64,000 bases of DNA from Orbicella franksi (taxonomy: Eukaryota), in the NCBI GenBank assembly GCA_964199315.1, contig OZ116708.1, positions 20,274,001-20,338,000 of the forward strand, written 5' to 3'. The notes beneath the pieces were generated by a model, which saw nothing but the letters and a program-made list of their open reading frames with translations, was not told the origin of the DNA and did not search any database. Positions 1-64,000 of this stretch are shown here, one piece after another (within the stretch, counting starts at the first letter, position 1; every line of letters starts with the position of its first letter). Position numbers and translations under genes: made by a program.

Positions 1-271
1 AAAAGAGCGAACAAGGTCTTTTCCTTAGCTCGCAAAAGTAGACCAACTGCTCAATGCAGCTGTAATAAAGACGAAAACAAACTTTTTGAGAACAATTTTT
101 TTAGACTCTGGAAGCTTCTGTGATTAAAACACATAATTCAATTTTTTTTTTTTCATCTGTATCAAAAATTTAGTTTATTAATACTAGGGGCTTGAAGGAA
201 TTCTTTCAATTTTCTTGTATTTTCGTCTTTAGTGCCTATTCGTCATAACTTGGATCGAAGATATCGACTAC

Positions 272-724
272 ATGCGTCCTTGGCTGATGAATAATCTGCG
301 AGCAGTGGCGCAAGGAGTGAATACTTTAAAGAATTGCCGAGCAGTGCGCATGCTCAGACAAATCAAGGAATCAATCGTAAACCGTCCAGTCTTCTCGCTC
401 TTCCTGGCTATCCTAGTTAGCCTTGTTTTTCTGCCACTCCTCTTGTTCCTCGTCTTTGTATCAAGCTCATTCGTGATAGTGTCAGTAAGTGCGCTAACAG
501 TCCTTGGGGAAACATTTGTGGTGCCTTTGTCGTCATTCCTCGTGGTTCTTTCCCCAGCACTGGTGTTTGGAGGCGTAAAGGCAGTACTTGTTTACCTTAT
601 ATTCTCTTTCATCGTGAAGATGCTGCAAATCATTAAGAGATTGAAGTACAAGTACTTTGCTGCTTCCCGGCGTTTAAGACATCTTCGTCGTTCTTTGTCG
701 GAGAGAATCAGTAACATTTGTTGA
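272..724 (+). CDS. Promethin/LDAF1 (TMEM159)-like lipid-droplet membrane protein, 150 aa, single exon
   Basis: Long continuous hydrophobic tract after RPVFSLFLAILVSLVFLPLLLFL, matching the promethin pattern (H/R)P-x15-P-x3-FL, followed by a basic C-terminal region. Recognised by motif spacing only. Confidence 0.6.
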   Translation: MRPWLMNNLRAVAQGVNTLKNCRAVRMLRQIKESIVNRPVFSLFLAILVSLVFLPLLLFLVFVSSSFVIVSVSALTVLGETFVVPLSSFLVVLSPALVFGGVKAVLVYLIFSFIVKMLQIIKRLKYKYFAASRRLRHLRRSLSERISNIC

Positions 725-1272
725 CTCACAAGTCGGCCCGGCACGCTGTCAGGCAGAATGCGAACATCTCTTATCCCGGGTCTTAATGAAGAACCGTTCA
801 GGGAGGAGGAGTCCCTGAGCGGTCAATTCCCGTATCTCAGTTATTAGTATCATAAAATTCCGAGACACAAAAGTCCTTCCGATGTAAAGCATAGTAACTC
901 ACGTGGAGTAATAACCCCTTCAACACCACCGCTCCCCTCCCCTGAACAAATAAAATTAAAACAAAAAGCAAAATTAGACAAAAAACACAAAACAAAAAAA
1001 CTACGGACAAGCTTTATTCTATAACACCGCAGGGCTTGTTTTTTGGAATTTTATGATATTTTCTCTTGATTGTGAAGTTCCAAAATGTAAAGGTTATTTG
1101 TATACACAGCGCATTAAACCTCACCCTTGTATGTTTAGTCCTGCGTTTTTTTTTTTTTTTTTTTTTTTTTGTTGTTGTTGTTGTTCCTTTGTTTATTTGT
1201 TCGTTTTTTTTTTATTTGACGACCATAGAACTTACTATGTTTTTACCCTTCGGTTTTTCATGTCGTCTTTAA

Positions 1273-1416
1273 GCAGTGTCCACACTACGCCGGAGAAATG
1301 TGAAAACGCAGCTTTATTTCTACGGTTAGGCCTACTGTCTACACTAATCCGTCACGAAAACAGGGCTTTTCGAAAACGTTCTTCAAACCGGAAGAATTTG
1401 AGAACGTCGGCTTTTC
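1273..1416 (+). mobile_element. 5' fragment of a PIF/Harbinger-type non-autonomous element
   Basis: gtccacactacgccggagaaatgtgaaaacgcagc...ttttcgaaaacg with repeated GAAAACG submotifs resembles a common anthozoan MITE. No right TIR is present. Confidence 0.4.
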
Positions 1417-2390
1417 GTTCGTAACGTTCGTAACGAGATTCACAAGTCTCGCAGGATGTTAGCCTGCGAACAGGCTCCCGGTGAGCCCGAACGAAGCCCC
1501 GATCGCTTAACTTTGCTAGCTCTCCGAATTCTTCTGTTTCGTGCTCGCCGAAATTTTTTTCCGTCCTCGCCGGGAGCCTGTTCGCAGGTTAGCAGGATGT
1601 CATCGAATATCTGCCGACTATTGACGCACCCGCTACAGACATGGCTACCATTCACAACGTTCTAGTGCAGTCGATCAAGATCAAGAATATGTTCAAGTTG
1701 AAGAGTATCGTTCTCGTCTTTGAGCAAGGACTCTATGCAAAGGTAACTGAATCCCAGTGGAAACAAAGTGAGAGATTCAAAAATATCGTGCTTGGGATAG
1801 GAGTATTCCACACAGCCTGCATCCTGTTGTCCATTATTGACAAGCGCTTCCAGGATGCCCGCTTGAGAGACCTATGCGTCGAATCTTGTGTGATAGCAGA
1901 AGTTTCTGAGGCCGGGTTAGACTCCATAAGATCATGTATGAAGCCCTCATGAGACTGGCGTAGCAAGGATTCGGGGCCTGGATAGAGGAGAATCACAAGG
2001 AATCCAAGAGTACTATTGATAGCTTCTTCAGTGAGATTGGCGATTTCTATGATGATATCTACGAAAGGCATTTCCGGAAGCTTATGACCAGTTCTTGTAG
2101 TGTCGATTTCGTCAAGCGTTTTGACAAGTACATGGAGTTCCTCTGGCATGAGAATGGCAAGCTATCCGAGTTCTGGTTATCTTACCTGGATATGGTAAAG
2201 ATTCTCTCAAGACTTCTAAGAACATTGAAGGAAGGCAACTGGGAACTAAATGTTTCAACAATAAGGAACATGATCGATCCCATGGTGCTTTGCATACCGC
2301 AATATAAATTATGCAAGATATTTATCCTCCTATCTTTCAGAAATGTGTCGCCTTGGAGAAGAGCATCAAGATGTTCTGTTCTTGTGCAAG
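1417..2390 (+). pseudogene. Academ-superfamily (AcademX-like) transposase relic, frameshifted and interrupted by a MITE
   Basis: Joined frames read VSQDVIEYLPTIDAPATDMATIHNVL...VFEQGLYAK...GVFHTAC...KRFQDARLRDLCVES...HKIMYEALMRLA...SEFWLSYLDMV...EGNWEL...NINYARYLSSYLSEM, the motif series of this transposase family. Contains stops and frameshifts. Confidence 0.7.
1460..1591. mobile_element. 132-bp MITE with about 27-bp TIRs and a 9-bp TSD (AcademH-like non-autonomous element)
   Basis: Starts TAGCCTGCGAACAGGCTCCCGG and ends CCGGGAGCCTGTTCGCAGGTTA. Direct repeat GCAGGATGT lies at 1451-1459 and 1592-1600. Confidence 0.85.
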
Positions 2391-2984
2391 ATCATGTAAG
2401 TTACCCAGGAAGATGAGGAGGAGGAGGATAAGAAAGATTAAGGCATTTTAAATGTCAGTAAAAAGAATCCGTAAAGCTAGAAGAACATTGTTGAGTAAAT
2501 TATGAAATCATTACTCCACCTCGTGAATTATCTTTTCAAGGCAATATTTTCAAACTATATCTATACATTTTTGTGCTTCTCCAGCTTAAGAAAGCTTTTT
2601 CAACTAATTGTACTGTTTAACTACATAATAAGGTACAATACCTTCAATTTTTAAACACTTTTGCCACATTTTGCTTTAGTATAAAGGTGTTTTTAACGTG
2701 GAAGAAGGCAGATCCAAGATGGCGGATCCAAGATCAGCTGTCTTGGCCACAATCACTTATGTATGTCCTGCTTCCTTTTAAAGAAAATTCTGCGAGATCA
2801 ACGCATTCAAAAAATACTTAAGAGTTATATTTTAAAATTTAACTATTTGTCAAGCGTTGCAATGGAGACAAAATCCTTTTAAAATCTCGTGTAAGTTTTA
2901 ACTAAGTGGTTTAAAAAGTGATCTGATAGAAACATTCATCATTGTCACTTAAAAAATACCCTTAACGTATGTATAATAAGTTTT

Positions 2985-3510
2985 CGGCGAAGCCAATGGA
3001 AGAAATGAGCTAGGAAGACCTTAATTAATGTGTACCTCAATAATTGTCACACGTCCGCGAGGAAAAAGGAAGGAAGTTTCTACAAAAGCATTTCAATCAC
3101 GTTGACACGGTGATTGACCGCTTTCTCCGGTCGCACCGCACATTAATACACCTTTTCAATAATCGCTGACCCTGCTTTTACTGGGGATCATAATATAAAG
3201 TATTAGAGCATTTGTAAAAGACCTGAGGAACACGGGCAACATTGCCATAGTCCATAAGAGACCGATTTCTACTGAGCAAATAAAGAAACTGTTCGACATC
3301 GGCGTGCTCGGGCCGGCCGAGAGGAAAAATCCGGTCTCCTTTTTGGAAGACGACGACGAGAGAATCAACGCCAGCTAAAGCGCTGGCCCTTGTGAAAAAC
3401 TCCTCAAGGTGTTGAGTATTTTGGGTTGAACCGAAGTCAGCTCGGTTCTTTACCAGCCATGAAAAACCATCAGGGTGGCCTCACAGGTTCTGAAGTTGAA
3501 GCCAAGTATA
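2985..3510 (+). pseudogene. Crypton-type tyrosine recombinase (DUF3504-like) relic, unit A copy
   Basis: Broken frames give TSARKKEGSFYKS...IDRFLRS...IIADPAF...FGRRRRENQRQLK...KTPQGVEYF.LNRSQLGSLPAMKNHQGGL. The RxRE and KNHQGG motifs are typical of this family. Confidence 0.7.
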
Positions 3511-4103
3511 CAAGCGTACATACAGAATTTAATAATGAAATTTAATGAAAAAATTATTCCATTCGAGCTTGTTCGATATATGATTGGTTATAGCCAACTC
3601 ATATCCAATGAATGATTGTCAATTATTTGTGATAAAGGGAAAAATAAAGTCCAAGTCGCTGCAACTGAAAGGAACAAATGAGTGTTTTTATAATATCCAC
3701 CATCATTAACAAAGTTCAAAAAATTTCTCGCGTTTACAATTTATATCATTTTAACACATTCACAGAATACATTCAGGTTTACGCTTACAATGAAAATTGT
3801 TCTAAAATTTTGACTTGCATCGATATCTCTTTCACTTCTCTCTCGATCCTAGGACATGTTCCATACAATAGGTACCATACTAAATGTACTGCTCTAATGT
3901 GAATTCTATAATTCTTTCCGCCATAGATCGGACATGATCTTATGGCCGACTGACTGAAACTTTCGATTCCAAAATGTTTAGAAAAACAGGCTACATAACA
4001 AATGTCTTTACAGAAATGTTCATATATTTGTAGCGGCTCAGTGTTCACACTGTAATGTCATAATATTAATAACTTGTCCATAGTCAAATGTCTCATTCCC
4101 TTA

Positions 4104-5153
4104 TCACACATCATCTCGGCTCGTCCTAATATTTTGTACTTGTTCAACATTAGCTATGACTCCAATCTGCCTTGGTCCAAACATTTTCCTTTCAACTTCC
4201 TCAGCTTGTGCAACGGTTTTTCTCGACAGCAACTGAATGAAGGCTACGCGAAAATATCTTATTCTAACAGAGTAAATTAACGGATTAAATAACGAATTCA
4301 GTACTGGTATCAAAGGAATAAGATAAATAGCAGTTTCTCCTCCATTTGCTGGGTTCCTGTTGGTAGTGGAAGCCAAAATAGCGAAAAAGATATTTATTGG
4401 AATATAGCAAAGAAAAGAAGCCAGTAGAACAACAGTTGTCGTGTAGAAAGCTTTCTTGCTTTTCAGTAACTCCTTCTTCGCTTCTAAGGAAATTTGGTTA
4501 GCAGCAATTTGTTTCTCGTTGCGGCGGACCTCCTTGTATACAACACAATTAAAATAAATCATTGCGGGAAAATAGAGAAAAACTGGCCCGACTATGAACA
4601 CTACAAAGTTACTTGAAAAATCTGTGTTAGTTTTGAAGACGTCTTGCATGGGAAGCAATAGGGCTATAACCCACGCCAGACCAGAAGCTATGATGATACG
4701 AACTTCAGTCACCTGGTTCTCCTACGTGAAGGGGTGTCTAACCGCGACATAACGCTCTGCACTCAACAAAATTAAATGACAAACTGATGCCGTCAGAAAT
4801 TTGCCAGTGAGAGTCACTGATAGTTTGTCTAGGTTGCAGAATATGTTTCCTTGACCACTGAGAAGATAACTTCCGTGTATGATATGAAAAGGCTGAACAA
4901 GTAGTCCCACCACGAGGTCAGTTGTGGCTAAACAGGCGAGTGCTATGTTAGATTTGGTGCGAAGCTGTCGTTTGGCTTTCACTGCAACCATCACCAGGAT
5001 GTTGAGCAAAATTATGAAAGGACAGGTGAAAGAGTTCACGACCATTCTGGCGATGAATACAGCGCGAACATCAGAGGAAATATATTCGGCATTTATAGGA
5101 AGAAATGCGAGACCACAACTAATTATTGTGCGGTTAATAGTGGTGAAATTCAT
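4104..5153 (-). pseudogene. Class A GPCR family 1, copy A, with one in-frame nonsense codon (Tyr144 to TAG)
   Basis: ORFs 4722-5153 and 4104-4712 are in the same frame. TAG at 4722-4724 corresponds to TAT in copies B and C. 7TM motifs present: LNxLV, LAxTD, SAERY, NSLFNPLIY. Confidence 0.85.
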
Positions 5154-6512
5154 CTTCCTTCGACTGACTGAGTGTGTAATAATTTCCTTGCTTCGTGTTT
5201 TCAGATCGCTTACCTTTCTTACTTTCCCTCTTAAATGAGTTCAGTCTGATTACAGGTGATGTTAATTCGGGATAATACTAAATTACGTACTTTAATACAA
5301 AATCACTTTATTACAATTCAACTAAAATTGTCATTACATTAGCATGCTATTCTTATCTAAAATGCCAGGTACGTCCTAATTTTAAATGCACATAGCCGGG
5401 TTATAAGATTTTGAGAGGTTAGGATTTTAAGGTGTTCAGTAAAGATAACTTTGAATTCCAAAGAAAATGTGAAATAATGTTTTCAAAAACACCAAGTATC
5501 ATTATAAGAGGACTTGAGACCGGTAAGTGCTCTACTGTCGGGAATCCAGTAATTTACCGTAATTGACTATTCTATTATTAGCTTCCGTTTTTTTTTTTTT
5601 TTTTTTCGTTGCAAAATTGGCAAATAATGTTCTCAATTGTTAATTTTGCTAATGGTCATAAGACATGTTTCAAGTTTTGTTTCTTCCCAACCAACTTAGC
5701 GGTTTCGAAAAAAAAAAACTTTTTTTTTTTTTATATATGGAAAAATATACATATTATTTGAACTTTAATTGTCTTGGCGTTAGCCATTTTCTACCTTTTG
5801 TTCTTGTACTGAGTACCGCAGTGTCGGTCTCTAGCAATCTGTTGCAATTGTGCCGGATCCTTGTTTTATTTATTTTGATGGCCTGTTTCTTTTTAAGAGT
5901 TAGTAAATATCCATTTCTCTTAATGTCTCTCTTGGGGCCGTAGGATGAAATAGCAACGTCAAAAACGAAAAAAAAAAAAGAAAAACTAAACGAATCGTAA
6001 TTACCAATAATAAAATTAATATATACCCTTTCGTAATCGAGCAAGCTTTTCGTGGCACATTAGAACTCACCGAGAACGAACCCTTTGTGTTTCGTTGGAA
6101 AGCAGAGTTTCCTTGACGGAGCTGCTGAACAGAATGTCTTTATAATTAATTCCTAACAGGACTTTGATATAGCTTTTTAATTTAGCGATGTCTAAACAGA
6201 ATTAATTTAAAAAAAACCTCTTCGATCGGCCATCTGCTACTTCATCAATTGATTTAAAGGTATGCATACTGAAGAATCTTACTCTTAATTTGATAAGCAA
6301 TGGGTAGCCAGTGAAGTTCCTAGAGAGCTGGCATTATGTGTGAGTTACTTGGGTATGTTCATATCAAGTCTAATAGCTGCATTTTGGACACGCTGTAGAT
6401 CAGAACTTTGCAAATTGGGAAGTCCATACATTAAGCTAACATTAGCTGAGTCGGGAAGTAATAAAGGTTTGGACAACTGTACGCAGACTATCCTCAGACA
6501 GATATTTCTTAA

Positions 6513-9500
6513 AGTGCACATGAAAATATTTTACTACTTTCCCTGAATATAGGTTTATTAAGAATTATTTTGACGGGAAAGCGACTAAAGATCTCTCATT
6601 TCACGATAAAATTGTAGTCAAGGTCCAGGGATCTTTTCAAAGATTGTGATCTCATTCGCGTGTACGCTTTTTGAAGTTATTTTTACAATACCTGGAGAAT
6701 CTTCGACGGAACATGGCTGTAAGCGGCGAGGACTTTACCTCAAGTACATTCAAAGACGATCTAGACTTGGTATTGAGGAAGATGTAGGAAAAGAAATGGG
6801 CAAGATAGCTCTTTACGAAGGCCAGACTGTGGCGAGTTCCGATGACAATGACGGACGCCTCGATGAAGACGAAGTCGACGAAGATGGACTTAATACGGCT
6901 AAGTTAGAGCAACGATTTGATAAGACCATGCGTGTCAGTTCTTGCTATATGATAAGGTTTCTTATTTCATCACTGGGCTTAATAAGACGATTTACAGTCA
7001 GCTGGGTGCGAAAGTTCAGAACGATCTTAAACCATGCCACGAATTATATATTTGAGCTATTTCAATCTCCATTTATTACTCAAAAGATAGGACTTCAGAG
7101 AATGAGTGAGTAATTCTTCAAGCTTTATATGCTCTCAATTTGGCCACTCCCACCACCCCAGAAACAAAAAAACAAAAACAAAAAAAATCAGAGAATATTA
7201 CCAGAGCGGAAGTAACACATAATATTACCAAGAAATAAGCTCAAATCATTTCCTACCTTCTTATGTATTTTTCAAATTTTAATGCAGATTTCTCAGAGCT
7301 AAAGCCCACAGGTGGATTATACGCTGGATGCTACTTGGACTGGGAATGAGATAGGAGTAGGCCGTTACAAAAGGGCCAACAATTTAACCGTTACCCGTAA
7401 AAATGTTTAAAATTTAATCATTAGCTGTAGAAGCCACTACCCCATTGAGACCCTGAGATATGCCACACATGCCTCAACTGGGTGTATACCACCAGAGGAA
7501 AGGAAGAAGACGAACCAACCTTTTCAGGCACACTCAACTGATCCTGAATTTTTTTTATTTGGAAAATGCAACGGTCGTGATTTGTAATAAAATGCAACCT
7601 GTTCAGACATAATGTGAGTTACAGATCCGTAATTCGGGATTAATACAATCAAAATTGGAAAATGAGTTTTTAATGTGAGACAAAATGGTACTCCCAGATG
7701 CTCACTAAGGCATGATGGGTTTAGAAAAAGTAGCTATAGGCAATGGTACTAAATTAGCAAATTTGCAGTTGTTTGTTTCGGAAACATTGCTTTGATTAGA
7801 AGTTGACTTTGTTTTGATAAAAATTTAGCCGCCTTTGATTTGTGAATCAGACCCACTTGCCATGATAATATTATTTACAAATACATATGGAAGGTATGAA
7901 AAGTGTTAACCATGTCAAAGTCAACAATGATCTATGACCATGTCACTAACACGCAACCTAGCCTTTAGAACAGTCTTTTATTATGTACGACAGCAATGTG
8001 CAACTAAGTTATAATAACACAGTCTGAGCCTGATGTTTTGAAAGAATTCCATGTATTCAAAGGTAAACAAAGCGTCAATTTTCATAATTGTTTCACAAAA
8101 CATGGTGTAGGCGACATACTTTTTGTTGTGCCCCATAGAGTCAAATCCGCCGTCACCACTCCAAACGGAATCTTTTGTTGACTTCAGCTGGCTGATGAGA
8201 GCTCCTCTACAAGTCTCGACAATGATGAAGAATGGCCGGGAATGATAACTTCTTCTGGTATACAAAATATGCGCAGATGGTATGCACAGAGAGCCCCATA
8301 TGGTGGAAGAACAAAAGGATTTTGCTTAAAGACGCTCCAGCGAGCAAACTTAGGAGAGCATTACCAGCAGGATACCTCCCAAACACTGGACGATAGGGCT
8401 GACTCCTCTTGGTGTAAGGATTTCCCCAACAGTGGCTGCAGTATTGAAGCACAGTAACAATTGTGCCAGTCTGTTTCATCACAGCCTTGGGCTTTCCAGT
8501 CTTGCACTGAAAACAAAATATTAGGAACAGACTCTGAAGCATGCTGAAGAACACCAGGAACTTTGGTTCATTTTCTACAGTAGTATTCTCCTATACCCTT
8601 TACGCACAACGAGATATTGAGCTTTTCAATTTACAAAGATAACTTCTTAGCAATTAAATATATTAATTCTGTATTTTAGATAATTTCGCTCATTATTTAG
8701 CTATCGAGTCTTTACCTTTTTATTTGATTTAAGATATTTAGCCACTGGCTGGATAAAGTTAATTTAGGATGCATATTTAATGCAAATACACTTAACTCTG
8801 TAAGACAATAAGGAGCTTGATTTATTTGTCCAAAAATTAATTTCTTCCAATGTAGTCAATTTCTATCACAAACCTCCAAAGCTTTACTTATTTTACAAAA
8901 TGTCCAGAGTGATCCCAGAAATTATTGTTTATGTGGGGATAATTAACTAGTGTAGATTATTATCCCTACCTCAGGTTTCTGTCTTCTTCGTCACCATCTC
9001 TGCTGCTGGTGGAATCTCCGATAAGCTCCTGCACTACACCATCACGTGTTGGCTCTCGCTCAAAATTTTCGGATATTTCTTTTTCGAGGTCTGCTGCACT
9101 TTCTGGTGACTCAGCAACAGCCGGTAAAGGTAAATTAGCCGAAAAACATAGCGTAGAACTATCCATTGAGTCGGCTAGATCTGGGCTCCGTGTGAAACAC
9201 TCCAGACCGAAATGGACTATGTTCTATCTCAGCAATATTAAACGTAAGTTTCCACAATTCTTCTAGCTCTTTCCTTTAGTAATCCGTCCTTCTACTCCCA
9301 TGTTTTGTATGTTCACTCAAACGAGATGGAGGCTAACTCGATAATCTCGCGGGTCTATTAGCCTCCATGCATAACTGACTATATACCATTGTGACTTTTA
9401 ATTGTTATAAATGTATCTTTCTTTCTTTTTTATGCTAATGTTGTAATTCTAAATGTAAGTGCAAAATAAAGTGAAGTTGAAGTTGAGAAGTCTTCGTGGG

Positions 9501-9790
9501 CTTAAAATCAGGGCGATGTTTGTGGACGAATTTAGCCAGTGTATTTTTACGGCCTCGTCTTAGCTTTAGAGAACAGATGCATTGATCTACCTGGAGTAGC
9601 ATTAGTGTCAGTGCAAATCACTTTCTCGGGCCCTCCAGTCACACAAAACTTGTTCGGAACACATTCTTTCTTTCCCTTTTCCGCCACGTTTCCTTGCACA
9701 CGAATGAGGTAGCAAGGGATTTTTGGCAGCGCGAAAGATGTCGCAAATTTCGCGCCATGGACTGAATTTTCAAACGGCTGAAAATAGTTC
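6513..9790 (-). mobile_element. Decayed autonomous Kolobok-type DNA transposon (THAP plus transposase on minus strand, accessory ORF relic on plus strand)
   Basis: Left end TTAA|AGTGCAC. Minus-strand relics: THAP-like CVTGGP...SMHLF...KFVHKHRPDF (9500-9690) and VHF..ECF (about 9190); FCFQCK...SQP..FGRYPAGN.LLS (8207-8554); WSGDGGFDSMGHNKKY (about 8150). A plus-strand acidic ORF relic lies at 6711-6920. A short LINE tail (aataaagtgaagttgaagttga, about 9465-9486) interrupts it. Right TIR not found. Confidence 0.65.
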
Positions 9791-9879
9791 ATGGTCTTCA
9801 CGCAGAAAAGGAAAACGATAAAAATGACATAAGAGGGATATAAACTACATTATTAGGTTTGGCTTTTATTAATGAGATG

Positions 9880-10169
9880 TAAGCTTTACCATAATTGTTT
9901 GTTAATTAACGTAAAGAGCTTGTGTAACGAAATCCACACAGACATCGGTGCTAGCAAGGTAACCTAGTAACAGTTTTGATTGTGGATAAAGAGAGATGAC
10001 ACTTTTGGAAGAACAATGATGATCATGAACATTTCCCAGAAACGCGGTGATGGAAAGAAGAATATTAATTGCTGAAAAAAATGATCTTTGGCTTTGGCTC
10101 AGTAAGAGCGGTCAAGCAATAAAACTCTTCAGTTGTAGTTTGGTTTTTAATTTCAGTTAAGTTCTGCAT
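9880..10169 (-). pseudogene. Class A GPCR family 2, 5' fragment (N-terminus to TM2), unit A
   Basis: MQNLTEIKNQTTTEEFYC...(frameshift) SAINILLSITAFLGNV...KVSSL..SKLLLGYLASTDVCV, then stops and truncation. Confidence 0.8.
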
Positions 10170-10306
10170 TTTTTTCTCGACGATGATTGTTACTACTGTC
10201 TTCTTTCTAGACAAACAAGATCAATTGTGAACTAAGATTGTTCCCGCCTGGTCCAGTAATGATTGAAAACCTCCAGAGTCATAAACGTAAGAAATCAATT
10301 TTAAGC

Positions 10307-10478
10307 NNNNNNNNNNNNNNNNNNNNNNNNNNNNNNNNNNNNNNNNNNNNNNNNNNNNNNNNNNNNNNNNNNNNNNNNNNNNNNNNNNNNNNNNNNNNNN
10401 NNNNNNNNNNNNNNNNNNNNNNNNNNNNNNNNNNNNNNNNNNNNNNNNNNNNNNNNNNNNNNNNNNNNNNNNNNNNNN
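10307..10478. other. Run of 172 N (gap or hard-masked sequence)
   Basis: Seen directly. Flanks are identical to those of the N-run at 25640-25823. Confidence 0.99.
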
Positions 10479-11879
10479 AAACATCTAAATGCTTGTTATG
10501 ATGGTGAGAATTTCCTATAGTCTGCACTTACTTTGTCCTCGGACTTTTAAGATTTTGGCTTTTTTACGCTCTACGCGCTGATTTGTCTCCAAAAGTAGTG
10601 ACTCAACAGCAATCAGACTTGCATAGCATCTAAAGCATCCAAATGTGGCTATTTTAGTGATAATTACGTGTCAATCTTGAAGTCACATTTTATACTTATA
10701 CGTCATATTTCAAATTGACCATCTTGGATTTCAAACATTATTTAAATAAGTTGCAACAGCTCCAATTAATATTGTTTTCAAAACTGTAAAGAATTTGAAA
10801 TGTAATCTTTGTAACATCCAAAATGAATCAAGAACAGATATCTAACCTCAAGAAAACCGCGAAAGTGTAGTAAAAAAAGCTCTTTGAGATCTTGGTTGCC
10901 ATAGAAATGGCACGTCATGCGACCAAACGTTTGACAGATATGTACAAAAAATGTTCCCTGATAAATTTAGGAAAATTGACAAAATTCAACCATAATATCT
11001 CTTGAATGTTCTTTAAGTTGAAAAAGTTTGAAATAAGCCCGCGTCCATTTTTTCCTTTTTTTCCTTTGTCTTCCACCAAAGGTCAAAGAGGGCTTACCCT
11101 TGTACGTACATGCAAACTCATAACCCCATACGGACAGTACAGAGGAGGAGGGGGAGGTGGTTGGACCCCAGCATTTTCTCGTTGAGGTACGCTATTTTGA
11201 AACGTTTTACCCTTAATATAGAGAACCTGTCTCTGTCGCCTACAAGATGATGTTAGTATTATGGCATACCTGTGAAAGAACGCTGCTGGGCGCCCAGTGA
11301 CGTAATCCAACATGGCAGAAACTTTCAGATTTTTCCCTTTTTTGCATCGTAATTTTCGTATTTTGGCGTAAAACTTATATCTCTGACAGCTTCCAATATC
11401 ACATTATAATAACCATTAACTTTCTCGTAGCTCACGTACACACCTCACTTGTCCTTGGAAATCCCCTTAATGTGCGAGCCGATTTTCACCACATTCTCAG
11501 CAAATATGTCTCAAAGATAAACGAACGCCTACTTAAATGGACAAGTGCCTAGAGAAAATCCTGTTGACAAAGTTTTAAAGAGCCCGAGGGTGGAGTGGGG
11601 GCAGCAACCACTTACACAACTTACAATACTAACATTGCTTAAAATTCATTAATATCTCGCTTTACTTACAGATGATATCTTGTAATGTTTAAGGTTAACT
11701 AACTTTACGCACTTTGCTATATCATCTTGGCTAAATATTAAAACATAGTGATAACTGATAACTGTATTTGGAGCAGTTTTGGTAACAGTGAAAAAAGTGC
11801 TCGTTTGGTAAGTAATGTTTTCTTGACGAATAAATGACTCTTGATGGCAATCAGCTATACCGCTACGCTTTCGAGACAA

Positions 11880-12803
11880 CTAACCCGGGAAACAGTTCAC
11901 CTCCTTGATCGTGTCCTTCACTGCTCGCCTCACGTCTTTCAGTTTCCAACAGTACAGAAATGGATTCAACGTGGAGTTCAACAAAAGAAGGGTAATCGTT
12001 ACAGCATGAGCTTGGTGAAAAGTTGGTGAGTGTAATCCAAGCACGCCACGTAAACCTGTAACAACAGCAAATGGCAGATAACAAGCAAGTAAAGTCATTT
12101 GTACCCACAAAGCACTGGACACGGTCTTTCTGTATCGTGCTATATTCAATGGAATTCGTGCTTCACTTTGTTGTCCTTGGGACGTATTATTATGTAATCG
12201 AGCTTGGTGACGGTGAAGGGTAAGATAAATCTTCATATAACAAAATATGAAGGTTACTAGGCATGACAGCATTATTATGGAGGTAATCGTTTCAGCTATG
12301 CGACGCTTGTAAAGCATTGTTATTGAAAAGCCAGTGCTAAAAAGCCAAAAAGATACCACAAGGACCCATACTCGCCTCAAAGTTACCACTTGCCTGTATC
12401 TTAGCCTCAACATCAGGGCGAGAAGTCTGTCTACACTTATTGCCGTTATTGTTAACAAAGATACCCCACAGAAAATGTAACCTATCGTATTTGAAAGTAT
12501 GGTAGAATAGTAGCAAAGTTTGGAATGTTCTGGAGCGAAAATAAAGGTTACAAAAAGAGGATGTGAAATTAGACCCACGAAGAAATCGGTGCTTGCGAGG
12601 CAACCAAAGAGAAGTTTTGATGGCAGGTGAAGGGAAGAGACTTTTCGAAGAGCAACAAAAATCAGAACATTCCCTATTAAAGCAAGGATGGAAAGGAGAA
12701 TATTCAATGCTGAAATAATTGTTCGATGTGGTTCCTTAAGGCTCTCCAAGCAACAGAACTCTTGAATTGTCGTGCAGTTTCTAATTTCAGTAAAATTCGG
12801 CAT
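11880..12803 (-). CDS. Class A GPCR family 2 (cnidarian melanocortin/adenosine-receptor-like orphan), copy A, 307 aa
   Basis: Intact ORF with 7 hydrophobic segments: GNxL, LASTD, SVDRLLAL, RYR, CYLPF, NSTLNPFLYCW. Confidence 0.92.
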   Translation of the reverse strand: MPNFTEIRNCTTIQEFCCLESLKEPHRTIISALNILLSILALIGNVLIFVALRKVSSLHLPSKLLFGCLASTDFFVGLISHPLFVTFIFAPEHSKLCYYSTILSNTIGYIFCGVSLLTITAISVDRLLALMLRLRYRQVVTLRRVWVLVVSFWLFSTGFSITMLYKRRIAETITSIIMLSCLVTFIFCYMKIYLTLHRHQARLHNNTSQGQQSEARIPLNIARYRKTVSSALWVQMTLLACYLPFAVVTGLRGVLGLHSPTFHQAHAVTITLLLLNSTLNPFLYCWKLKDVRRAVKDTIKEVNCFPG

Positions 12804-12913
12804 TATGTTTTGTCTCGATAATTTTCCCTTTTCTTTCTGTTATCAAAATCTTCTTATCGTCTGGGTCGTTTTCGAGGAATCCTACTTCAGATGTTACAGT
12901 TTCATCTGTTTTT

Positions 12914-12930
12914 CCTGAAAAAAGAGAAAG
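12914..12930 (-). promoter_or_regulatory. Probable 3' splice acceptor of a 5'-UTR intron upstream of the family 2 receptor
   Basis: Minus strand reads tttctcttttttcag|GAAAAAC about 110 nt before the ATG. A pyrimidine tract plus CAG is kept at the equivalent site in copies B (about 28258) and C (about 48008). Confidence 0.5.
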
Positions 12931-15535
12931 TTTATAGTTAAGTGTAGAAAGTAGCTCTCCTAGACAACTAACATTGAGCAGCCCAGGCATTTGCATCTCA
13001 CTTCTTATGTCGTAGATCATGGAGTTACATATGCCAATATGCGAGTAATAAAGAAGAAAAAAAGGCAACAGTTTTACTATGAGCAACAAACTATTCTTCA
13101 ATCAGAACAGTGCCTTGGTGTTTCTATAATTCTGTTGTGGTTTCTGCCGTGGGCTCCTGGCCGTGGGCTAAATCGCGTTTTTTTGTGAGAATTACAACTG
13201 CCTTTGCGCGTCGTTTAAACAAAGATCAATGAAATTTGGAGAAGAAATTTGGCGAAAAAAAACTCGTATGAGTTCGTTGTGAAGACAAAACTCCACCCTG
13301 ATAAAATATGTTAAGAATCCCGGGCTAAAAAAAGCAAGTAAAGAGGAAGGATCGTTCCATGATAGCAACAAGAAGGAACTCACCGCTAGCGACAAAGGCC
13401 CAATGTTCGACCAACCTGTGGCCTTCAGAAGGTTGTAATTATAGTACTCCAGTAAACGCTCGCCCAACTGAGTTTCTAACAGTTTCCGCGTTTTGTTTCA
13501 GATCGGCGTTTGATCGATTTTAGTTGCTAGTTGCGCACTCGTTTCTTCTACGGTTTTTTTCTCTTTCGCCGAACCGGAGTGCTTTGTTACTACTCAGTTT
13601 TCCAGTGGCAGAAGCCTTTCTGTTGTGTCTCAAATTCCCATCATCGCAAATCAGTAAGAATGTAAAATAGTATTTTCCAGCAAATTGCAATGGCTTATTT
13701 CTATTAGGACTATCTTGTTCCAAGCTTGTATTTCATGACGATATGACAGTACGATACGAAGGTATGACAGCTTTGACAGTTTTCTTGGTAAGGTGTAATC
13801 AGCTTGCGATTCTTTAAGGGATAAAAACTCGGGCTTTATTTTTGACTTAATTCCTTTCCTTTAAGCGAATTAATAGGGTGTATAGATTTGGGTAAATTCT
13901 CACGAAAATTGGCTAAAATGTTCCTTGATTATCAATGTGCCGAAGTGTTTTCTTTTTTGACATTTCAAATACTTTCTTTCTTAGGCCCTCTCATGTCACG
14001 AAGATCGGCCAACTGATATTATATTCGTGTAATTCAACATTTATTTCCTCATTAGCCAAAACGAATATCGAACAAACCTCACGCACTTTTTGCAGTCGTC
14101 ATTTGCTAATTATTGGCATGATTCAGCTTGTTTTATCGTATGCGAGAACACGAATCCAGGTAACTGAGTTCAGCAACCACTGTCAGTCTTGCGCCCGCTT
14201 ATCAATAAATAAAGTCTTCAAAATAGTTATTCTTTTGATTCTAAATGTGATTGGCTTTACGTTGATACAGTTCTTTTTATATAGTTTTGGTAAAAGCGAA
14301 CAGGAAGTTCTCCTGAGGGTCTAAGGTAACCTTAAGATTAAGATGCAAAACATTATCTTCCCAAACTTCGTGTTTGATGACATTATTTTACTTCTCCTAG
14401 ACGTTTTTGCAGCATTATGTTATACCAGCGGATGAAATCTTGAGTGAGTCGACATACATTATTGATGTGGTTACCATTTTTTCCTTGATTCAGTTAACAG
14501 AACTCTCTAACTAAACTTACAGGCTGCTGTGGAATAATTTTTAGAATATGAATACAGCACACCAAACAGAAATGAAATATGTATATGTAAATGTTTCCCA
14601 CAAATTCAGGCTGTAGCACGCAATGACACTTCGTAATTTACATTTCCATTTTGTTTGTTCAACTGCTTACCTAAGCGATGGGTATCTGATCTTCTGGAGG
14701 CCTCTTTCAGCAAAATGCAGTCTTCTTAACTTTGATGAAAAAGAAAAAAAAAAAAAAAAAAAATTCACAACTGCCGCTTATTATTTTTATATTATATATT
14801 ATTATTATTATAATTGTTATCGTAAGGTGATGTTCCATTTCCGTGAGCAAAAATGAATTGAACAAATATGTTGACCAATGTCTCCATTTTGATTACTGAA
14901 AAAGATGTCTTCTCCGAGCAGAGTGCAAATAGACTTTCACTAACAGGAAATCAAACTTCCGGCCCTTGGTGGTCCTGATTACTTTAGGTTGAGACTTTTT
15001 CGTTGACATTTCCGTGGATCTATCTTGTGTGGCTTTAGACCAATGTCATCAAATGTCAGCTTGATGATTCCATTTCCGTAAAGAAGCATCAACGCATCCT
15101 TTGTAACGAACCTTGAGCTAATAGATATGTCTCCTGCGTTATCATTTTCATGCAATTATTCAGTCCAATCAAACCTATTTGTTTCGGGCAAAGATACTTG
15201 CAAGACATAGTTTCTTTGCAAAGTCGAGAAGGGAGGAAAATTGCTCTACTGGATGACATAAAGAAAGTCATCTCTATCACCGCCAAACAAACATGACCGC
15301 CACTGGTAGTCCAGCTGTTTTAATTAAATTTCTTAGAATTGTTTTCCTACGTGATTCAATAACATTCATTTCAAGCATAAATCGAATTCAAATTCAGATC
15401 CAGTTTTATCTCTCAATTCAACTGCTTTTTTAATCATAATGAGACTGGTACACTGACAATAACCCTATTTCACAGCAATGAAGCACCTGCTGGTGACGGA
15501 AACGAGGTCCAATATAACATGCATTGGTACTTTAA

Positions 15536-17221
15536 GGTGGCTCGATACAGTTTTTTTCTGAGCCATGCTAAGCATTTTCAATTGGCGTTTTACTAACCTT
15601 CCCTTACTCTGATCGATGTGGAAATTACACCAGTTTTTGGAAAAAGATTGAAGTTTGGTTGAAAGTGGTTTTTAAGGTAGTTGATATTTTCATGGAAACG
15701 ACAAACCAAAAATATGAATATCGGTAAAACATGAATTTTGTACGAACCAAATCTGTTATCAAAAATCTGATGCCAATTTCTGAAATTATGATGTATGGCA
15801 AAGGAATATGCAAAAATAATAAAATTCTGTATGTTTGATTTCGAACAAATCGTAAAAACATTTCAAACCGTGCTTTTTGTTTAATTAAATTAAACGGACT
15901 GAAAGAAGAACGCGATTTTAATGAAATTGCCCCAAAAGACACAAAAATGTGTCTTGAAGCTATGTTTTGTTTTGAAGCCATGAAAGGTTTGTTGGTTTGT
16001 GTTTTCTTGATCTCAAGAACGAGACTTTTTCTCAACGTCACTTCCATAATAAATGTAGAACAATTTTCGATTTTCAGTGCTTTTTGTAAAATCTTAGAAA
16101 CGGCTCGATAGATTATTTTAAAACGTTAGATCTATGTGTGTAACATTCTCCCGTGATCAGTACATTTCGCTACAATACCTGAATGCAAATTTGCGGGATG
16201 TTTTTTGAAATACGGATCAAGGGGACTTTTGGCCCTTCTTTCCATAACAGCGAAAGGACTGTTCAGAAAGAATTCCAAAGCTCTACCTTGAGTGACAAAG
16301 AACAGGAAGGTATTGGGGAAAATAGTAATTTTTTTTTTCAGGAGAAAAAGGTCTGAAAATTGCGCACAAGTAATGTCGTCAAAAAGTCAATCAAGGATAA
16401 ATCGAATTATTATTTAAAATATGCATCAATGAAATGTATAGATCACGGAGGAATGTTACACACATAGATCTTAATATTTTTTTAGCATAATTTGTTTTAG
16501 ATCGGGATTTTGTAACGCAACTTTTTCGTGGGTTCGAGTGCCTACTTCATCGACAAATTTAAAAGTGTTCCAGTGTATCGATGCTAATGAAACTTTGGAA
16601 TAAAATTGTTAACATTATCAGGCATACACGATTAACGTTTTGAAATATTCTATCGAGCCGTCCTTAAGAGTTTAGAAAAAGTGCTTAAAATCGAAAATTG
16701 TTCTAAATTTATTATGGAAGTGACGGTGAGAAAAAGTCTCGTTCTCGAGATCAAGAAAACACAAACCAACAAAACTTTCGTCGCTTCCAAACAAAACTTC
16801 AAAATACATTTTGGTGTCTTTTGGAGAATTTTCATTAAAACAGTGTCCTTGCTTCAGTCTATTTAATTTCATCAAACAAAAAGCATGGTTTAAAATGTTT
16901 TTTGCGATTTATTCGAAATCAAACCTATAGAACTTTTTTATTCTTGCATATTCCCCCTGCCATACATCGTAATTTCAGAAATTAGCATCAGATTTTCTAT
17001 AACAGATCTGGTTCGTACACAATTCATGCTTTACCGATTTTCATATTTTTGGTTTATCGTTTCCATGGAAATATCGATTACCTTAAAAAACATATTCAAC
17101 CAAACTTCAATCTTTTTCCAAAAACTGGTGTAATTTCCACATCGATCAGAGTAAGGGAAGGTTAGTAAAACGCCAATTGAAAATGCTAGGTATGGTACAT
17201 TAAAAACTGTATAGAACCACC
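15536..17221. mobile_element. Kolobok-type foldback non-autonomous element, about 590-bp TIRs, TTAA TSD
   Basis: TTAA|GGTGGCTC...GAACCACC|TTAA. 15536-16128 is an imperfect reverse complement of about 16633-17221. Empty site at about 50685 in unit C. Confidence 0.88.
16129..16470. mobile_element. 342-bp MITE nested in the foldback element
   Basis: TIR GATCTATGTGTGTAACATTC(TC)CGTGATC / GATCACGGAGGAATGTTACACACATAGATC, flanked by TTA on the left and TTAA on the right. Confidence 0.7.
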
Positions 17222-17443
17222 TTAAAACCAACCAGAACGTAGTTAGAAAACTGCAGTTTCTTACAGTTGTTTACTTATTGTGCTCTGCCAGACCCCATAG
17301 TTAAGAAAACCGTACATTGAATACAGTTATTCAACTCATTACAGATTTAAATTTCTTCTTTTTAACGGCTAAGCACACCTTCTAAAAGTCTGGATATGGT
17401 TGGCGGGATCTCAATTATCGTTTAAATTTTAGGTGATAAAATA

Positions 17444-17600
17444 GGGCGCTATCCATTCGACCAAAAATTCCGGTGGGAATTTTTGGAAATATTCTGGGGC
17501 GAGTAGAACAGAATTTTTCAGAGTCACTGGAAAACGAGCCGCGCAGGTTTGTTCGCTTTTCAGTGAAATTTTTCAATGACTTCGAGGCTTAATCGCAAAT
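17444..17600 (+). mobile_element. 5' fragment of a Harbinger-like MITE (also at about 32789 and 50907)
   Basis: GGGCGCT(A/T)TCCATTCGACCAAAAATTCCGG start resembles common anthozoan MITE termini. Right end not seen. Confidence 0.35.
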
Positions 17601-18644
17601 ATAGAAGTAAAAAGAACACGGATAAGTTGGCATGTGAGTTTTTATAGATCACTAACGCAGGGACTTCACTTACACAAACCACAATGGCAGCGAAAACGTC
17701 GCAAAACACTTATGACTAATTATGGCGTCACGATAATTAAATACAACGCACTTAGTTTTCGAGAATAACGAGTTTTTCCAGTTAGCTTGGTGAAAAAAGA
17801 GAATAGTTGCCATTGGGAAGCTTCTCAAAAAAATCGACTTCTGTGGATTAAGCAGGTAAGACGATCGTACTGAAAGTGACAAATGTTCAAAACTGCATTT
17901 TTTTTACCTTAACTTTCCAGCTGAAGAAAAGGAAACTTGTTCTTAGAGCAAAAAGCTGTTGACTTCATTCACAGTTGTTATCATCGTCTCAAATGAGTGG
18001 CTTTAGTTTGGAGAAAAACAGATTTCGGTCAGTCGTTCTGACCTGCTGTGGCGATCAACGCATCCACTGCGTTTACGATTCTTAACTGCCTTGAACACGA
18101 GTTCTTGAGAGGATTTTTGGTGCAAGGGCAACAGCGGTCATTTTGAAAATTCTCCATCCTTTCAAATATCGTGGACTTAGAGTGATGTCTTCGGAATAAA
18201 TGAAAAAGTCATTCAGCAACTGCCCACCATGTTTACTTGCCGAGATGGCAAAGATGGCGAGCTTAGTAGCCAGGCCTCGAAAATGTCATGTAAACCGCCT
18301 GGCGCGGTGAATATAAGGTCATATAAGGAATCGCTCAACCAATCAGATTGCTGGAAACTCTTTGTTCAGCTCTGAAATTATACTAAAATTTAATATAATC
18401 GGTCTAGCGGGATAGTGGAACGGTTCAACCTCGATTCTCACTTTTTGAGATCTGCTACACCGACCGAAGAATCAAACCGCCTGGATTCATCTTATCGCCG
18501 GACTGTGACGTTTTTAAATTGAGTTTCGCAGCGATAGATATTTGTCCTAGCCTTATCATGTGCTGACGTCTAACGACTTTACTACAAATATATGGCAAGG
18601 AAAACACATTTCTGTTCATTTAATCGATAAATCAACAGTCCTCT

Positions 18645-19201
18645 AAATCTGGTTCTCACATGACCTCACTAGAATTCAAACTACAAAACTATTGATCCTC
18701 CTGAGATTTTACTGTCTAAGAGCAGCTGAAAAATAATATTCGTACAAGTTTTTTGAATGGGTTCTTGGTTTTGTAATAGACTACGCTTGAATTTCTAAAG
18801 CTTCTTCGCGACGCGGCATTTACATGACGGGCAAGAGAGCTGTCATGTTGGTTAAAAAAGTCACTAATTTCGGGGAATTTGGTTATCTGAACAGTTCATG
18901 TATTAGAAAGAGTAGTATTTTTAAAATTTTCTTGAGTTCCTCGAGAGATAAATTCACGCTTTTGCAACAAAACTCGGTGACGGATGTTTCTGTTGGTTCC
19001 GGCCGCCATGTTGGTGTACATCAGGATGGGCAACAGCATGGTGTCTCCATGAAAATCTCTATAAATTTGGGTACAAAATTTCACCGCATATCTTGCATAA
19101 GAAAAATTGCTGTGACCCGAATCTTGGCGAGAGTCTTTGCATCTTTACCTTCTTTCTTTTCAAGATTCTGGACTTTATCTATTGAGCTGTTTTGAGTTTT
19201 G

Positions 19202-19238
<37 letters not shown>

Positions 19239-19244
19239 GCAATA
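18645..19244. mobile_element. About 600-bp non-autonomous TIR element
   Basis: Left ctggttctcacatgacctcact versus right gtgacactgaaaaccagcaata (inverted match), with an internal ccgccatgttgg motif. Resembles a high-copy coral MITE. Left tip eroded. Confidence 0.6.
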
Positions 19245-19357
19245 GAGTAATTAGATACCCAAACGATGTGGCGGCGGTGTTCTGTGACGTAATTTGTATT
19301 AGCTTACTTTTTAAGTTAAGAGTTGAGGATAATTTACTATTCCATGACAATATTATA

Positions 19358-20510
19358 GGCTATCTGACTTAGAAACTCTCATCTGTCGGTTGTTAGAGAT
19401 TTTGGCGGGAATTTCGCGTATTTTCCGTCATTGTGCGCTTCATGATACCTCTTTCTACGCCATGCGGTCTTGCAAAGACAATTTCAAAGTGCCCATTGCA
19501 TTCACTTTAAAGAAGAAAGAATCGGTCGCTTTGAAGGTCTTCCACAATTTGAGTGGAATAATCTCTACGAACAATATGTGATAGAGCAAGGGTCACTTGG
19601 GGCCGCTTTTATCACAAAAACCAGGAACAAGGACAGAGATTCGAGCCCGAAGGTGGAAAACAGTGGTTGTCAAGAAATCACCTGCTTTTAAAGATTCCCG
19701 CTTAAATAAGATTCCCTATTTTAAAGATTCCCACTTTTAAAGATTCCCCGTTTTAAAGATTCCCGGTTTTAAAGATTCTCGGTTTTAAAGATCCTCGGTT
19801 TTAAAGATTCCCGGTTTTAAAGATTCCTGGTTTTAAAGATTCCCCATTTTGAAGATTCCCCCTTGTAAAGATTTCCCGTTTTAAAGATTCCCGCTTTTAA
19901 AGATTCCACGTTTTAAAGACTCCCGGTTTTAAAGATTCCCCATTTTTAAGATTCCCGCTTTTAAAGATTCCCCATTTTAACAATTCCCGCTTTTAAAGAT
20001 TTCTCATTTTAAAGATTCCCGCTTTTAAAGATTCCACGTTCTAAAGATTCCCGGTTTTAAAGATTCCTGGTTTTAAAGATTCCCCATTTTGAAGATTCCT
20101 CCTTGTAAAGATTTCCCGTTTTAAAGATTCCCGCCTTTAAAGAGTCCCACTTTTAAAGATTCCCCATTTTAAAGATTACTACTTTCAAAGATTCCCCGTT
20201 TTAAAGATGTCCGCTTTTAAAGATTCACCGTTTTAAAGATTTCCGCTTTTAAAAATTCCCCATTTTAAAGAATCCCCATTTTAAAGATTCCCCATTTTAA
20301 AGATTCCCCATTTTAAAGATTCCCGCTTTTAAAGATATCCCGTCTTAAAGACTCCCGCTTTTAATGATTCCCGATTTTAAAGATTCCCGATTTTAAAGAT
20401 TCCCGATTTTAAAGATTCCCGATTTTAAAGATTCCTCATTTTAAAGATATCCCGCTCCCCGTTCCCCATTCCTATTCACCGATTTCCCGTTCCCTCTTTT
20501 AAAGATAGCC
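19358..20510. mobile_element. TIR element (GGCTATCT...AGATAGCC) carrying a kinase-like ORF relic and a 16-bp satellite
   Basis: 8-bp terminal inverted match and subterminal ccccgttccccattcc repeats. Internal relic reads LPQFEWNNLYEQYVIEQGSLGAAFITK. No TSD visible. Confidence 0.5.
19686..20454 (+). repeat. Tandem satellite, unit about 16 bp (TTTTAAAGATTCCCNN), roughly 45-50 units
   Basis: Directly visible tandem array. Confidence 0.97.
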
Positions 20511-20825
20511 GAGAGCTAGCTGCTATTGACTCGGTGATTGACCGCTTTCTCCGGTCACCACCGCACAATAAGACCTTTTTAATAATCGCCGACCCTGTTT
20601 TTACTAAAGCACATAATATAAAGTACTAGAGAATTTGTAAAAGACCTGAGGAAGACAGGCAAAATTGCCAGCGTAGTCTATAAGAAACCAATTTCCAGTG
20701 AGCAGATAAGAAACTGTGCGACATGGCCGAGCTCGGACCGGCCGAGGGCAAAAATCCGGTCTCTTGTTTGGCTCTTGCGAAAAACCCCTTAAGGAGTTGA
20801 GTAGTTTGAGTTATACAAGTCAGCT

Positions 20826-22413
20826 GTACTACCTTACCTTACTTATTGTCACCTAGTGTGGCACTTTTGCAGAGCTAGCGATGCACGAAAACTTGAACGA
20901 CTACAGGAAAGGGGCTTGAGGGCCGTTTACAAGGACAAGCATGCTAGCTATACTCATCTACTGGAGAGAGCCAAGTTGCCAACTCTAGCGAACAGGCGTT
21001 TACAAGACATCTGTATTCTCATAGGTCAAGGTCAAGGTCAACTTTATTTAGGCAGGGTGGCCCAATCAGCACTTGGCTGGTATCAAAAGGGGCCCTGCGT
21101 AAATTAAGACTACATTAAATTTCTATACATAGAGATTAACGTTTACAATTATAAAAAATTAAAAATAAAAACTACTCTCTAAAATAAAGTCTAAGAAGAT
21201 TTTTAAAAACGGGGAGCGATGTTGCTTCTTTTATTGTAGTGGGTAAATTATTAAAATGAAGCGCACCAGAGTATCTGAAAGTCCTTTTCCCTAGCGTTAA
21301 CTTGGGTTTCGGCAAGTGCATGTCGTTCCTTTTCCTCGTGTTGTAAGAATGAACGTTGCAATTTCTAATAAAATAATCCGACAAATATGGAGGAGCTAAA
21401 TTATTTAAACATTTAAAAACTAAAATGCATTTGTGGGCTTTTCTTTGGGTTTCCAAATCCACCCACCCTAACATTTTAAAAGATCCTTCGGTTGTTGCCC
21501 TCCTTTGTATAATGCGTGCTGCTCTGTTTTGCAGACGTTGCAAGCTGTTACTGCAACCGATTGACAGCCCATCCCATACCGTGTTAGTGTAATCAAAAAT
21601 CGGCTGAACTAAACAATTATACACGCATTTAGCAGCTTTTAGAGTAAGGTAGGGTCGTATGCGTGACAGCAGGCCGAGACGTTTTCTTACTCTCTTACAA
21701 ATCAATTCTACATGTTCGTTCCATGAAAGATTCTCATCTAGTGTTACCCCTAAATAACAGAAGCTTGATACTCTGTCAATGTTTTTCCCGTGAAGCTCTA
21801 TTTTATAGTCTGGACAGTGTTCTAGTTTTTGCCTAGTTCCAAACAGCATCCATTTAGTTTTACTCTGATTGAGTATCAGCCTGTTGCTTACTAACCATTT
21901 CTCAACATTGGTAAGATCGTAAAGATCGTAAACAAAAGATAGACTATGTCCTAATAGCATCTGTAACATTTTTAACGAGCATACTTCCGCATACAACCTG
22001 AGACAATCAGATTTTTCTACTCCTAGATACAACACTGTTACTTATGGGAAGCACTCTGCCTTATGTAGGACCCAAATTCAGGGGGAAACTGTCTATGACT
22101 GACACATCAGCCAAGACACTGCCGGCTTTTACAAACTATATTCGCAAAAGGGATATAACTCGCTTAATGGACACCGGCTGTAAGGACTGCATCCTATGCT
22201 GCACATAATGCCCTTCAAGTCATTCATTTTTTTGATGTATTAATATTAGTATTAGAATAGTTTTTTAGCAGTGTCCCTAATTAGTATGGTGTATTATTTC
22301 CAGGGTATAAGGTTTTTGACACTTTAATAAAGTTCTCACTGACTCACTGACTCACTGACTCACTGACTCACTGACTCACTGACTCACTGACTCACTGACT
22401 CACTGACTCACCG
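20826..22413 (+). mobile_element. 5'-truncated LINE (CR1/L2-group RT C-terminus) with (ACTCACTG)n tail, containing a nested LINE
   Basis: Reads WHFC..SD.RKLERLQERGLRAVY...NRRLQDICIL. AATAAA precedes the microsatellite tail. TSD AAGTCAGCT (20817-20825) / AAGTCAACT (22414-22422). Confidence 0.85.
21023..21938 (-). mobile_element. 5'-truncated LINE (L2/CR1-group RT C-terminal domain), nested antisense, unit B only
   Basis: ORF reads W...NRL.LN.SKTK.MLFG...CYLGVTLD..LSW..H...FDY...W...LQRLQNRAARII...GKRTFRYSGA..FN.LP. AATAAA plus a (TTGACC)n tail at the left edge. Absent from the homologous LINE at 35949-36599. Confidence 0.9.
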
Positions 22414-23142
22414 AAGTCAACTCGGTTCGTTACCAGCCACGAAAAACCATCAGGGTGGCCTCAGAGGTTCTGAATTTGAATCCAAGTATACAAGCGTACA
22501 GAATTTAGCATTTTCCCATTTGCGTTCGTTGGATATGACATTTTTATAGCCAACTCGGTTCTACGGGCTTCCTGGGTTATTTACCATCTGATATCCAACG
22601 TGTACTATAGGAGTGATTGTCAATTATCTTTGATAAAGGGGAAAATAAAGTCCAAGCGGTCTGCAACTGAGCGGAACAAATGAGTGTTTTTATGTCCCCC
22701 ACCCCCCTCCCCCCAAATAATATCTATCATATTAGATTAACAAAGTTCAAAAACTTTCACGCGTTTACAATTTATGTAATTTTAACACATTTACAGAATA
22801 CATTCAGGTTTGCGCTTACAATGAATATTCTTTCAAAATTTGACTTGCATGCATCGATTTCTGTTCTATTTTCTCTCTCTGTTTTTTTTTTTTTTTTCAT
22901 CTCTCTTAATCCTACGACATGTTCCATACAACAGGTACCATGATAAATGTATTGCTTTATTTTTTTCGCCATGGATCGGACATGATCTTATGGACTGAAA
23001 CCATCGATTCCAAAAATTTTAGGAGAACAGGCTACATAACAAACGTCTTTACAGAAATATTCATATATTTGTAGCGGCTCAGTGTTCACACTGTAATATC
23101 ATGTTCATCGTCAAATGTCTCATTCCCTTATCGCACATCTTC

Positions 23143-24180
23143 TCAGCTCACCCTAATATTTTGTTCTTGTTCCTCATTAGCTATGACTCCAATCTGTCTC
23201 GGTCCAAAGATTTTCCTTTCAAGCTCCTCAGCTTGTGCAACGGTTTTTCTCGAGAGCAACTCAATGAGGGCTACGCGAAAATATCTTATTCTAACGGAGT
23301 AAATCAACGGATTAAATAACGAATTCAGTACTGGTATCAAAGGAAGAAGATAAATAGCAGTTTGTCCTCCATTGGCAGGGTTCTTGTTGGTAGTGGAAGC
23401 CAAAACGGCAAAGAAGATATTTATTGGAATAAAGCAAAGAAAAGAAGCCAGTAGAACAACAGTTGTCGTGTAGAAAGCTTTCTTGCTTTTCAGTAACTCC
23501 TTCTTCGCTTCTAAGGAAATTTGGTTAGCAGCAATTTGTTTCTCGTTGCGGCGGACCTCCTTGTATACAACACAATTAAAATAAATCATTGCGGGAAAAT
23601 AGAGAAAAACTGGCCCGACTATGAACACTACAAAGTTACTTGAAAAATCTGTGTTAGTTTTGAAGACGTCTTGCATGGGAAGCAATAGGGCTATAACCCA
23701 CGCCAGACCAGAGGCTATGATGATACGAACTTCAGTTACCTGGTTCTCATACGTGAAGGGGTGTCTAACCGCGACATAACGCTCTGCACTCAACAAAATT
23801 AAATGACAAACTGATGCCGTCAGAAATTTGCCAGTGAGAGTCACTGATAGTTTGTCTAGGTTGCAGAATATGTTTCCTTGACCACTGAGAAGATAACTTC
23901 CGTGTACGATATGAAAAGGCTGAACAAGTAGTCCCACCACGAGGTCAGTTGTGGCTAAACAGGCGAGTGCTATGTTAGATTTAGTGCGAAGCTGTCGTTT
24001 GGTTTTCACTGCAACCATCACCAGGATGTTGAGCAAAATTATGAAAGGACAGGTGAAAGAGTTCACGACCATTCTGGCGATGAATACAGCGCGAACATCG
24101 GAAGAAATATTTTCGGCATTTATAGGAAGAAATGCGAGACCACAACTAATTATTGTGCGGTTGATAGTGGTGAAATTCAT
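23143..24180 (-). CDS. Class A GPCR family 1, copy B, 345 aa, intact, apparently an A/C chimera
   Basis: Intact 7TM ORF with LNILV, LATTD, SAERY, CFIP, NSLFNPLIY. Confidence 0.92.
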   Translation of the reverse strand: MNFTTINRTIISCGLAFLPINAENISSDVRAVFIARMVVNSFTCPFIILLNILVMVAVKTKRQLRTKSNIALACLATTDLVVGLLVQPFHIVHGSYLLSGQGNIFCNLDKLSVTLTGKFLTASVCHLILLSAERYVAVRHPFTYENQVTEVRIIIASGLAWVIALLLPMQDVFKTNTDFSSNFVVFIVGPVFLYFPAMIYFNCVVYKEVRRNEKQIAANQISLEAKKELLKSKKAFYTTTVVLLASFLCFIPINIFFAVLASTTNKNPANGGQTAIYLLPLIPVLNSLFNPLIYSVRIRYFRVALIELLSRKTVAQAEELERKIFGPRQIGVIANEEQEQNIRVS

Positions 24181-25209
24181 CTTCCTTCGACTGACTGAGT
24201 GTGTGATAATTTCCTTGCTTCGTGTTTTCAGATCGCTTACCTTTCTTATTTTCCCTCTTAAATGAGTTCAGTTCTTAATTTCGTTTATAGTCTGATTACA
24301 GCAGGTGATGTTCATTCATTCATTCATTCAGGATAATACTAAACTTACGTACTTTAATACAAAATCACTTTATTACAATTCAACTAAAATTGTCATTACA
24401 TTAGCATACTATTCTTATCTAAAATGCCAGCTACGTCCTAATTTTAAATGCACATAGCCGGGTTTTAAAATTTTGAGAGCTTAAGATTTTAAGGTATTCA
24501 GTAAAGATAACGTTGAATTCCAAAGAAAATGTGAACTATGTTTTCAAAAACACCAAGTATCATTATAAGAGGACTTGAGACCGGTAAGTGCACTACTGTC
24601 GGGAATCCAGTAATTTACCGTAATTGACTATTCTATTATTAGCTTCCATTTTTTTTTTTCGTTGCAAAAATGGCAAACAATAATGTTCTCAATTGTCAAT
24701 TTTACTAATGTTCATGAGACACGTTTCAATTTCTGTTTCTTCCCAACCAACTTAGCGGTTTCGAAAAAAAAAAACTTATTTTTTTATATATGGAAATATA
24801 TATATATTTTTTTGAACTTTGTTTTGGCTTTAGCCATTTTCTACCTTTTGTTTTGGTGCTGAGTACCGCAGTGTCGGTCTCTAGCGATCTGTTGCAATTG
24901 TGCCGAATCCTTGTTTTATTTATTTTGATGGCGCGCCTGTTTCCCTTTGAGAGTTACGAAACATCCATCTGTGTTAATGTCTCTCTTGGGGCCGTAGGAT
25001 GAAATAGCAACGTCAAAAACAAAAACAAAAACTAAACGAATCGTAATTACCAATGCCAAAATTAATATACACCCTTTCGTAATCGAGCAAGCTTTACGTG
25101 GCACATTAGAACTCACCGAGTAAGAACCCTTTGTGTTTCGTTGGAAAGCAGAGTTTCTTTGACGAAGCTGCTGTATTACTACATTATTAGGTTTGGCTTT
25201 TATTAATGA

Positions 25210-25502
25210 GGTGTAAGCCTTACCATAATTGTTTGTTAATTAACGTAAAGAGCTTGTGTAACGAAATCCACACAGACATCGGTGCTAGCAAGGTAACCTA
25301 GTAACAGTTTTGATTGTGGATGAAGAGAGATGACACTTTTGGAAGAACAATGATGATCAGAACATTTCCCAGAAGCGCGGTGATGGAAAGAAGAATATTA
25401 ATTGCTGAAAAAAATGATCTTTGGCTTTGGCTCAGTAAGAGCGGTCAAGTAATAAAACCCTTCAGTTGTAGTTTGGTTTTTAATTTCAGTTAAGTTCTGC
25501 AT
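25210..25502 (-). pseudogene. Class A GPCR family 2, 5' fragment, unit B
   Basis: Near-identical to 9880-10169 with the same truncation. Confidence 0.8.
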
Positions 25503-25639
25503 TTTTTTCTCGACAATGATTGTTACTACTGTCTTCTTTCTAGACAAACAAGATCAATTGTGAACTAAGATTGTTCCCGCCTGGTCCAGTAATGATTGAA
25601 AACCTCCAGAGTCATAAACGTAAGAAATCAATTTTAAGC

Positions 25640-25823
25640 NNNNNNNNNNNNNNNNNNNNNNNNNNNNNNNNNNNNNNNNNNNNNNNNNNNNNNNNNNNNN
25701 NNNNNNNNNNNNNNNNNNNNNNNNNNNNNNNNNNNNNNNNNNNNNNNNNNNNNNNNNNNNNNNNNNNNNNNNNNNNNNNNNNNNNNNNNNNNNNNNNNNN
25801 NNNNNNNNNNNNNNNNNNNNNNN
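25640..25823. other. Run of 184 N
   Basis: Seen directly. Same flanks as 10307-10478. Confidence 0.99.
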
Positions 25824-27221
25824 AAACATCTAAATGCTTGTTATGATGGTGAGAATTTCCTATAGTCTGCACTTACTTTGTCCTGGGACTTTTAAGATTT
25901 TGGGTTTTTTACGCTCTACCCGCTGATTTGTCTCCAAAAGTATTGACTCAACAGCAATCAAACTTGCATGGCATCTAAAGCATCCAAATGTGACTATTTT
26001 AGTGATAATTACGTGTCAATCTTGAAGTCACATTTTATACTTTGTATTTTTACGACGTCATATTTCAAAATGACCATCTTGGATTTCAAACATTATTTAA
26101 ATAAGCTACAACAGCTCCGATTGTTTTCAAAACTGTAAAGAATTTGAAATGTAATCTTTGTAACATCCAGAATGAATCAAGAACAGATATCTAACCTCAA
26201 GAAAACCGCGAAAGTGTAGTAAAAAAAGCTCTTTGAGAACTTGGTTGCCATAGAAATGGCACGTCATGCGACCAAACGTTTGACATACATGTACAAAAAA
26301 TGTTCCCTGATAAATTTAGGAAAATTGACAAAATTCAACCATAATATCTCTTGAATGCTCTTTAAGTTGAAAAAGTTTGAAATAAGCGCGCGTGCATTTT
26401 TTCCTTTGTCTTCCACCAAAGGTCAAAGAGCGTTTACCCTTGCACGTACATGCAAACTCATAACCCCATACGGACAGTACAAAGAAGGGGAGGGGAGGTG
26501 GTTGGACCCCAGCATTTTCTCATTAAGGTACGCTATTTTGAAACTTTCTACCCTTAATATAGAGAAACTGTCTCTGTCGCCTACAAGATGATGTTAGTAT
26601 TATGGCATACCTATGAAAGAACGCTGCTGGGGGCCCAGTGACGTAATCCAACATGGCAGAAACTTTCAGATTTTTCCCTTTTTTCCATCGTAATTTTTGT
26701 ATTTTGGCGTGAAACTTATAGCTCTGACAGCTTCCAATATTACATTATAATAACCATTAATTTTCTCGTAGCTTACGTACACACCTCACTTGTCCTTGGA
26801 AATCCCCTTAATGTGCGAGCCGATTTTCACCACATTCTCAGCAAATATGTCTCAAAGATAAACGAACGCCTACTTAAATGGACAAGTGCCTAGGGAAAAT
26901 CCTGTTGACAAAGTTTTAAAGAACCCGAGGGGTGGAGTGGGGCCGGCAACCACTTACACAACTTACAATACTAACATTGCTTACAATTCATTAATATCTC
27001 GCTTTACTTACAAATAATATCTTGTAATGCTTAAGGTTAACTAACTTTACGTACTTTGCTATATCATCTTGGCTAAATATTAAAACATAGTGATAACTGA
27101 TAACTGTATTTGGAGCATTTTTGGCATCAGTGAAAAAAATGCTCGTTTGGTAAGTAATGTTTTCTTGACTGATAAATGACTCTTGATGGCAATCAGCCAT
27201 ACCGCTAGGGTTTCGAGACCA

Positions 27222-28145
27222 CTAACCCGGGAAACAGTTCACCTCCTTGATCGTGTCCTTCACTGCTCGCCTCACGTCTTTCAGTTTCCAACAGTACAGA
27301 AATGGATTCAACGTGGAGTTCAACAAAAGAAGAGTAATCGTTACAGCATGAGCTTGGTGAAAAGTTGGTGAGTGTAATCCAAGCACGCCACGTAAACCTG
27401 TAACAACAGCAAATGGCAGATAACAAGCAAGTAAAGTCATTTGTACCCACAAAGCGCTGGACACGGTCTTTCTGTATCGTGCTATATTCAATGGAATTCG
27501 TGCTTCGCTTTGTTGTCCTTGGGATGTATTATTATGTAATCGAGCTTGGTGACGGTGAAGGGTAAGATAAACCTTCATATAACAAAATATGAAGGTTACT
27601 AGACATAACAGCATTATTATGGAGGTAATCGTTTCAGCTATGCGACGCTTGTAAAGCATTGTTATTGAAAAGCCAGTGCTAAAAAGCCAAAAAAACCCCA
27701 CAAGGACCCATACTCGCCTCAAGGTTACCACTTGCCTGTATCTTAGCCTCAACATCAGGGCGAGAAGTCTGTCTACACTTATTGCTGTTATTGTTAACAA
27801 AGATACCCCACAGAAAATGTAACCTATCGTATTTGAAAGTATGGTAGAATAGTAGCAAAGTTTGGAATGTTCTGGAGCGAAAATAAAGGTCACAAAAAGA
27901 GGATGTGAAATTAAGCCCACACAGAAATCGGTGCTTGCAAGGCAACCAAACAGAAGTTTTGACGGCGGGTGAAGGGAAGAGACTTTTCGAAGAGCAACAA
28001 AAATCAGAACATTTCCCATTAAAGCAATAATGGAAAGGAGAATATTCAATGCCGAAATAATTGTTCGATGTGGTTCCTTAAGGCTCTCCAAGCAACAGAA
28101 CTCTTGAATTGTCGTGCAGTTTCCAATTTCAGTAAAATTCGGCAT
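27222..28145 (-). CDS. Class A GPCR family 2, copy B, 307 aa
   Basis: Intact ORF with 9 amino-acid differences from copy A. Confidence 0.92.
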   Translation of the reverse strand: MPNFTEIGNCTTIQEFCCLESLKEPHRTIISALNILLSIIALMGNVLIFVALRKVSSLHPPSKLLFGCLASTDFCVGLISHPLFVTFIFAPEHSKLCYYSTILSNTIGYIFCGVSLLTITAISVDRLLALMLRLRYRQVVTLRRVWVLVGFFWLFSTGFSITMLYKRRIAETITSIIMLLCLVTFIFCYMKVYLTLHRHQARLHNNTSQGQQSEARIPLNIARYRKTVSSALWVQMTLLACYLPFAVVTGLRGVLGLHSPTFHQAHAVTITLLLLNSTLNPFLYCWKLKDVRRAVKDTIKEVNCFPG

Positions 28146-30887
28146 TATGTTTTGTCTCGATAATTTTCCCTTTTCTTTCTGTTATCAAAATCTTCTTATC
28201 TTCTGGGTCGTTTTTGAGGAATCCTACTTCAGATGTTATAGTTTCATCTGTCTTTCCTGAAAAAAGAGAAATTTATAGTTAAGTGTAGAAAGTAGCTCTC
28301 CTAGACAACTAACATTGAGCAGCCCTTAGTGAACGACCCAGGCATTTGCATCTCACTTCCTTATGTCATAGATCATGGAGTTACATATGCCAATATGCGA
28401 GTAAGAAGAGAAAAAGGTAACAGTTTTACTATGAGCAACAAACTATTCTTCAATCAGAATAGTGTCTTGGCTTTTCTATAATTCTTTTGCGGTTTCTGCC
28501 GTGGGCTCCTGGCCGTGGGCTAAATCGCATTTTTATGTGAGAATTACAACTGCCTTTGCGCGTCGTTTAAAGAAAGATCGATGAAATTTGGAGAAGAAAT
28601 TTGGCGAAAAAAGACTCGCATGAGTTCGTTGTGAAGACAAAACTCCACCCTGATAAAATATGTTGAGAATCCCGGGCTGAAAAAAACAAGTAAAGAGGAA
28701 GGATCGTTCCATTATAGCAACAAGAAGGAACTCACCGCTAGCGACAAGGGGCCAATGTTCGACCAACCTGTGGCCTTCAAAAGGTTGTAATTATAGTACT
28801 CCAGTAAACGCTCACCCAACTGAGTTTCTAACAGTTTCCGCGTTTTGTTTCAGATCGGCGTTTGATCGATTTTAGTTGCTAGTTGCGCAGTGGTTTCTTC
28901 TACGGTTTTTTTCTCTTTCGCCTAACCGGAGTGCTTTGTTACTACTCAGTTTTCCAGTGGCAGAAGCCTTTGTGTTGTGTCTCAAATTCCCATCATCGCA
29001 AATCAATGAGAATGTAAAATAGTATTTTCCAGCAAATTGCAATGGCTTATTTCTGTTAGGGCTATCTTGTTCCAAGCTTGTATTTCATGACGACATGACA
29101 GTACGATACGACGGTATGACAACTTTGACAGTTTTTTTTGGTAAGGTGTAATCAGCTGCGATTCTTTAAGAGATAAAAACTCGGGCTTTATTTTTGACTT
29201 GATTCCTTTCCTTTAAGCGAATTAATAGGGTGTATAGATTTGGGTAAATTCTCACGAAAATTGGCTAAAATGTTCCTTGATTATCAATGTGCCGAAGTGT
29301 TTTCTTTTTTGACATTTCAAATACTTCCTTTCTTAGGCCCCCTCATGTCACGAAGATCGGCCAACTAATATTATATTCGTGTAATTCTACATTTATTTCC
29401 TCATTAGCCAAAACGAATATCGAACAAACCTCACGCACTTTTTGTAGTCGTCATTTGCTAATTATTGGCATGATTCAGCTTGTTTTATCGTATGTGAGAA
29501 CACGAATCCAGGTAACTGAGTTCAGCAACCACTGTCAGTCTTGCGCCCGCTTATCAATAAATAAAGTCTTCAAAATAGTTATTTCTTTTGATTCTAAATG
29601 TGATTGGCTTTACGTTGATAGAGTCCTTTTCATATAGTTTTGGTAAAAGCGAACAGGAAGTTCTTCTGAGGGTCTAAGGTAACCTTAAGATTAAGATGCA
29701 AAACATTATCTTCCCAAACTTCGTGTTTGATGACATTATTTTACTTCTCCTAGACGTTTTTGCAGCATTATATTATACCAGTAGATGAAATCTTGAGTGA
29801 GTCGACATACATTATTGATGTGGTTACCATTTTTTCCTTGATTCAGTTAACAGAACTCTCTAACTGAACTTGCAGGCTGCTGTGGAATAATTTTTAGAAT
29901 ATGAATACAGCACACCAAACAGAATTGAAATATGTATATGTAAATGTTTCCCACAAATTCAGGCTGTAGCACGCAATGACACTCCATAATTTACATGTCC
30001 ATTTTGTTTATTCAACTGCTTACCTAAGCGATGGGTATCTGATCTTCTGGAGGCCTCTTTCAGCAAAATGCAGTCTTCTTAACTTTGATGAAAAAAAAAA
30101 AAAAAAAAAAAAAAAAATTCACAACTGCCGCTTATTATTTTTATATTATATATTATTATAATTGTTATCGTAAGGTGATGTTCCATTTCCGTGAGCAAAA
30201 ATGAATTGAACAAATATGTTGACCAATGTCTCCATTTTGATTACTGAAAAAGATGTCTTCTCCGAGCAGAGTGCAAATAAACTTTCACTAACAGGAAATC
30301 AAACTTCCGGCCCTTGGTGGTCCTGATTACTTTAGGTTGAGACTTTTTCGTTGACATTTCCGTGGATCTATCTTGTGTGGCTTTAGACCAATGTCATCAA
30401 ATGTCAGCTTGATGATTCCATTTCCGTAAAGAAGCATCAACGCATCCTTTGTAACGAACCTTGAGCTAATAGATATGTCTCCTGCGTTATCATTTTCATG
30501 CAATTATTCAGTCCAATCAAACCTATTTGTTTCGGGCAAAGATACTTGCAAGACATAGTTTCTTTGCAAAGTCGAGAAGGGAGGAGAATTGCTCTACTGG
30601 ATGACATAAAGAAAGTCATCTCTATCAGCGCCAAACAAACATGACCGCCACTGGTAGTCCAGCTGTTTTAATTAAATTTCTTAGAATTGTTTTCCTAAGT
30701 GATTCAATAGCATTCATTTCAAGCATAAATCGAATTCAAATTCAGATCCAGTTTTATCTCTCAATTCAACTGCTTTTTTTTTTTATCATAATGAGACTGG
30801 TACACTGACAATAACCCTATTTCACAGCAATGAAGCACCTGCTGGTGACGGAAACGAGGTCCAATATAACTTGCATTGGTACTTTAA

Positions 30888-32566
30888 GGTGGCTCGATAC
30901 AGTTTTTTTCTGAGCCATGCTTAGCATTTTCAATTGGCGTTTTACTAACCTTCCCTTACTCTGATCGATGTGGACATTACACCAGTTTTTGGAAAAAGAT
31001 TGAAGTTTGGTTGAAAGTGGTTTTTAAGGTAGTTGATATTTTCATGGAAACGACAAACCAAAAATATGAATATCGGTAAAACATGAATTTTGTACGAACC
31101 AAATCTGTTATCAAGAATCTGATGCCAATTTCTGAAATTATGATGTATGGCAAAGGAATATGCAAAAATAATAAAATTCTGTATGTTTGATTTCGAACAA
31201 ATCGTAAAAACATTTCAAACCGTGCTTTTTGTTTAATTAAATTAAACGGACTGAAAGAAGAACGCGATTTTAATGAAATTGCCCCAAAAGACACAAAAAT
31301 GTGTCTTGAAGCTATGTTTTGTTTTGAAGCCATGAAAGGTTTGTTGGTTTGTGTTTTCTTGATCTCAAGAACGAGACTTTTTCTCAACGTCACTTCCATA
31401 ATAAATTTAGAACAATTTTCGATTTTCAGCGCTTTTTGTAAAATATTAGAAACGGCTCGATAGATTATTTTAAAACGTTAGATCTATGTGTAATATTCTC
31501 CCGTGATCAGTACATTTCGCTACCATACCTGAATGCAAATTTGCGGGATGTTTCTTGAAATACGGATCAAGGGGACTTTTGGCCCTTCTTTCCATGCCAG
31601 CGAAAGGACTGTTCAGAAAGAATTCCAAAGCTCTACCTTGAGTGACAAAGAACAGGAAGGTATTGGGGAAAATAGTATTTTTTTTTCAGGGGAAAAACGT
31701 CTGAAAATTGCGCACAAGTAATGTCGTCAATAAGTCAATCAAGGATAAATCGAATTATTATTTAAAATATGCATCAATGAAATGTATAGATCACGGAGGA
31801 ATGTTACACACATAGATCTGAATATTTTAGCATAATTTGTTTTAGATCGGGATTTTGTAACGCAACTTTTTCCTGGGTTCGAGCGCCTACTTCATCGACA
31901 AATTTAGAAGTGTTCCAGTGGATCAATGCTAATGAAACTTTGGAATAAAATTGTTAACATTATCAGGCATACACGATTAACGTTTTGAAATATTCTATCG
32001 AGCCGTCCTTAAGAGTTTAGAAGAAGCGCTTAAAATCGAAAATTGTTCTAAATTTATTATGGAGGTGACGGTGAGAAAAAGTCTCGTTCTCGAGATCAAG
32101 AAAACACAAACCAAAAAAACTTTCGTCGCTTCCAAACAAGACTTCAAAATACATTTTGGTGTCTTTTGAAGAATTTTCATTAAAACAGTGTCCTTGCTTC
32201 AGTCTATTTAATTTCATGAAACAAAAAGCATGGTTTAAAATGTTTTTTGCGATTTATTCGAAATCAAACCTATAGAACTTTTTTATTCTTGCATATTCCC
32301 CCTGCCATACATCGTAATTTCAGAAATTGGCATCAGATTTTCTATAACAGATCTGGTTCGTACACAATTCATGCTTTACCGATTTTCATATTTTTGGTTT
32401 ATCGTTTCCATGGAAATATCGATTACCTTAAAAAACATATTCAACCAAACTTCAATCTTTTTCCAAAAACTGGTGTAATTTCCACATCGATCAGAGTAAG
32501 GGAAGGTTAGTAAAACGCCAATTGAAAATGCTAGGTATGGTACAGAAAAAACTGTATAAAACCACC
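30888..32566. mobile_element. Kolobok-type foldback element, unit B copy
   Basis: TTAA|GGTGGCTC...AAACCACC|TTAA with about 590-bp inverted arms. Confidence 0.88.
31481..31818. mobile_element. Nested MITE, unit B copy
   Basis: Homologous to 16129-16470. Right TTAA has mutated to TGAA. Confidence 0.65.
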
Positions 32567-33990
32567 TTAAGACCAACTAGAACGTAGTTAGAAAACTACA
32601 GCTTCTTACAGTTGTTTACTTATTGTGCTCTGCCAGACCTCATAGTTAAGAAAACCGTGCATTGAATACAGTTATTCAACTCATTACAGATTTAAATTTC
32701 TTCTTTTTAACGGCTAAGCACACCTTCTAAAAGTCTGGGTATGGTTGGCGGGATCTCAATTATCGTTTAAATTTTAGGTGATAAAATAGGGCGCTATCCA
32801 TTCGACCAAAAATTCCGGTGGGAATTTTTGGAAATTTTCTGAGGCGAATAGAACAGAATTTTTCAGAGTCACTGGAAAACGAGCCGCGCAGGTTTGTTCG
32901 CTTTTCAGTGAAATTTTTCAATGACTTCGAGGCTTAATCGCAAATATAGAAGTAAAAAGAACACGGATAAGTGGACATGTGACTTTTTATAGATCACTAA
33001 CGCAGGGACTTCACTTACACAAACCACAATGGCAGCGAAAACGTCGCAAAACACTTATGACTAATTATGGCGTCACGATAATTAAATACAACGCACTTAG
33101 TTTTCGAGAATAGCGAGTTTTTTCCAGTTCGCTTGGTGAAGAAAGAGAATAGTTGCCATTAGAAAGCTTCTCAAAAAAATCGACTTCTGTGGATTAAGCA
33201 GGTAAGACGATCGCACTGAAAGTGACAAATGTTTAAACTGCATTTTTTTTACCCTAACTTTCCAGCTGAGGAAAAGGAAACTTGTTCTTAGAGCAAAAAG
33301 CTGTTGACTTCATTCACAGTTGTTATCATCGTCTCAAATGAGTGACTTTAGTTTGGAGAAAAACAGATTTCGGTCAGTCGTTCTGACCTGCTGTGGCGAT
33401 CAACACATCCACTGCGTTTACGATTCTTAACTGCCTTGAACACGAGTTCTTGAGAGGATTTTTGGTGCAAGGGCAACAGCGGTCATTTTGAAAATTCTCC
33501 ATCCTTTCAAATATCCTGGACTTAGAGTGATGTCTTCGGAATAAATGAAAAATTCATTCAGCAACTGTCAGCCATGTTTACTTGCCGAGATGGCAAAGAT
33601 GGCGAGCTTAGTAGCCAGGCCTCGAAAATGTCATGTAAACCGCCTGGCGCGGTGAATATAAGGTCATATAAGGAATCGCTCAACCAATCAGATTGCTGGA
33701 AACTCTTTGTTCAGCTCTGAAATTATAGTAAAATTTAATATAATCGGTCTAGCGGGATAGTGGAACGGTTGAAATCTCGATTCTCACTTTTTGAGATCTG
33801 TTACACCGACCGAAGAATCAAACCGCCTGGACTCATCTTATCGCCGGACTGTGACGTTTTTAAATTGAGTTTCGCAGCGATAGTTATTTGTGCTAGCCTT
33901 ATCATGTGCTGACGTCTTACGACTTTACTACAAATATATGGCAAGTAAAACACATTTTTGTTTATTTAATTGATAAATCAACAGTCCTCT

Positions 33991-34426
33991 AAATCTGGTT
34001 CTCACATGACCTCACTAGAATTCAAACTACAAAACTATTGATCCTCCTGAGATTTTACTGTCTAAGAGCAGCTGAAAAATAATATTCGTGCAAGTTTTTT
34101 GAATGGTTTCTTGGTTTTGTAATAGACTACGCTTGAATTTCTAAAGCTTCTGCGTGACGGGCAAGAGAGCTGTCATGTTGGTTAAAAAAGTCACTAATTT
34201 CGGGGAATTTGGTTATCTGAACAGTTCATGTATTAGAAAAAGTATTATTTTTAAAATTTTCTTGAGTTCCTCGAGAGATAAATTCACGCTTTTGCAACAA
34301 AACTCAGTGACGGATGTTTCTGTTGGTTTCCGGCCGCCATGTTGGTGCACATCAGGATGGGCAACAGCATGGCGTCTCCATGAAAATCTCTATAAATTTG
34401 GGTACAAAATTTCACCGCATATCTTG

Positions 34427-34473
<47 letters not shown>

Positions 34474-34532
34474 CTTTACCTTCTTTCTTTTCAAGATTCT
34501 GGACTTTATCTATTGAGCTGTTTTGATTTTTG

Positions 34533-34569
<37 letters not shown>

Positions 34570-34575
34570 GCAATA
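33991..34575. mobile_element. About 600-bp non-autonomous TIR element, unit B copy
   Basis: Homologous to 18645-19244. Confidence 0.6.
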
Positions 34576-34688
34576 GAGTAATTAGATACCCAAACGATGT
34601 GGCGGCGGTGTTCTGTGACGTAATTTGTATTAGCTTACTTTTTAAGTTAAGAGTTGTGGAGAATTTACTATTCCATGACAATATTATA

Positions 34689-35633
34689 GGCTATCTGACT
34701 TAGAAACTCTCATCTGTCGGTTGTTAGAGATTTTGGCGGGAATTTCGCGTATTTTCCGTCATTGTGCGCTTCATGATACCTCTTTCTACGCCATGCGGTC
34801 TTGCAAAGACAATTTCAAAGTGCCCATTGCATTCACTTTAAAGAAGAAAGAATCGGTCGCTTTCAAGGTCTTCCACAGTTTGAGTGGAATAATCTCTGCG
34901 AACAATATGTGATAGAGCAAGGGTCACTTGGGGCCGCTTTTATCACAAAAACCAGGAACAAGGACAGAGATTCGAGCCGTAAGGTGGAAAACAGTGGTTG
35001 TCAAGAAATCACCTGCTTTTAAAGATTCCTGCTTAAATAAGATTCCCCATTTTAAAGATTCCCACTTTTAAAGATTCCCCTTTTTAAAGATTCCCGGTTT
35101 TAAAGATTCTCGGTTTTAAAGATTCCTGGTTTTAAAGATTCCCCATTTTAAAGATTCCCCCTTTTAAAGATTGCCCATTTTAAAGATTCCCGCTTTTAAA
35201 GATTCCACGTTTTAAAGATTCCCGGATTTAAAGATTTCCCATTTTAAAGATTCCCGCTTTTAAAGATTCCCCATTTTAACGATTCCCGCTTTTAAAGATT
35301 TCTCATTTTAAAGTTTCCCGCTTTTAAAGGTTCCCGCCCTTAAAGATTCCCACTTTTAAAGATTCCCGCTTTCAAAGATTCCCCGTTTTAAAGATGTCCG
35401 CTTTTGAAGATTCCCCGTTTTAAAGATTTCCGCTTTTAAAAATTCCCCATTTTAAAGATTCCCCATTTTAAAGATTCCCGCTTTTAAAGATTTCCCGTCT
35501 TAAAGATTCCCACTTTTAATGATTCCCGATTTTAAAGATTCCCGATTTTAAAGATTCCTTATTTTAAAGATATCCCGCTCCCCGTTCCCCATTCCTATTC
35601 ACCGATTTCCCGTTCCCTCTTTTAAAGATAGCC
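34689..35633. mobile_element. GGCTATCT...AGATAGCC element, unit B copy
   Basis: Homologous to 19358-20510. It is 208 bp shorter, owing to satellite length. Confidence 0.5.
35017..35577 (+). repeat. 16-bp satellite, roughly 33-35 units
   Basis: Directly visible tandem array. Confidence 0.97.
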
Positions 35634-36672
35634 GAGAGCTAGCTGCTATTGACTCGGTGATTGACCGCTTTCTCCGGTCACCACCGCACAATAAGACCTT
35701 TTTAATAATCGCCGACCCTGTTTTTACTAAAGCACATAATATAAAGTACTAGAGCATTTGTAAAAGACCTGAGGAAGACAGGCAAAATTGCCAGCGTAGT
35801 CTATAAGAAACCAATTTCCAGTAAGCAGATAAGAAACTGTTCGACATGGCCGAGCTCGGACCGGCCGAGGGCAAAAATCCGGTCTCTTGTTTGGCTCTTG
35901 CGAAAAACCCCTTAACGAGTTGAGTTGTTTGAGTTATAGAAGTCAGCTGTACTACCTTACTTTACTTATTGTCACCTAGTGTGGCACTTTTGCAGAGCTA
36001 GCGATGCACGAAAACTTGAACGACTACAGGAAAGGGGCTTGAGGGCCGTTTACAAGGACAAGCATGCTAGCTACACTCAGCTACTGGAGAGAGCCAAGTT
36101 GCCAACTCTAGCGAACAGGCGTTTACAAGACATCTGTATTCTCATGTATAAAGTTAAACATAGACTATGTCCTAATAGCATCTGTAACATTTTTAACGAG
36201 CATACTTCCGCATACAACCTGAGACAATCAGATTTTTCTACTCCTAGATACAACACTGTTACTTATGGGAAGCACTCTCTGCCTTATGTAGGACCCAAAT
36301 TCAGGGGGAAACTGTCTATGACTGACACATCAGCCAAGACACTGCCGGCTTTTACAAACTATATTCGCAAAGGGGATATAACTCGCTTAATGGACACCAG
36401 CTGTAAGGACTGCATCCTATGCTGCACATAATGCCCTTCAAGTCATTCATTTTTTTGATGTATTAATATTAGTATTAGTATAGTTTTTTAGCAGTGTCCC
36501 TAATTAGTATGGTGTATTATTTCCAGGGTATAAGGTTTTTGACACTTTAATAAAGTTCTCACTCACTGAGTGACTGACTGACTGACTGACTGACTCACCG
36601 AAGTCAACTCGGTTCGTTACCAGCCACGAAAAACCATCAGGGTGGCCTCAGAGGTTCTGAATTTGAATCCAA
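35634..36672 (+). pseudogene. Crypton recombinase relic, unit C copy, split by one LINE
   Basis: Near-identical to the unit B pieces. Confidence 0.75.
35949..36599 (+). mobile_element. 5'-truncated LINE (CR1/L2 group) with (TGAC)n tail
   Basis: 150-aa RT C-terminal ORF at 35979-36431, then AATAAA. TSD GAAGTCAGCT (35939-35948) / GAAGTCAACT (36600-36609). Confidence 0.88.
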
Positions 36673-37326
36673 GTATACAAGCGTACAGAATTTAGCATTT
36701 TCCCATTTGCGCTTGTTGGATATGAGATTTTTATAGCCAACTCGGTTCTACGGGCCTCCTGGGTTATTTACCATCTGATATCCAACGTGTACTATAGGAG
36801 TGATTGTCAATTATCTTTGATAAAGGGGAAAATAAAGTCCAAGCGGTCTGCAACTGAGCGGAACAAATGAGTGTTTTTATGTCCCCCACCCCCCCCCCCC
36901 TCCAAATAATATCTATCATATTAGATTAACAAAGTTCAAAAACTTTCACGCGTTTACAATTTATGTAATTTTAACACATTTACAGAATACATTCAGGTTT
37001 GCGCTTACAATGAATATTCTTTCAAAATTTTGACTTGCATGCATCGATTTCTGTTCTATTTTCTCTTTTTTTTTTTTTTTTCATCTCTCTTAATCCTACG
37101 ACGTGTTCCATACAACAGGTACCATGATAAATGTATTGCTTTATTTTTTTCGCCATGGATCGGACATGATCTTATGGACTGAAACCATCGATTCCAAAAA
37201 TTTTAGGAGAACAGGCTACATAGCAAACGTCTTTACAGAAATGTTCATATATTTGTAGCGGCTCAGTGTTCACACTGTAATATCATGTTCATCGTCAAAT
37301 GTCTCATTCCCTTATCGCACATCTTC

Positions 37327-38361
37327 TCAGCTCACCCTAATATTTTGCTCTTGTTCCTCATTAGCTATGACTCCAATCTGTCTCGGTCCAAAGATTTTCC
37401 TTTCAAGTTCCTCAGCTTGTGCAGCGGTTTTTCTCGAGAGCAACTCAATAAAGGCTACGCGAAAATATCTTATTCTAACGGAGTAAATCAACGGATTAAA
37501 TAACGAATTCAGTACCGGTATCAAAGGAAGAAGATAAATAGCAGTTTGTCCTCCATTTGCAGGGTTCTTGTTGGTAGTGGAAGCCAAAACGGCGAAGAAG
37601 ATATTTATTGGAATAAAGCAAAGAAAAGAAGCCAGTAGAACAACAGTTGTCGTGTAGAAAGCTTTCTTGCTTTTCAGTAACTCCTTCGCTTCTAAAGAAA
37701 TTTGGTTAGCAACAATTTGTTTCTCGTTGCGGCGGACCTCCTTGTATACAACACAATTAAAATAAATCATTGCGGGAAAATAGAGAAAAACTGGCCCGAC
37801 TATAAACACTACAAAGTTACTTGAAAAATCTGTGTTAGTTTTGAAGACGTCTTGCATGGGAAGCAATAGGGCTATAACCCACGCCAGACCAGAAGCTATG
37901 ATGATACGAAGTTCAGTTACCTGGTTCTCATACGTGAAGGGGTGTCTAACCGCGACATAACGTTCTGCACTCAACAAAATTAAATGACAAACTGATGCCG
38001 TCAGAAATTTGCCAGTGAGAGTCATTGATACTTTGTCTAGGTTGCAGAATATGTTTCCTTGACCACTGAGAAGATAACTTCCGTGTATGATATGAAAAGG
38101 CTGAACAAGTAGTCCCACCACGAGGTCAGTTGTGGCTAAACAGGCGAGTGCTATGTTAGATTTGGTGCGAAGCTGTCGTTTGGTTTTCACTGCAACCATC
38201 ACCAGGATGTTGAGCAAAATTATGAAAGGACAGGTGAGAGCGTTCACGACCATTCTGGCGATGAATACAGCGCGAACATCAGAAGAAATATTTTCGGCAT
38301 TTATAGGAAGAAATGCGAGACCACAATTAATTATTGTGCGGTTGATAGTGGCGAAATTCAT
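37327..38361 (-). CDS. Class A GPCR family 1, copy C, 344 aa
   Basis: Intact 7TM ORF. One-codon deletion in ICL3 (EAKEL versus EAKKEL). Confidence 0.92.
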   Translation of the reverse strand: MNFATINRTIINCGLAFLPINAENISSDVRAVFIARMVVNALTCPFIILLNILVMVAVKTKRQLRTKSNIALACLATTDLVVGLLVQPFHIIHGSYLLSGQGNIFCNLDKVSMTLTGKFLTASVCHLILLSAERYVAVRHPFTYENQVTELRIIIASGLAWVIALLLPMQDVFKTNTDFSSNFVVFIVGPVFLYFPAMIYFNCVVYKEVRRNEKQIVANQISLEAKELLKSKKAFYTTTVVLLASFLCFIPINIFFAVLASTTNKNPANGGQTAIYLLPLIPVLNSLFNPLIYSVRIRYFRVAFIELLSRKTAAQAEELERKIFGPRQIGVIANEEQEQNIRVS

Positions 38362-40043
38362 CTTCCTCCGACTGACTGAGTGTGTAATAGTTTTCTTGCT
38401 CCGTGTTTTCAGATCACTTCTTATTTTAAGTGCACCTCTTAAATGAATTCAGTCCTTAATTTCCTTTACAATCTGATTACAGCAGGTGATGTTGATTCGG
38501 GATAATACTAAATTACGTACTTTAATACCAAATTACTTTATTACAATTCAACTCAACTTGCTATTACATTAGCATAATATTCTAGCCGGATTTTAAGATT
38601 TCAGTAAGATCTTAAGATTTTAAGGTATTCAGTAAAGATAGCTTTGAATTCCAAAGGCAATGGTAAATAATGTTTTCAAAATCACCAGATATCATTATAA
38701 GAGGACTTAAGACCGGTAAGTGAACTACTGACGGGAATCCAGTAATTTACCGTCATTAACTATTCTATTTTCGCTTCAGTTTTTTTTTTCGTTGCAAAAA
38801 TGGCAAACAATAAGTTTGTGTTGCGTGGTGCTGATAATGTTTTCAGTTATTAATTTTGCTAACGTTCACGAGACTTGTTTCAAGTGCTGTTTCTTCCCAA
38901 CCAACTTAGCTCTTTCGAAAAAAAAAATCTATTTCTATATATGTACTGATATATATATATATTTTTAACTTTGTTTTGGCGTTAGCCATTTCTTACCTTT
39001 TGTTCTGGTGCTGAGTACCGCAGTGTCGGTACTCTGTTGCAACTGTACCGGATCTCTTGTTTTATTTATTTTGATGGCCTGTTTCCCTTTGAGTTTAGTA
39101 AATATCCATCTCTCTTAATGTCTCTCTTGGGGCCGTGCGATGAAATAGCAACTTAAAAAAGAAAGACAAAAAACTAAACGAATCGTAATAACCAATACTA
39201 AAATTAATAAATACCTTTTCGTAATCGAGCAAACCTTTTTGTGGCACAATAGAACTCACCGTGTTAGAACCCTTTGTGTTTCGTTGGAAAGCAGGGTTTC
39301 CTTGACGAAGCTGCTGAACAGAATGTTTTTAATTCCTTATAGGATTTTATACAGCTTATTAATTTAGGAATGTCCAAACAGAATTAAATAAGAACAGAAA
39401 CCTCTTGGATCGGCCATCTGCTACTCCATAAATTGATTTAAAGGTATGCATAAGAATCTTACTCTAAATTTGATAAGCAATGGGTAGCCAGTGAAGTTCC
39501 TAGAGAGCTGGCATTATGTATGAGTACTTGGACATGTTCATATTAAGTCTAACAACTGCATTTTGGACACGCTGTAGCTAAGAAATTTGCACAAGTCCAT
39601 ACATTAAACTAACAATAACTGAGTCGAGAAGTAATAAAGGCATGGACAATTGTACACAGACTATTCTCAGATAGAAATTTCTTAAAGCGCACATGAAAAG
39701 ATTTTACTTCCATTTTTGCTCCTTTTCCCTGAAAATAGGTTTATTAGGAATTATTTTAACGGGAAATAGCCATACGATCCCCTATTTCAAGATAAAACTG
39801 TAGTCAAGGAGCTGGGCACTTATCAAAGATCGTGACGTCATTCACGTGTACGCTTCTGGAACATGGCTGTAAGCGGCGAAGACTTTACCTCGAGTACTTT
39901 CAAAGACGATCTGGACTCGGTACAGAGTATTGTGGAAGATTTAGGAACAGAAATGGGCAAGATAGCTCCTTATGAACGTGAGACTTTGGCGAGTTCCGAT
40001 GACGATGGCGGAGGCCCCGAGGTGGACGAAGTCGACGAAGATG

Positions 40044-40110
40044 TAGCCTGCGAACAGTTTCCCAGCTAGGACGGAAAAAAAAAAAATTCGGCAAGCGTGA
40101 AATACGAAGA
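40044..40110. mobile_element. Truncated member of the 1460-1591 MITE family, opposite orientation
   Basis: tagcctgcgaacagtttcccagctaggacggaaaaaa...ttcggcaagcgtgaaa matches the reverse complement of the right end of 1460-1591. Absent at the equivalent unit A site (about 6885). Confidence 0.7.
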
Positions 40111-40448
40111 TAATCTTAGTGCTGCTACGTTATAGTAACGATTTGATTAAAACATGCCTGTCAGTTCTTGGAATATGATAAGGGTTTTCTTTTTTCATCA
40201 GTAGGCTTAATAAGACGATCTACAGTCAGCTGTGTGCGAAAGTTCAGAAATAAAACGATCTAAAATCATGCCACAAGTTATATATTTGAGCTATTGTAAT
40301 CTCCATTTATTACTCAAAAGATGGGACTCCAGAGAGTGAGTGAGTAAATATTCAAGCTTTATATGCTCGTGAATTTGCTTAGAAACCATTCCATAATATA
40401 GGTCAGTTCCTTTTTTTAAGACTGTCATCATTTGCCCGCAAAAATTAA

Positions 40449-40449
40449 A

Positions 40450-40484
<35 letters not shown>
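40449..40484 (+). repeat. (AAT)n microsatellite
   Basis: About 12 AAT units visible. Confidence 0.9.
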
Positions 40485-40486
<2 letters not shown>

Positions 40487-40708
40487 CAACAACAGAAAAA
40501 AAAAAAAAAAAAAAACAGACAATGTTACCAGAGGGGAAATAGCACTTAATATTACCAATAAATGAACTCGAACTGTTTTCTATCTTATTATGTATGTTTT
40601 AAATTTTATTGCAGATTACTCAGAGCTAAAGTCAGAGCGGAAAAATGTGACAATGCAAAAGGAACATTTACTCTCATAGAGAAATCACTATAATACCACG
40701 CAGAGACG

Positions 40709-40810
40709 ATGAATGCTTCTGAAGATTTAAACCACACGACAAATCCAGAGTTTTATTGCACCACAAGTCTTAACAAACATTTCTCTTGTTATTGCTGTTT
40801 CGCCATAGTA
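40709..40810 (+). pseudogene. N-terminal stub of a family 2 GPCR
   Basis: MNASEDLNHTTNPEFYCTTSL resembles MNNFTKGLNYTTNQKFYCST (63992) and MQNLTEIKNQTTTEEFYC (10169). Degenerates immediately after. Confidence 0.5.
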
Positions 40811-41140
40811 TTAATCGGGTGGAAACTAAACTAGCACTGAACTGCAAACATCGTACGACTTTATTTGCTTACACGAATACGAGTTTGACTGTGAAAAAAT
40901 GACAAGCAAATAGCAAATGAATACAACAATAATAAGTGGAGGAAACCAGGCAAAAAGAAAGAAAACCATAACAAACGCGACTTACAGAAATTTCACCAGA
41001 ATGATAAAGTAGGAATTGAACAGATCCTGGATATGTACGCGATGCAGAGTTTCAGTCTCGAACGGATTTGCAAGGTATTTTAAAATAACGAAACCGTAGC
41101 TCAAATTCCTATAGGTACACGCGCGAAAAATGTAAATTAT

Positions 41141-43921
41141 GTGTCCCGTAGGTATATCATGATTTGCATAGGGAACGAAAACAATATAAAGCAACACAAG
41201 AATGTTACATATCTAAAGATCATTATTTTAGTATTGAAAGTTACTCTATCCGTAACTGCAATTCTGGGAAACTTTTTGATGATCCGTGCTCTTCAGAAGG
41301 AGTCGTCCCTTCATCCGCCATCAAAACTTCTCTTTTCTTGTCTTGTTTCTACGTTGGTATCCTTTTCAGCCGTGGATATTAACTATTGTCATGGAGCAAA
41401 ATGTGCAAATGTATCACTCACTCTCTTGGCCGATAACATGGAGAGCCTGGGTACGAGTTTCTCGAAGACCTCCAAAATTGAGAGGGGCCATTTTGGTTCT
41501 TGTGTTTCGCTTGTGTAAATATGTAGTATTTTGCCTAGGGCTTTTGCTCACACGTAGATGAAAGCTGAGAGAGGTATTTATGACTGTGGTCATGTATCGG
41601 TGACAACAGCGCGGCCGGAGAGGTCAAAGAATTGTTACAAGTGAAAGGCAGGAAGTGAGATTTTGTTTACTAGACGTGACTCATAGCTTTTTTTTTTGCA
41701 CGGCTAGAGAATTTGATACTTTTCCACTCGCTTTCTCTCCTTCTAGAGTCCAAGGTAAGCCTAAGGTAGCCTGTTAATTTCTGTATTGTATATTTTTATG
41801 TACACATTGAAATTCTGGCGGTGCCAAACCCGTGATTTGATTATTTTGTATTTTCAAATAAGCCTACTTCAACCAAAAAATTCAAATTGCTTAATCTTTT
41901 AATTTTGTTGTTCTTCAAACTATATTTCTGCTGTATTCTATGCAGTTCAGTTTTGCGAGAGAGATTTACTGTCCAGTCATGTCAAACACAAGCCATGTCA
42001 AACAAGCATAGTGGCTCGTGATGTACTTACAATCTTATTTTTGTTGAAGAAACGACATATGTAAACAACTAGAATCAAAACTTGAAGTAGATATGAATTG
42101 AACCTGTCAACAATGGCTTTGAATATTTCTGCATTGCTCGTGAAATGAACACAAACAATTGCCAAGATAGGAATAAATTAATGTGATTTCCGTTTCGATG
42201 AAAGAAAACTATTGTTATTTTTATTGTGTACAATAGAATCTGCAATACCCTTTTTTATTTTGAATTGCATGAAGCTGAGGGGACTCCCTATAGTAGCTTA
42301 TAGTTGACTCAAGGTGCACGTTTTATCAGGTGGGGGTTCATTGCTAATTTATCCACGAAAGGAGAAGTAATGGGTCTACTGTAGATATGTGAAAAGGGTT
42401 TCAAGCTTGAAGCTACATGTACATGTACAAAAACTTTTTTGGTAGAAGATGTAGCAGAGGATTTCATGGCAGAGTATCATTTCAACCAAACTTTTTCAAG
42501 TAGATCTTTCTGAGAGGGATGCTAAAACTGTTTGAAATGATTCTTAATTAAATATCTGAGGAAACATTTTTCTCTCTATTCCTATTTACCAGCTAGCTAA
42601 AATCATATTGTTCATGTTTGGGATATCTTTTATTTATTTATTCAACTTTGCTTGACTAATTAAAATACTTATATACATAAAATTTTTATTATTAGGCAGG
42701 GTGACCATTACAGCCTAGCCAATTACAGTGGATCGAACGCGTCCCACTAAAGTAAAATTGTGCAAAATATTCTGGGCATTCTCAAGCTGATTATCTTAAA
42801 TTTATGAATGTCTAAACCATGTGACATACTTTCTGCATGATTGCAATACAACCTTTTATTAATACAACACTCAAATGTCAACTGAAGATGCACCACAACC
42901 AAATTACCTGGACCCAATTGCAAACTGCACTGGTGACTCACTAATATTATACATACGATAACCAACAACTCTGACTGGGTGTTAATTTGAGACAGATGAT
43001 TATGGTGAACCCTCATTTAATGGCTTCCTTGTGCAACAGACTGTAGAAGCCAATTGACACCACATGTTCAAGTTAATATAATAATAATTATTTTCCAATG
43101 CCAATCAAAATTAATTAATATATTCCATTTTAAAATTTTTAAGCAGCTGTATAAACAGCCTGTAATTTGATTTTTATTGACTCGCCTAGTCACAGTACAC
43201 ATGTACTACTTGAGCATCAAAAAGGCTTTCAAAAAGTCATTTAGAAAATTACCAACTATAAAATAATTATAGATGAAGTTAATATATGCAGGCAATGTAT
43301 CCACGACTTCTTCATAGTTTCCTTTGATTAATACTATGGGTGTAATTTTTTGTGGAGTTTTGTTGCAGACTCCTACTGCTATAAGTTTTGACAGACTTCT
43401 CGCCTTGTTGTTGGAGCTAAGATAAAGAGTATGGGTCTTTATTGTTGTCTTTTGGGTATTGTCCACGGGGCATTGCAGTTGTATCCTTATATAGGCTTCG
43501 TATCGCTGCACGCACTGGCTGCATCCTGCTGATATTTTGCGCAATAACCTCAATCATCTGTCACACGAAAATCTATCTTATACTTCGCCATCGCCAAGCT
43601 ACAGCCCACGACCACGTGCGCCAAAGGGAGCCAAATGGACGAGGAGTTTCGCTAAGTATATCGCGATACAGAAAGACTGTGTCCAGTGCACGCCGGGTTC
43701 CGATAACATTAGTGGCTTGTTATTTTCCATCTGGGATACTAGTACCTTTATTTTCAATCACTGGAACACTCATGTAATTGCTTCATATCACTTGGTCAAT
43801 ATCATTGACGCTACGTTTTCTTAACTCGACCTTGAATCCATTTTTCTATTGCTAGAACATGAGGGAAATGAAACAAGCAGTGCTGGACACGATCAGACAG
43901 TTGTGCTGTTTCTGGAATTAA
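41141..43921 (+). pseudogene. Family 2-related GPCR pseudogene on the opposite strand, split by an insertion of about 1.9 kb (pieces about 41141-41390 and 43270-43921)
   Basis: 5' piece LSVTAILGNFLMIRALQKESSLHPPSKLLFSCL. 3' piece TMGVIFCGV...AISFDRLLALLLELR*...SRYRKTVSSA...NSTLNPFFYC*...KQAVLDTIRQLCCFWN*. Several stops and frameshifts. Confidence 0.8.
42680..43020 (-). mobile_element. Probable LINE 3' end within the insertion
   Basis: Minus strand ends ggctaggctgtaatggtcaccctgcctaataataaaaatttt, like a non-LTR retrotransposon 3' tail. Confidence 0.35.
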
Positions 43922-43957
43922 CAGCCTGTTTCTTAAGCAATACTACAATGTTAACTA

Positions 43958-44197
43958 CTTATTAACCGAGTGAAGTCTTAACGGGAAAATCTCAGACCCT
44001 CAATACGGCAAGGCCGAGGTTTGAGATTTTTTCGTAAAGACCGAACGTTCCGAGGTTAATAAGTAGTTTATTATATGGCTCTTTACTTAGTTTTCGCAGG
44101 CCCGTAATCGGCCCGTGGGCATTACGCGAGAATAATGCCCTAGTATCAACCAATCAGAGAGCGCATTATATCGGCTACAAACGCAAGTCATATAATA
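43958..44197. mobile_element. Short non-autonomous element resembling Crypton-associated repeats
   Basis: ttattaaccgagtg...ggccgaggtttgagattt...aaccaatcagagagcgc...catataataa resembles a common coral dispersed repeat. No TIR or TSD. Confidence 0.35.
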
Positions 44198-45362
44198 ATA
44201 ATCCATAACGAGCCAACACAGAAAATACGGTCTGGATGGGGTTTTACGGATAGCTTAGTCCGGGTTAAAATTGTAATTGTCAAAACAAATAGGAATGATG
44301 CGATTTTTGGCAAAATGCACTGATAGCTGAGAAATGGAATGAAATTTTATCTGGTGGTGCAAAATTTAACCGATAAGTGAGATCCCATCATCATCATTTA
44401 GACTTTCAGAAAACTGATTAACAATGCAGTTAAATATTTTATCCGGTCTGTTAGAACACAATAAGTAAGTATAAGTGAGGCGTAAATGATGCGCAAAGCC
44501 TTCGAAATTGTTTACTTATTAGTCACGTGTTACATCAAAATTACATCAACCAAACGATGTTTTCTTTGTTTTTCAAATAAATGTCAAAACAGCGCCACAA
44601 TTGATTTGAAAATCAGGAAATTTTTGGCATGGAAGAATTGTTATAAACTTGGCATAATGCCCAAATCTGAACTAAAGCAGAAATTTAAGCTTACAACGAG
44701 ACATCAAATAAAATACCCATCAAATAAAAAAGAAATAAAAAAATTGACGTACTAAAATGCCTCTGATAGCATTCAGTAGGAGTTACCAAGTTTCAACAAT
44801 ATAGCTTTGGTGCCAATTTAATCAGAAAAGTTTAAAAATCAGCGCTAACACTATGTGATCTCGGTCTCCCAGGCTGAATGGGCTTAACATAGTTTTAATC
44901 TTGCGAGGCCAAATTTTGCCCGATGATATATGTTTGAAACTCGAATGCATGGTACACATGTGCGAGATCTCTAAACTCTGAAGGGTGAGGAGTGTATAAA
45001 ACAGCTTTTATTCGAGAGTTGAACGAGGTGAAAGGGGAAAGAAGGATGGGAAGAGAGTATGGAGGTATTCTAGCTGGGAGCAATTATGTTTTAACAATTA
45101 GGAACACAGAATAATAACGGTTGAGATAATAATACAATGAAATAGTTGAATCAACGGCTTGCTTTAATACTGATGTTATTAACTGGAACACCGAAAAATA
45201 TATTTACACAGGTAAGATCAAACTGCTTCCAAACACAGCAGTGAAAAGTTAAATACCTATTCATGAATTTGGCAATTTGGCCCGAACTAGTTTTTTCATT
45301 GTCGCTGATTAACAATATTTCCAATAAATAAATAGGTAAATAAATACATCGATAAATGTAAA

Positions 45363-45514
45363 TAGAGCGGTTTTCATTTGAGTGTCGAAAGTAATTAGAA
45401 TATTACTTTGGTTTTGGTTTTGGTTTTACTACGGTTTGAGATTGGCTGAGTAGCCTAATTGGTAAGTAATTGGTTTGGTTTTGGTTTTACAACACTCAAT
45501 TGAAAACCGCTCTA
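45363..45514. mobile_element. 152-bp MITE with TAGAGCGGTTTTCA TIRs and internal GGTTTT repeats
   Basis: TAGAGCGGTTTTCATTTGAGTGT / ACACTCAATTGAAAACCGCTCTA, a 23-bp inverted match with 1 mismatch. Confidence 0.85.
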
Positions 45515-46228
45515 AACAACTAAATGCTCTTTGTGTTTGTGATGGTGAGAATTTCCTACATTCTGCACTTATAATCCCATCAGACTTTTCGGATAATGTC
45601 TTCTTTTTTTTTTCGCCCTACCCACTGATGTATCTCCAAAAGAAGTAAATTAACATAGCAATCAAACTTGCATGGCATCTAAAGCATTCAGTCTTGTCTA
45701 CGTTAGTGATAACCAAGTGTCAATAATTGCGTCATACTTTATGCTTTATATTTTTACGAGGTCATAATTCAGTCGAATTATCATATCCCTTTTTGGATTT
45801 CAAAAATTATTCAAATGGGTCAGAACGGCTCCAATGTTTTAAAAATTAAAGAATTTGAACTAAAATCTTTATAAACTCCAAAATGAGTTAAGAACAGATA
45901 TCTACCCTCAAGAAAATCGCCGAAGTTCAGTAAAACACTCTCTGAGAACTTGGTTGCCAAAGAAACGGTACGTCACATGACCAAACGTTTGACCTACAAA
46001 ACTGTTCCCTGATAGAGTTAGGAACAGTGACAAAATTCAACCATTATGTATTGAATGCTCTTTAAGTTAAATAGTTTTAAATAAGCGCTGACACTCTGTC
46101 CTTTCTCTTCCGCCAAAGGCCAAAGAGGGTTAATCCTTGTGTGTACCTGTTTACGCAATTTTGAAAAGTTTCAATCTTTAATAGATAACCTATTTCTGTC
46201 GCCTACAGGCTGATGGTATAATATTGTG

Positions 46229-46364
46229 AGATAATTTAGTTTTATCAACTGGGTTGATAATCATGTGTGAATTGGCCAACGTAAAGAGATTCGAGAAGCT
46301 CTTTACGGTGGCCAATTCACATTTATCAACTCAGTTGATAAAACCAAATTATCTTGTTATACTC

Positions 46365-46408
<44 letters not shown>
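46229..46408 (-). mobile_element. Penelope-like element terminal fragment with inverted duplication (126-nt palindrome)
   Basis: 46229-46354 folds with arms of about 55-60 bp. The adjoining ccccaccgacgcagcaccacagtttctttagaaacttacccc resembles anthozoan PLE ends. Absent from units A and B. Confidence 0.6.
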
Positions 46409-46985
46409 ACCTTTTCGACGTTTTACTACATCAGTAGGTTTCTTGTAATTTAAACATACTTCTGGTCCAGAATATGATTCTGACAGCTTCCAATATTACA
46501 TAATTATCATAAACATCAATTTTCTCGTAAGTAACAAAAACCTATAAACCACACCTCACTTGTCCTTAAAACCCCCCACTATTTGTCAGCCGATTTTCAC
46601 CAAATTTTCAGCATATAATTCTCAAAGATAAGCAAACAGCTACTCAAATTGACAAGTGCCTAGAGAAAATCCTCTTGACAAAGTTTTAAACAATCCGCGG
46701 GTGGAAGGGGGGCGGCATCCACTGACACAACTTTCTAACATTGATTACAATTCATTAATATCTTGCGTTACTTACTTACAAATAACATCTTATCATGCCT
46801 GAAGTTAACTAACTTTACTTTTCTATGTTATCTTGTCTAAAGTTTCACACAAATTGCTAACTGATATCGATAGCTGTATTTGGAGCAATTTTGATATCAG
46901 TCCAAAAGAAAAATGGTGTTTTCTTGACAGATAAATGACTCGATCTTGATAGCAATGAGCCATACCGTCTAGGGTTTCGAGACAG

Positions 46986-47912
46986 CTAACCCGGAAAACA
47001 CTTCAAGTTCTTGATGGAGTCCTTAACTGCTCCCCTCACGTCTTTTATTTTCCAACAGTACAGGAATGGATTCAGCGTGGAGTTCAACAAAAGAAAGGTA
47101 ATCGTTACAGCATGGGCTCGGTGAAGATTTGTTGAGTGTGACCCAAGCACGCCACGCAAGCCTGTTACAACAGCAAATGGTAGATAACAAACAACTAAAG
47201 TCATTTGTACCCACAAAGCACTGGACACGGTCTTTCTGTATCGTGCTATATTCAGTGGAATTCGTGCTCCATTTGGTTTTCCTTGGGACGTATCAGACTT
47301 TACTTGAGCTTTGTGACGGTGAAGGGTAAGATAAATCTTTATGTAGCAAAATATGGAGGTTACTAGACATAATAGCATTATTATGGAAGCAATCGTTTCA
47401 GCTATGCGACGCTTGTAGAGCATTGCTATTGAAAAGCCAGTGCTAAGAAGCCAAAAAAAGATCACAAGGACCCATACTCGCCTCAAAGTTACCACTTGCC
47501 TGTATCTTAGCCTCAATATCAGGGCGAGAAGTCTGTCTACACTTATTGCCGATATTGTTAACAAAGATACCCCGGAGAAAATGAAGCCTATTGTATTTGA
47601 AAGTATGGTAGAATAGTAGCAAAGTTTGGAATGTTCTGGAGCGAAAATAAAGGTTACAAAAAGAGGATGTGAAATTAGGCCCACGCAGAAATCTGTGCTT
47701 GCGAGGCAACCAAAGAGAAGTTTTGATGGCGGATGAAGGGAAGAGACTTTTTGAAGCGCAACAAAAATCAGAACATTCCCCATTAAAGCAAGGATGGAAA
47801 GGAGAATATTCAATGCTGAAATAATTGTTCGATGTGTTTCCTTTAGGCTCTCCAAACAACGGAACTCTTGAATTGTCGTGCAATTTCCAATTTCAGTGAA
47901 ATTCGGCATCAT
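46986..47912 (-). CDS. Class A GPCR family 2, copy C, 308 aa, more diverged
   Basis: Intact ORF with the same motifs. Confidence 0.92.
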   Translation of the reverse strand: MMPNFTEIGNCTTIQEFRCLESLKETHRTIISALNILLSILALMGNVLIFVALQKVSSLHPPSKLLFGCLASTDFCVGLISHPLFVTFIFAPEHSKLCYYSTILSNTIGFIFSGVSLLTISAISVDRLLALILRLRYRQVVTLRRVWVLVIFFWLLSTGFSIAMLYKRRIAETIASIIMLLCLVTSIFCYIKIYLTLHRHKAQVKSDTSQGKPNGARIPLNIARYRKTVSSALWVQMTLVVCYLPFAVVTGLRGVLGSHSTNLHRAHAVTITFLLLNSTLNPFLYCWKIKDVRGAVKDSIKNLKCFPG

Positions 47913-50900
47913 AATTATTCCCTTTTTTCTGTTATCAAAAACTTCTTATCTCCAGAGTCTTTTTCGAAGATTCCTACTTTAGATGACACAGTCTCATCTG
48001 CCTTTCCTGAAAACAAAAAAAAAACAAAACAAAACAAAAAAGTTTAAAGTTAAGTGCAGAAAGTAGCTTTCCTAGACAACTAACATTGAGCAGCCCTTAG
48101 TGAACGACCCAGGCATTTGCATCTCACTTCTTATGTCACAGAATATGGACTCACGTATGTCAATATGCGAGTGATGCTGAGTAAAAAGAAAGTAACCATT
48201 TCACTACGAGCAACAAACTATTCTTCAATCAGAACAGTGTCTTGGCGTTTCTATAATTCTGTTGTGGTTTCTGCCGTGGGCTAAAATTGCCATTTTTATC
48301 TGAGAGTTACAACTGCTTTTGCGCGTCGCTTAAAGAAAGACCAGTGAAGTTTGGAGAAGAAATTTGGAGAAAAATGATTCCTATGAGTTCGTTGTCAAGA
48401 CAGAACACCTGCCACTTGGATAAAATGAGGTAAGAAACCCGGGCCGAACAAAACGAGTAAAGAGGAAGGATTGTTCCATGAAAACAACAAGACGGAACTC
48501 ACCGCTAGCGACAAAGGCCCATCGTTCCACCAACCTATGGCCTCCAAAAGATTCTAAGTATAGTACTTGGGTAAAAGCTCACCTTACTGAGTTTCTAACA
48601 GTTTTCTCGTTTTCTTTCGGATTGGCGGTTGATCGATTTTAGTTGCTAGTTTCGCATTCGTTTTTTTTCCCCTTTCGCTGAAGAGAGTACTTTGTTGCTA
48701 TTCAGTTTCCTTGTGCCGGAAGCCTTTCTTTTGTATCTCAATTTTCCGTCATCGCAAATCAATATGAATGCAAAATAGTATTTTCCATCAAATTGCAATG
48801 GGTTATTTTTACTGCCTATCTTGTTCTAAGCTTGTGTTTCATTGGCCGACAGCATGACAGCGTCGATGTTTTTTTTGATAAGGTGTGGTAAGCTTGCAAA
48901 AGTGTATGAGACAAAAACTCGGGCTTCAGTTTTGAATCAATATAATAGGGTATATTTCACTAAAATTGACCAAAATGTTCCTCGATTATCAATTCGCCGA
49001 AGTGTTTTGTTTTTGATATTTCAAATATGTCCTTACTTAGGCCTTCTCATGTCGCGAAGATCGGCCAAATAATATTATATCCGTCTAATTTAATATATCT
49101 TCTCTCATTAACCAGAAGGAATATCGAAAAAGCCTCACGCACTTTTTTTAGTCCTTCATCGGCTGATGGGCAAGATGCAGCTTGTTTTATCGTAAGTTCC
49201 AACGCGAATCCAGGCAACCGAGTTCAGCAACCACTGTCAGTTTTGCGTTGGAAGGTTTGCGCCCACTATCAATAACTGAAATCTTCAAAATAGTTATTTC
49301 TTCTGATTTTTCATTTGATTGGCTTTACGGTGATATATATTCTTGTATAGTTTTGTTAAAAGTGATACGAGTACAAGACATTTCTCAAAAGACCCCTTCT
49401 GAAGGTCTACGGTAACCTTAAGATTAAGATGCAAAACTTTATTTTCCCAAACTTCGTGTTTGCTAACAGTATTTTGCTGCTCCTAGTCGTTTTTAGCGAC
49501 TCTACGTCGTACAGTATTATCATACAGAAGATGAAATCTTGAGTGAGTCGACATACATTATTGTTGTAGTTACCTTTTTTTCTTGATCCAGTTAACAGAG
49601 CTCTTCAACTGAACTTGGAGGCTGCTAAAGAATAATTTTCAAAATAAGATGAACACAGCAAACAAACATAATTGAAACATGTACATGTAAGTTTTTTTCC
49701 GACAAATTCAGGCTGTAGCAGGCAAAGAGAGTCCATAATGTGCCACATTTCCATTTTGTTTTTTCAACTACCTACCTGAGCGATGGGTACAAAATAAAGT
49801 GATCTGATCTTCTGGAGGCCTCTTTCAGTAAAATACAGTCTTCTCAACTTTGATGAATATGAAAATTTCACAAATGCTGCTTATGATTAAACTTCAGTAG
49901 CTGAAAGCGTTTCAATTTACGTTGATCCCTGTCGCTTGAAGTGAGATTAATTGTCATAATGTGATGTTCGATTTTCGTGGGCTAAAAAGAATTGAACATA
50001 TATGTTGACCAATGGCTCTTTTTTGATTACTGAAAAAGACGTCTCCAATGTCAAGTTCCTGAGGTACTGATAAAAACAAAACTCCGAGTAGAGAGCGTAT
50101 AAACTTTCACTAACAGGAAATCGAACTCGCTGCCCTTGGTGGTCCTGATTACTTTAGGTTGAGACATTTTCGTCGACATTTCCGTGGATCTATCTCATGC
50201 GGCTTTAGACCAATGTCATCAAATGTCAGCTTGATGATTCCATTTCCGTAAAGAGTCATCAACGAACTTTGAGCTAATAAATATATCACCTGCGTTATCA
50301 TTTACATGCAACTATTCAGTCCAATTAAAACTATTTGTTTCGGGCAAAGATATTTGTAAGACATAGTTTCTTTGCAAAGTCGAGGAGAGAGGAAAATTGC
50401 TGTACAGGGATGACATAAAGAAAGTCATCTCAATCACCGCCAGACAAACATGAAGCCACTGGTAGTCTAGCTGTTTTAATTAAATTTTCTAAAATTGTTT
50501 TCCAAAGTATTCATTTGAAGCACTACTTGAAATTCAAATTCAGATTCAGTTTCATCCCTCAGTTCATTTTACTGTGTATATTTTTATCACGATGAGACTG
50601 GTACACAGATAATAACCCTATGTCACAGCAATGAAGCACCTGCTGGCGAGGAAAATGAGAGTCCATATAACTTGCATTGATACTTTCCAACCAACCAGAA
50701 GGCAGAAAGGAAACTACAGCTTCTTACAGCTATTTGCTTACTGTGTACTGCCAGACCCCATAGTTAAGAAAACCTGACATCGAATACAGTTATTCAACTT
50801 GTTACAGATTTTAATTGAATCTTTTTAACGGCTACGCACAACTTCTGAAAGTCTGGATATGCTTGGCGGAATTTTAATTATCGGTTAAATTTTAGGTGAT

Positions 50901-51569
50901 AATATAGGGGCGCTTTCCATTTGACCAAACATTCCGGTGTGAATTTCCGGAAATTTTCTGGGGCGAATGGAACAGAATTTTCCAGAGTGGTAAACGAGCC
51001 GCGCAGGTTTGTTCGCTTTTCAGTGGAATTTTTCAATGACTTCGAGGCTTAAATCGCAAATATAGAAGTAAACGGAACACTGATAAGTCGAAATGTGACT
51101 TTGTACAGACCACAAAAGCGCCAAAAAATCGTAATTGCTGAAGGGACTACATTTAGAGGACGTTACTCTCTTGAACAGAACAGTAATAACAGATAATTAC
51201 TTGGTATTTCTAAAATAAATCGCAAATAGTACATAAAAGTTTAGTTGTGTGTTCTTTTTGTTTGCTAGGGAGAAAAATAGTCTTCAGGGCTTTTACAGAT
51301 ATTGACAACTGAATGAAACAAACAATGGACGATCTTATCCTGCTTCCATATTAACAGAATCGCGAGGGAAAAGTGAATGATAGTAAATACGGAGGATTGT
51401 AAATATTGATGTAATTAACAAACACCATGCCGAGTCTCACCAACTAAAAGAAATAAGTGGAAAATATTTTTTATTACTGCTTTACGTTTATATCCAACCC
51501 CAGCTATCTTTTCTCAGAGTATAGCCTTTATCTTCTTTTGTATACAGGACAAGTAATATTTTCGACGTC

Positions 51570-54383
51570 CACGTAGGGGCCAAACCACCCCCCAAATGTT
51601 TCGTCAGTTCTTGGGTATTTCACATTATTTCACATTACTTAAAAAGTATTGACTGTTTCTACACCAAACTTGGCAGATAAACAGGAGACCTATTGCCAAT
51701 TATATTTACGTGAAAAATGTCAGTAAATGTCAAAGTTGTGACGTCACAGTGATGACGTCATGTTTTTTGCCACTTTTGAAGTTTTTAATATGCATATTAT
51801 TTACAATGTGTTCGAAAGAGCACATCAAGGGGAGTTGAAACCTGAAAAAATTTTGTCCATATCACAAAAATTAAATGAAATATGGCATTTTTAAATATGA
51901 AAAATAATTCTGCAAAATATGTGGTCCCCCCCTTGAGAAAAATCCCCAAATTGGAGCCGTAATTTTGTTCTAGCAAATGCAGTTATGTTGCACATGTGAT
52001 GTGCCAGATGACTAAAGCAAAAATAAAGAAGAAAATCGGAATAAAAATTTATCTCTAGTGTTATTGCGTTAAAATTAGTTTTGTTACGTTATAACCGGTG
52101 ACGTCACCCGTTTTTTACTGTTAATACCATCCTAACAAAGCCGAAAATCAAATTTCTAAAACCATACGAGCTTTCTATTTTTCTAGATTATTAGCCCTCC
52201 TAGAATAAAACTGAAAAAAATAAACCAGAGATACTGACTTAAAGTGCACCTAACCCCCAAAATTTTTTTTCGCTAAAACGAATCTCCTTGTTATTTGAAA
52301 TAGTTCTGCGAAAAAATTTTTGGATTCCGTTAAATCTTCGATTTTCTGTGCCCCGACGAAATCTCGAAAATAGCTCCAAAACACCGCCATTTTGTTTCAC
52401 GACCGAGTTTGAGGAGAATGGGTCTAGCGGCTCTTCTGACGTCTACCCAGGAAGGTTGGATATCTGACGTCCTCTCATTTCCTTCAGGATGGTGCAATAC
52501 ACATTCGAAAAGTGCGCAGAAACGCCTTCCAGAGGTGCTATCGGCTGTTGCAGCAATATTACAGATTTAAAGAAAGATATACTGTACAATGAACTGACGA
52601 TGATCGGCTAATGGTGCAACAAAGACGTAAACGATGGTTGATTTTGTCGAACCGAAACAAGCGAACTGAATCTGTGAGAACCATTGAAGAACTCTCACTG
52701 GAATTTGTTCCGCAGACTTTCGAACGCTATTTTCATAAATTTTCTGCCTAAAGCTAACCAGCAATTTGTAGAAATACTACCTACAACCTATATCTTCCAA
52801 TCCCGCAGTATTTGTAACATACAAAGTTGTGTGATCCGATCATGATCAAGAAGCGTTATACTGATATGTAAATAGATCGCAACTGTACGCCGCTAACCAA
52901 CACTTATTTCTCTTTCGATTTAGATAAAAGTCGAAGATTAATCCTTTAGAATTACATGATAACAAAATTGTTAGACTCACAGAGTTTTTCGAAGGTTTGG
53001 AAATCAGCAGTGCGACAAAGATTCTGTGATATAGCGTCGAAAATATGACCGCGTAACATGTGCGGACCGCTTAGGGAACACATCCTTTTCGCTTATCCGA
53101 CGAATTTCGCTGCAAACTTTGAGAACAATTTACATTGGTTTTTTGGAGTTACGACTTAAAACGTGTGACAATGTGAAATCGGTAATTGTATGAAATGTTT
53201 CCTTCCGCCTTGCTTCCCGCAGCTTCAAAAATACAGGTCCAAACAATACGATTTTCAATCGATCGAAGCCAATGTTTTGGAGGTCATCAAGTCTCGAAAA
53301 CTGCGACACGTACGTCGCTCTTATAAACATGAAGCATTCAACTGAAAGTAAAACACAAGCTGGATTTAACAGAACAATCACACCTTGATAAAATACATTC
53401 TCGCTAAGGACAAATGTAAACGGGCTATAAACACGCGTGGGAATCTTATGTTTAGTTGACGAAATTACCATCCAAAGCAGTCCTTGAGTTTTCTTTCCTG
53501 CTTTTCGTTTGCCTGCTCCTCCACTTCGTATCTAGCTTTCCATTCCTAATATACAAGCAACTCGTCCGCAAAGAAGTCTTCCCCTTCGTCGTTTGAAATA
53601 TTGTAAATTGCTCTCAAAGCTCTAAGCAGTGAGTTCACAGTTGTCGAACGTGCTCGATCGAAGTTTATTTCGGAGTCTTCCGAATCGAAACTTAACTCTG
53701 ACTCCAGTGACGAAAAAGAAATGATTCTGAGACAAAACTTGGACGTTTTAGTCCCAAAATACATCGGAACGATTAGTTTTGTGTTCCATTTTCTCGAGCA
53801 AATACAGAGAGTTGACTGAGGCGCCATTGTGTTTGGTTCCTGGGTAGACGTCATCAGGTACCGCCGCCCCAGACTCCCTAAAACGCGGTCGTGAAACCTT
53901 CAAGCGCGACTTTGAAAGGGCATAGAAAATCGAGGATTCAACCAAATTCAAAAATTTCTTCGCCCAAATGCTTCGAATAAAGTCTAGATTCGTTTTAGCG
54001 AAAAAAAAAATTTGGGGTTAGGTGCACTTTAAGAAAGACAGTATGGTTAAGCAAATTCCGGGGGGGGACAACAAAAAAAAATATTTAACTTACCATATCT
54101 CGAAAAATAATCATGATAGCTAAAAACGGTTTCCGGCATTTTACTCCTCAAGTCAAGGCCTTACCAATGACATAATCTTTTTATCAGATTTTACAAAAAA
54201 TTATAGCACGTTTCGGTGACGTCATCAATTATGACGTCATAATCTGACATTTTGTCACAATTTCCAAATTGAAATAAACTGGAGAACAAAGAAAGCTCAT
54301 CTGCCAAACTTGGTTCAGAAATATATAAACCAAGCAAATATAGCCTTCAAGAAACATTAGGGGGGTGGTTTGGCCCCTACGTG
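51570..54383. mobile_element. Large non-autonomous TIR element (superfamily unassigned) hosting a Kolobok insertion
   Basis: CACGTAGGGGCCAAACCACCCCCC / GGGGGGTGGTTTGGCCCCTACGTG inverted match. Mirrored subterminal ccaaacttgg and tgacgtca motifs. True termini uncertain. Confidence 0.6.
52243..54028. mobile_element. Kolobok-type non-autonomous element, 1786 bp, TTAA TSD
   Basis: TTAA|AGTGCACCTAACCCC...GGGGTTAGGTGCACT|TTAA. About 43-bp near-perfect TIR, with patchy inverted similarity to about 200 bp (gtttcacgaccg, tgacgtctacccagga). Confidence 0.88.
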
Positions 54384-54465
54384 TCACTCGAGAACTTTGG
54401 TTTTTTCTTAACAGATGAATGAGTTGATGTCAAAAAAATGCCAGGGCTTCGCATGCACGATAGAG

Positions 54466-55332
54466 TTAAGAGGAAAAGCCAATCTTTTGCCTGATCGTGT
54501 TCTTTACTGCTTGCTTCATTTCTTTCATCTTCCAACAGTACAGGAATGGATTCAAGGTAGAGTTAAACATAACAAGAGTTAACGTACCATCTAGTGTAAA
54601 AGGGAAGATAACAAGCCACTAATGATATCTGTACCCATATCGCACTGGACACTGTTCTTCTGCATCGTGTTATATTCAAGGGAATTTCTCCTCCGTTCGG
54701 TTGTCCTTGTTGAATATGCTGTTGTTCTTGAGCTTGGTAGTGGCGAAGTATGCGATAGATTTTCATGTAACAGCAAGCTGAGACTATTATACACAGGATC
54801 ACCTCTACAGACAAGATGCTAAGGCGATAAAGAGAGATGTAATACAATATTACGGCATTTGCAATGTTGAGAAGCCAAATTGTAACCGCAAAAACCCATA
54901 CTCTCCTGAAGGTTATTACTTGTCTGTATCTTAACTCCAACAAAACGGCGAGTAATCTGTCCATACTTATTGCAGTCAGTGTCATCAAAGAAACTCCACA
55001 AAAAACTGTACATGTGAAATTAAAAAGTAGTAAAGAATAGTAGCAATGCTTGGAGCATTTTGAGGACAAGAGATAGTTAACTTAAAGAGGCTGCGCAACG
55101 AGACCCACACAGAGATCGGTGCTCGCAAGGCAACCTAGCAGCAGTTTTGATGGCGGATGAAGGAATGACGCCTTTGGAAGAACAGCGATGATCAGAGCGT
55201 TCCTAATAAACGCGGTGATGGAAAGAAGAATGTTAATCGCTGAAACAGTGATGTTTGGCTTTTTTCGGTAAGACTCGACGAGAAATAAAACTCTTCAATT
55301 CTAGTTAGGTTTCTGTTGTGAGTTAAATTCTT
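54466..55332 (-). pseudogene. Family 2 GPCR pseudogene, near full length
   Basis: Start appears mutated to AAG. Frameshift before TM1, TAA after QPL, SMDRLLA motif, a deletion between TM6 and TM7, and NSTLNPFLYCW retained. Confidence 0.85.
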
Positions 55333-58300
55333 AGCGATGAATGTTATACGTACTGTCTTTTTGTTAGTTAAACCAAAAGTGTTCTGAAAATCCTCTGTTC
55401 AAATATTACTTTGCCTCTCGAGATTTCTTTGCCTCTTTGCCTCTCGTGACACCGTTTTAGATTATTTTCGCTGAAAGAAAAGAAAATATAATAAGTTGTA
55501 GCAACTGTTTTTCCATCATCAGTAAATGTCGTTATTTTTGTCTTTAAAGGTTGTTTCTTGGTCTCTGTGGCAAGAATATAATGACATTTTGCCTTGAGCA
55601 GATGTTCCCACGGATCGTGCAGGTGAGAGGCTTGTCATGTTGATACGAATCGAACGCAAAGTTAACCCAGATAGTGATGATTTTTACAAGGCTTTCTGAA
55701 ACGTTTAAATACTACACTTATCTTTATTCACCTAGTCTTAACTTTAATAAGTTGTTTTGTTCGATCACTAACAAGTTGTACATGTGGTTAAAAAATTTGG
55801 CGTGCGTCGATCAGTACGAAACATCAAATCATTGAAACTTCTCGCATTTATCGCTAAAAGAAGATGAATTTAGCAACGGGAAAACAATGTTTCATCTCAA
55901 GCAAGGCCAAGACATTGTATTTGTTAGTAATCCATTGACGGAAATAATAGCTCTGGCTATACTATGCAGAAAATAAAAAGTCAGTTGCGCAGTCGAAAAC
56001 CACTTTGGCTTGAACGAAATCATTTTTAAATGTGTATTTACCTTTAAAATAGTCCAAACTGTTTAGGTAAACTATTCTTTCCAGACCTGGGTTGAATCTC
56101 CCGGTTCAACAAGGACCTCCTGTGTCATTAATGTAAAAAAAAAAAAAAAAATGGAGTTTAAACTTGGCAATATCTTATTGAACACCTTCAAACTGTGAGG
56201 AAATCTTGAATTTGAATGCCCACACTACTGTGTGTCTTTTATATAGACCAAGTTCGTTCTTTTGATTTAAAATGGTCTATGCGATTCCCTGCTGTTTTTC
56301 CAACGAGGTTTAGGCTTCTATGTCACGTTTCTATTTTCATGTACATTTTGAGTCAAATCAAATGATGCTAGTTTCCGGTAAAAAAAACAAAACAAAAGGG
56401 ATCCCGTTTTTTGGAAATTTGGGAAGGAGAAAATGGAAGGGACAGTCGGCTCCATCACAACGTACTGAGGACAGTCGGTTCTATAAGTACTTTAATAGTA
56501 TTTAGATGGAAATTCAGGTTCAATTTCACCCATCAACTTGGTCCACTTGATCATGGTGAAACCGGTATACAAACAACAATCCTTTTTAACAGCAACAAAA
56601 CACCTGCTGGTGTTAAAAATGAGACTTGATACTTGCTTTAGATTAAATATTTTATTATCTTTTTTAACCAAACAGAATGTACTCGGAAAACCAGAGCGAA
56701 ATAAATTGTTTTTACCGCTTGACTTGTGCATATATAATTACTTTGTGTGTTTTGTTCATGAGAAGACACAATTGATGTCTACTGTAAGTATCTCCTCCCG
56801 CGGAGATTTTTGTTTTGCGGTTGTTGCAGGCGTTATAATCTTGTTAAAGCGGTTTCAGCGACTGTCATCTCACGTATCTTCGGGATCTGGAAAGTGTTGT
56901 TATTTTAACTAAGCATGGTTTCCCGTGACGGAGAAACAGGTTTTACATTTCACCTCGTGACCTGCAGCCTCGACCTTAAAGCGAGTTCACGGTTGACCTT
57001 CGATCGAAGACTGTGCCAAGGAAGGGATTTTATCTCTTCGCTCGCGGCATCAATCCAGATCTTACTTCGAAAAAAACTCGGTGTATCCTAAACGAACGTG
57101 ATTGCATCATAAGTCCGATAAAGATTTTTTTTAAGAAAAGAGCGGTGGTAGCAAGTTTTCAGACGAATTTGCACGAGTGGAAATTGGATCCTGCCTTGCC
57201 GATTGCTCCAGTTATCGTGGCAAAGCTTTGGAATTAAAGTGGTGGCTTCTTCATTTGGTTTGCTGGCCATGTTGTCACGCCAACATCTTGCCAAGAGCGC
57301 ACTTCAAAAGAATACCCTGAAAGACCTGGATTTAATTTGCTCACAGTTCGAAAAGGACATGGTCAAGAACAGGGGTAAGTTTGCGAACAATGTTTTTTGA
57401 GTTTAGCTGGAGGGGAAATACCGTAATAACTTCACTTTTAGTGGCACTTTGATTGGCAAAGGCCGTTACAACATGACCAATGCTGACCTTGTGTTTTCGA
57501 GAGCTCAAATTCAGTTTATTTTCCCGCTTGAGGCACCTAAGTTACTTTTTTGCCAATAGGGGGCCTGGGTTGATTTTGCTGGAGTAGGGTCAGAGGTCAG
57601 CTTTGGTCAGCTAAGATGTATTTTCTTTTGATTGAAAGGACGGGATGGTATCGTGGACCGCAATGACAGTCATTTTAGAAATTGTTATATTGAGTGCAAT
57701 CAAGGGCAAAATAAATGAAAAATTAAGACCACCACTCCCCCCATTTTAATGATGGAAAAATGCGAATTTATCATTGATTCGGGTGGATAGGTGGTTTTAT
57801 TTCTCATTTTATTCTGTCCAAGATTTTAGTCTCTTGATGAAAATAATCAATGTGGTTGGTTCCCTAAAATAAATCATGTTGATGAAGATAATGATCATGT
57901 TAAGAGGCCTCCTTGTTTAATTTGAGGGGCAAACACAGTAAAAATTGCAGTAAATGTACGGGAAAAGTTTAAAGTTTGCTGCCTAATAAGTTGAGAGTCA
58001 TTGACTTCCTGAATGTTTTATGCGTTACAAGGAACAGATACACAGCAGATCTAAAGGGTTTCCTTAGTCAAATGTGATGAAAATAGATTTCCTGTGAGGC
58101 AAGGATAGGCACTTTTAAATTTTGTATACAAATGTTTCTAAATTTTCTTGCGAATTGCAACTCACACTATTTTTCAGACTATTGATAAATGAAAAACTTA
58201 ATTATGGCTTTTCTAGCGAGGCATCTTCCCACTTATCATATGATCTACAAATCTACTGAAATCTACTCAAAAATATTTCAGGTTGTTAGTCGTAAGATTC

Positions 58301-58941
58301 TCTATTTTCCCCATACATTTACTGCAGTTTTTGCCCTGTTTGCCCTCCCAAATTTAAATAGCGTGAAAAAACCATGAAAATCTCTCTTTCATAATTATGT
58401 TTTCCAGGGTTCCTTTGGATTTGATCTCGCCACTTTTTACCAGGTTAAAAACAGACAATATTCTATATATAATAATGCAGCACTTACTCAAATGTTATAA
58501 TTGATTTTTATCAGCAGCCCATATTATGATTGGTTTATCACTAACCATAAACTTAATAAGTCTGTTGAGTCAGACGTCAAAAATGGGCAATAATGGTTAT
58601 GTGTTAATGTATAGTATTATTCACACTATTCAATTTGCTATGTGGTTGCTAACTAGCAGACATCTTAATACATTTATAGGTGTCCAGCTGAACAGGAAAT
58701 TCCTAACAAAATTGAAGGCATTCATGTGAAGCACTTTTCATGGAAAAGCTGTAGAGGACCTTGCACAGATTTAAACACAGCAAAAAATCTGATTTAAAAT
58801 GGAGTAACCATCTATCAGTCCTGTCTTCATGTACACATGTGCTCTAATAAAAACATTGTAAGTTGAATTAAGATGATGACCAAAAGATAACCAAAAAACA
58901 ACCAAAATAGAAAAAATTAAATAATAATGTTTTTAAGGTGC

Positions 58942-59887
58942 AATAACATTATCAGGCTACACTTTAAGGTGGCACACCCAGAAGTGTAGTGTAACCGAGA
59001 GATTATAATGTCATGCCAGCAATAACATTAATAGGCTACACTTTAGGTGGCACACCCATGAGTATAGTGTAACCAAGAGAGTCTAATGTCATGCCAGCAA
59101 TAACATTATTAGGCTACACTTAAGGTGGCACACCCATGAGTGTAGTGTAAGCGAGAGATTCTAATGTCATGCCAGCAGTAACATTAATAGGCTACACTTT
59201 AGGTGGCACACCCATGAGTGTAGTGTAACCAAGAGATTCTAATGTCATGCCAGCAGTAACAATAATAGGCTACACTTTAGGTGGCACACCCATGAGTGTA
59301 GTGTAACCAAGAGATTCTAATGTCATGCCAGCAGTAACATTAATAGGCTACACTTTAGGTGGCACACCCATGAGCGTAGTGTAACCAAGAGATTCTAATG
59401 TCATGCCAGCAATAACGTTATTAGGCTACACTTTAGGTGGCACACCCATGAGTGTAGTGTAACGAAGAGATTCTAATGTCATGCCAGCAGTAACATTAAT
59501 AGGCTACACTTTAGGTGGCACACCCATGAGTGTAGTGTAACCGAGAGATTCTAATGTCATGCCAGCAATAACATTAATAGGCTACACGTTAGGTGGCACA
59601 CCCACGAGCATAGTGTAACCAGGAGATTCTAATGTCATGCCAGCAATAACATTATTAGGCTACACTTTAGGTGGCACACCCATGAGTGTAGTGTAACCGA
59701 GAGATTCTAATGTCATGCCAGCAATAACATTATTAGGCTACACTTTAGGTGGCACACCCATGAGTGTAATGTAACGAAGAGATTCTAATGTCATGCCAGC
59801 AATAACATTATTAGGCTACACTTTAGGTGGCACACCCATGAGTGTAGTGTAACTGAGATATTCTAATGTCATGCCAGCAATAACATT
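58942..59887. repeat. 78-bp minisatellite, about 12 units, internally palindromic
   Basis: Unit AATAACATTATTAGGCTACACTTTAGGTGGCACACCCATGAGTGTAGTGTAACCAAGAGATTCTAATGTCATGCCAGC with few substitutions. Confidence 0.97.
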
Positions 59888-60947
59888 GTTCAGCTGTTAC
59901 AATATCAATTTGTCTCACCTAAAGGTAGTAAACTGTAACTGTGAAATATTTATATCAGTGCGTATGACAAGCAAGTATACTGATATTTATTACTCTTATT
60001 GAATATTTCATCGTGAAATGTTGACCCCTTCTCTTAAGTTTTTAACAGCCATAACACTGAAGTCACGTACTGAAAAAAGTTATACTCAAAAACAACTTAT
60101 CTGATGAATGCAGAAAATGAGGTCGTATTATAGTCTATTAAAGCTAATGTAAAGTGGCGAATAAACCATCATCATCATATCGTTACACAACCAATCGAAA
60201 AAAAATATTTATATTTTTTTTATTACAATGTAATGGCAAATTGTAATGGCAAATACTACATGTATAACAATAATGGTAATGATAAATTTTTAAAAAGCTA
60301 TAAAAAAGCCATAAGGATGATCATTATACCAGAAAATAGAGGGCCCTGAACAGTCTAGCTTTAAACAAAAGTCATGTTTAAATAAAAGATTGTTGTTGTT
60401 GTTGTCCATTAATGGGTAAATTCTGTCAAGTTAAAGGCCTTGAGTAAATTGCGCCCAGCAAAGACAAACAAACAATTGAAAAACAAGTGGATCTCTGCGC
60501 GTTATTTTAAGCACTGAGGTGCTTTGTTAGAATTTTAACTGTCTCAAAATCGGCAAGGCAAGGTCTCAAAGACGGTCTTTGAGCTGCTCTGACTCTGATA
60601 AAAACCCACGGTCTTAGAGACAACTTTTAGCATTTTTCATAAGAATTACACACCAGTCGCGCCACTGTATCGCCGATCCTTCATTACATCTGAGGCTAAG
60701 TAACTTTGAGGCTGTGTTCAAAGGCGATTCTTTTTCTACTTAAGTTAGACGAAACTCGCTGCTACCTTGGGGCTTTTTCCAAAAGGTATGGAAACAGGGC
60801 AGCATGTATTTCTCTATGGGTGTATTAAACTCGTGAAAACAGTTTTTTAAAACATGAGATGAAATCCTTCGTGTTCCAGTTCAAATTTATGTCGCTGTCG
60901 TGGTTGCTGCCTTTTGGGTGGGCTCTTCATCAGGTAGACCATTCTTA

Positions 60948-61316
60948 GGGCCTGTTTACAAGGAGAGAGGGTTACCCTAGCACTCACACATTTTCTCTTG
61001 TTTTCTTCGTCGTCTTTACAAGGCAGCTAGCTAGGGTTAAACGAGTAGGCGGTTTACCCTATCTGCGTGCTAGGGTTACCCTGGCAGGCGGGCTAACTTT
61101 TTCCCTTGTAAACACTCCAGGTAGGGTTAACCCGCCTACCTGGGTTAACTTTCTACTTGTTTCCAGACCCTTTGAGTGTAACCGCGCATTAAGTTGTCCC
61201 GCGCTCGGGTTGTAGGGTTACACCAAAATTTTGCTTGTAAACCCGGGCTATCTTTTGCCCTCCAGCTAAGATTAACACGCTTGCTAGAGTAGACCTCTCT
61301 CCCTGTAAACAGGCCC
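60948..61316. mobile_element. PIF/Harbinger MITE, 369 bp, TTA TSD
   Basis: TTA|GGGCCTGTTTACAAGGAGAGAGG...CCTCTCTCCCTGTAAACAGGCCC|TTA, with internal AGGGTTACCC repeats. Confidence 0.88.
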
Positions 61317-61996
61317 TTAAATATATCTCGGTGTGCTGGTTGAGTTTTCAATTTTGATTTCAAGAAACGTTCCTTTTAACGCCCTCCTTTTAGTAATGCG
61401 ACGAAGTTGTTGATTGAAGTAATTGTAATTTGAAGAAAAGTTTCTGTTAGTTCCTGTTACTTGAGAAAAATATTACGGGTTTTGTTTTAACACTGCGCAA
61501 CATGACGTTTCTTAATGTTCATAGTATGCGTTACACTGTACCTTCCCTTGTTGTATCGTCATCAGTTTGCCGCTCTTAATTGATAGGAAGAATAAATTAT
61601 ACTTTTGATCCTTGATTCCACTATTTTCTGGGGATGTGGGAGGGTTTCACCACACTCAGTCGTTACTTTCGAAATTTTAAGGTCTGTTTTCGCAGCGCGT
61701 GCGAACACCTTGAAGTCATTGGTAGCCGTGCGAGGTCACTTAAAGCACTGACAAACTTTGCTTTGTGTACTAAGTGATTCCTCACCCCGGGCCCTAACTT
61801 TCCCCACGGCTATGTAATTGTGTGACATTTCTTCTCAATGGCGGAGGGCAAAAAGACTGTTCGGAGTATTAAGCTTAGATAACTAATTGTGGAGACTCAA
61901 ATAAAGATAAATTTACAGATAAATTAGAGATTATTTATTTACAATCAAGATAAAGGTGTTTGTGACTATAAATGAAATTCATCAAGTAGTGCATAT

Positions 61997-62495
61997 ACAC
62001 TCATTTCTTTTTTAAAGAACATATTTTATAAGAATATCGAGGCTGAAATTTGCGAAATTTAAAGAATATTTTAAGAATAAACCTGAGGCTGAAATTGTGA
62101 AAATAATACAATGATGTTTTTACTTAACTGTATAAAATTATTCCTTTCTCTAAACGGCAAAACTAGCCAACAAACGAAACACTCTTCACTAGCGATAGCC
62201 AAATGTTTAATGATGAGCGGTACATGTAACGTGTTTGCGCAGTAAAAAATATGTACAATGCAAAAGACATGAGCTAAACCGCAAAATTTTTCATGATAAA
62301 TTCTTTCTTGTCGTATGACATGACATTTTGACCGTACTGATTGCAATGAACAGCAATGGAGCACTTGTAATTGATACGTAAATGTCATAAGTTAAGAATA
62401 TTACAATAATATTTTCAGCCTAAAATCAGCAGAAAAATAGGAGTATTCAGCCTGGGCCGGAGAAACAATATTCTTATGAAAAAAAGAAAGAGTGT
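61997..62495. mobile_element. About 500-bp non-autonomous TIR element
   Basis: ACACTCATTTCTTTTTT / AAAAAAAGAAAGAGTGT inverted termini, with mirrored aggctgaa and ataagaat motifs. Confidence 0.6.
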
Positions 62496-63309
62496 GATGC
62501 GTTATTTTTTAGAAAATTGTTAAGTTTAGTTCGCTCCCAGATCATTTCGGCTTAATTCCAAGATCTGTTTTAGATTGATGAATCAAACGTCACTTTACTT
62601 CCGGACAAGCATCTCAATGCAAGCTCAGCGTTGATCGTGATGACTTTGATGGAGTAAGCAAGAAATGTTAGTCGGCCCTTGCGCGTCTCTTTACTTGAGC
62701 ATGCGTTTGTAGGCTCCTGGTTATCTTTTAGTTCAGATCGTAAATCTTGGTTTGAGTAGAGAAGGAGAGGATGATTTCGTGTTGTGCATTAAATTCTGGT
62801 AATTCGTACATCATTAGCGCGAATACTTGTCTTATCAGGATTTCCGCCCTCGCCGTAGTTTCAACATTCATTGCCCTTCCTCTCTCACGTCTTTTTTCCT
62901 TCCATGTCTTTCCCCACTGCTCACGTTCTTTTGGACATGATCTAATAATGCTTTTATTCCAGAGTGTAGAGCGTAAGGAATGACTCACGCAGCACACTGC
63001 ATTTAATTGCTCGTTGACACATGTAAGCCGGTGTGCGCCGCTGTTCGTCTCTGGTTTACTTTCAAAAATTAATATTTTTCTGACAGACGATCGTCGGCGT
63101 AACAGATTATAACACCTCGTTGGTATCATAGGGTGAAGAAACCTGGAGCGCCCTAAGATAATGCTCAACAATTTCTTGTACTAAAAGTATAAGGAATTGT
63201 ATGGAGCTCTCCGGGATACTTACAGTACAAGCCGTGTGCGTCTTCTCATGGACCCAATAGTTCAGGCGGAAACCCAGCTTTGAATTCCGTTATTCAAGTA
63301 ATTGTAACA

Positions 63310-63992
63310 AGACACCAATGCTACCCGAAAATGCTGTGTACTTGCACCGTTTTTCTGTATCACGAGAAATTCAGTCGAAGCCTTGTCCATTTGCTCAGTG
63401 ATGCCAAAGAGTAAGATCTATAGATCACTTTTTGTGGAAGAGAAGGCTGAGCTAGTGCTGTACAAGATGATAGCACCAAGTACGCTAAATGCCTGCAGCG
63501 ATACGAAAACTAAGAAGAAGGATAAAGAAGGATAAAGTTGTATTGCCAGCGGAAAATAACCAAAACAAAAAACAACAACCATCTAGACCTATGCTCTTTG
63601 TGTTTATCTTAGCCCCAACAACAAGGCGAGAAGTCAGTCTACACTTATAGCAGTAAATTAGGCCCATGGTATTTGAAAAGATACCAACGTAGAAACAGCG
63701 TTGAGAGGGCTCTAGAGACACAATAAGGAAAACATAGAGAAGCGATGTGATAAGACCCACACAGAGGTCGGTGCTTGCAAGACAAGAAAAAGAAGTTTTC
63801 ATGGTGAATGAAGATACAATACATGTACCTTGTGTAAGGCAGCAAAGATAAAAAAGTTTCTCACAAATGTAGTGATGGAAAGGGAGACGTTAAATGGTAA
63901 AATAATCCTCTTTAGATGAGGGTCGTAATAGCTGTCGAGCAATAAAACTTTTGATTTGTCGTGTAATTTAAACCTTTAGTAAAATTGTTCAT
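63310..63992 (-). pseudogene. Family 2 GPCR pseudogene, heavily decayed
   Basis: MNNFTKGLNYTTNQKFYCST...*...SLSITTFVRN...CLASTDLCVGLI...SNTMG...DRLLALLLGLR in shifted frames...RYRKTV. Many stops and deletions. Confidence 0.78.
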
Positions 63993-64000
63993 TTCAATCG

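What the first reader, a model, noticed from the sequence alone, without database searches (positions are those of the whole stretch)
23433..23500. Chimeric GPCR apparently created by unequal crossing-over inside the gene
Seen: left of about 23432 (TM6, TM7, C-tail and downstream flank, including LINE 1), B matches C and not A (CFIP, AVLAS, NKNP, GGQT, IYLLP). Right of about 23500, most diagnostic sites and the upstream flank match A and not C (KKEL, AANQ, EVR, KLSV, NSFT, ISCG), with some A-private changes. The window between is identical in all three. Inference: recombination between old paralogues C and A at the ICL3/TM6 boundary duplicated the whole intervening block. It built an intact hybrid receptor (A-type TM1-5, C-type TM6-7 and tail) while the donor A copy died. 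This is a concrete mechanism for generating new ligand pockets in an intronless receptor cluster.
Basis: partly seen in the sequence, partly recalled or inferred. Interest (0 to 1): 0.75.

Follow-up and report, generated by a model that had tools for sequence, protein, structure and literature searches.

The report
Recombinant coral GPCR gene from unequal crossover
In a coral receptor-gene cluster, the middle of three near-identical genes is a real-looking mosaic of its two neighbours, best explained by a textbook unequal crossover that also duplicated the roughly 14-19 kb between them; this is an ordinary mechanism, and the exact switch point and the claimed functional novelty are much less certain than first stated.

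Summary
The window is a scleractinian coral chromosome segment with three intronless rhodopsin-type GPCR genes on the minus strand: A 4104-5153, B 23143-24180 and C 37327-38361.

**Observation: confirmed.**
- At or left of 23432, B equals C and not A (61 sites against 6).
- 23433-23499 is identical in all three genes.
- The upstream flank of B is A-like.
- The maximum chi-square breakpoint was matched by 0 of 10000 permutations.
- The whole block 4406-23432 is colinear with 23433-37616 at 97.3%. Gene B therefore sits on the junction of a tandem duplication, as an A x C unequal crossover predicts (an anti-Lepore-type product).

- Independent alleles from other coral samples show that KKEL, AANQ and EVR are private to this C allele. 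KLSV/KVSM is polymorphic in both A and C.
- Firm A-type markers start only at 24057 (codon 42). The crossover lies somewhere in 23433-24056.
- In that tract A and C were already homogenised: dS is 0.035, against 0.197 in the 3' third.
- "A-type TM1-5" is therefore not demonstrable.
- A's only defect, one TAG, is absent from two other A alleles.
- Divergence along the duplicate is uneven (6% in the upstream flank, 0.75% downstream), so further exchange or an inter-haplotype origin is needed.

No read spanning the junction could be examined. Two unchecked scan notes report similar GPCR patchworks elsewhere in this genome.

The parts
4104..5153 (-). Gene A: 7tm_1 GPCR, colinear with B with no indel. 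It has a single TAG at codon 144 (plus-strand 4722-4724). Its 3' third (at or below 4405) is the divergent 'a3' type.
   Evidence: The TAG is absent from independent A alleles L032 and L055.
23143..24180 (-). Gene B: intact 345-aa 7tm_1 GPCR, the recombinant copy.
   Evidence: ORF; PF00001, E = 3.9e-32, 112 bits against a 30.5-bit cut-off; mosaic.
37327..38361 (-). Gene C: intact 344-aa 7tm_1 GPCR. This allele carries private changes, including a 3-bp deletion (KKEL to KEL).
   Evidence: Independent C alleles are L031 (99.1%) and L056 (98-99%).
22736..23432 (-). C-type part of B: codons 250-345 (mid-TM6, TM7, helix 8, tail) plus 407 bp of downstream flank.
   Evidence: 61 B=C sites against 6 B=A. 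B-C is 97.2-99.3% and A 89-91%. The tree gives (B,C,C2) 95/92, and B+A is rejected at p = 0.032.
23433..24056 (-). Undifferentiated tract (codons 43-249, mid-TM1 to mid-TM6) that must contain the crossover. A and C had been homogenised here. 23433-23499 is identical in all three copies.
   Evidence: dS is 0.035 here against 0.197 in codons 250-345. The only candidate marker, 23623, is A-type in one C allele.
24057..25173 (-). A-type part of B: codons 1-42 (derived S41 and F42 shared with three A alleles) and about 1 kb of upstream flank.
   Evidence: synapomorphies at 24057 and 24060. A-B is 93.9% and B-C 87.1%.
4406..23432 (.). Copy 1 of the duplicated block: 5' part of A, its upstream flank, the second GPCR gene, a foldback element, a tandem-repeat zone, LINE-bearing spacer, and the 3' part of B.
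23433..37616 (.). Copy 2 of the duplicated block: 5' part of B through to the 3' part of C. It is 97.3% identical to copy 1 in ungapped columns.
   Evidence: 363 mismatches in 13,343 columns; dispersion index 3.0.
25173..25179 (.). Deletion junction in B's upstream flank. A 6128-9843 is missing and a 5-nt filler (TATTA) is present, with no flanking repeat.
   Evidence: A 6128-7142 is homologous to C 39317-40377, so it is a deletion in the B unit.
6128..9843 (.). 3.7-kb segment present upstream of A and absent upstream of B. At least its first 1 kb is also present upstream of C.
   Evidence: It is present in independent contig L055 at 99.67%.
11880..12803 (-). Second-family GPCR gene carried inside the duplicated block (copy 1). 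Its partners are 27222-28145 (copy 2) and 46986-47912 (old unit).
15534..17225 (.). Foldback element present in both recent copies (also 30886-32571) and absent at the homologous site of the old unit (50686/50689). This fixes the order: old duplication, then insertion, then recent duplication.
   Evidence: self-BLAST; scan note s1-243922.

Best explanation
Gene B is a genuine recombinant paralogue made by non-allelic homologous recombination (unequal crossover) between two older tandem paralogues, A and C. A and C are about 10-17% diverged outside the coding 5' part.

**Inferred sequence of events**
1. Interlocus gene conversion had made codons 43-249 of A and C virtually identical.
2. A misaligned crossover inside that roughly 620-bp identity tract joined the C 3' end (mid-TM6 onward, plus everything downstream of C) to the A 5' end (N-terminus and promoter side).
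3. That left A - block - B(hybrid) - block - C on one chromosome, duplicating the whole intervening block. The block includes a second GPCR gene and is now 19.0 kb and 14.2 kb in its two copies.
4. Later changes followed: a 3.7-kb deletion 1 kb upstream of B, a roughly 0.9-kb indel downstream of B, lineage-specific substitutions in A, B and C, a haplotype-private nonsense mutation in A, and continued small-scale exchange between the copies.

**Shown:** the mosaic, the colinear duplication, the in-frame junction without indel, the homogenised tract, and polymorphism shared between A and C.

**Inferred:** that a single crossover (rather than crossover plus conversion) set the C-type end, the order of events, and any functional consequence.
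For: - **Mosaic.** At or left of 23432, 61 B=C sites against 6 B=A. To the right, 91 B=A against 40. Maximum chi2 64.9, reached by 0 of 10000 permutations.
- **Rooted trees with five outgroup paralogues.** Zone 1 gives (B,C,C2) 95/92 and (A,A2) 99/97. Codons 1-249 give (B,(A,A2)) 91/97. B+A is rejected in zone 1, p-AU 0.032.
- **Architecture.** 4406-23432 matches 23433-37616 continuously. A's own downstream flank left of 3705 has no counterpart. The old paralogy is 3705-17652 against 36925-51113, and the spacer between the old units now occurs twice. That is what an A x C crossover predicts. A foldback element is shared by both recent copies and absent from the old unit.
- **Substrate.** A-C dS is 0.035 in codons 1-249 against 0.197 in codons 250-345. 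It is established that such crossovers need long stretches of near-perfect identity. The flanks, at 87-91%, are poor substrates.
- **B is a locus of its own, not an allele.**
  - B's upstream flank is 6% from A, while A alleles from another sample differ by 0.7% and C alleles by 0.7-1.3%.
  - Three A alleles share five derived sites that B lacks, and C alleles share derived sites that B lacks.
  - Only 44-49% of B-region 31-mers can come from A or C, yet 10 runs from 5 studies hold 69-78% of them.
  - There is no N gap at the junction and no extra haplotig in the assembly.
Against: - No single molecule or read spanning C-type to A-type sequence was seen.
- Within codons 43-249 the A origin of B is not significant (AU p = 0.149). 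All three pairs have the same dS.
- The two halves of the supposed single event differ in age. A-B upstream is 6.1% diverged, while B-C downstream is 0.75% (flank) to 2.8% (coding). The duplicated block is over-dispersed (index 3.0, p = 3e-12). Either later conversion or a crossover between already diverged haplotypes must be added.
- B's exact protein is not on record in public assemblies.
Confidence: 0.68

Rival explanations
1. Duplication first, conversion later. The tandem duplication junction lay elsewhere, for example at the edge of the old homology near 22736, or B began as a complete A-like copy. B's 3' third then acquired C-type sequence through a later, separate interlocus gene conversion between B and C (or repeated conversions). 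B would still be a chimera, but not the direct product of one intragenic crossover.
For: - B-C divergence in the 3' flank (0.75%) is no larger than allelic divergence at C (0.76%). It is far below A-B divergence upstream (6.1%).
- Conversion demonstrably acts here: there is a homogenised A/C tract, and 23844/23850 are polymorphic in both A and C alleles.
- Divergence along the duplicate is patchy.
Against: - No left-hand end of a conversion tract is visible. High B-C identity runs on continuously into the duplicated spacer.
- It needs an extra event.
- A crossover in 87-91% identical sequence is mechanistically disfavoured compared with one in the near-identical tract.
Confidence: 0.17
2. Assembly artefact. 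Only A and C exist. The assembler walked from C's 3' half through the shared tract back into A's 5' flank of the other haplotype, laying the two haplotypes of the spacer in tandem and creating a false hybrid gene.
For: - The two spacer copies differ by 2.7% plus two large indels, which could pass for divergent haplotypes.
- B's 3' flank is as close to C as another C allele is.
- No spanning read was examined.
- Short-read contigs from other samples yielded A-type and C-type pieces but no B-type coding contig.
Against: - B's upstream flank is 6% and a 3.7-kb deletion away from A, six to eight times the allelic divergence measured at the same place.
- B-unique 31-mers are present in all ten best-matching runs from five studies.
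- The shared tract is only about 0.6-0.75 kb, far shorter than long reads.
- There is no gap at the junction. The two N runs sit at homologous positions in both copies.
- A alleles and C alleles each group together to the exclusion of B.
Confidence: 0.08
3. B is an old third paralogue. Its resemblance to A upstream and to C downstream comes only from repeated patchy concerted evolution of a three-unit array, with no A x C crossover at all.
For: - There are three divergence levels along the unit (6%, 2.7%, about 1%).
- The interleaved A-only and A+B site patterns in the CDS look like layered exchange.
Against: - A's downstream flank shows no trace of the spacer end that precedes B and C. A regular three-unit array should have it.
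- Conversion tracts of 10-15 kb would be needed to homogenise the spacers.
Confidence: 0.05

Closest known systems
Haemoglobin anti-Lepore type duplication products (delta - hybrid - beta), from my own knowledge
   Same: Unequal crossover between two tandem paralogues in direct orientation. It leaves both parents intact, puts an in-frame hybrid between them, and duplicates the intergenic block.
   Different: Here the genes are intronless GPCRs in a coral. The crossover tract had been homogenised beforehand, so the hybrid differs little from its parents. The product appears widespread in the species rather than a rare variant.
OPN1LW/OPN1MW hybrid cone-opsin genes made by non-allelic homologous recombination and gene conversion (PMC13258009, introduction)
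   Same: Rhodopsin-family GPCR genes in a head-to-tail array. Both crossover and conversion produce hybrids, and which residues are exchanged depends on where the switch falls.
   Different: The opsin exchanges occur mostly in introns of multi-exon genes and have measured spectral consequences. Here the exchange is inside a single coding exon and no function or ligand is known.
Tandemly duplicated rhodopsin-like GPCR families of scleractinian corals (Noel et al. 2023, PMC10236652)
   Same: That paper reports rhodopsin-like GPCR as the most frequent domain among coral-amplified families (34 of 192 orthogroups), amplified mainly by tandem duplication. This genome has at least 119 matches to B, many of them clustered on the same chromosome.
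   Different: That paper states that gene conversion is very rare in corals. This locus shows a conversion-like homogenised tract and a polymorphism shared between paralogues, and it gives a base-level mechanism for one duplication.

Membership tests
Rhodopsin-like (class A) GPCR, Pfam PF00001 7tm_1 | Profile match above the curated gathering score over the seven-helix core | tested here: met
   B scores 112.2 bits (cut-off 30.5) over residues 51-294 of a 260-position profile. C scores 109.5 bits.
Rhodopsin-like (class A) GPCR, Pfam PF00001 7tm_1 | Hallmark motifs: E/DRY at the end of TM3, CWxP-like in TM6, NPxxY in TM7 | tested here: met
   ERY 133-135 and NPLIY 290-294 are invariant in 44 homologues. 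TM6 has C249-F/Y250-I-P252, with the usual Trp replaced.
Rhodopsin-like (class A) GPCR, Pfam PF00001 7tm_1 | Seven-helix fold | tested here: inconclusive
   the AlphaFold2 model has mean pLDDT 49.8. The helices are at the expected places, but the confidence is too low to count.
Hybrid gene from unequal crossover (NAHR duplication product) | Two parental paralogues in tandem, same orientation, with the hybrid between them | tested here: met
   A, B and C are all on the minus strand. A and C head old units that are 83-91% alike.
Hybrid gene from unequal crossover (NAHR duplication product) | Everything between the two crossover-homologous points is present twice and colinear | tested here: met
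   4406-23432 against 23433-37616, 13,343 aligned columns, 97.3% identity.
Hybrid gene from unequal crossover (NAHR duplication product) | Parentage switches once, at a homologous position, in frame, with no indel, inside a high-identity tract | tested here: met
   The second scan of the right-hand part finds no further significant breakpoint (p = 0.25-0.68).
Hybrid gene from unequal crossover (NAHR duplication product) | Both sides of the junction date to the same event (equal divergence from their respective parents) | tested here: not met
   A-B upstream is 6.1% diverged against 0.75% for B-C downstream; over-dispersion p = 3e-12. Later conversion or an inter-haplotype crossover is needed.
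Hybrid gene from unequal crossover (NAHR duplication product) | Single DNA molecules carry the hybrid with both flanks | not testable with these tools
Only k=31 contigs exist for DNA runs.
Interlocus gene conversion (concerted evolution) tract | Sharp drop of synonymous divergence between paralogues, bounded by normally diverged sequence | tested here: met
   A-C dS is 0.035 (codons 1-249) against 0.197 (codons 250-345). The flanks are 87-89% identical.
Interlocus gene conversion (concerted evolution) tract | The same polymorphism segregates in both paralogues | tested here: met
   at 23844/23850, A, A3, B and C2 carry one state and C, C3 and A2 the other. Caveat: A2 comes from a short-read contig whose 3' end is chimeric.

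The most novel reading that the evidence does not exclude
The 620-bp tract (codons 43-249) may be a recurrently used recombination cassette. Ongoing conversion would keep the helix 1-6 core identical among neighbouring coral GPCR genes. Crossovers in it would then repeatedly re-pair promoters and N-termini with TM6-TM7 and tail modules, duplicating or deleting whole units. That would be a built-in shuffling mechanism behind the very large coral GPCR expansions, and it would contradict the published view that gene conversion is very rare in corals.
Probability: 0.1. Interest if true: 0.6.

Novelty: new member of a known kind. Interest (0 to 1): 0.3.

Why it matters
The locus gives a base-level, datable example of how one of the most amplified gene families of reef corals grows: homologous recombination between neighbouring intronless receptor genes. 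It also shows that interlocus gene conversion does operate in at least one coral GPCR cluster, against a published generalisation (PMC10236652).

The mechanism itself is textbook. The hybrid differs from its parents by few, mostly conservative residues, so no new biology follows unless the pattern proves recurrent or the receptor's ligand and expression are determined.

For the scan, the case is a warning. Triplet 'diagnostic' sites can be allele-private, and a breakpoint cannot be placed more finely than the pre-existing identity tract.

Tried and rejected
1. **Reads.** No read or contig layout was obtained. After that, no letters of 21141-21177 were sent to any search tool. Local scripts on the whole window only counted mismatches and k-mers.
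2. **Sequencing runs.** No raw DNA reads or long reads are offered for this species, only k=31 contigs. These cannot bridge the 67-190 bp identical stretch.
3. **Exact-protein look-ups.** B, C and the unit-2 second GPCR are not on record. P0121 could not be fetched.
4. **JGI metagenome scan.** It returned A-type and C-type pieces from another colony but no contig crossing the shared tract. The absence of a C-type 3' contig is compatible with two near-identical copies tangling the graph, but it is not evidence.
5. **Site 23623.** I considered using it to narrow the crossover to 23433-23622. It is derived and shared by A, A2, A3 and B. I dropped it as firm evidence because C allele L056 also has the A state, 9 bases from a contig end.
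6. **Family-wide boundary.** I tested whether a 5'/3' identity contrast at TM6 is general among 26 other paralogues in this genome. Some pairs are mosaic in either direction (for example 92.1/85.5 and 86.0/92.7), but there is no common boundary.
7. **Structure.** The AlphaFold2 model of B was too poor (pLDDT 50) to map the exchanged residues onto a pocket. No fold search was run.
8. **Mutagenic repair.** I rejected repair at the 25173 deletion as the cause of the 6% upstream divergence, because A-private and B-private changes are equally frequent (27 each).

Full report
**What is there**

The window is G000:C11:20274001-20338000 of a 497-Mb genome. The best named relatives of the encoded receptors are from the stony corals Oculina patagonica, Orbicella faveolata and Pocillopora. 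Sequencing runs that hold the region are labelled coral or coral metagenome.

Three intronless genes of one rhodopsin-type GPCR family lie on the minus strand:
- A, 4104-5153
- B, 23143-24180 (345 aa; PF00001, 112 bits)
- C, 37327-38361 (344 aa)

The family is large, with at least 119 matches in the genome. The next paralogue is only 63% identical in protein. A pseudogene at C11:16.43 Mb is about 85% identical in DNA to the 5' three-quarters of the CDS (83% over the rest).

A second GPCR family alternates with the first: 11880-12803, 27222-28145, 46986-47912, and a fragment at 54563-55069. The two N runs (10307-10478, 25640-25823) sit at homologous positions of the two repeat units and were left alone.

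**Checking the observation**

A three-way alignment shows three zones in B.
- **Zone 1**, 22736-23432 (codons 250-345 plus 407 bp downstream). B-C is 97.2-99.3% identical. A is 89-91% from both.
- **Zone 2**, 23433-24180. All three are 97.5-98.5% alike. 23433-23499 is identical in all, and a 3-bp indel in C follows at 23500-23502.
- **Zone 3**, 24181-25173. A-B is 93.9%. C is 87% from both.

Counting sites, B=C against B=A is 61:6 at or left of 23432 and 40:91 to the right. The maximum chi-square is 64.9 and none of 10000 permutations reaches it. No second significant breakpoint is found to the right.

Rooted trees with five outgroup paralogues give (B,C,C2) 95/92 in zone 1 and (B,(A,A2)) 91/97 in zone 2.

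**The larger architecture**

Self-comparison and a pairwise alignment show that 4406-23432 is colinear with 23433-37616. Over 13,343 ungapped columns there are 363 mismatches (2.7%).

The A-to-B offset is exactly 19,027 bp through the whole CDS, so the junction is in frame and has no indel. The two copies now measure 19.0 kb and 14.2 kb. The difference comes from two indels:
- A 3.7-kb segment (6128-9843) is missing upstream of B.
- An indel of about 0.9 kb lies at 21022-21935.

The first is a deletion in the B unit. A 6128-7142 is homologous to C's upstream region. The junction carries a 5-nt filler and has no flanking repeat.

An older paralogy (83-91%) links 3705-17652 with 36925-51113. The spacer between those old units now occurs twice, while A's own downstream flank (left of 3705) is unique.

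A foldback element (15534-17225 and 30886-32571; scan note s1-243922) is in both recent copies but absent from the old unit at 50686/50689. The order is therefore old duplication, then insertion, then recent duplication.

This is exactly the product expected from a misaligned crossover between A and C: A, block, hybrid, block, C. It is the same form as an anti-Lepore globin chromosome (my own knowledge) and as hybrid L/M opsin genes (PMC13258009).

Independent alleles from other coral samples could be fetched:
- L031 is the C locus, 99.1% identical including C's upstream flank.
- L032/L043 is an A allele, 98.8%.
- L055 and L057 are A alleles, 99.6-99.7% over 5.7 and 3.5 kb.
- L056 is a C allele, 98-99%.

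These alleles change the reading of the sites right of 23500.
- The 3-bp indel (KKEL), 23515, 23531 (AANQ), 23730 (EVR) and 23782 are private to this genome's C allele.
- 23844/23850 (KLSV against KVSM) segregate in both A and C alleles.
- These sites therefore say nothing about B's parentage.
- If only sites on which two C alleles agree are used, the chi-square optimum moves to 24003|24057 (chi2 62.0).

Firm A-type markers begin at 24057/24060. S41 and F42 are derived against 20 outgroup proteins and five outgroup genes, and they are shared by A, A2, A3 and B. They continue through 24146, 24171 and the upstream flank.

One synonymous site, 23623, also looks like an A+B shared derived state. 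However, C allele L056 has it too, near a contig end.

The B=C sites inside zone 2 (23737, 24003, 24103, 24111, 24163) are derived states shared by three A alleles. They are A-lineage changes that arose after the event.

The crossover can therefore only be placed in 23433-24056 (codons 43-249, mid-TM1 to mid-TM6). The AU test does not reject B+C for codons 1-249 (p = 0.149).

Helix positions come from motifs (ERY 133-135, C-F/Y-I-P 249-252, NPLIY 290-294) and from a low-confidence model. Site 23432 is the second base of codon 250, inside TM6. The identical 67 bp cover the end of ICL3 and the cytoplasmic half of TM6.

**Why the switch looks sharp at 23432**

A-C synonymous divergence is 0.197 in codons 250-345 but 0.035 in codons 1-249. 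In that 5' part all three pairs have the same dS. Protein constraint cannot explain this.

A and C had therefore been homogenised over the 5' part of the CDS shortly before, or around the time of, the duplication. The trans-paralogue polymorphism shows that exchange continued or continues.

The edge at 23432 is the edge of that conversion tract. The crossover then happened somewhere inside the tract, which is the only good substrate, since the flanks are 87-91% identical.

This local evidence for conversion contrasts with the statement in PMC10236652 that gene conversion is very rare in corals. The same paper reports rhodopsin-like GPCRs as the most frequent domain among tandemly amplified coral families, so the duplication itself is ordinary.

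**What does not fit a single clean event**

- The upstream flank of B is 6.1% from A, with A-private and B-private changes balanced at 27 each.
- The downstream flank of B is only 0.75% from C, no more than the C-C2 allelic difference.
- The block as a whole is over-dispersed (index 3.0, p = 3e-12), with a peak at 24468-25173.

Either later conversion homogenised most of the block and the B/C 3' ends, or the crossover took place between two already diverged haplotypes whose divergence varied along the block. I cannot tell which. This is why a 'duplication first, C-to-B conversion later' history keeps 0.17.

**Is it an assembly artefact?**

The main artefact scenario is a haplotype loop through the shared tract. 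It would require B's upstream flank to be an allele of A's. That flank is 6% and one 3.7-kb deletion away from A, against 0.7-1.3% between true alleles at the same places.

Further points against an artefact:
- A alleles and C alleles each group together to the exclusion of B.
- Only 44-49% of the 31-mers of 22700-25200 occur in A, C or their alleles, yet ten runs from five studies hold 69-78% of the sampled words. That is about what 1% polymorphism leaves of a locus that is present.
- The junction has no gap, and the assembly has no spare haplotig of the locus.

No spanning molecule was seen, however. I worked beside those places afterwards and sent none of their letters to a search tool. I put the artefact at 0.08.

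**Other claims**

*'The donor A copy died.'* A differs from an open frame by one TAG at codon 144. Alleles L032 and L055 have TAT there. The nonsense change is therefore private to this haplotype, or is an error. It is not a fixed loss.

*'New ligand pockets.'* At the time of the event the parents differed in about four residues at the N-terminus and start of TM1: T4A, S12N, S41A, F42L. From TM6 on they differed in about eleven mostly conservative residues (F250Y, V259I, K266R, Q273E, L279I, E307Q, L320V, I324M, E336V, E339V, V344T) plus a 4-residue tail difference.

B has since gained I92V and F305L. F305L is at a position conserved in at least 90% of homologues. No ligand, expression or pocket effect can be inferred. 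B-lineage changes are mostly synonymous, which fits a gene still under constraint, but the counts are small.

**Comparison and verdict**

B is a member of the class A GPCR family (profile and motifs met; fold not confidently modelled). As a mechanism, it meets the architectural criteria of a hybrid produced by non-allelic homologous recombination. It fails the equal-age criterion, and single-molecule proof is missing.

It is a new member of a known kind. Two unchecked first-reader notes report GPCR patchworks on other pieces of this genome (s1-229019, s1-200602). My quick comparison of 26 other paralogues shows some mosaic pairs but no common boundary. A systematic 'cassette shuffling' reading stays possible but unlikely (0.1).

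Interest is 0.3: a tidy, well-documented example whose interpretation needed correction, not a surprise.

Noticed in passing
window 4722-4724 (codon 144 of gene A): The only defect of gene A is a TAT-to-TAG change. Two independent A alleles from other coral samples (L032, L055) have the intact Tyr codon. It is therefore a haplotype-private nonsense polymorphism or a sequence error, not a fixed pseudogene.
   Followed up: yes
L032:1040-1315 (JGI contig Ga0126341_1013895): This A-type contig switches after about codon 300 to a tail that is 97% identical to a different paralogue on another chromosome (G000:C10:17120896-17121171). It is either a chimeric short-read contig joined in the conserved NPxxY/helix-8 region or a further natural recombinant.
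   Followed up: partly
L031:2607-2646 against window 37363-37413: The independent C allele carries an in-frame 51-bp deletion in the cytoplasmic tail (328 aa instead of 344 aa).
   Followed up: no
window 24468-25173 against 5406-6127: The kilobase between gene B and its upstream deletion junction is 5-11% diverged from the A copy. That is two to four times the rest of the duplicated block, and changes are equally frequent on both lineages. The cause is unexplained: an old haplotype block, escape from homogenisation next to the deletion, or low-complexity sequence.
   Followed up: partly
window 19681-20456 and 35012-35579; window 58940-59887: Long tandem-repeat arrays. One has a period of about 32 bp and is present in both copies of the duplicated block. 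Another has a period of about 78 bp and lies near the right end of the window.
   Followed up: no
window 15534-17225 and 30886-32571; empty site 50686/50689: A foldback element with inverted arms of about 600 bp is present in both recent copies and absent from the older paralogous unit. It agrees with scan note s1-243922 and helps order the two duplications.
   Followed up: partly
   Followed up: no
window 11880-12803, 27222-28145, 46986-47912, 54563-55069: A second, unrelated 7tm_1 GPCR family alternates with the A/B/C family. Three copies are intact and one is a fragment. The copy at 27222-28145 was created by the same duplication as B.
   Followed up: partly
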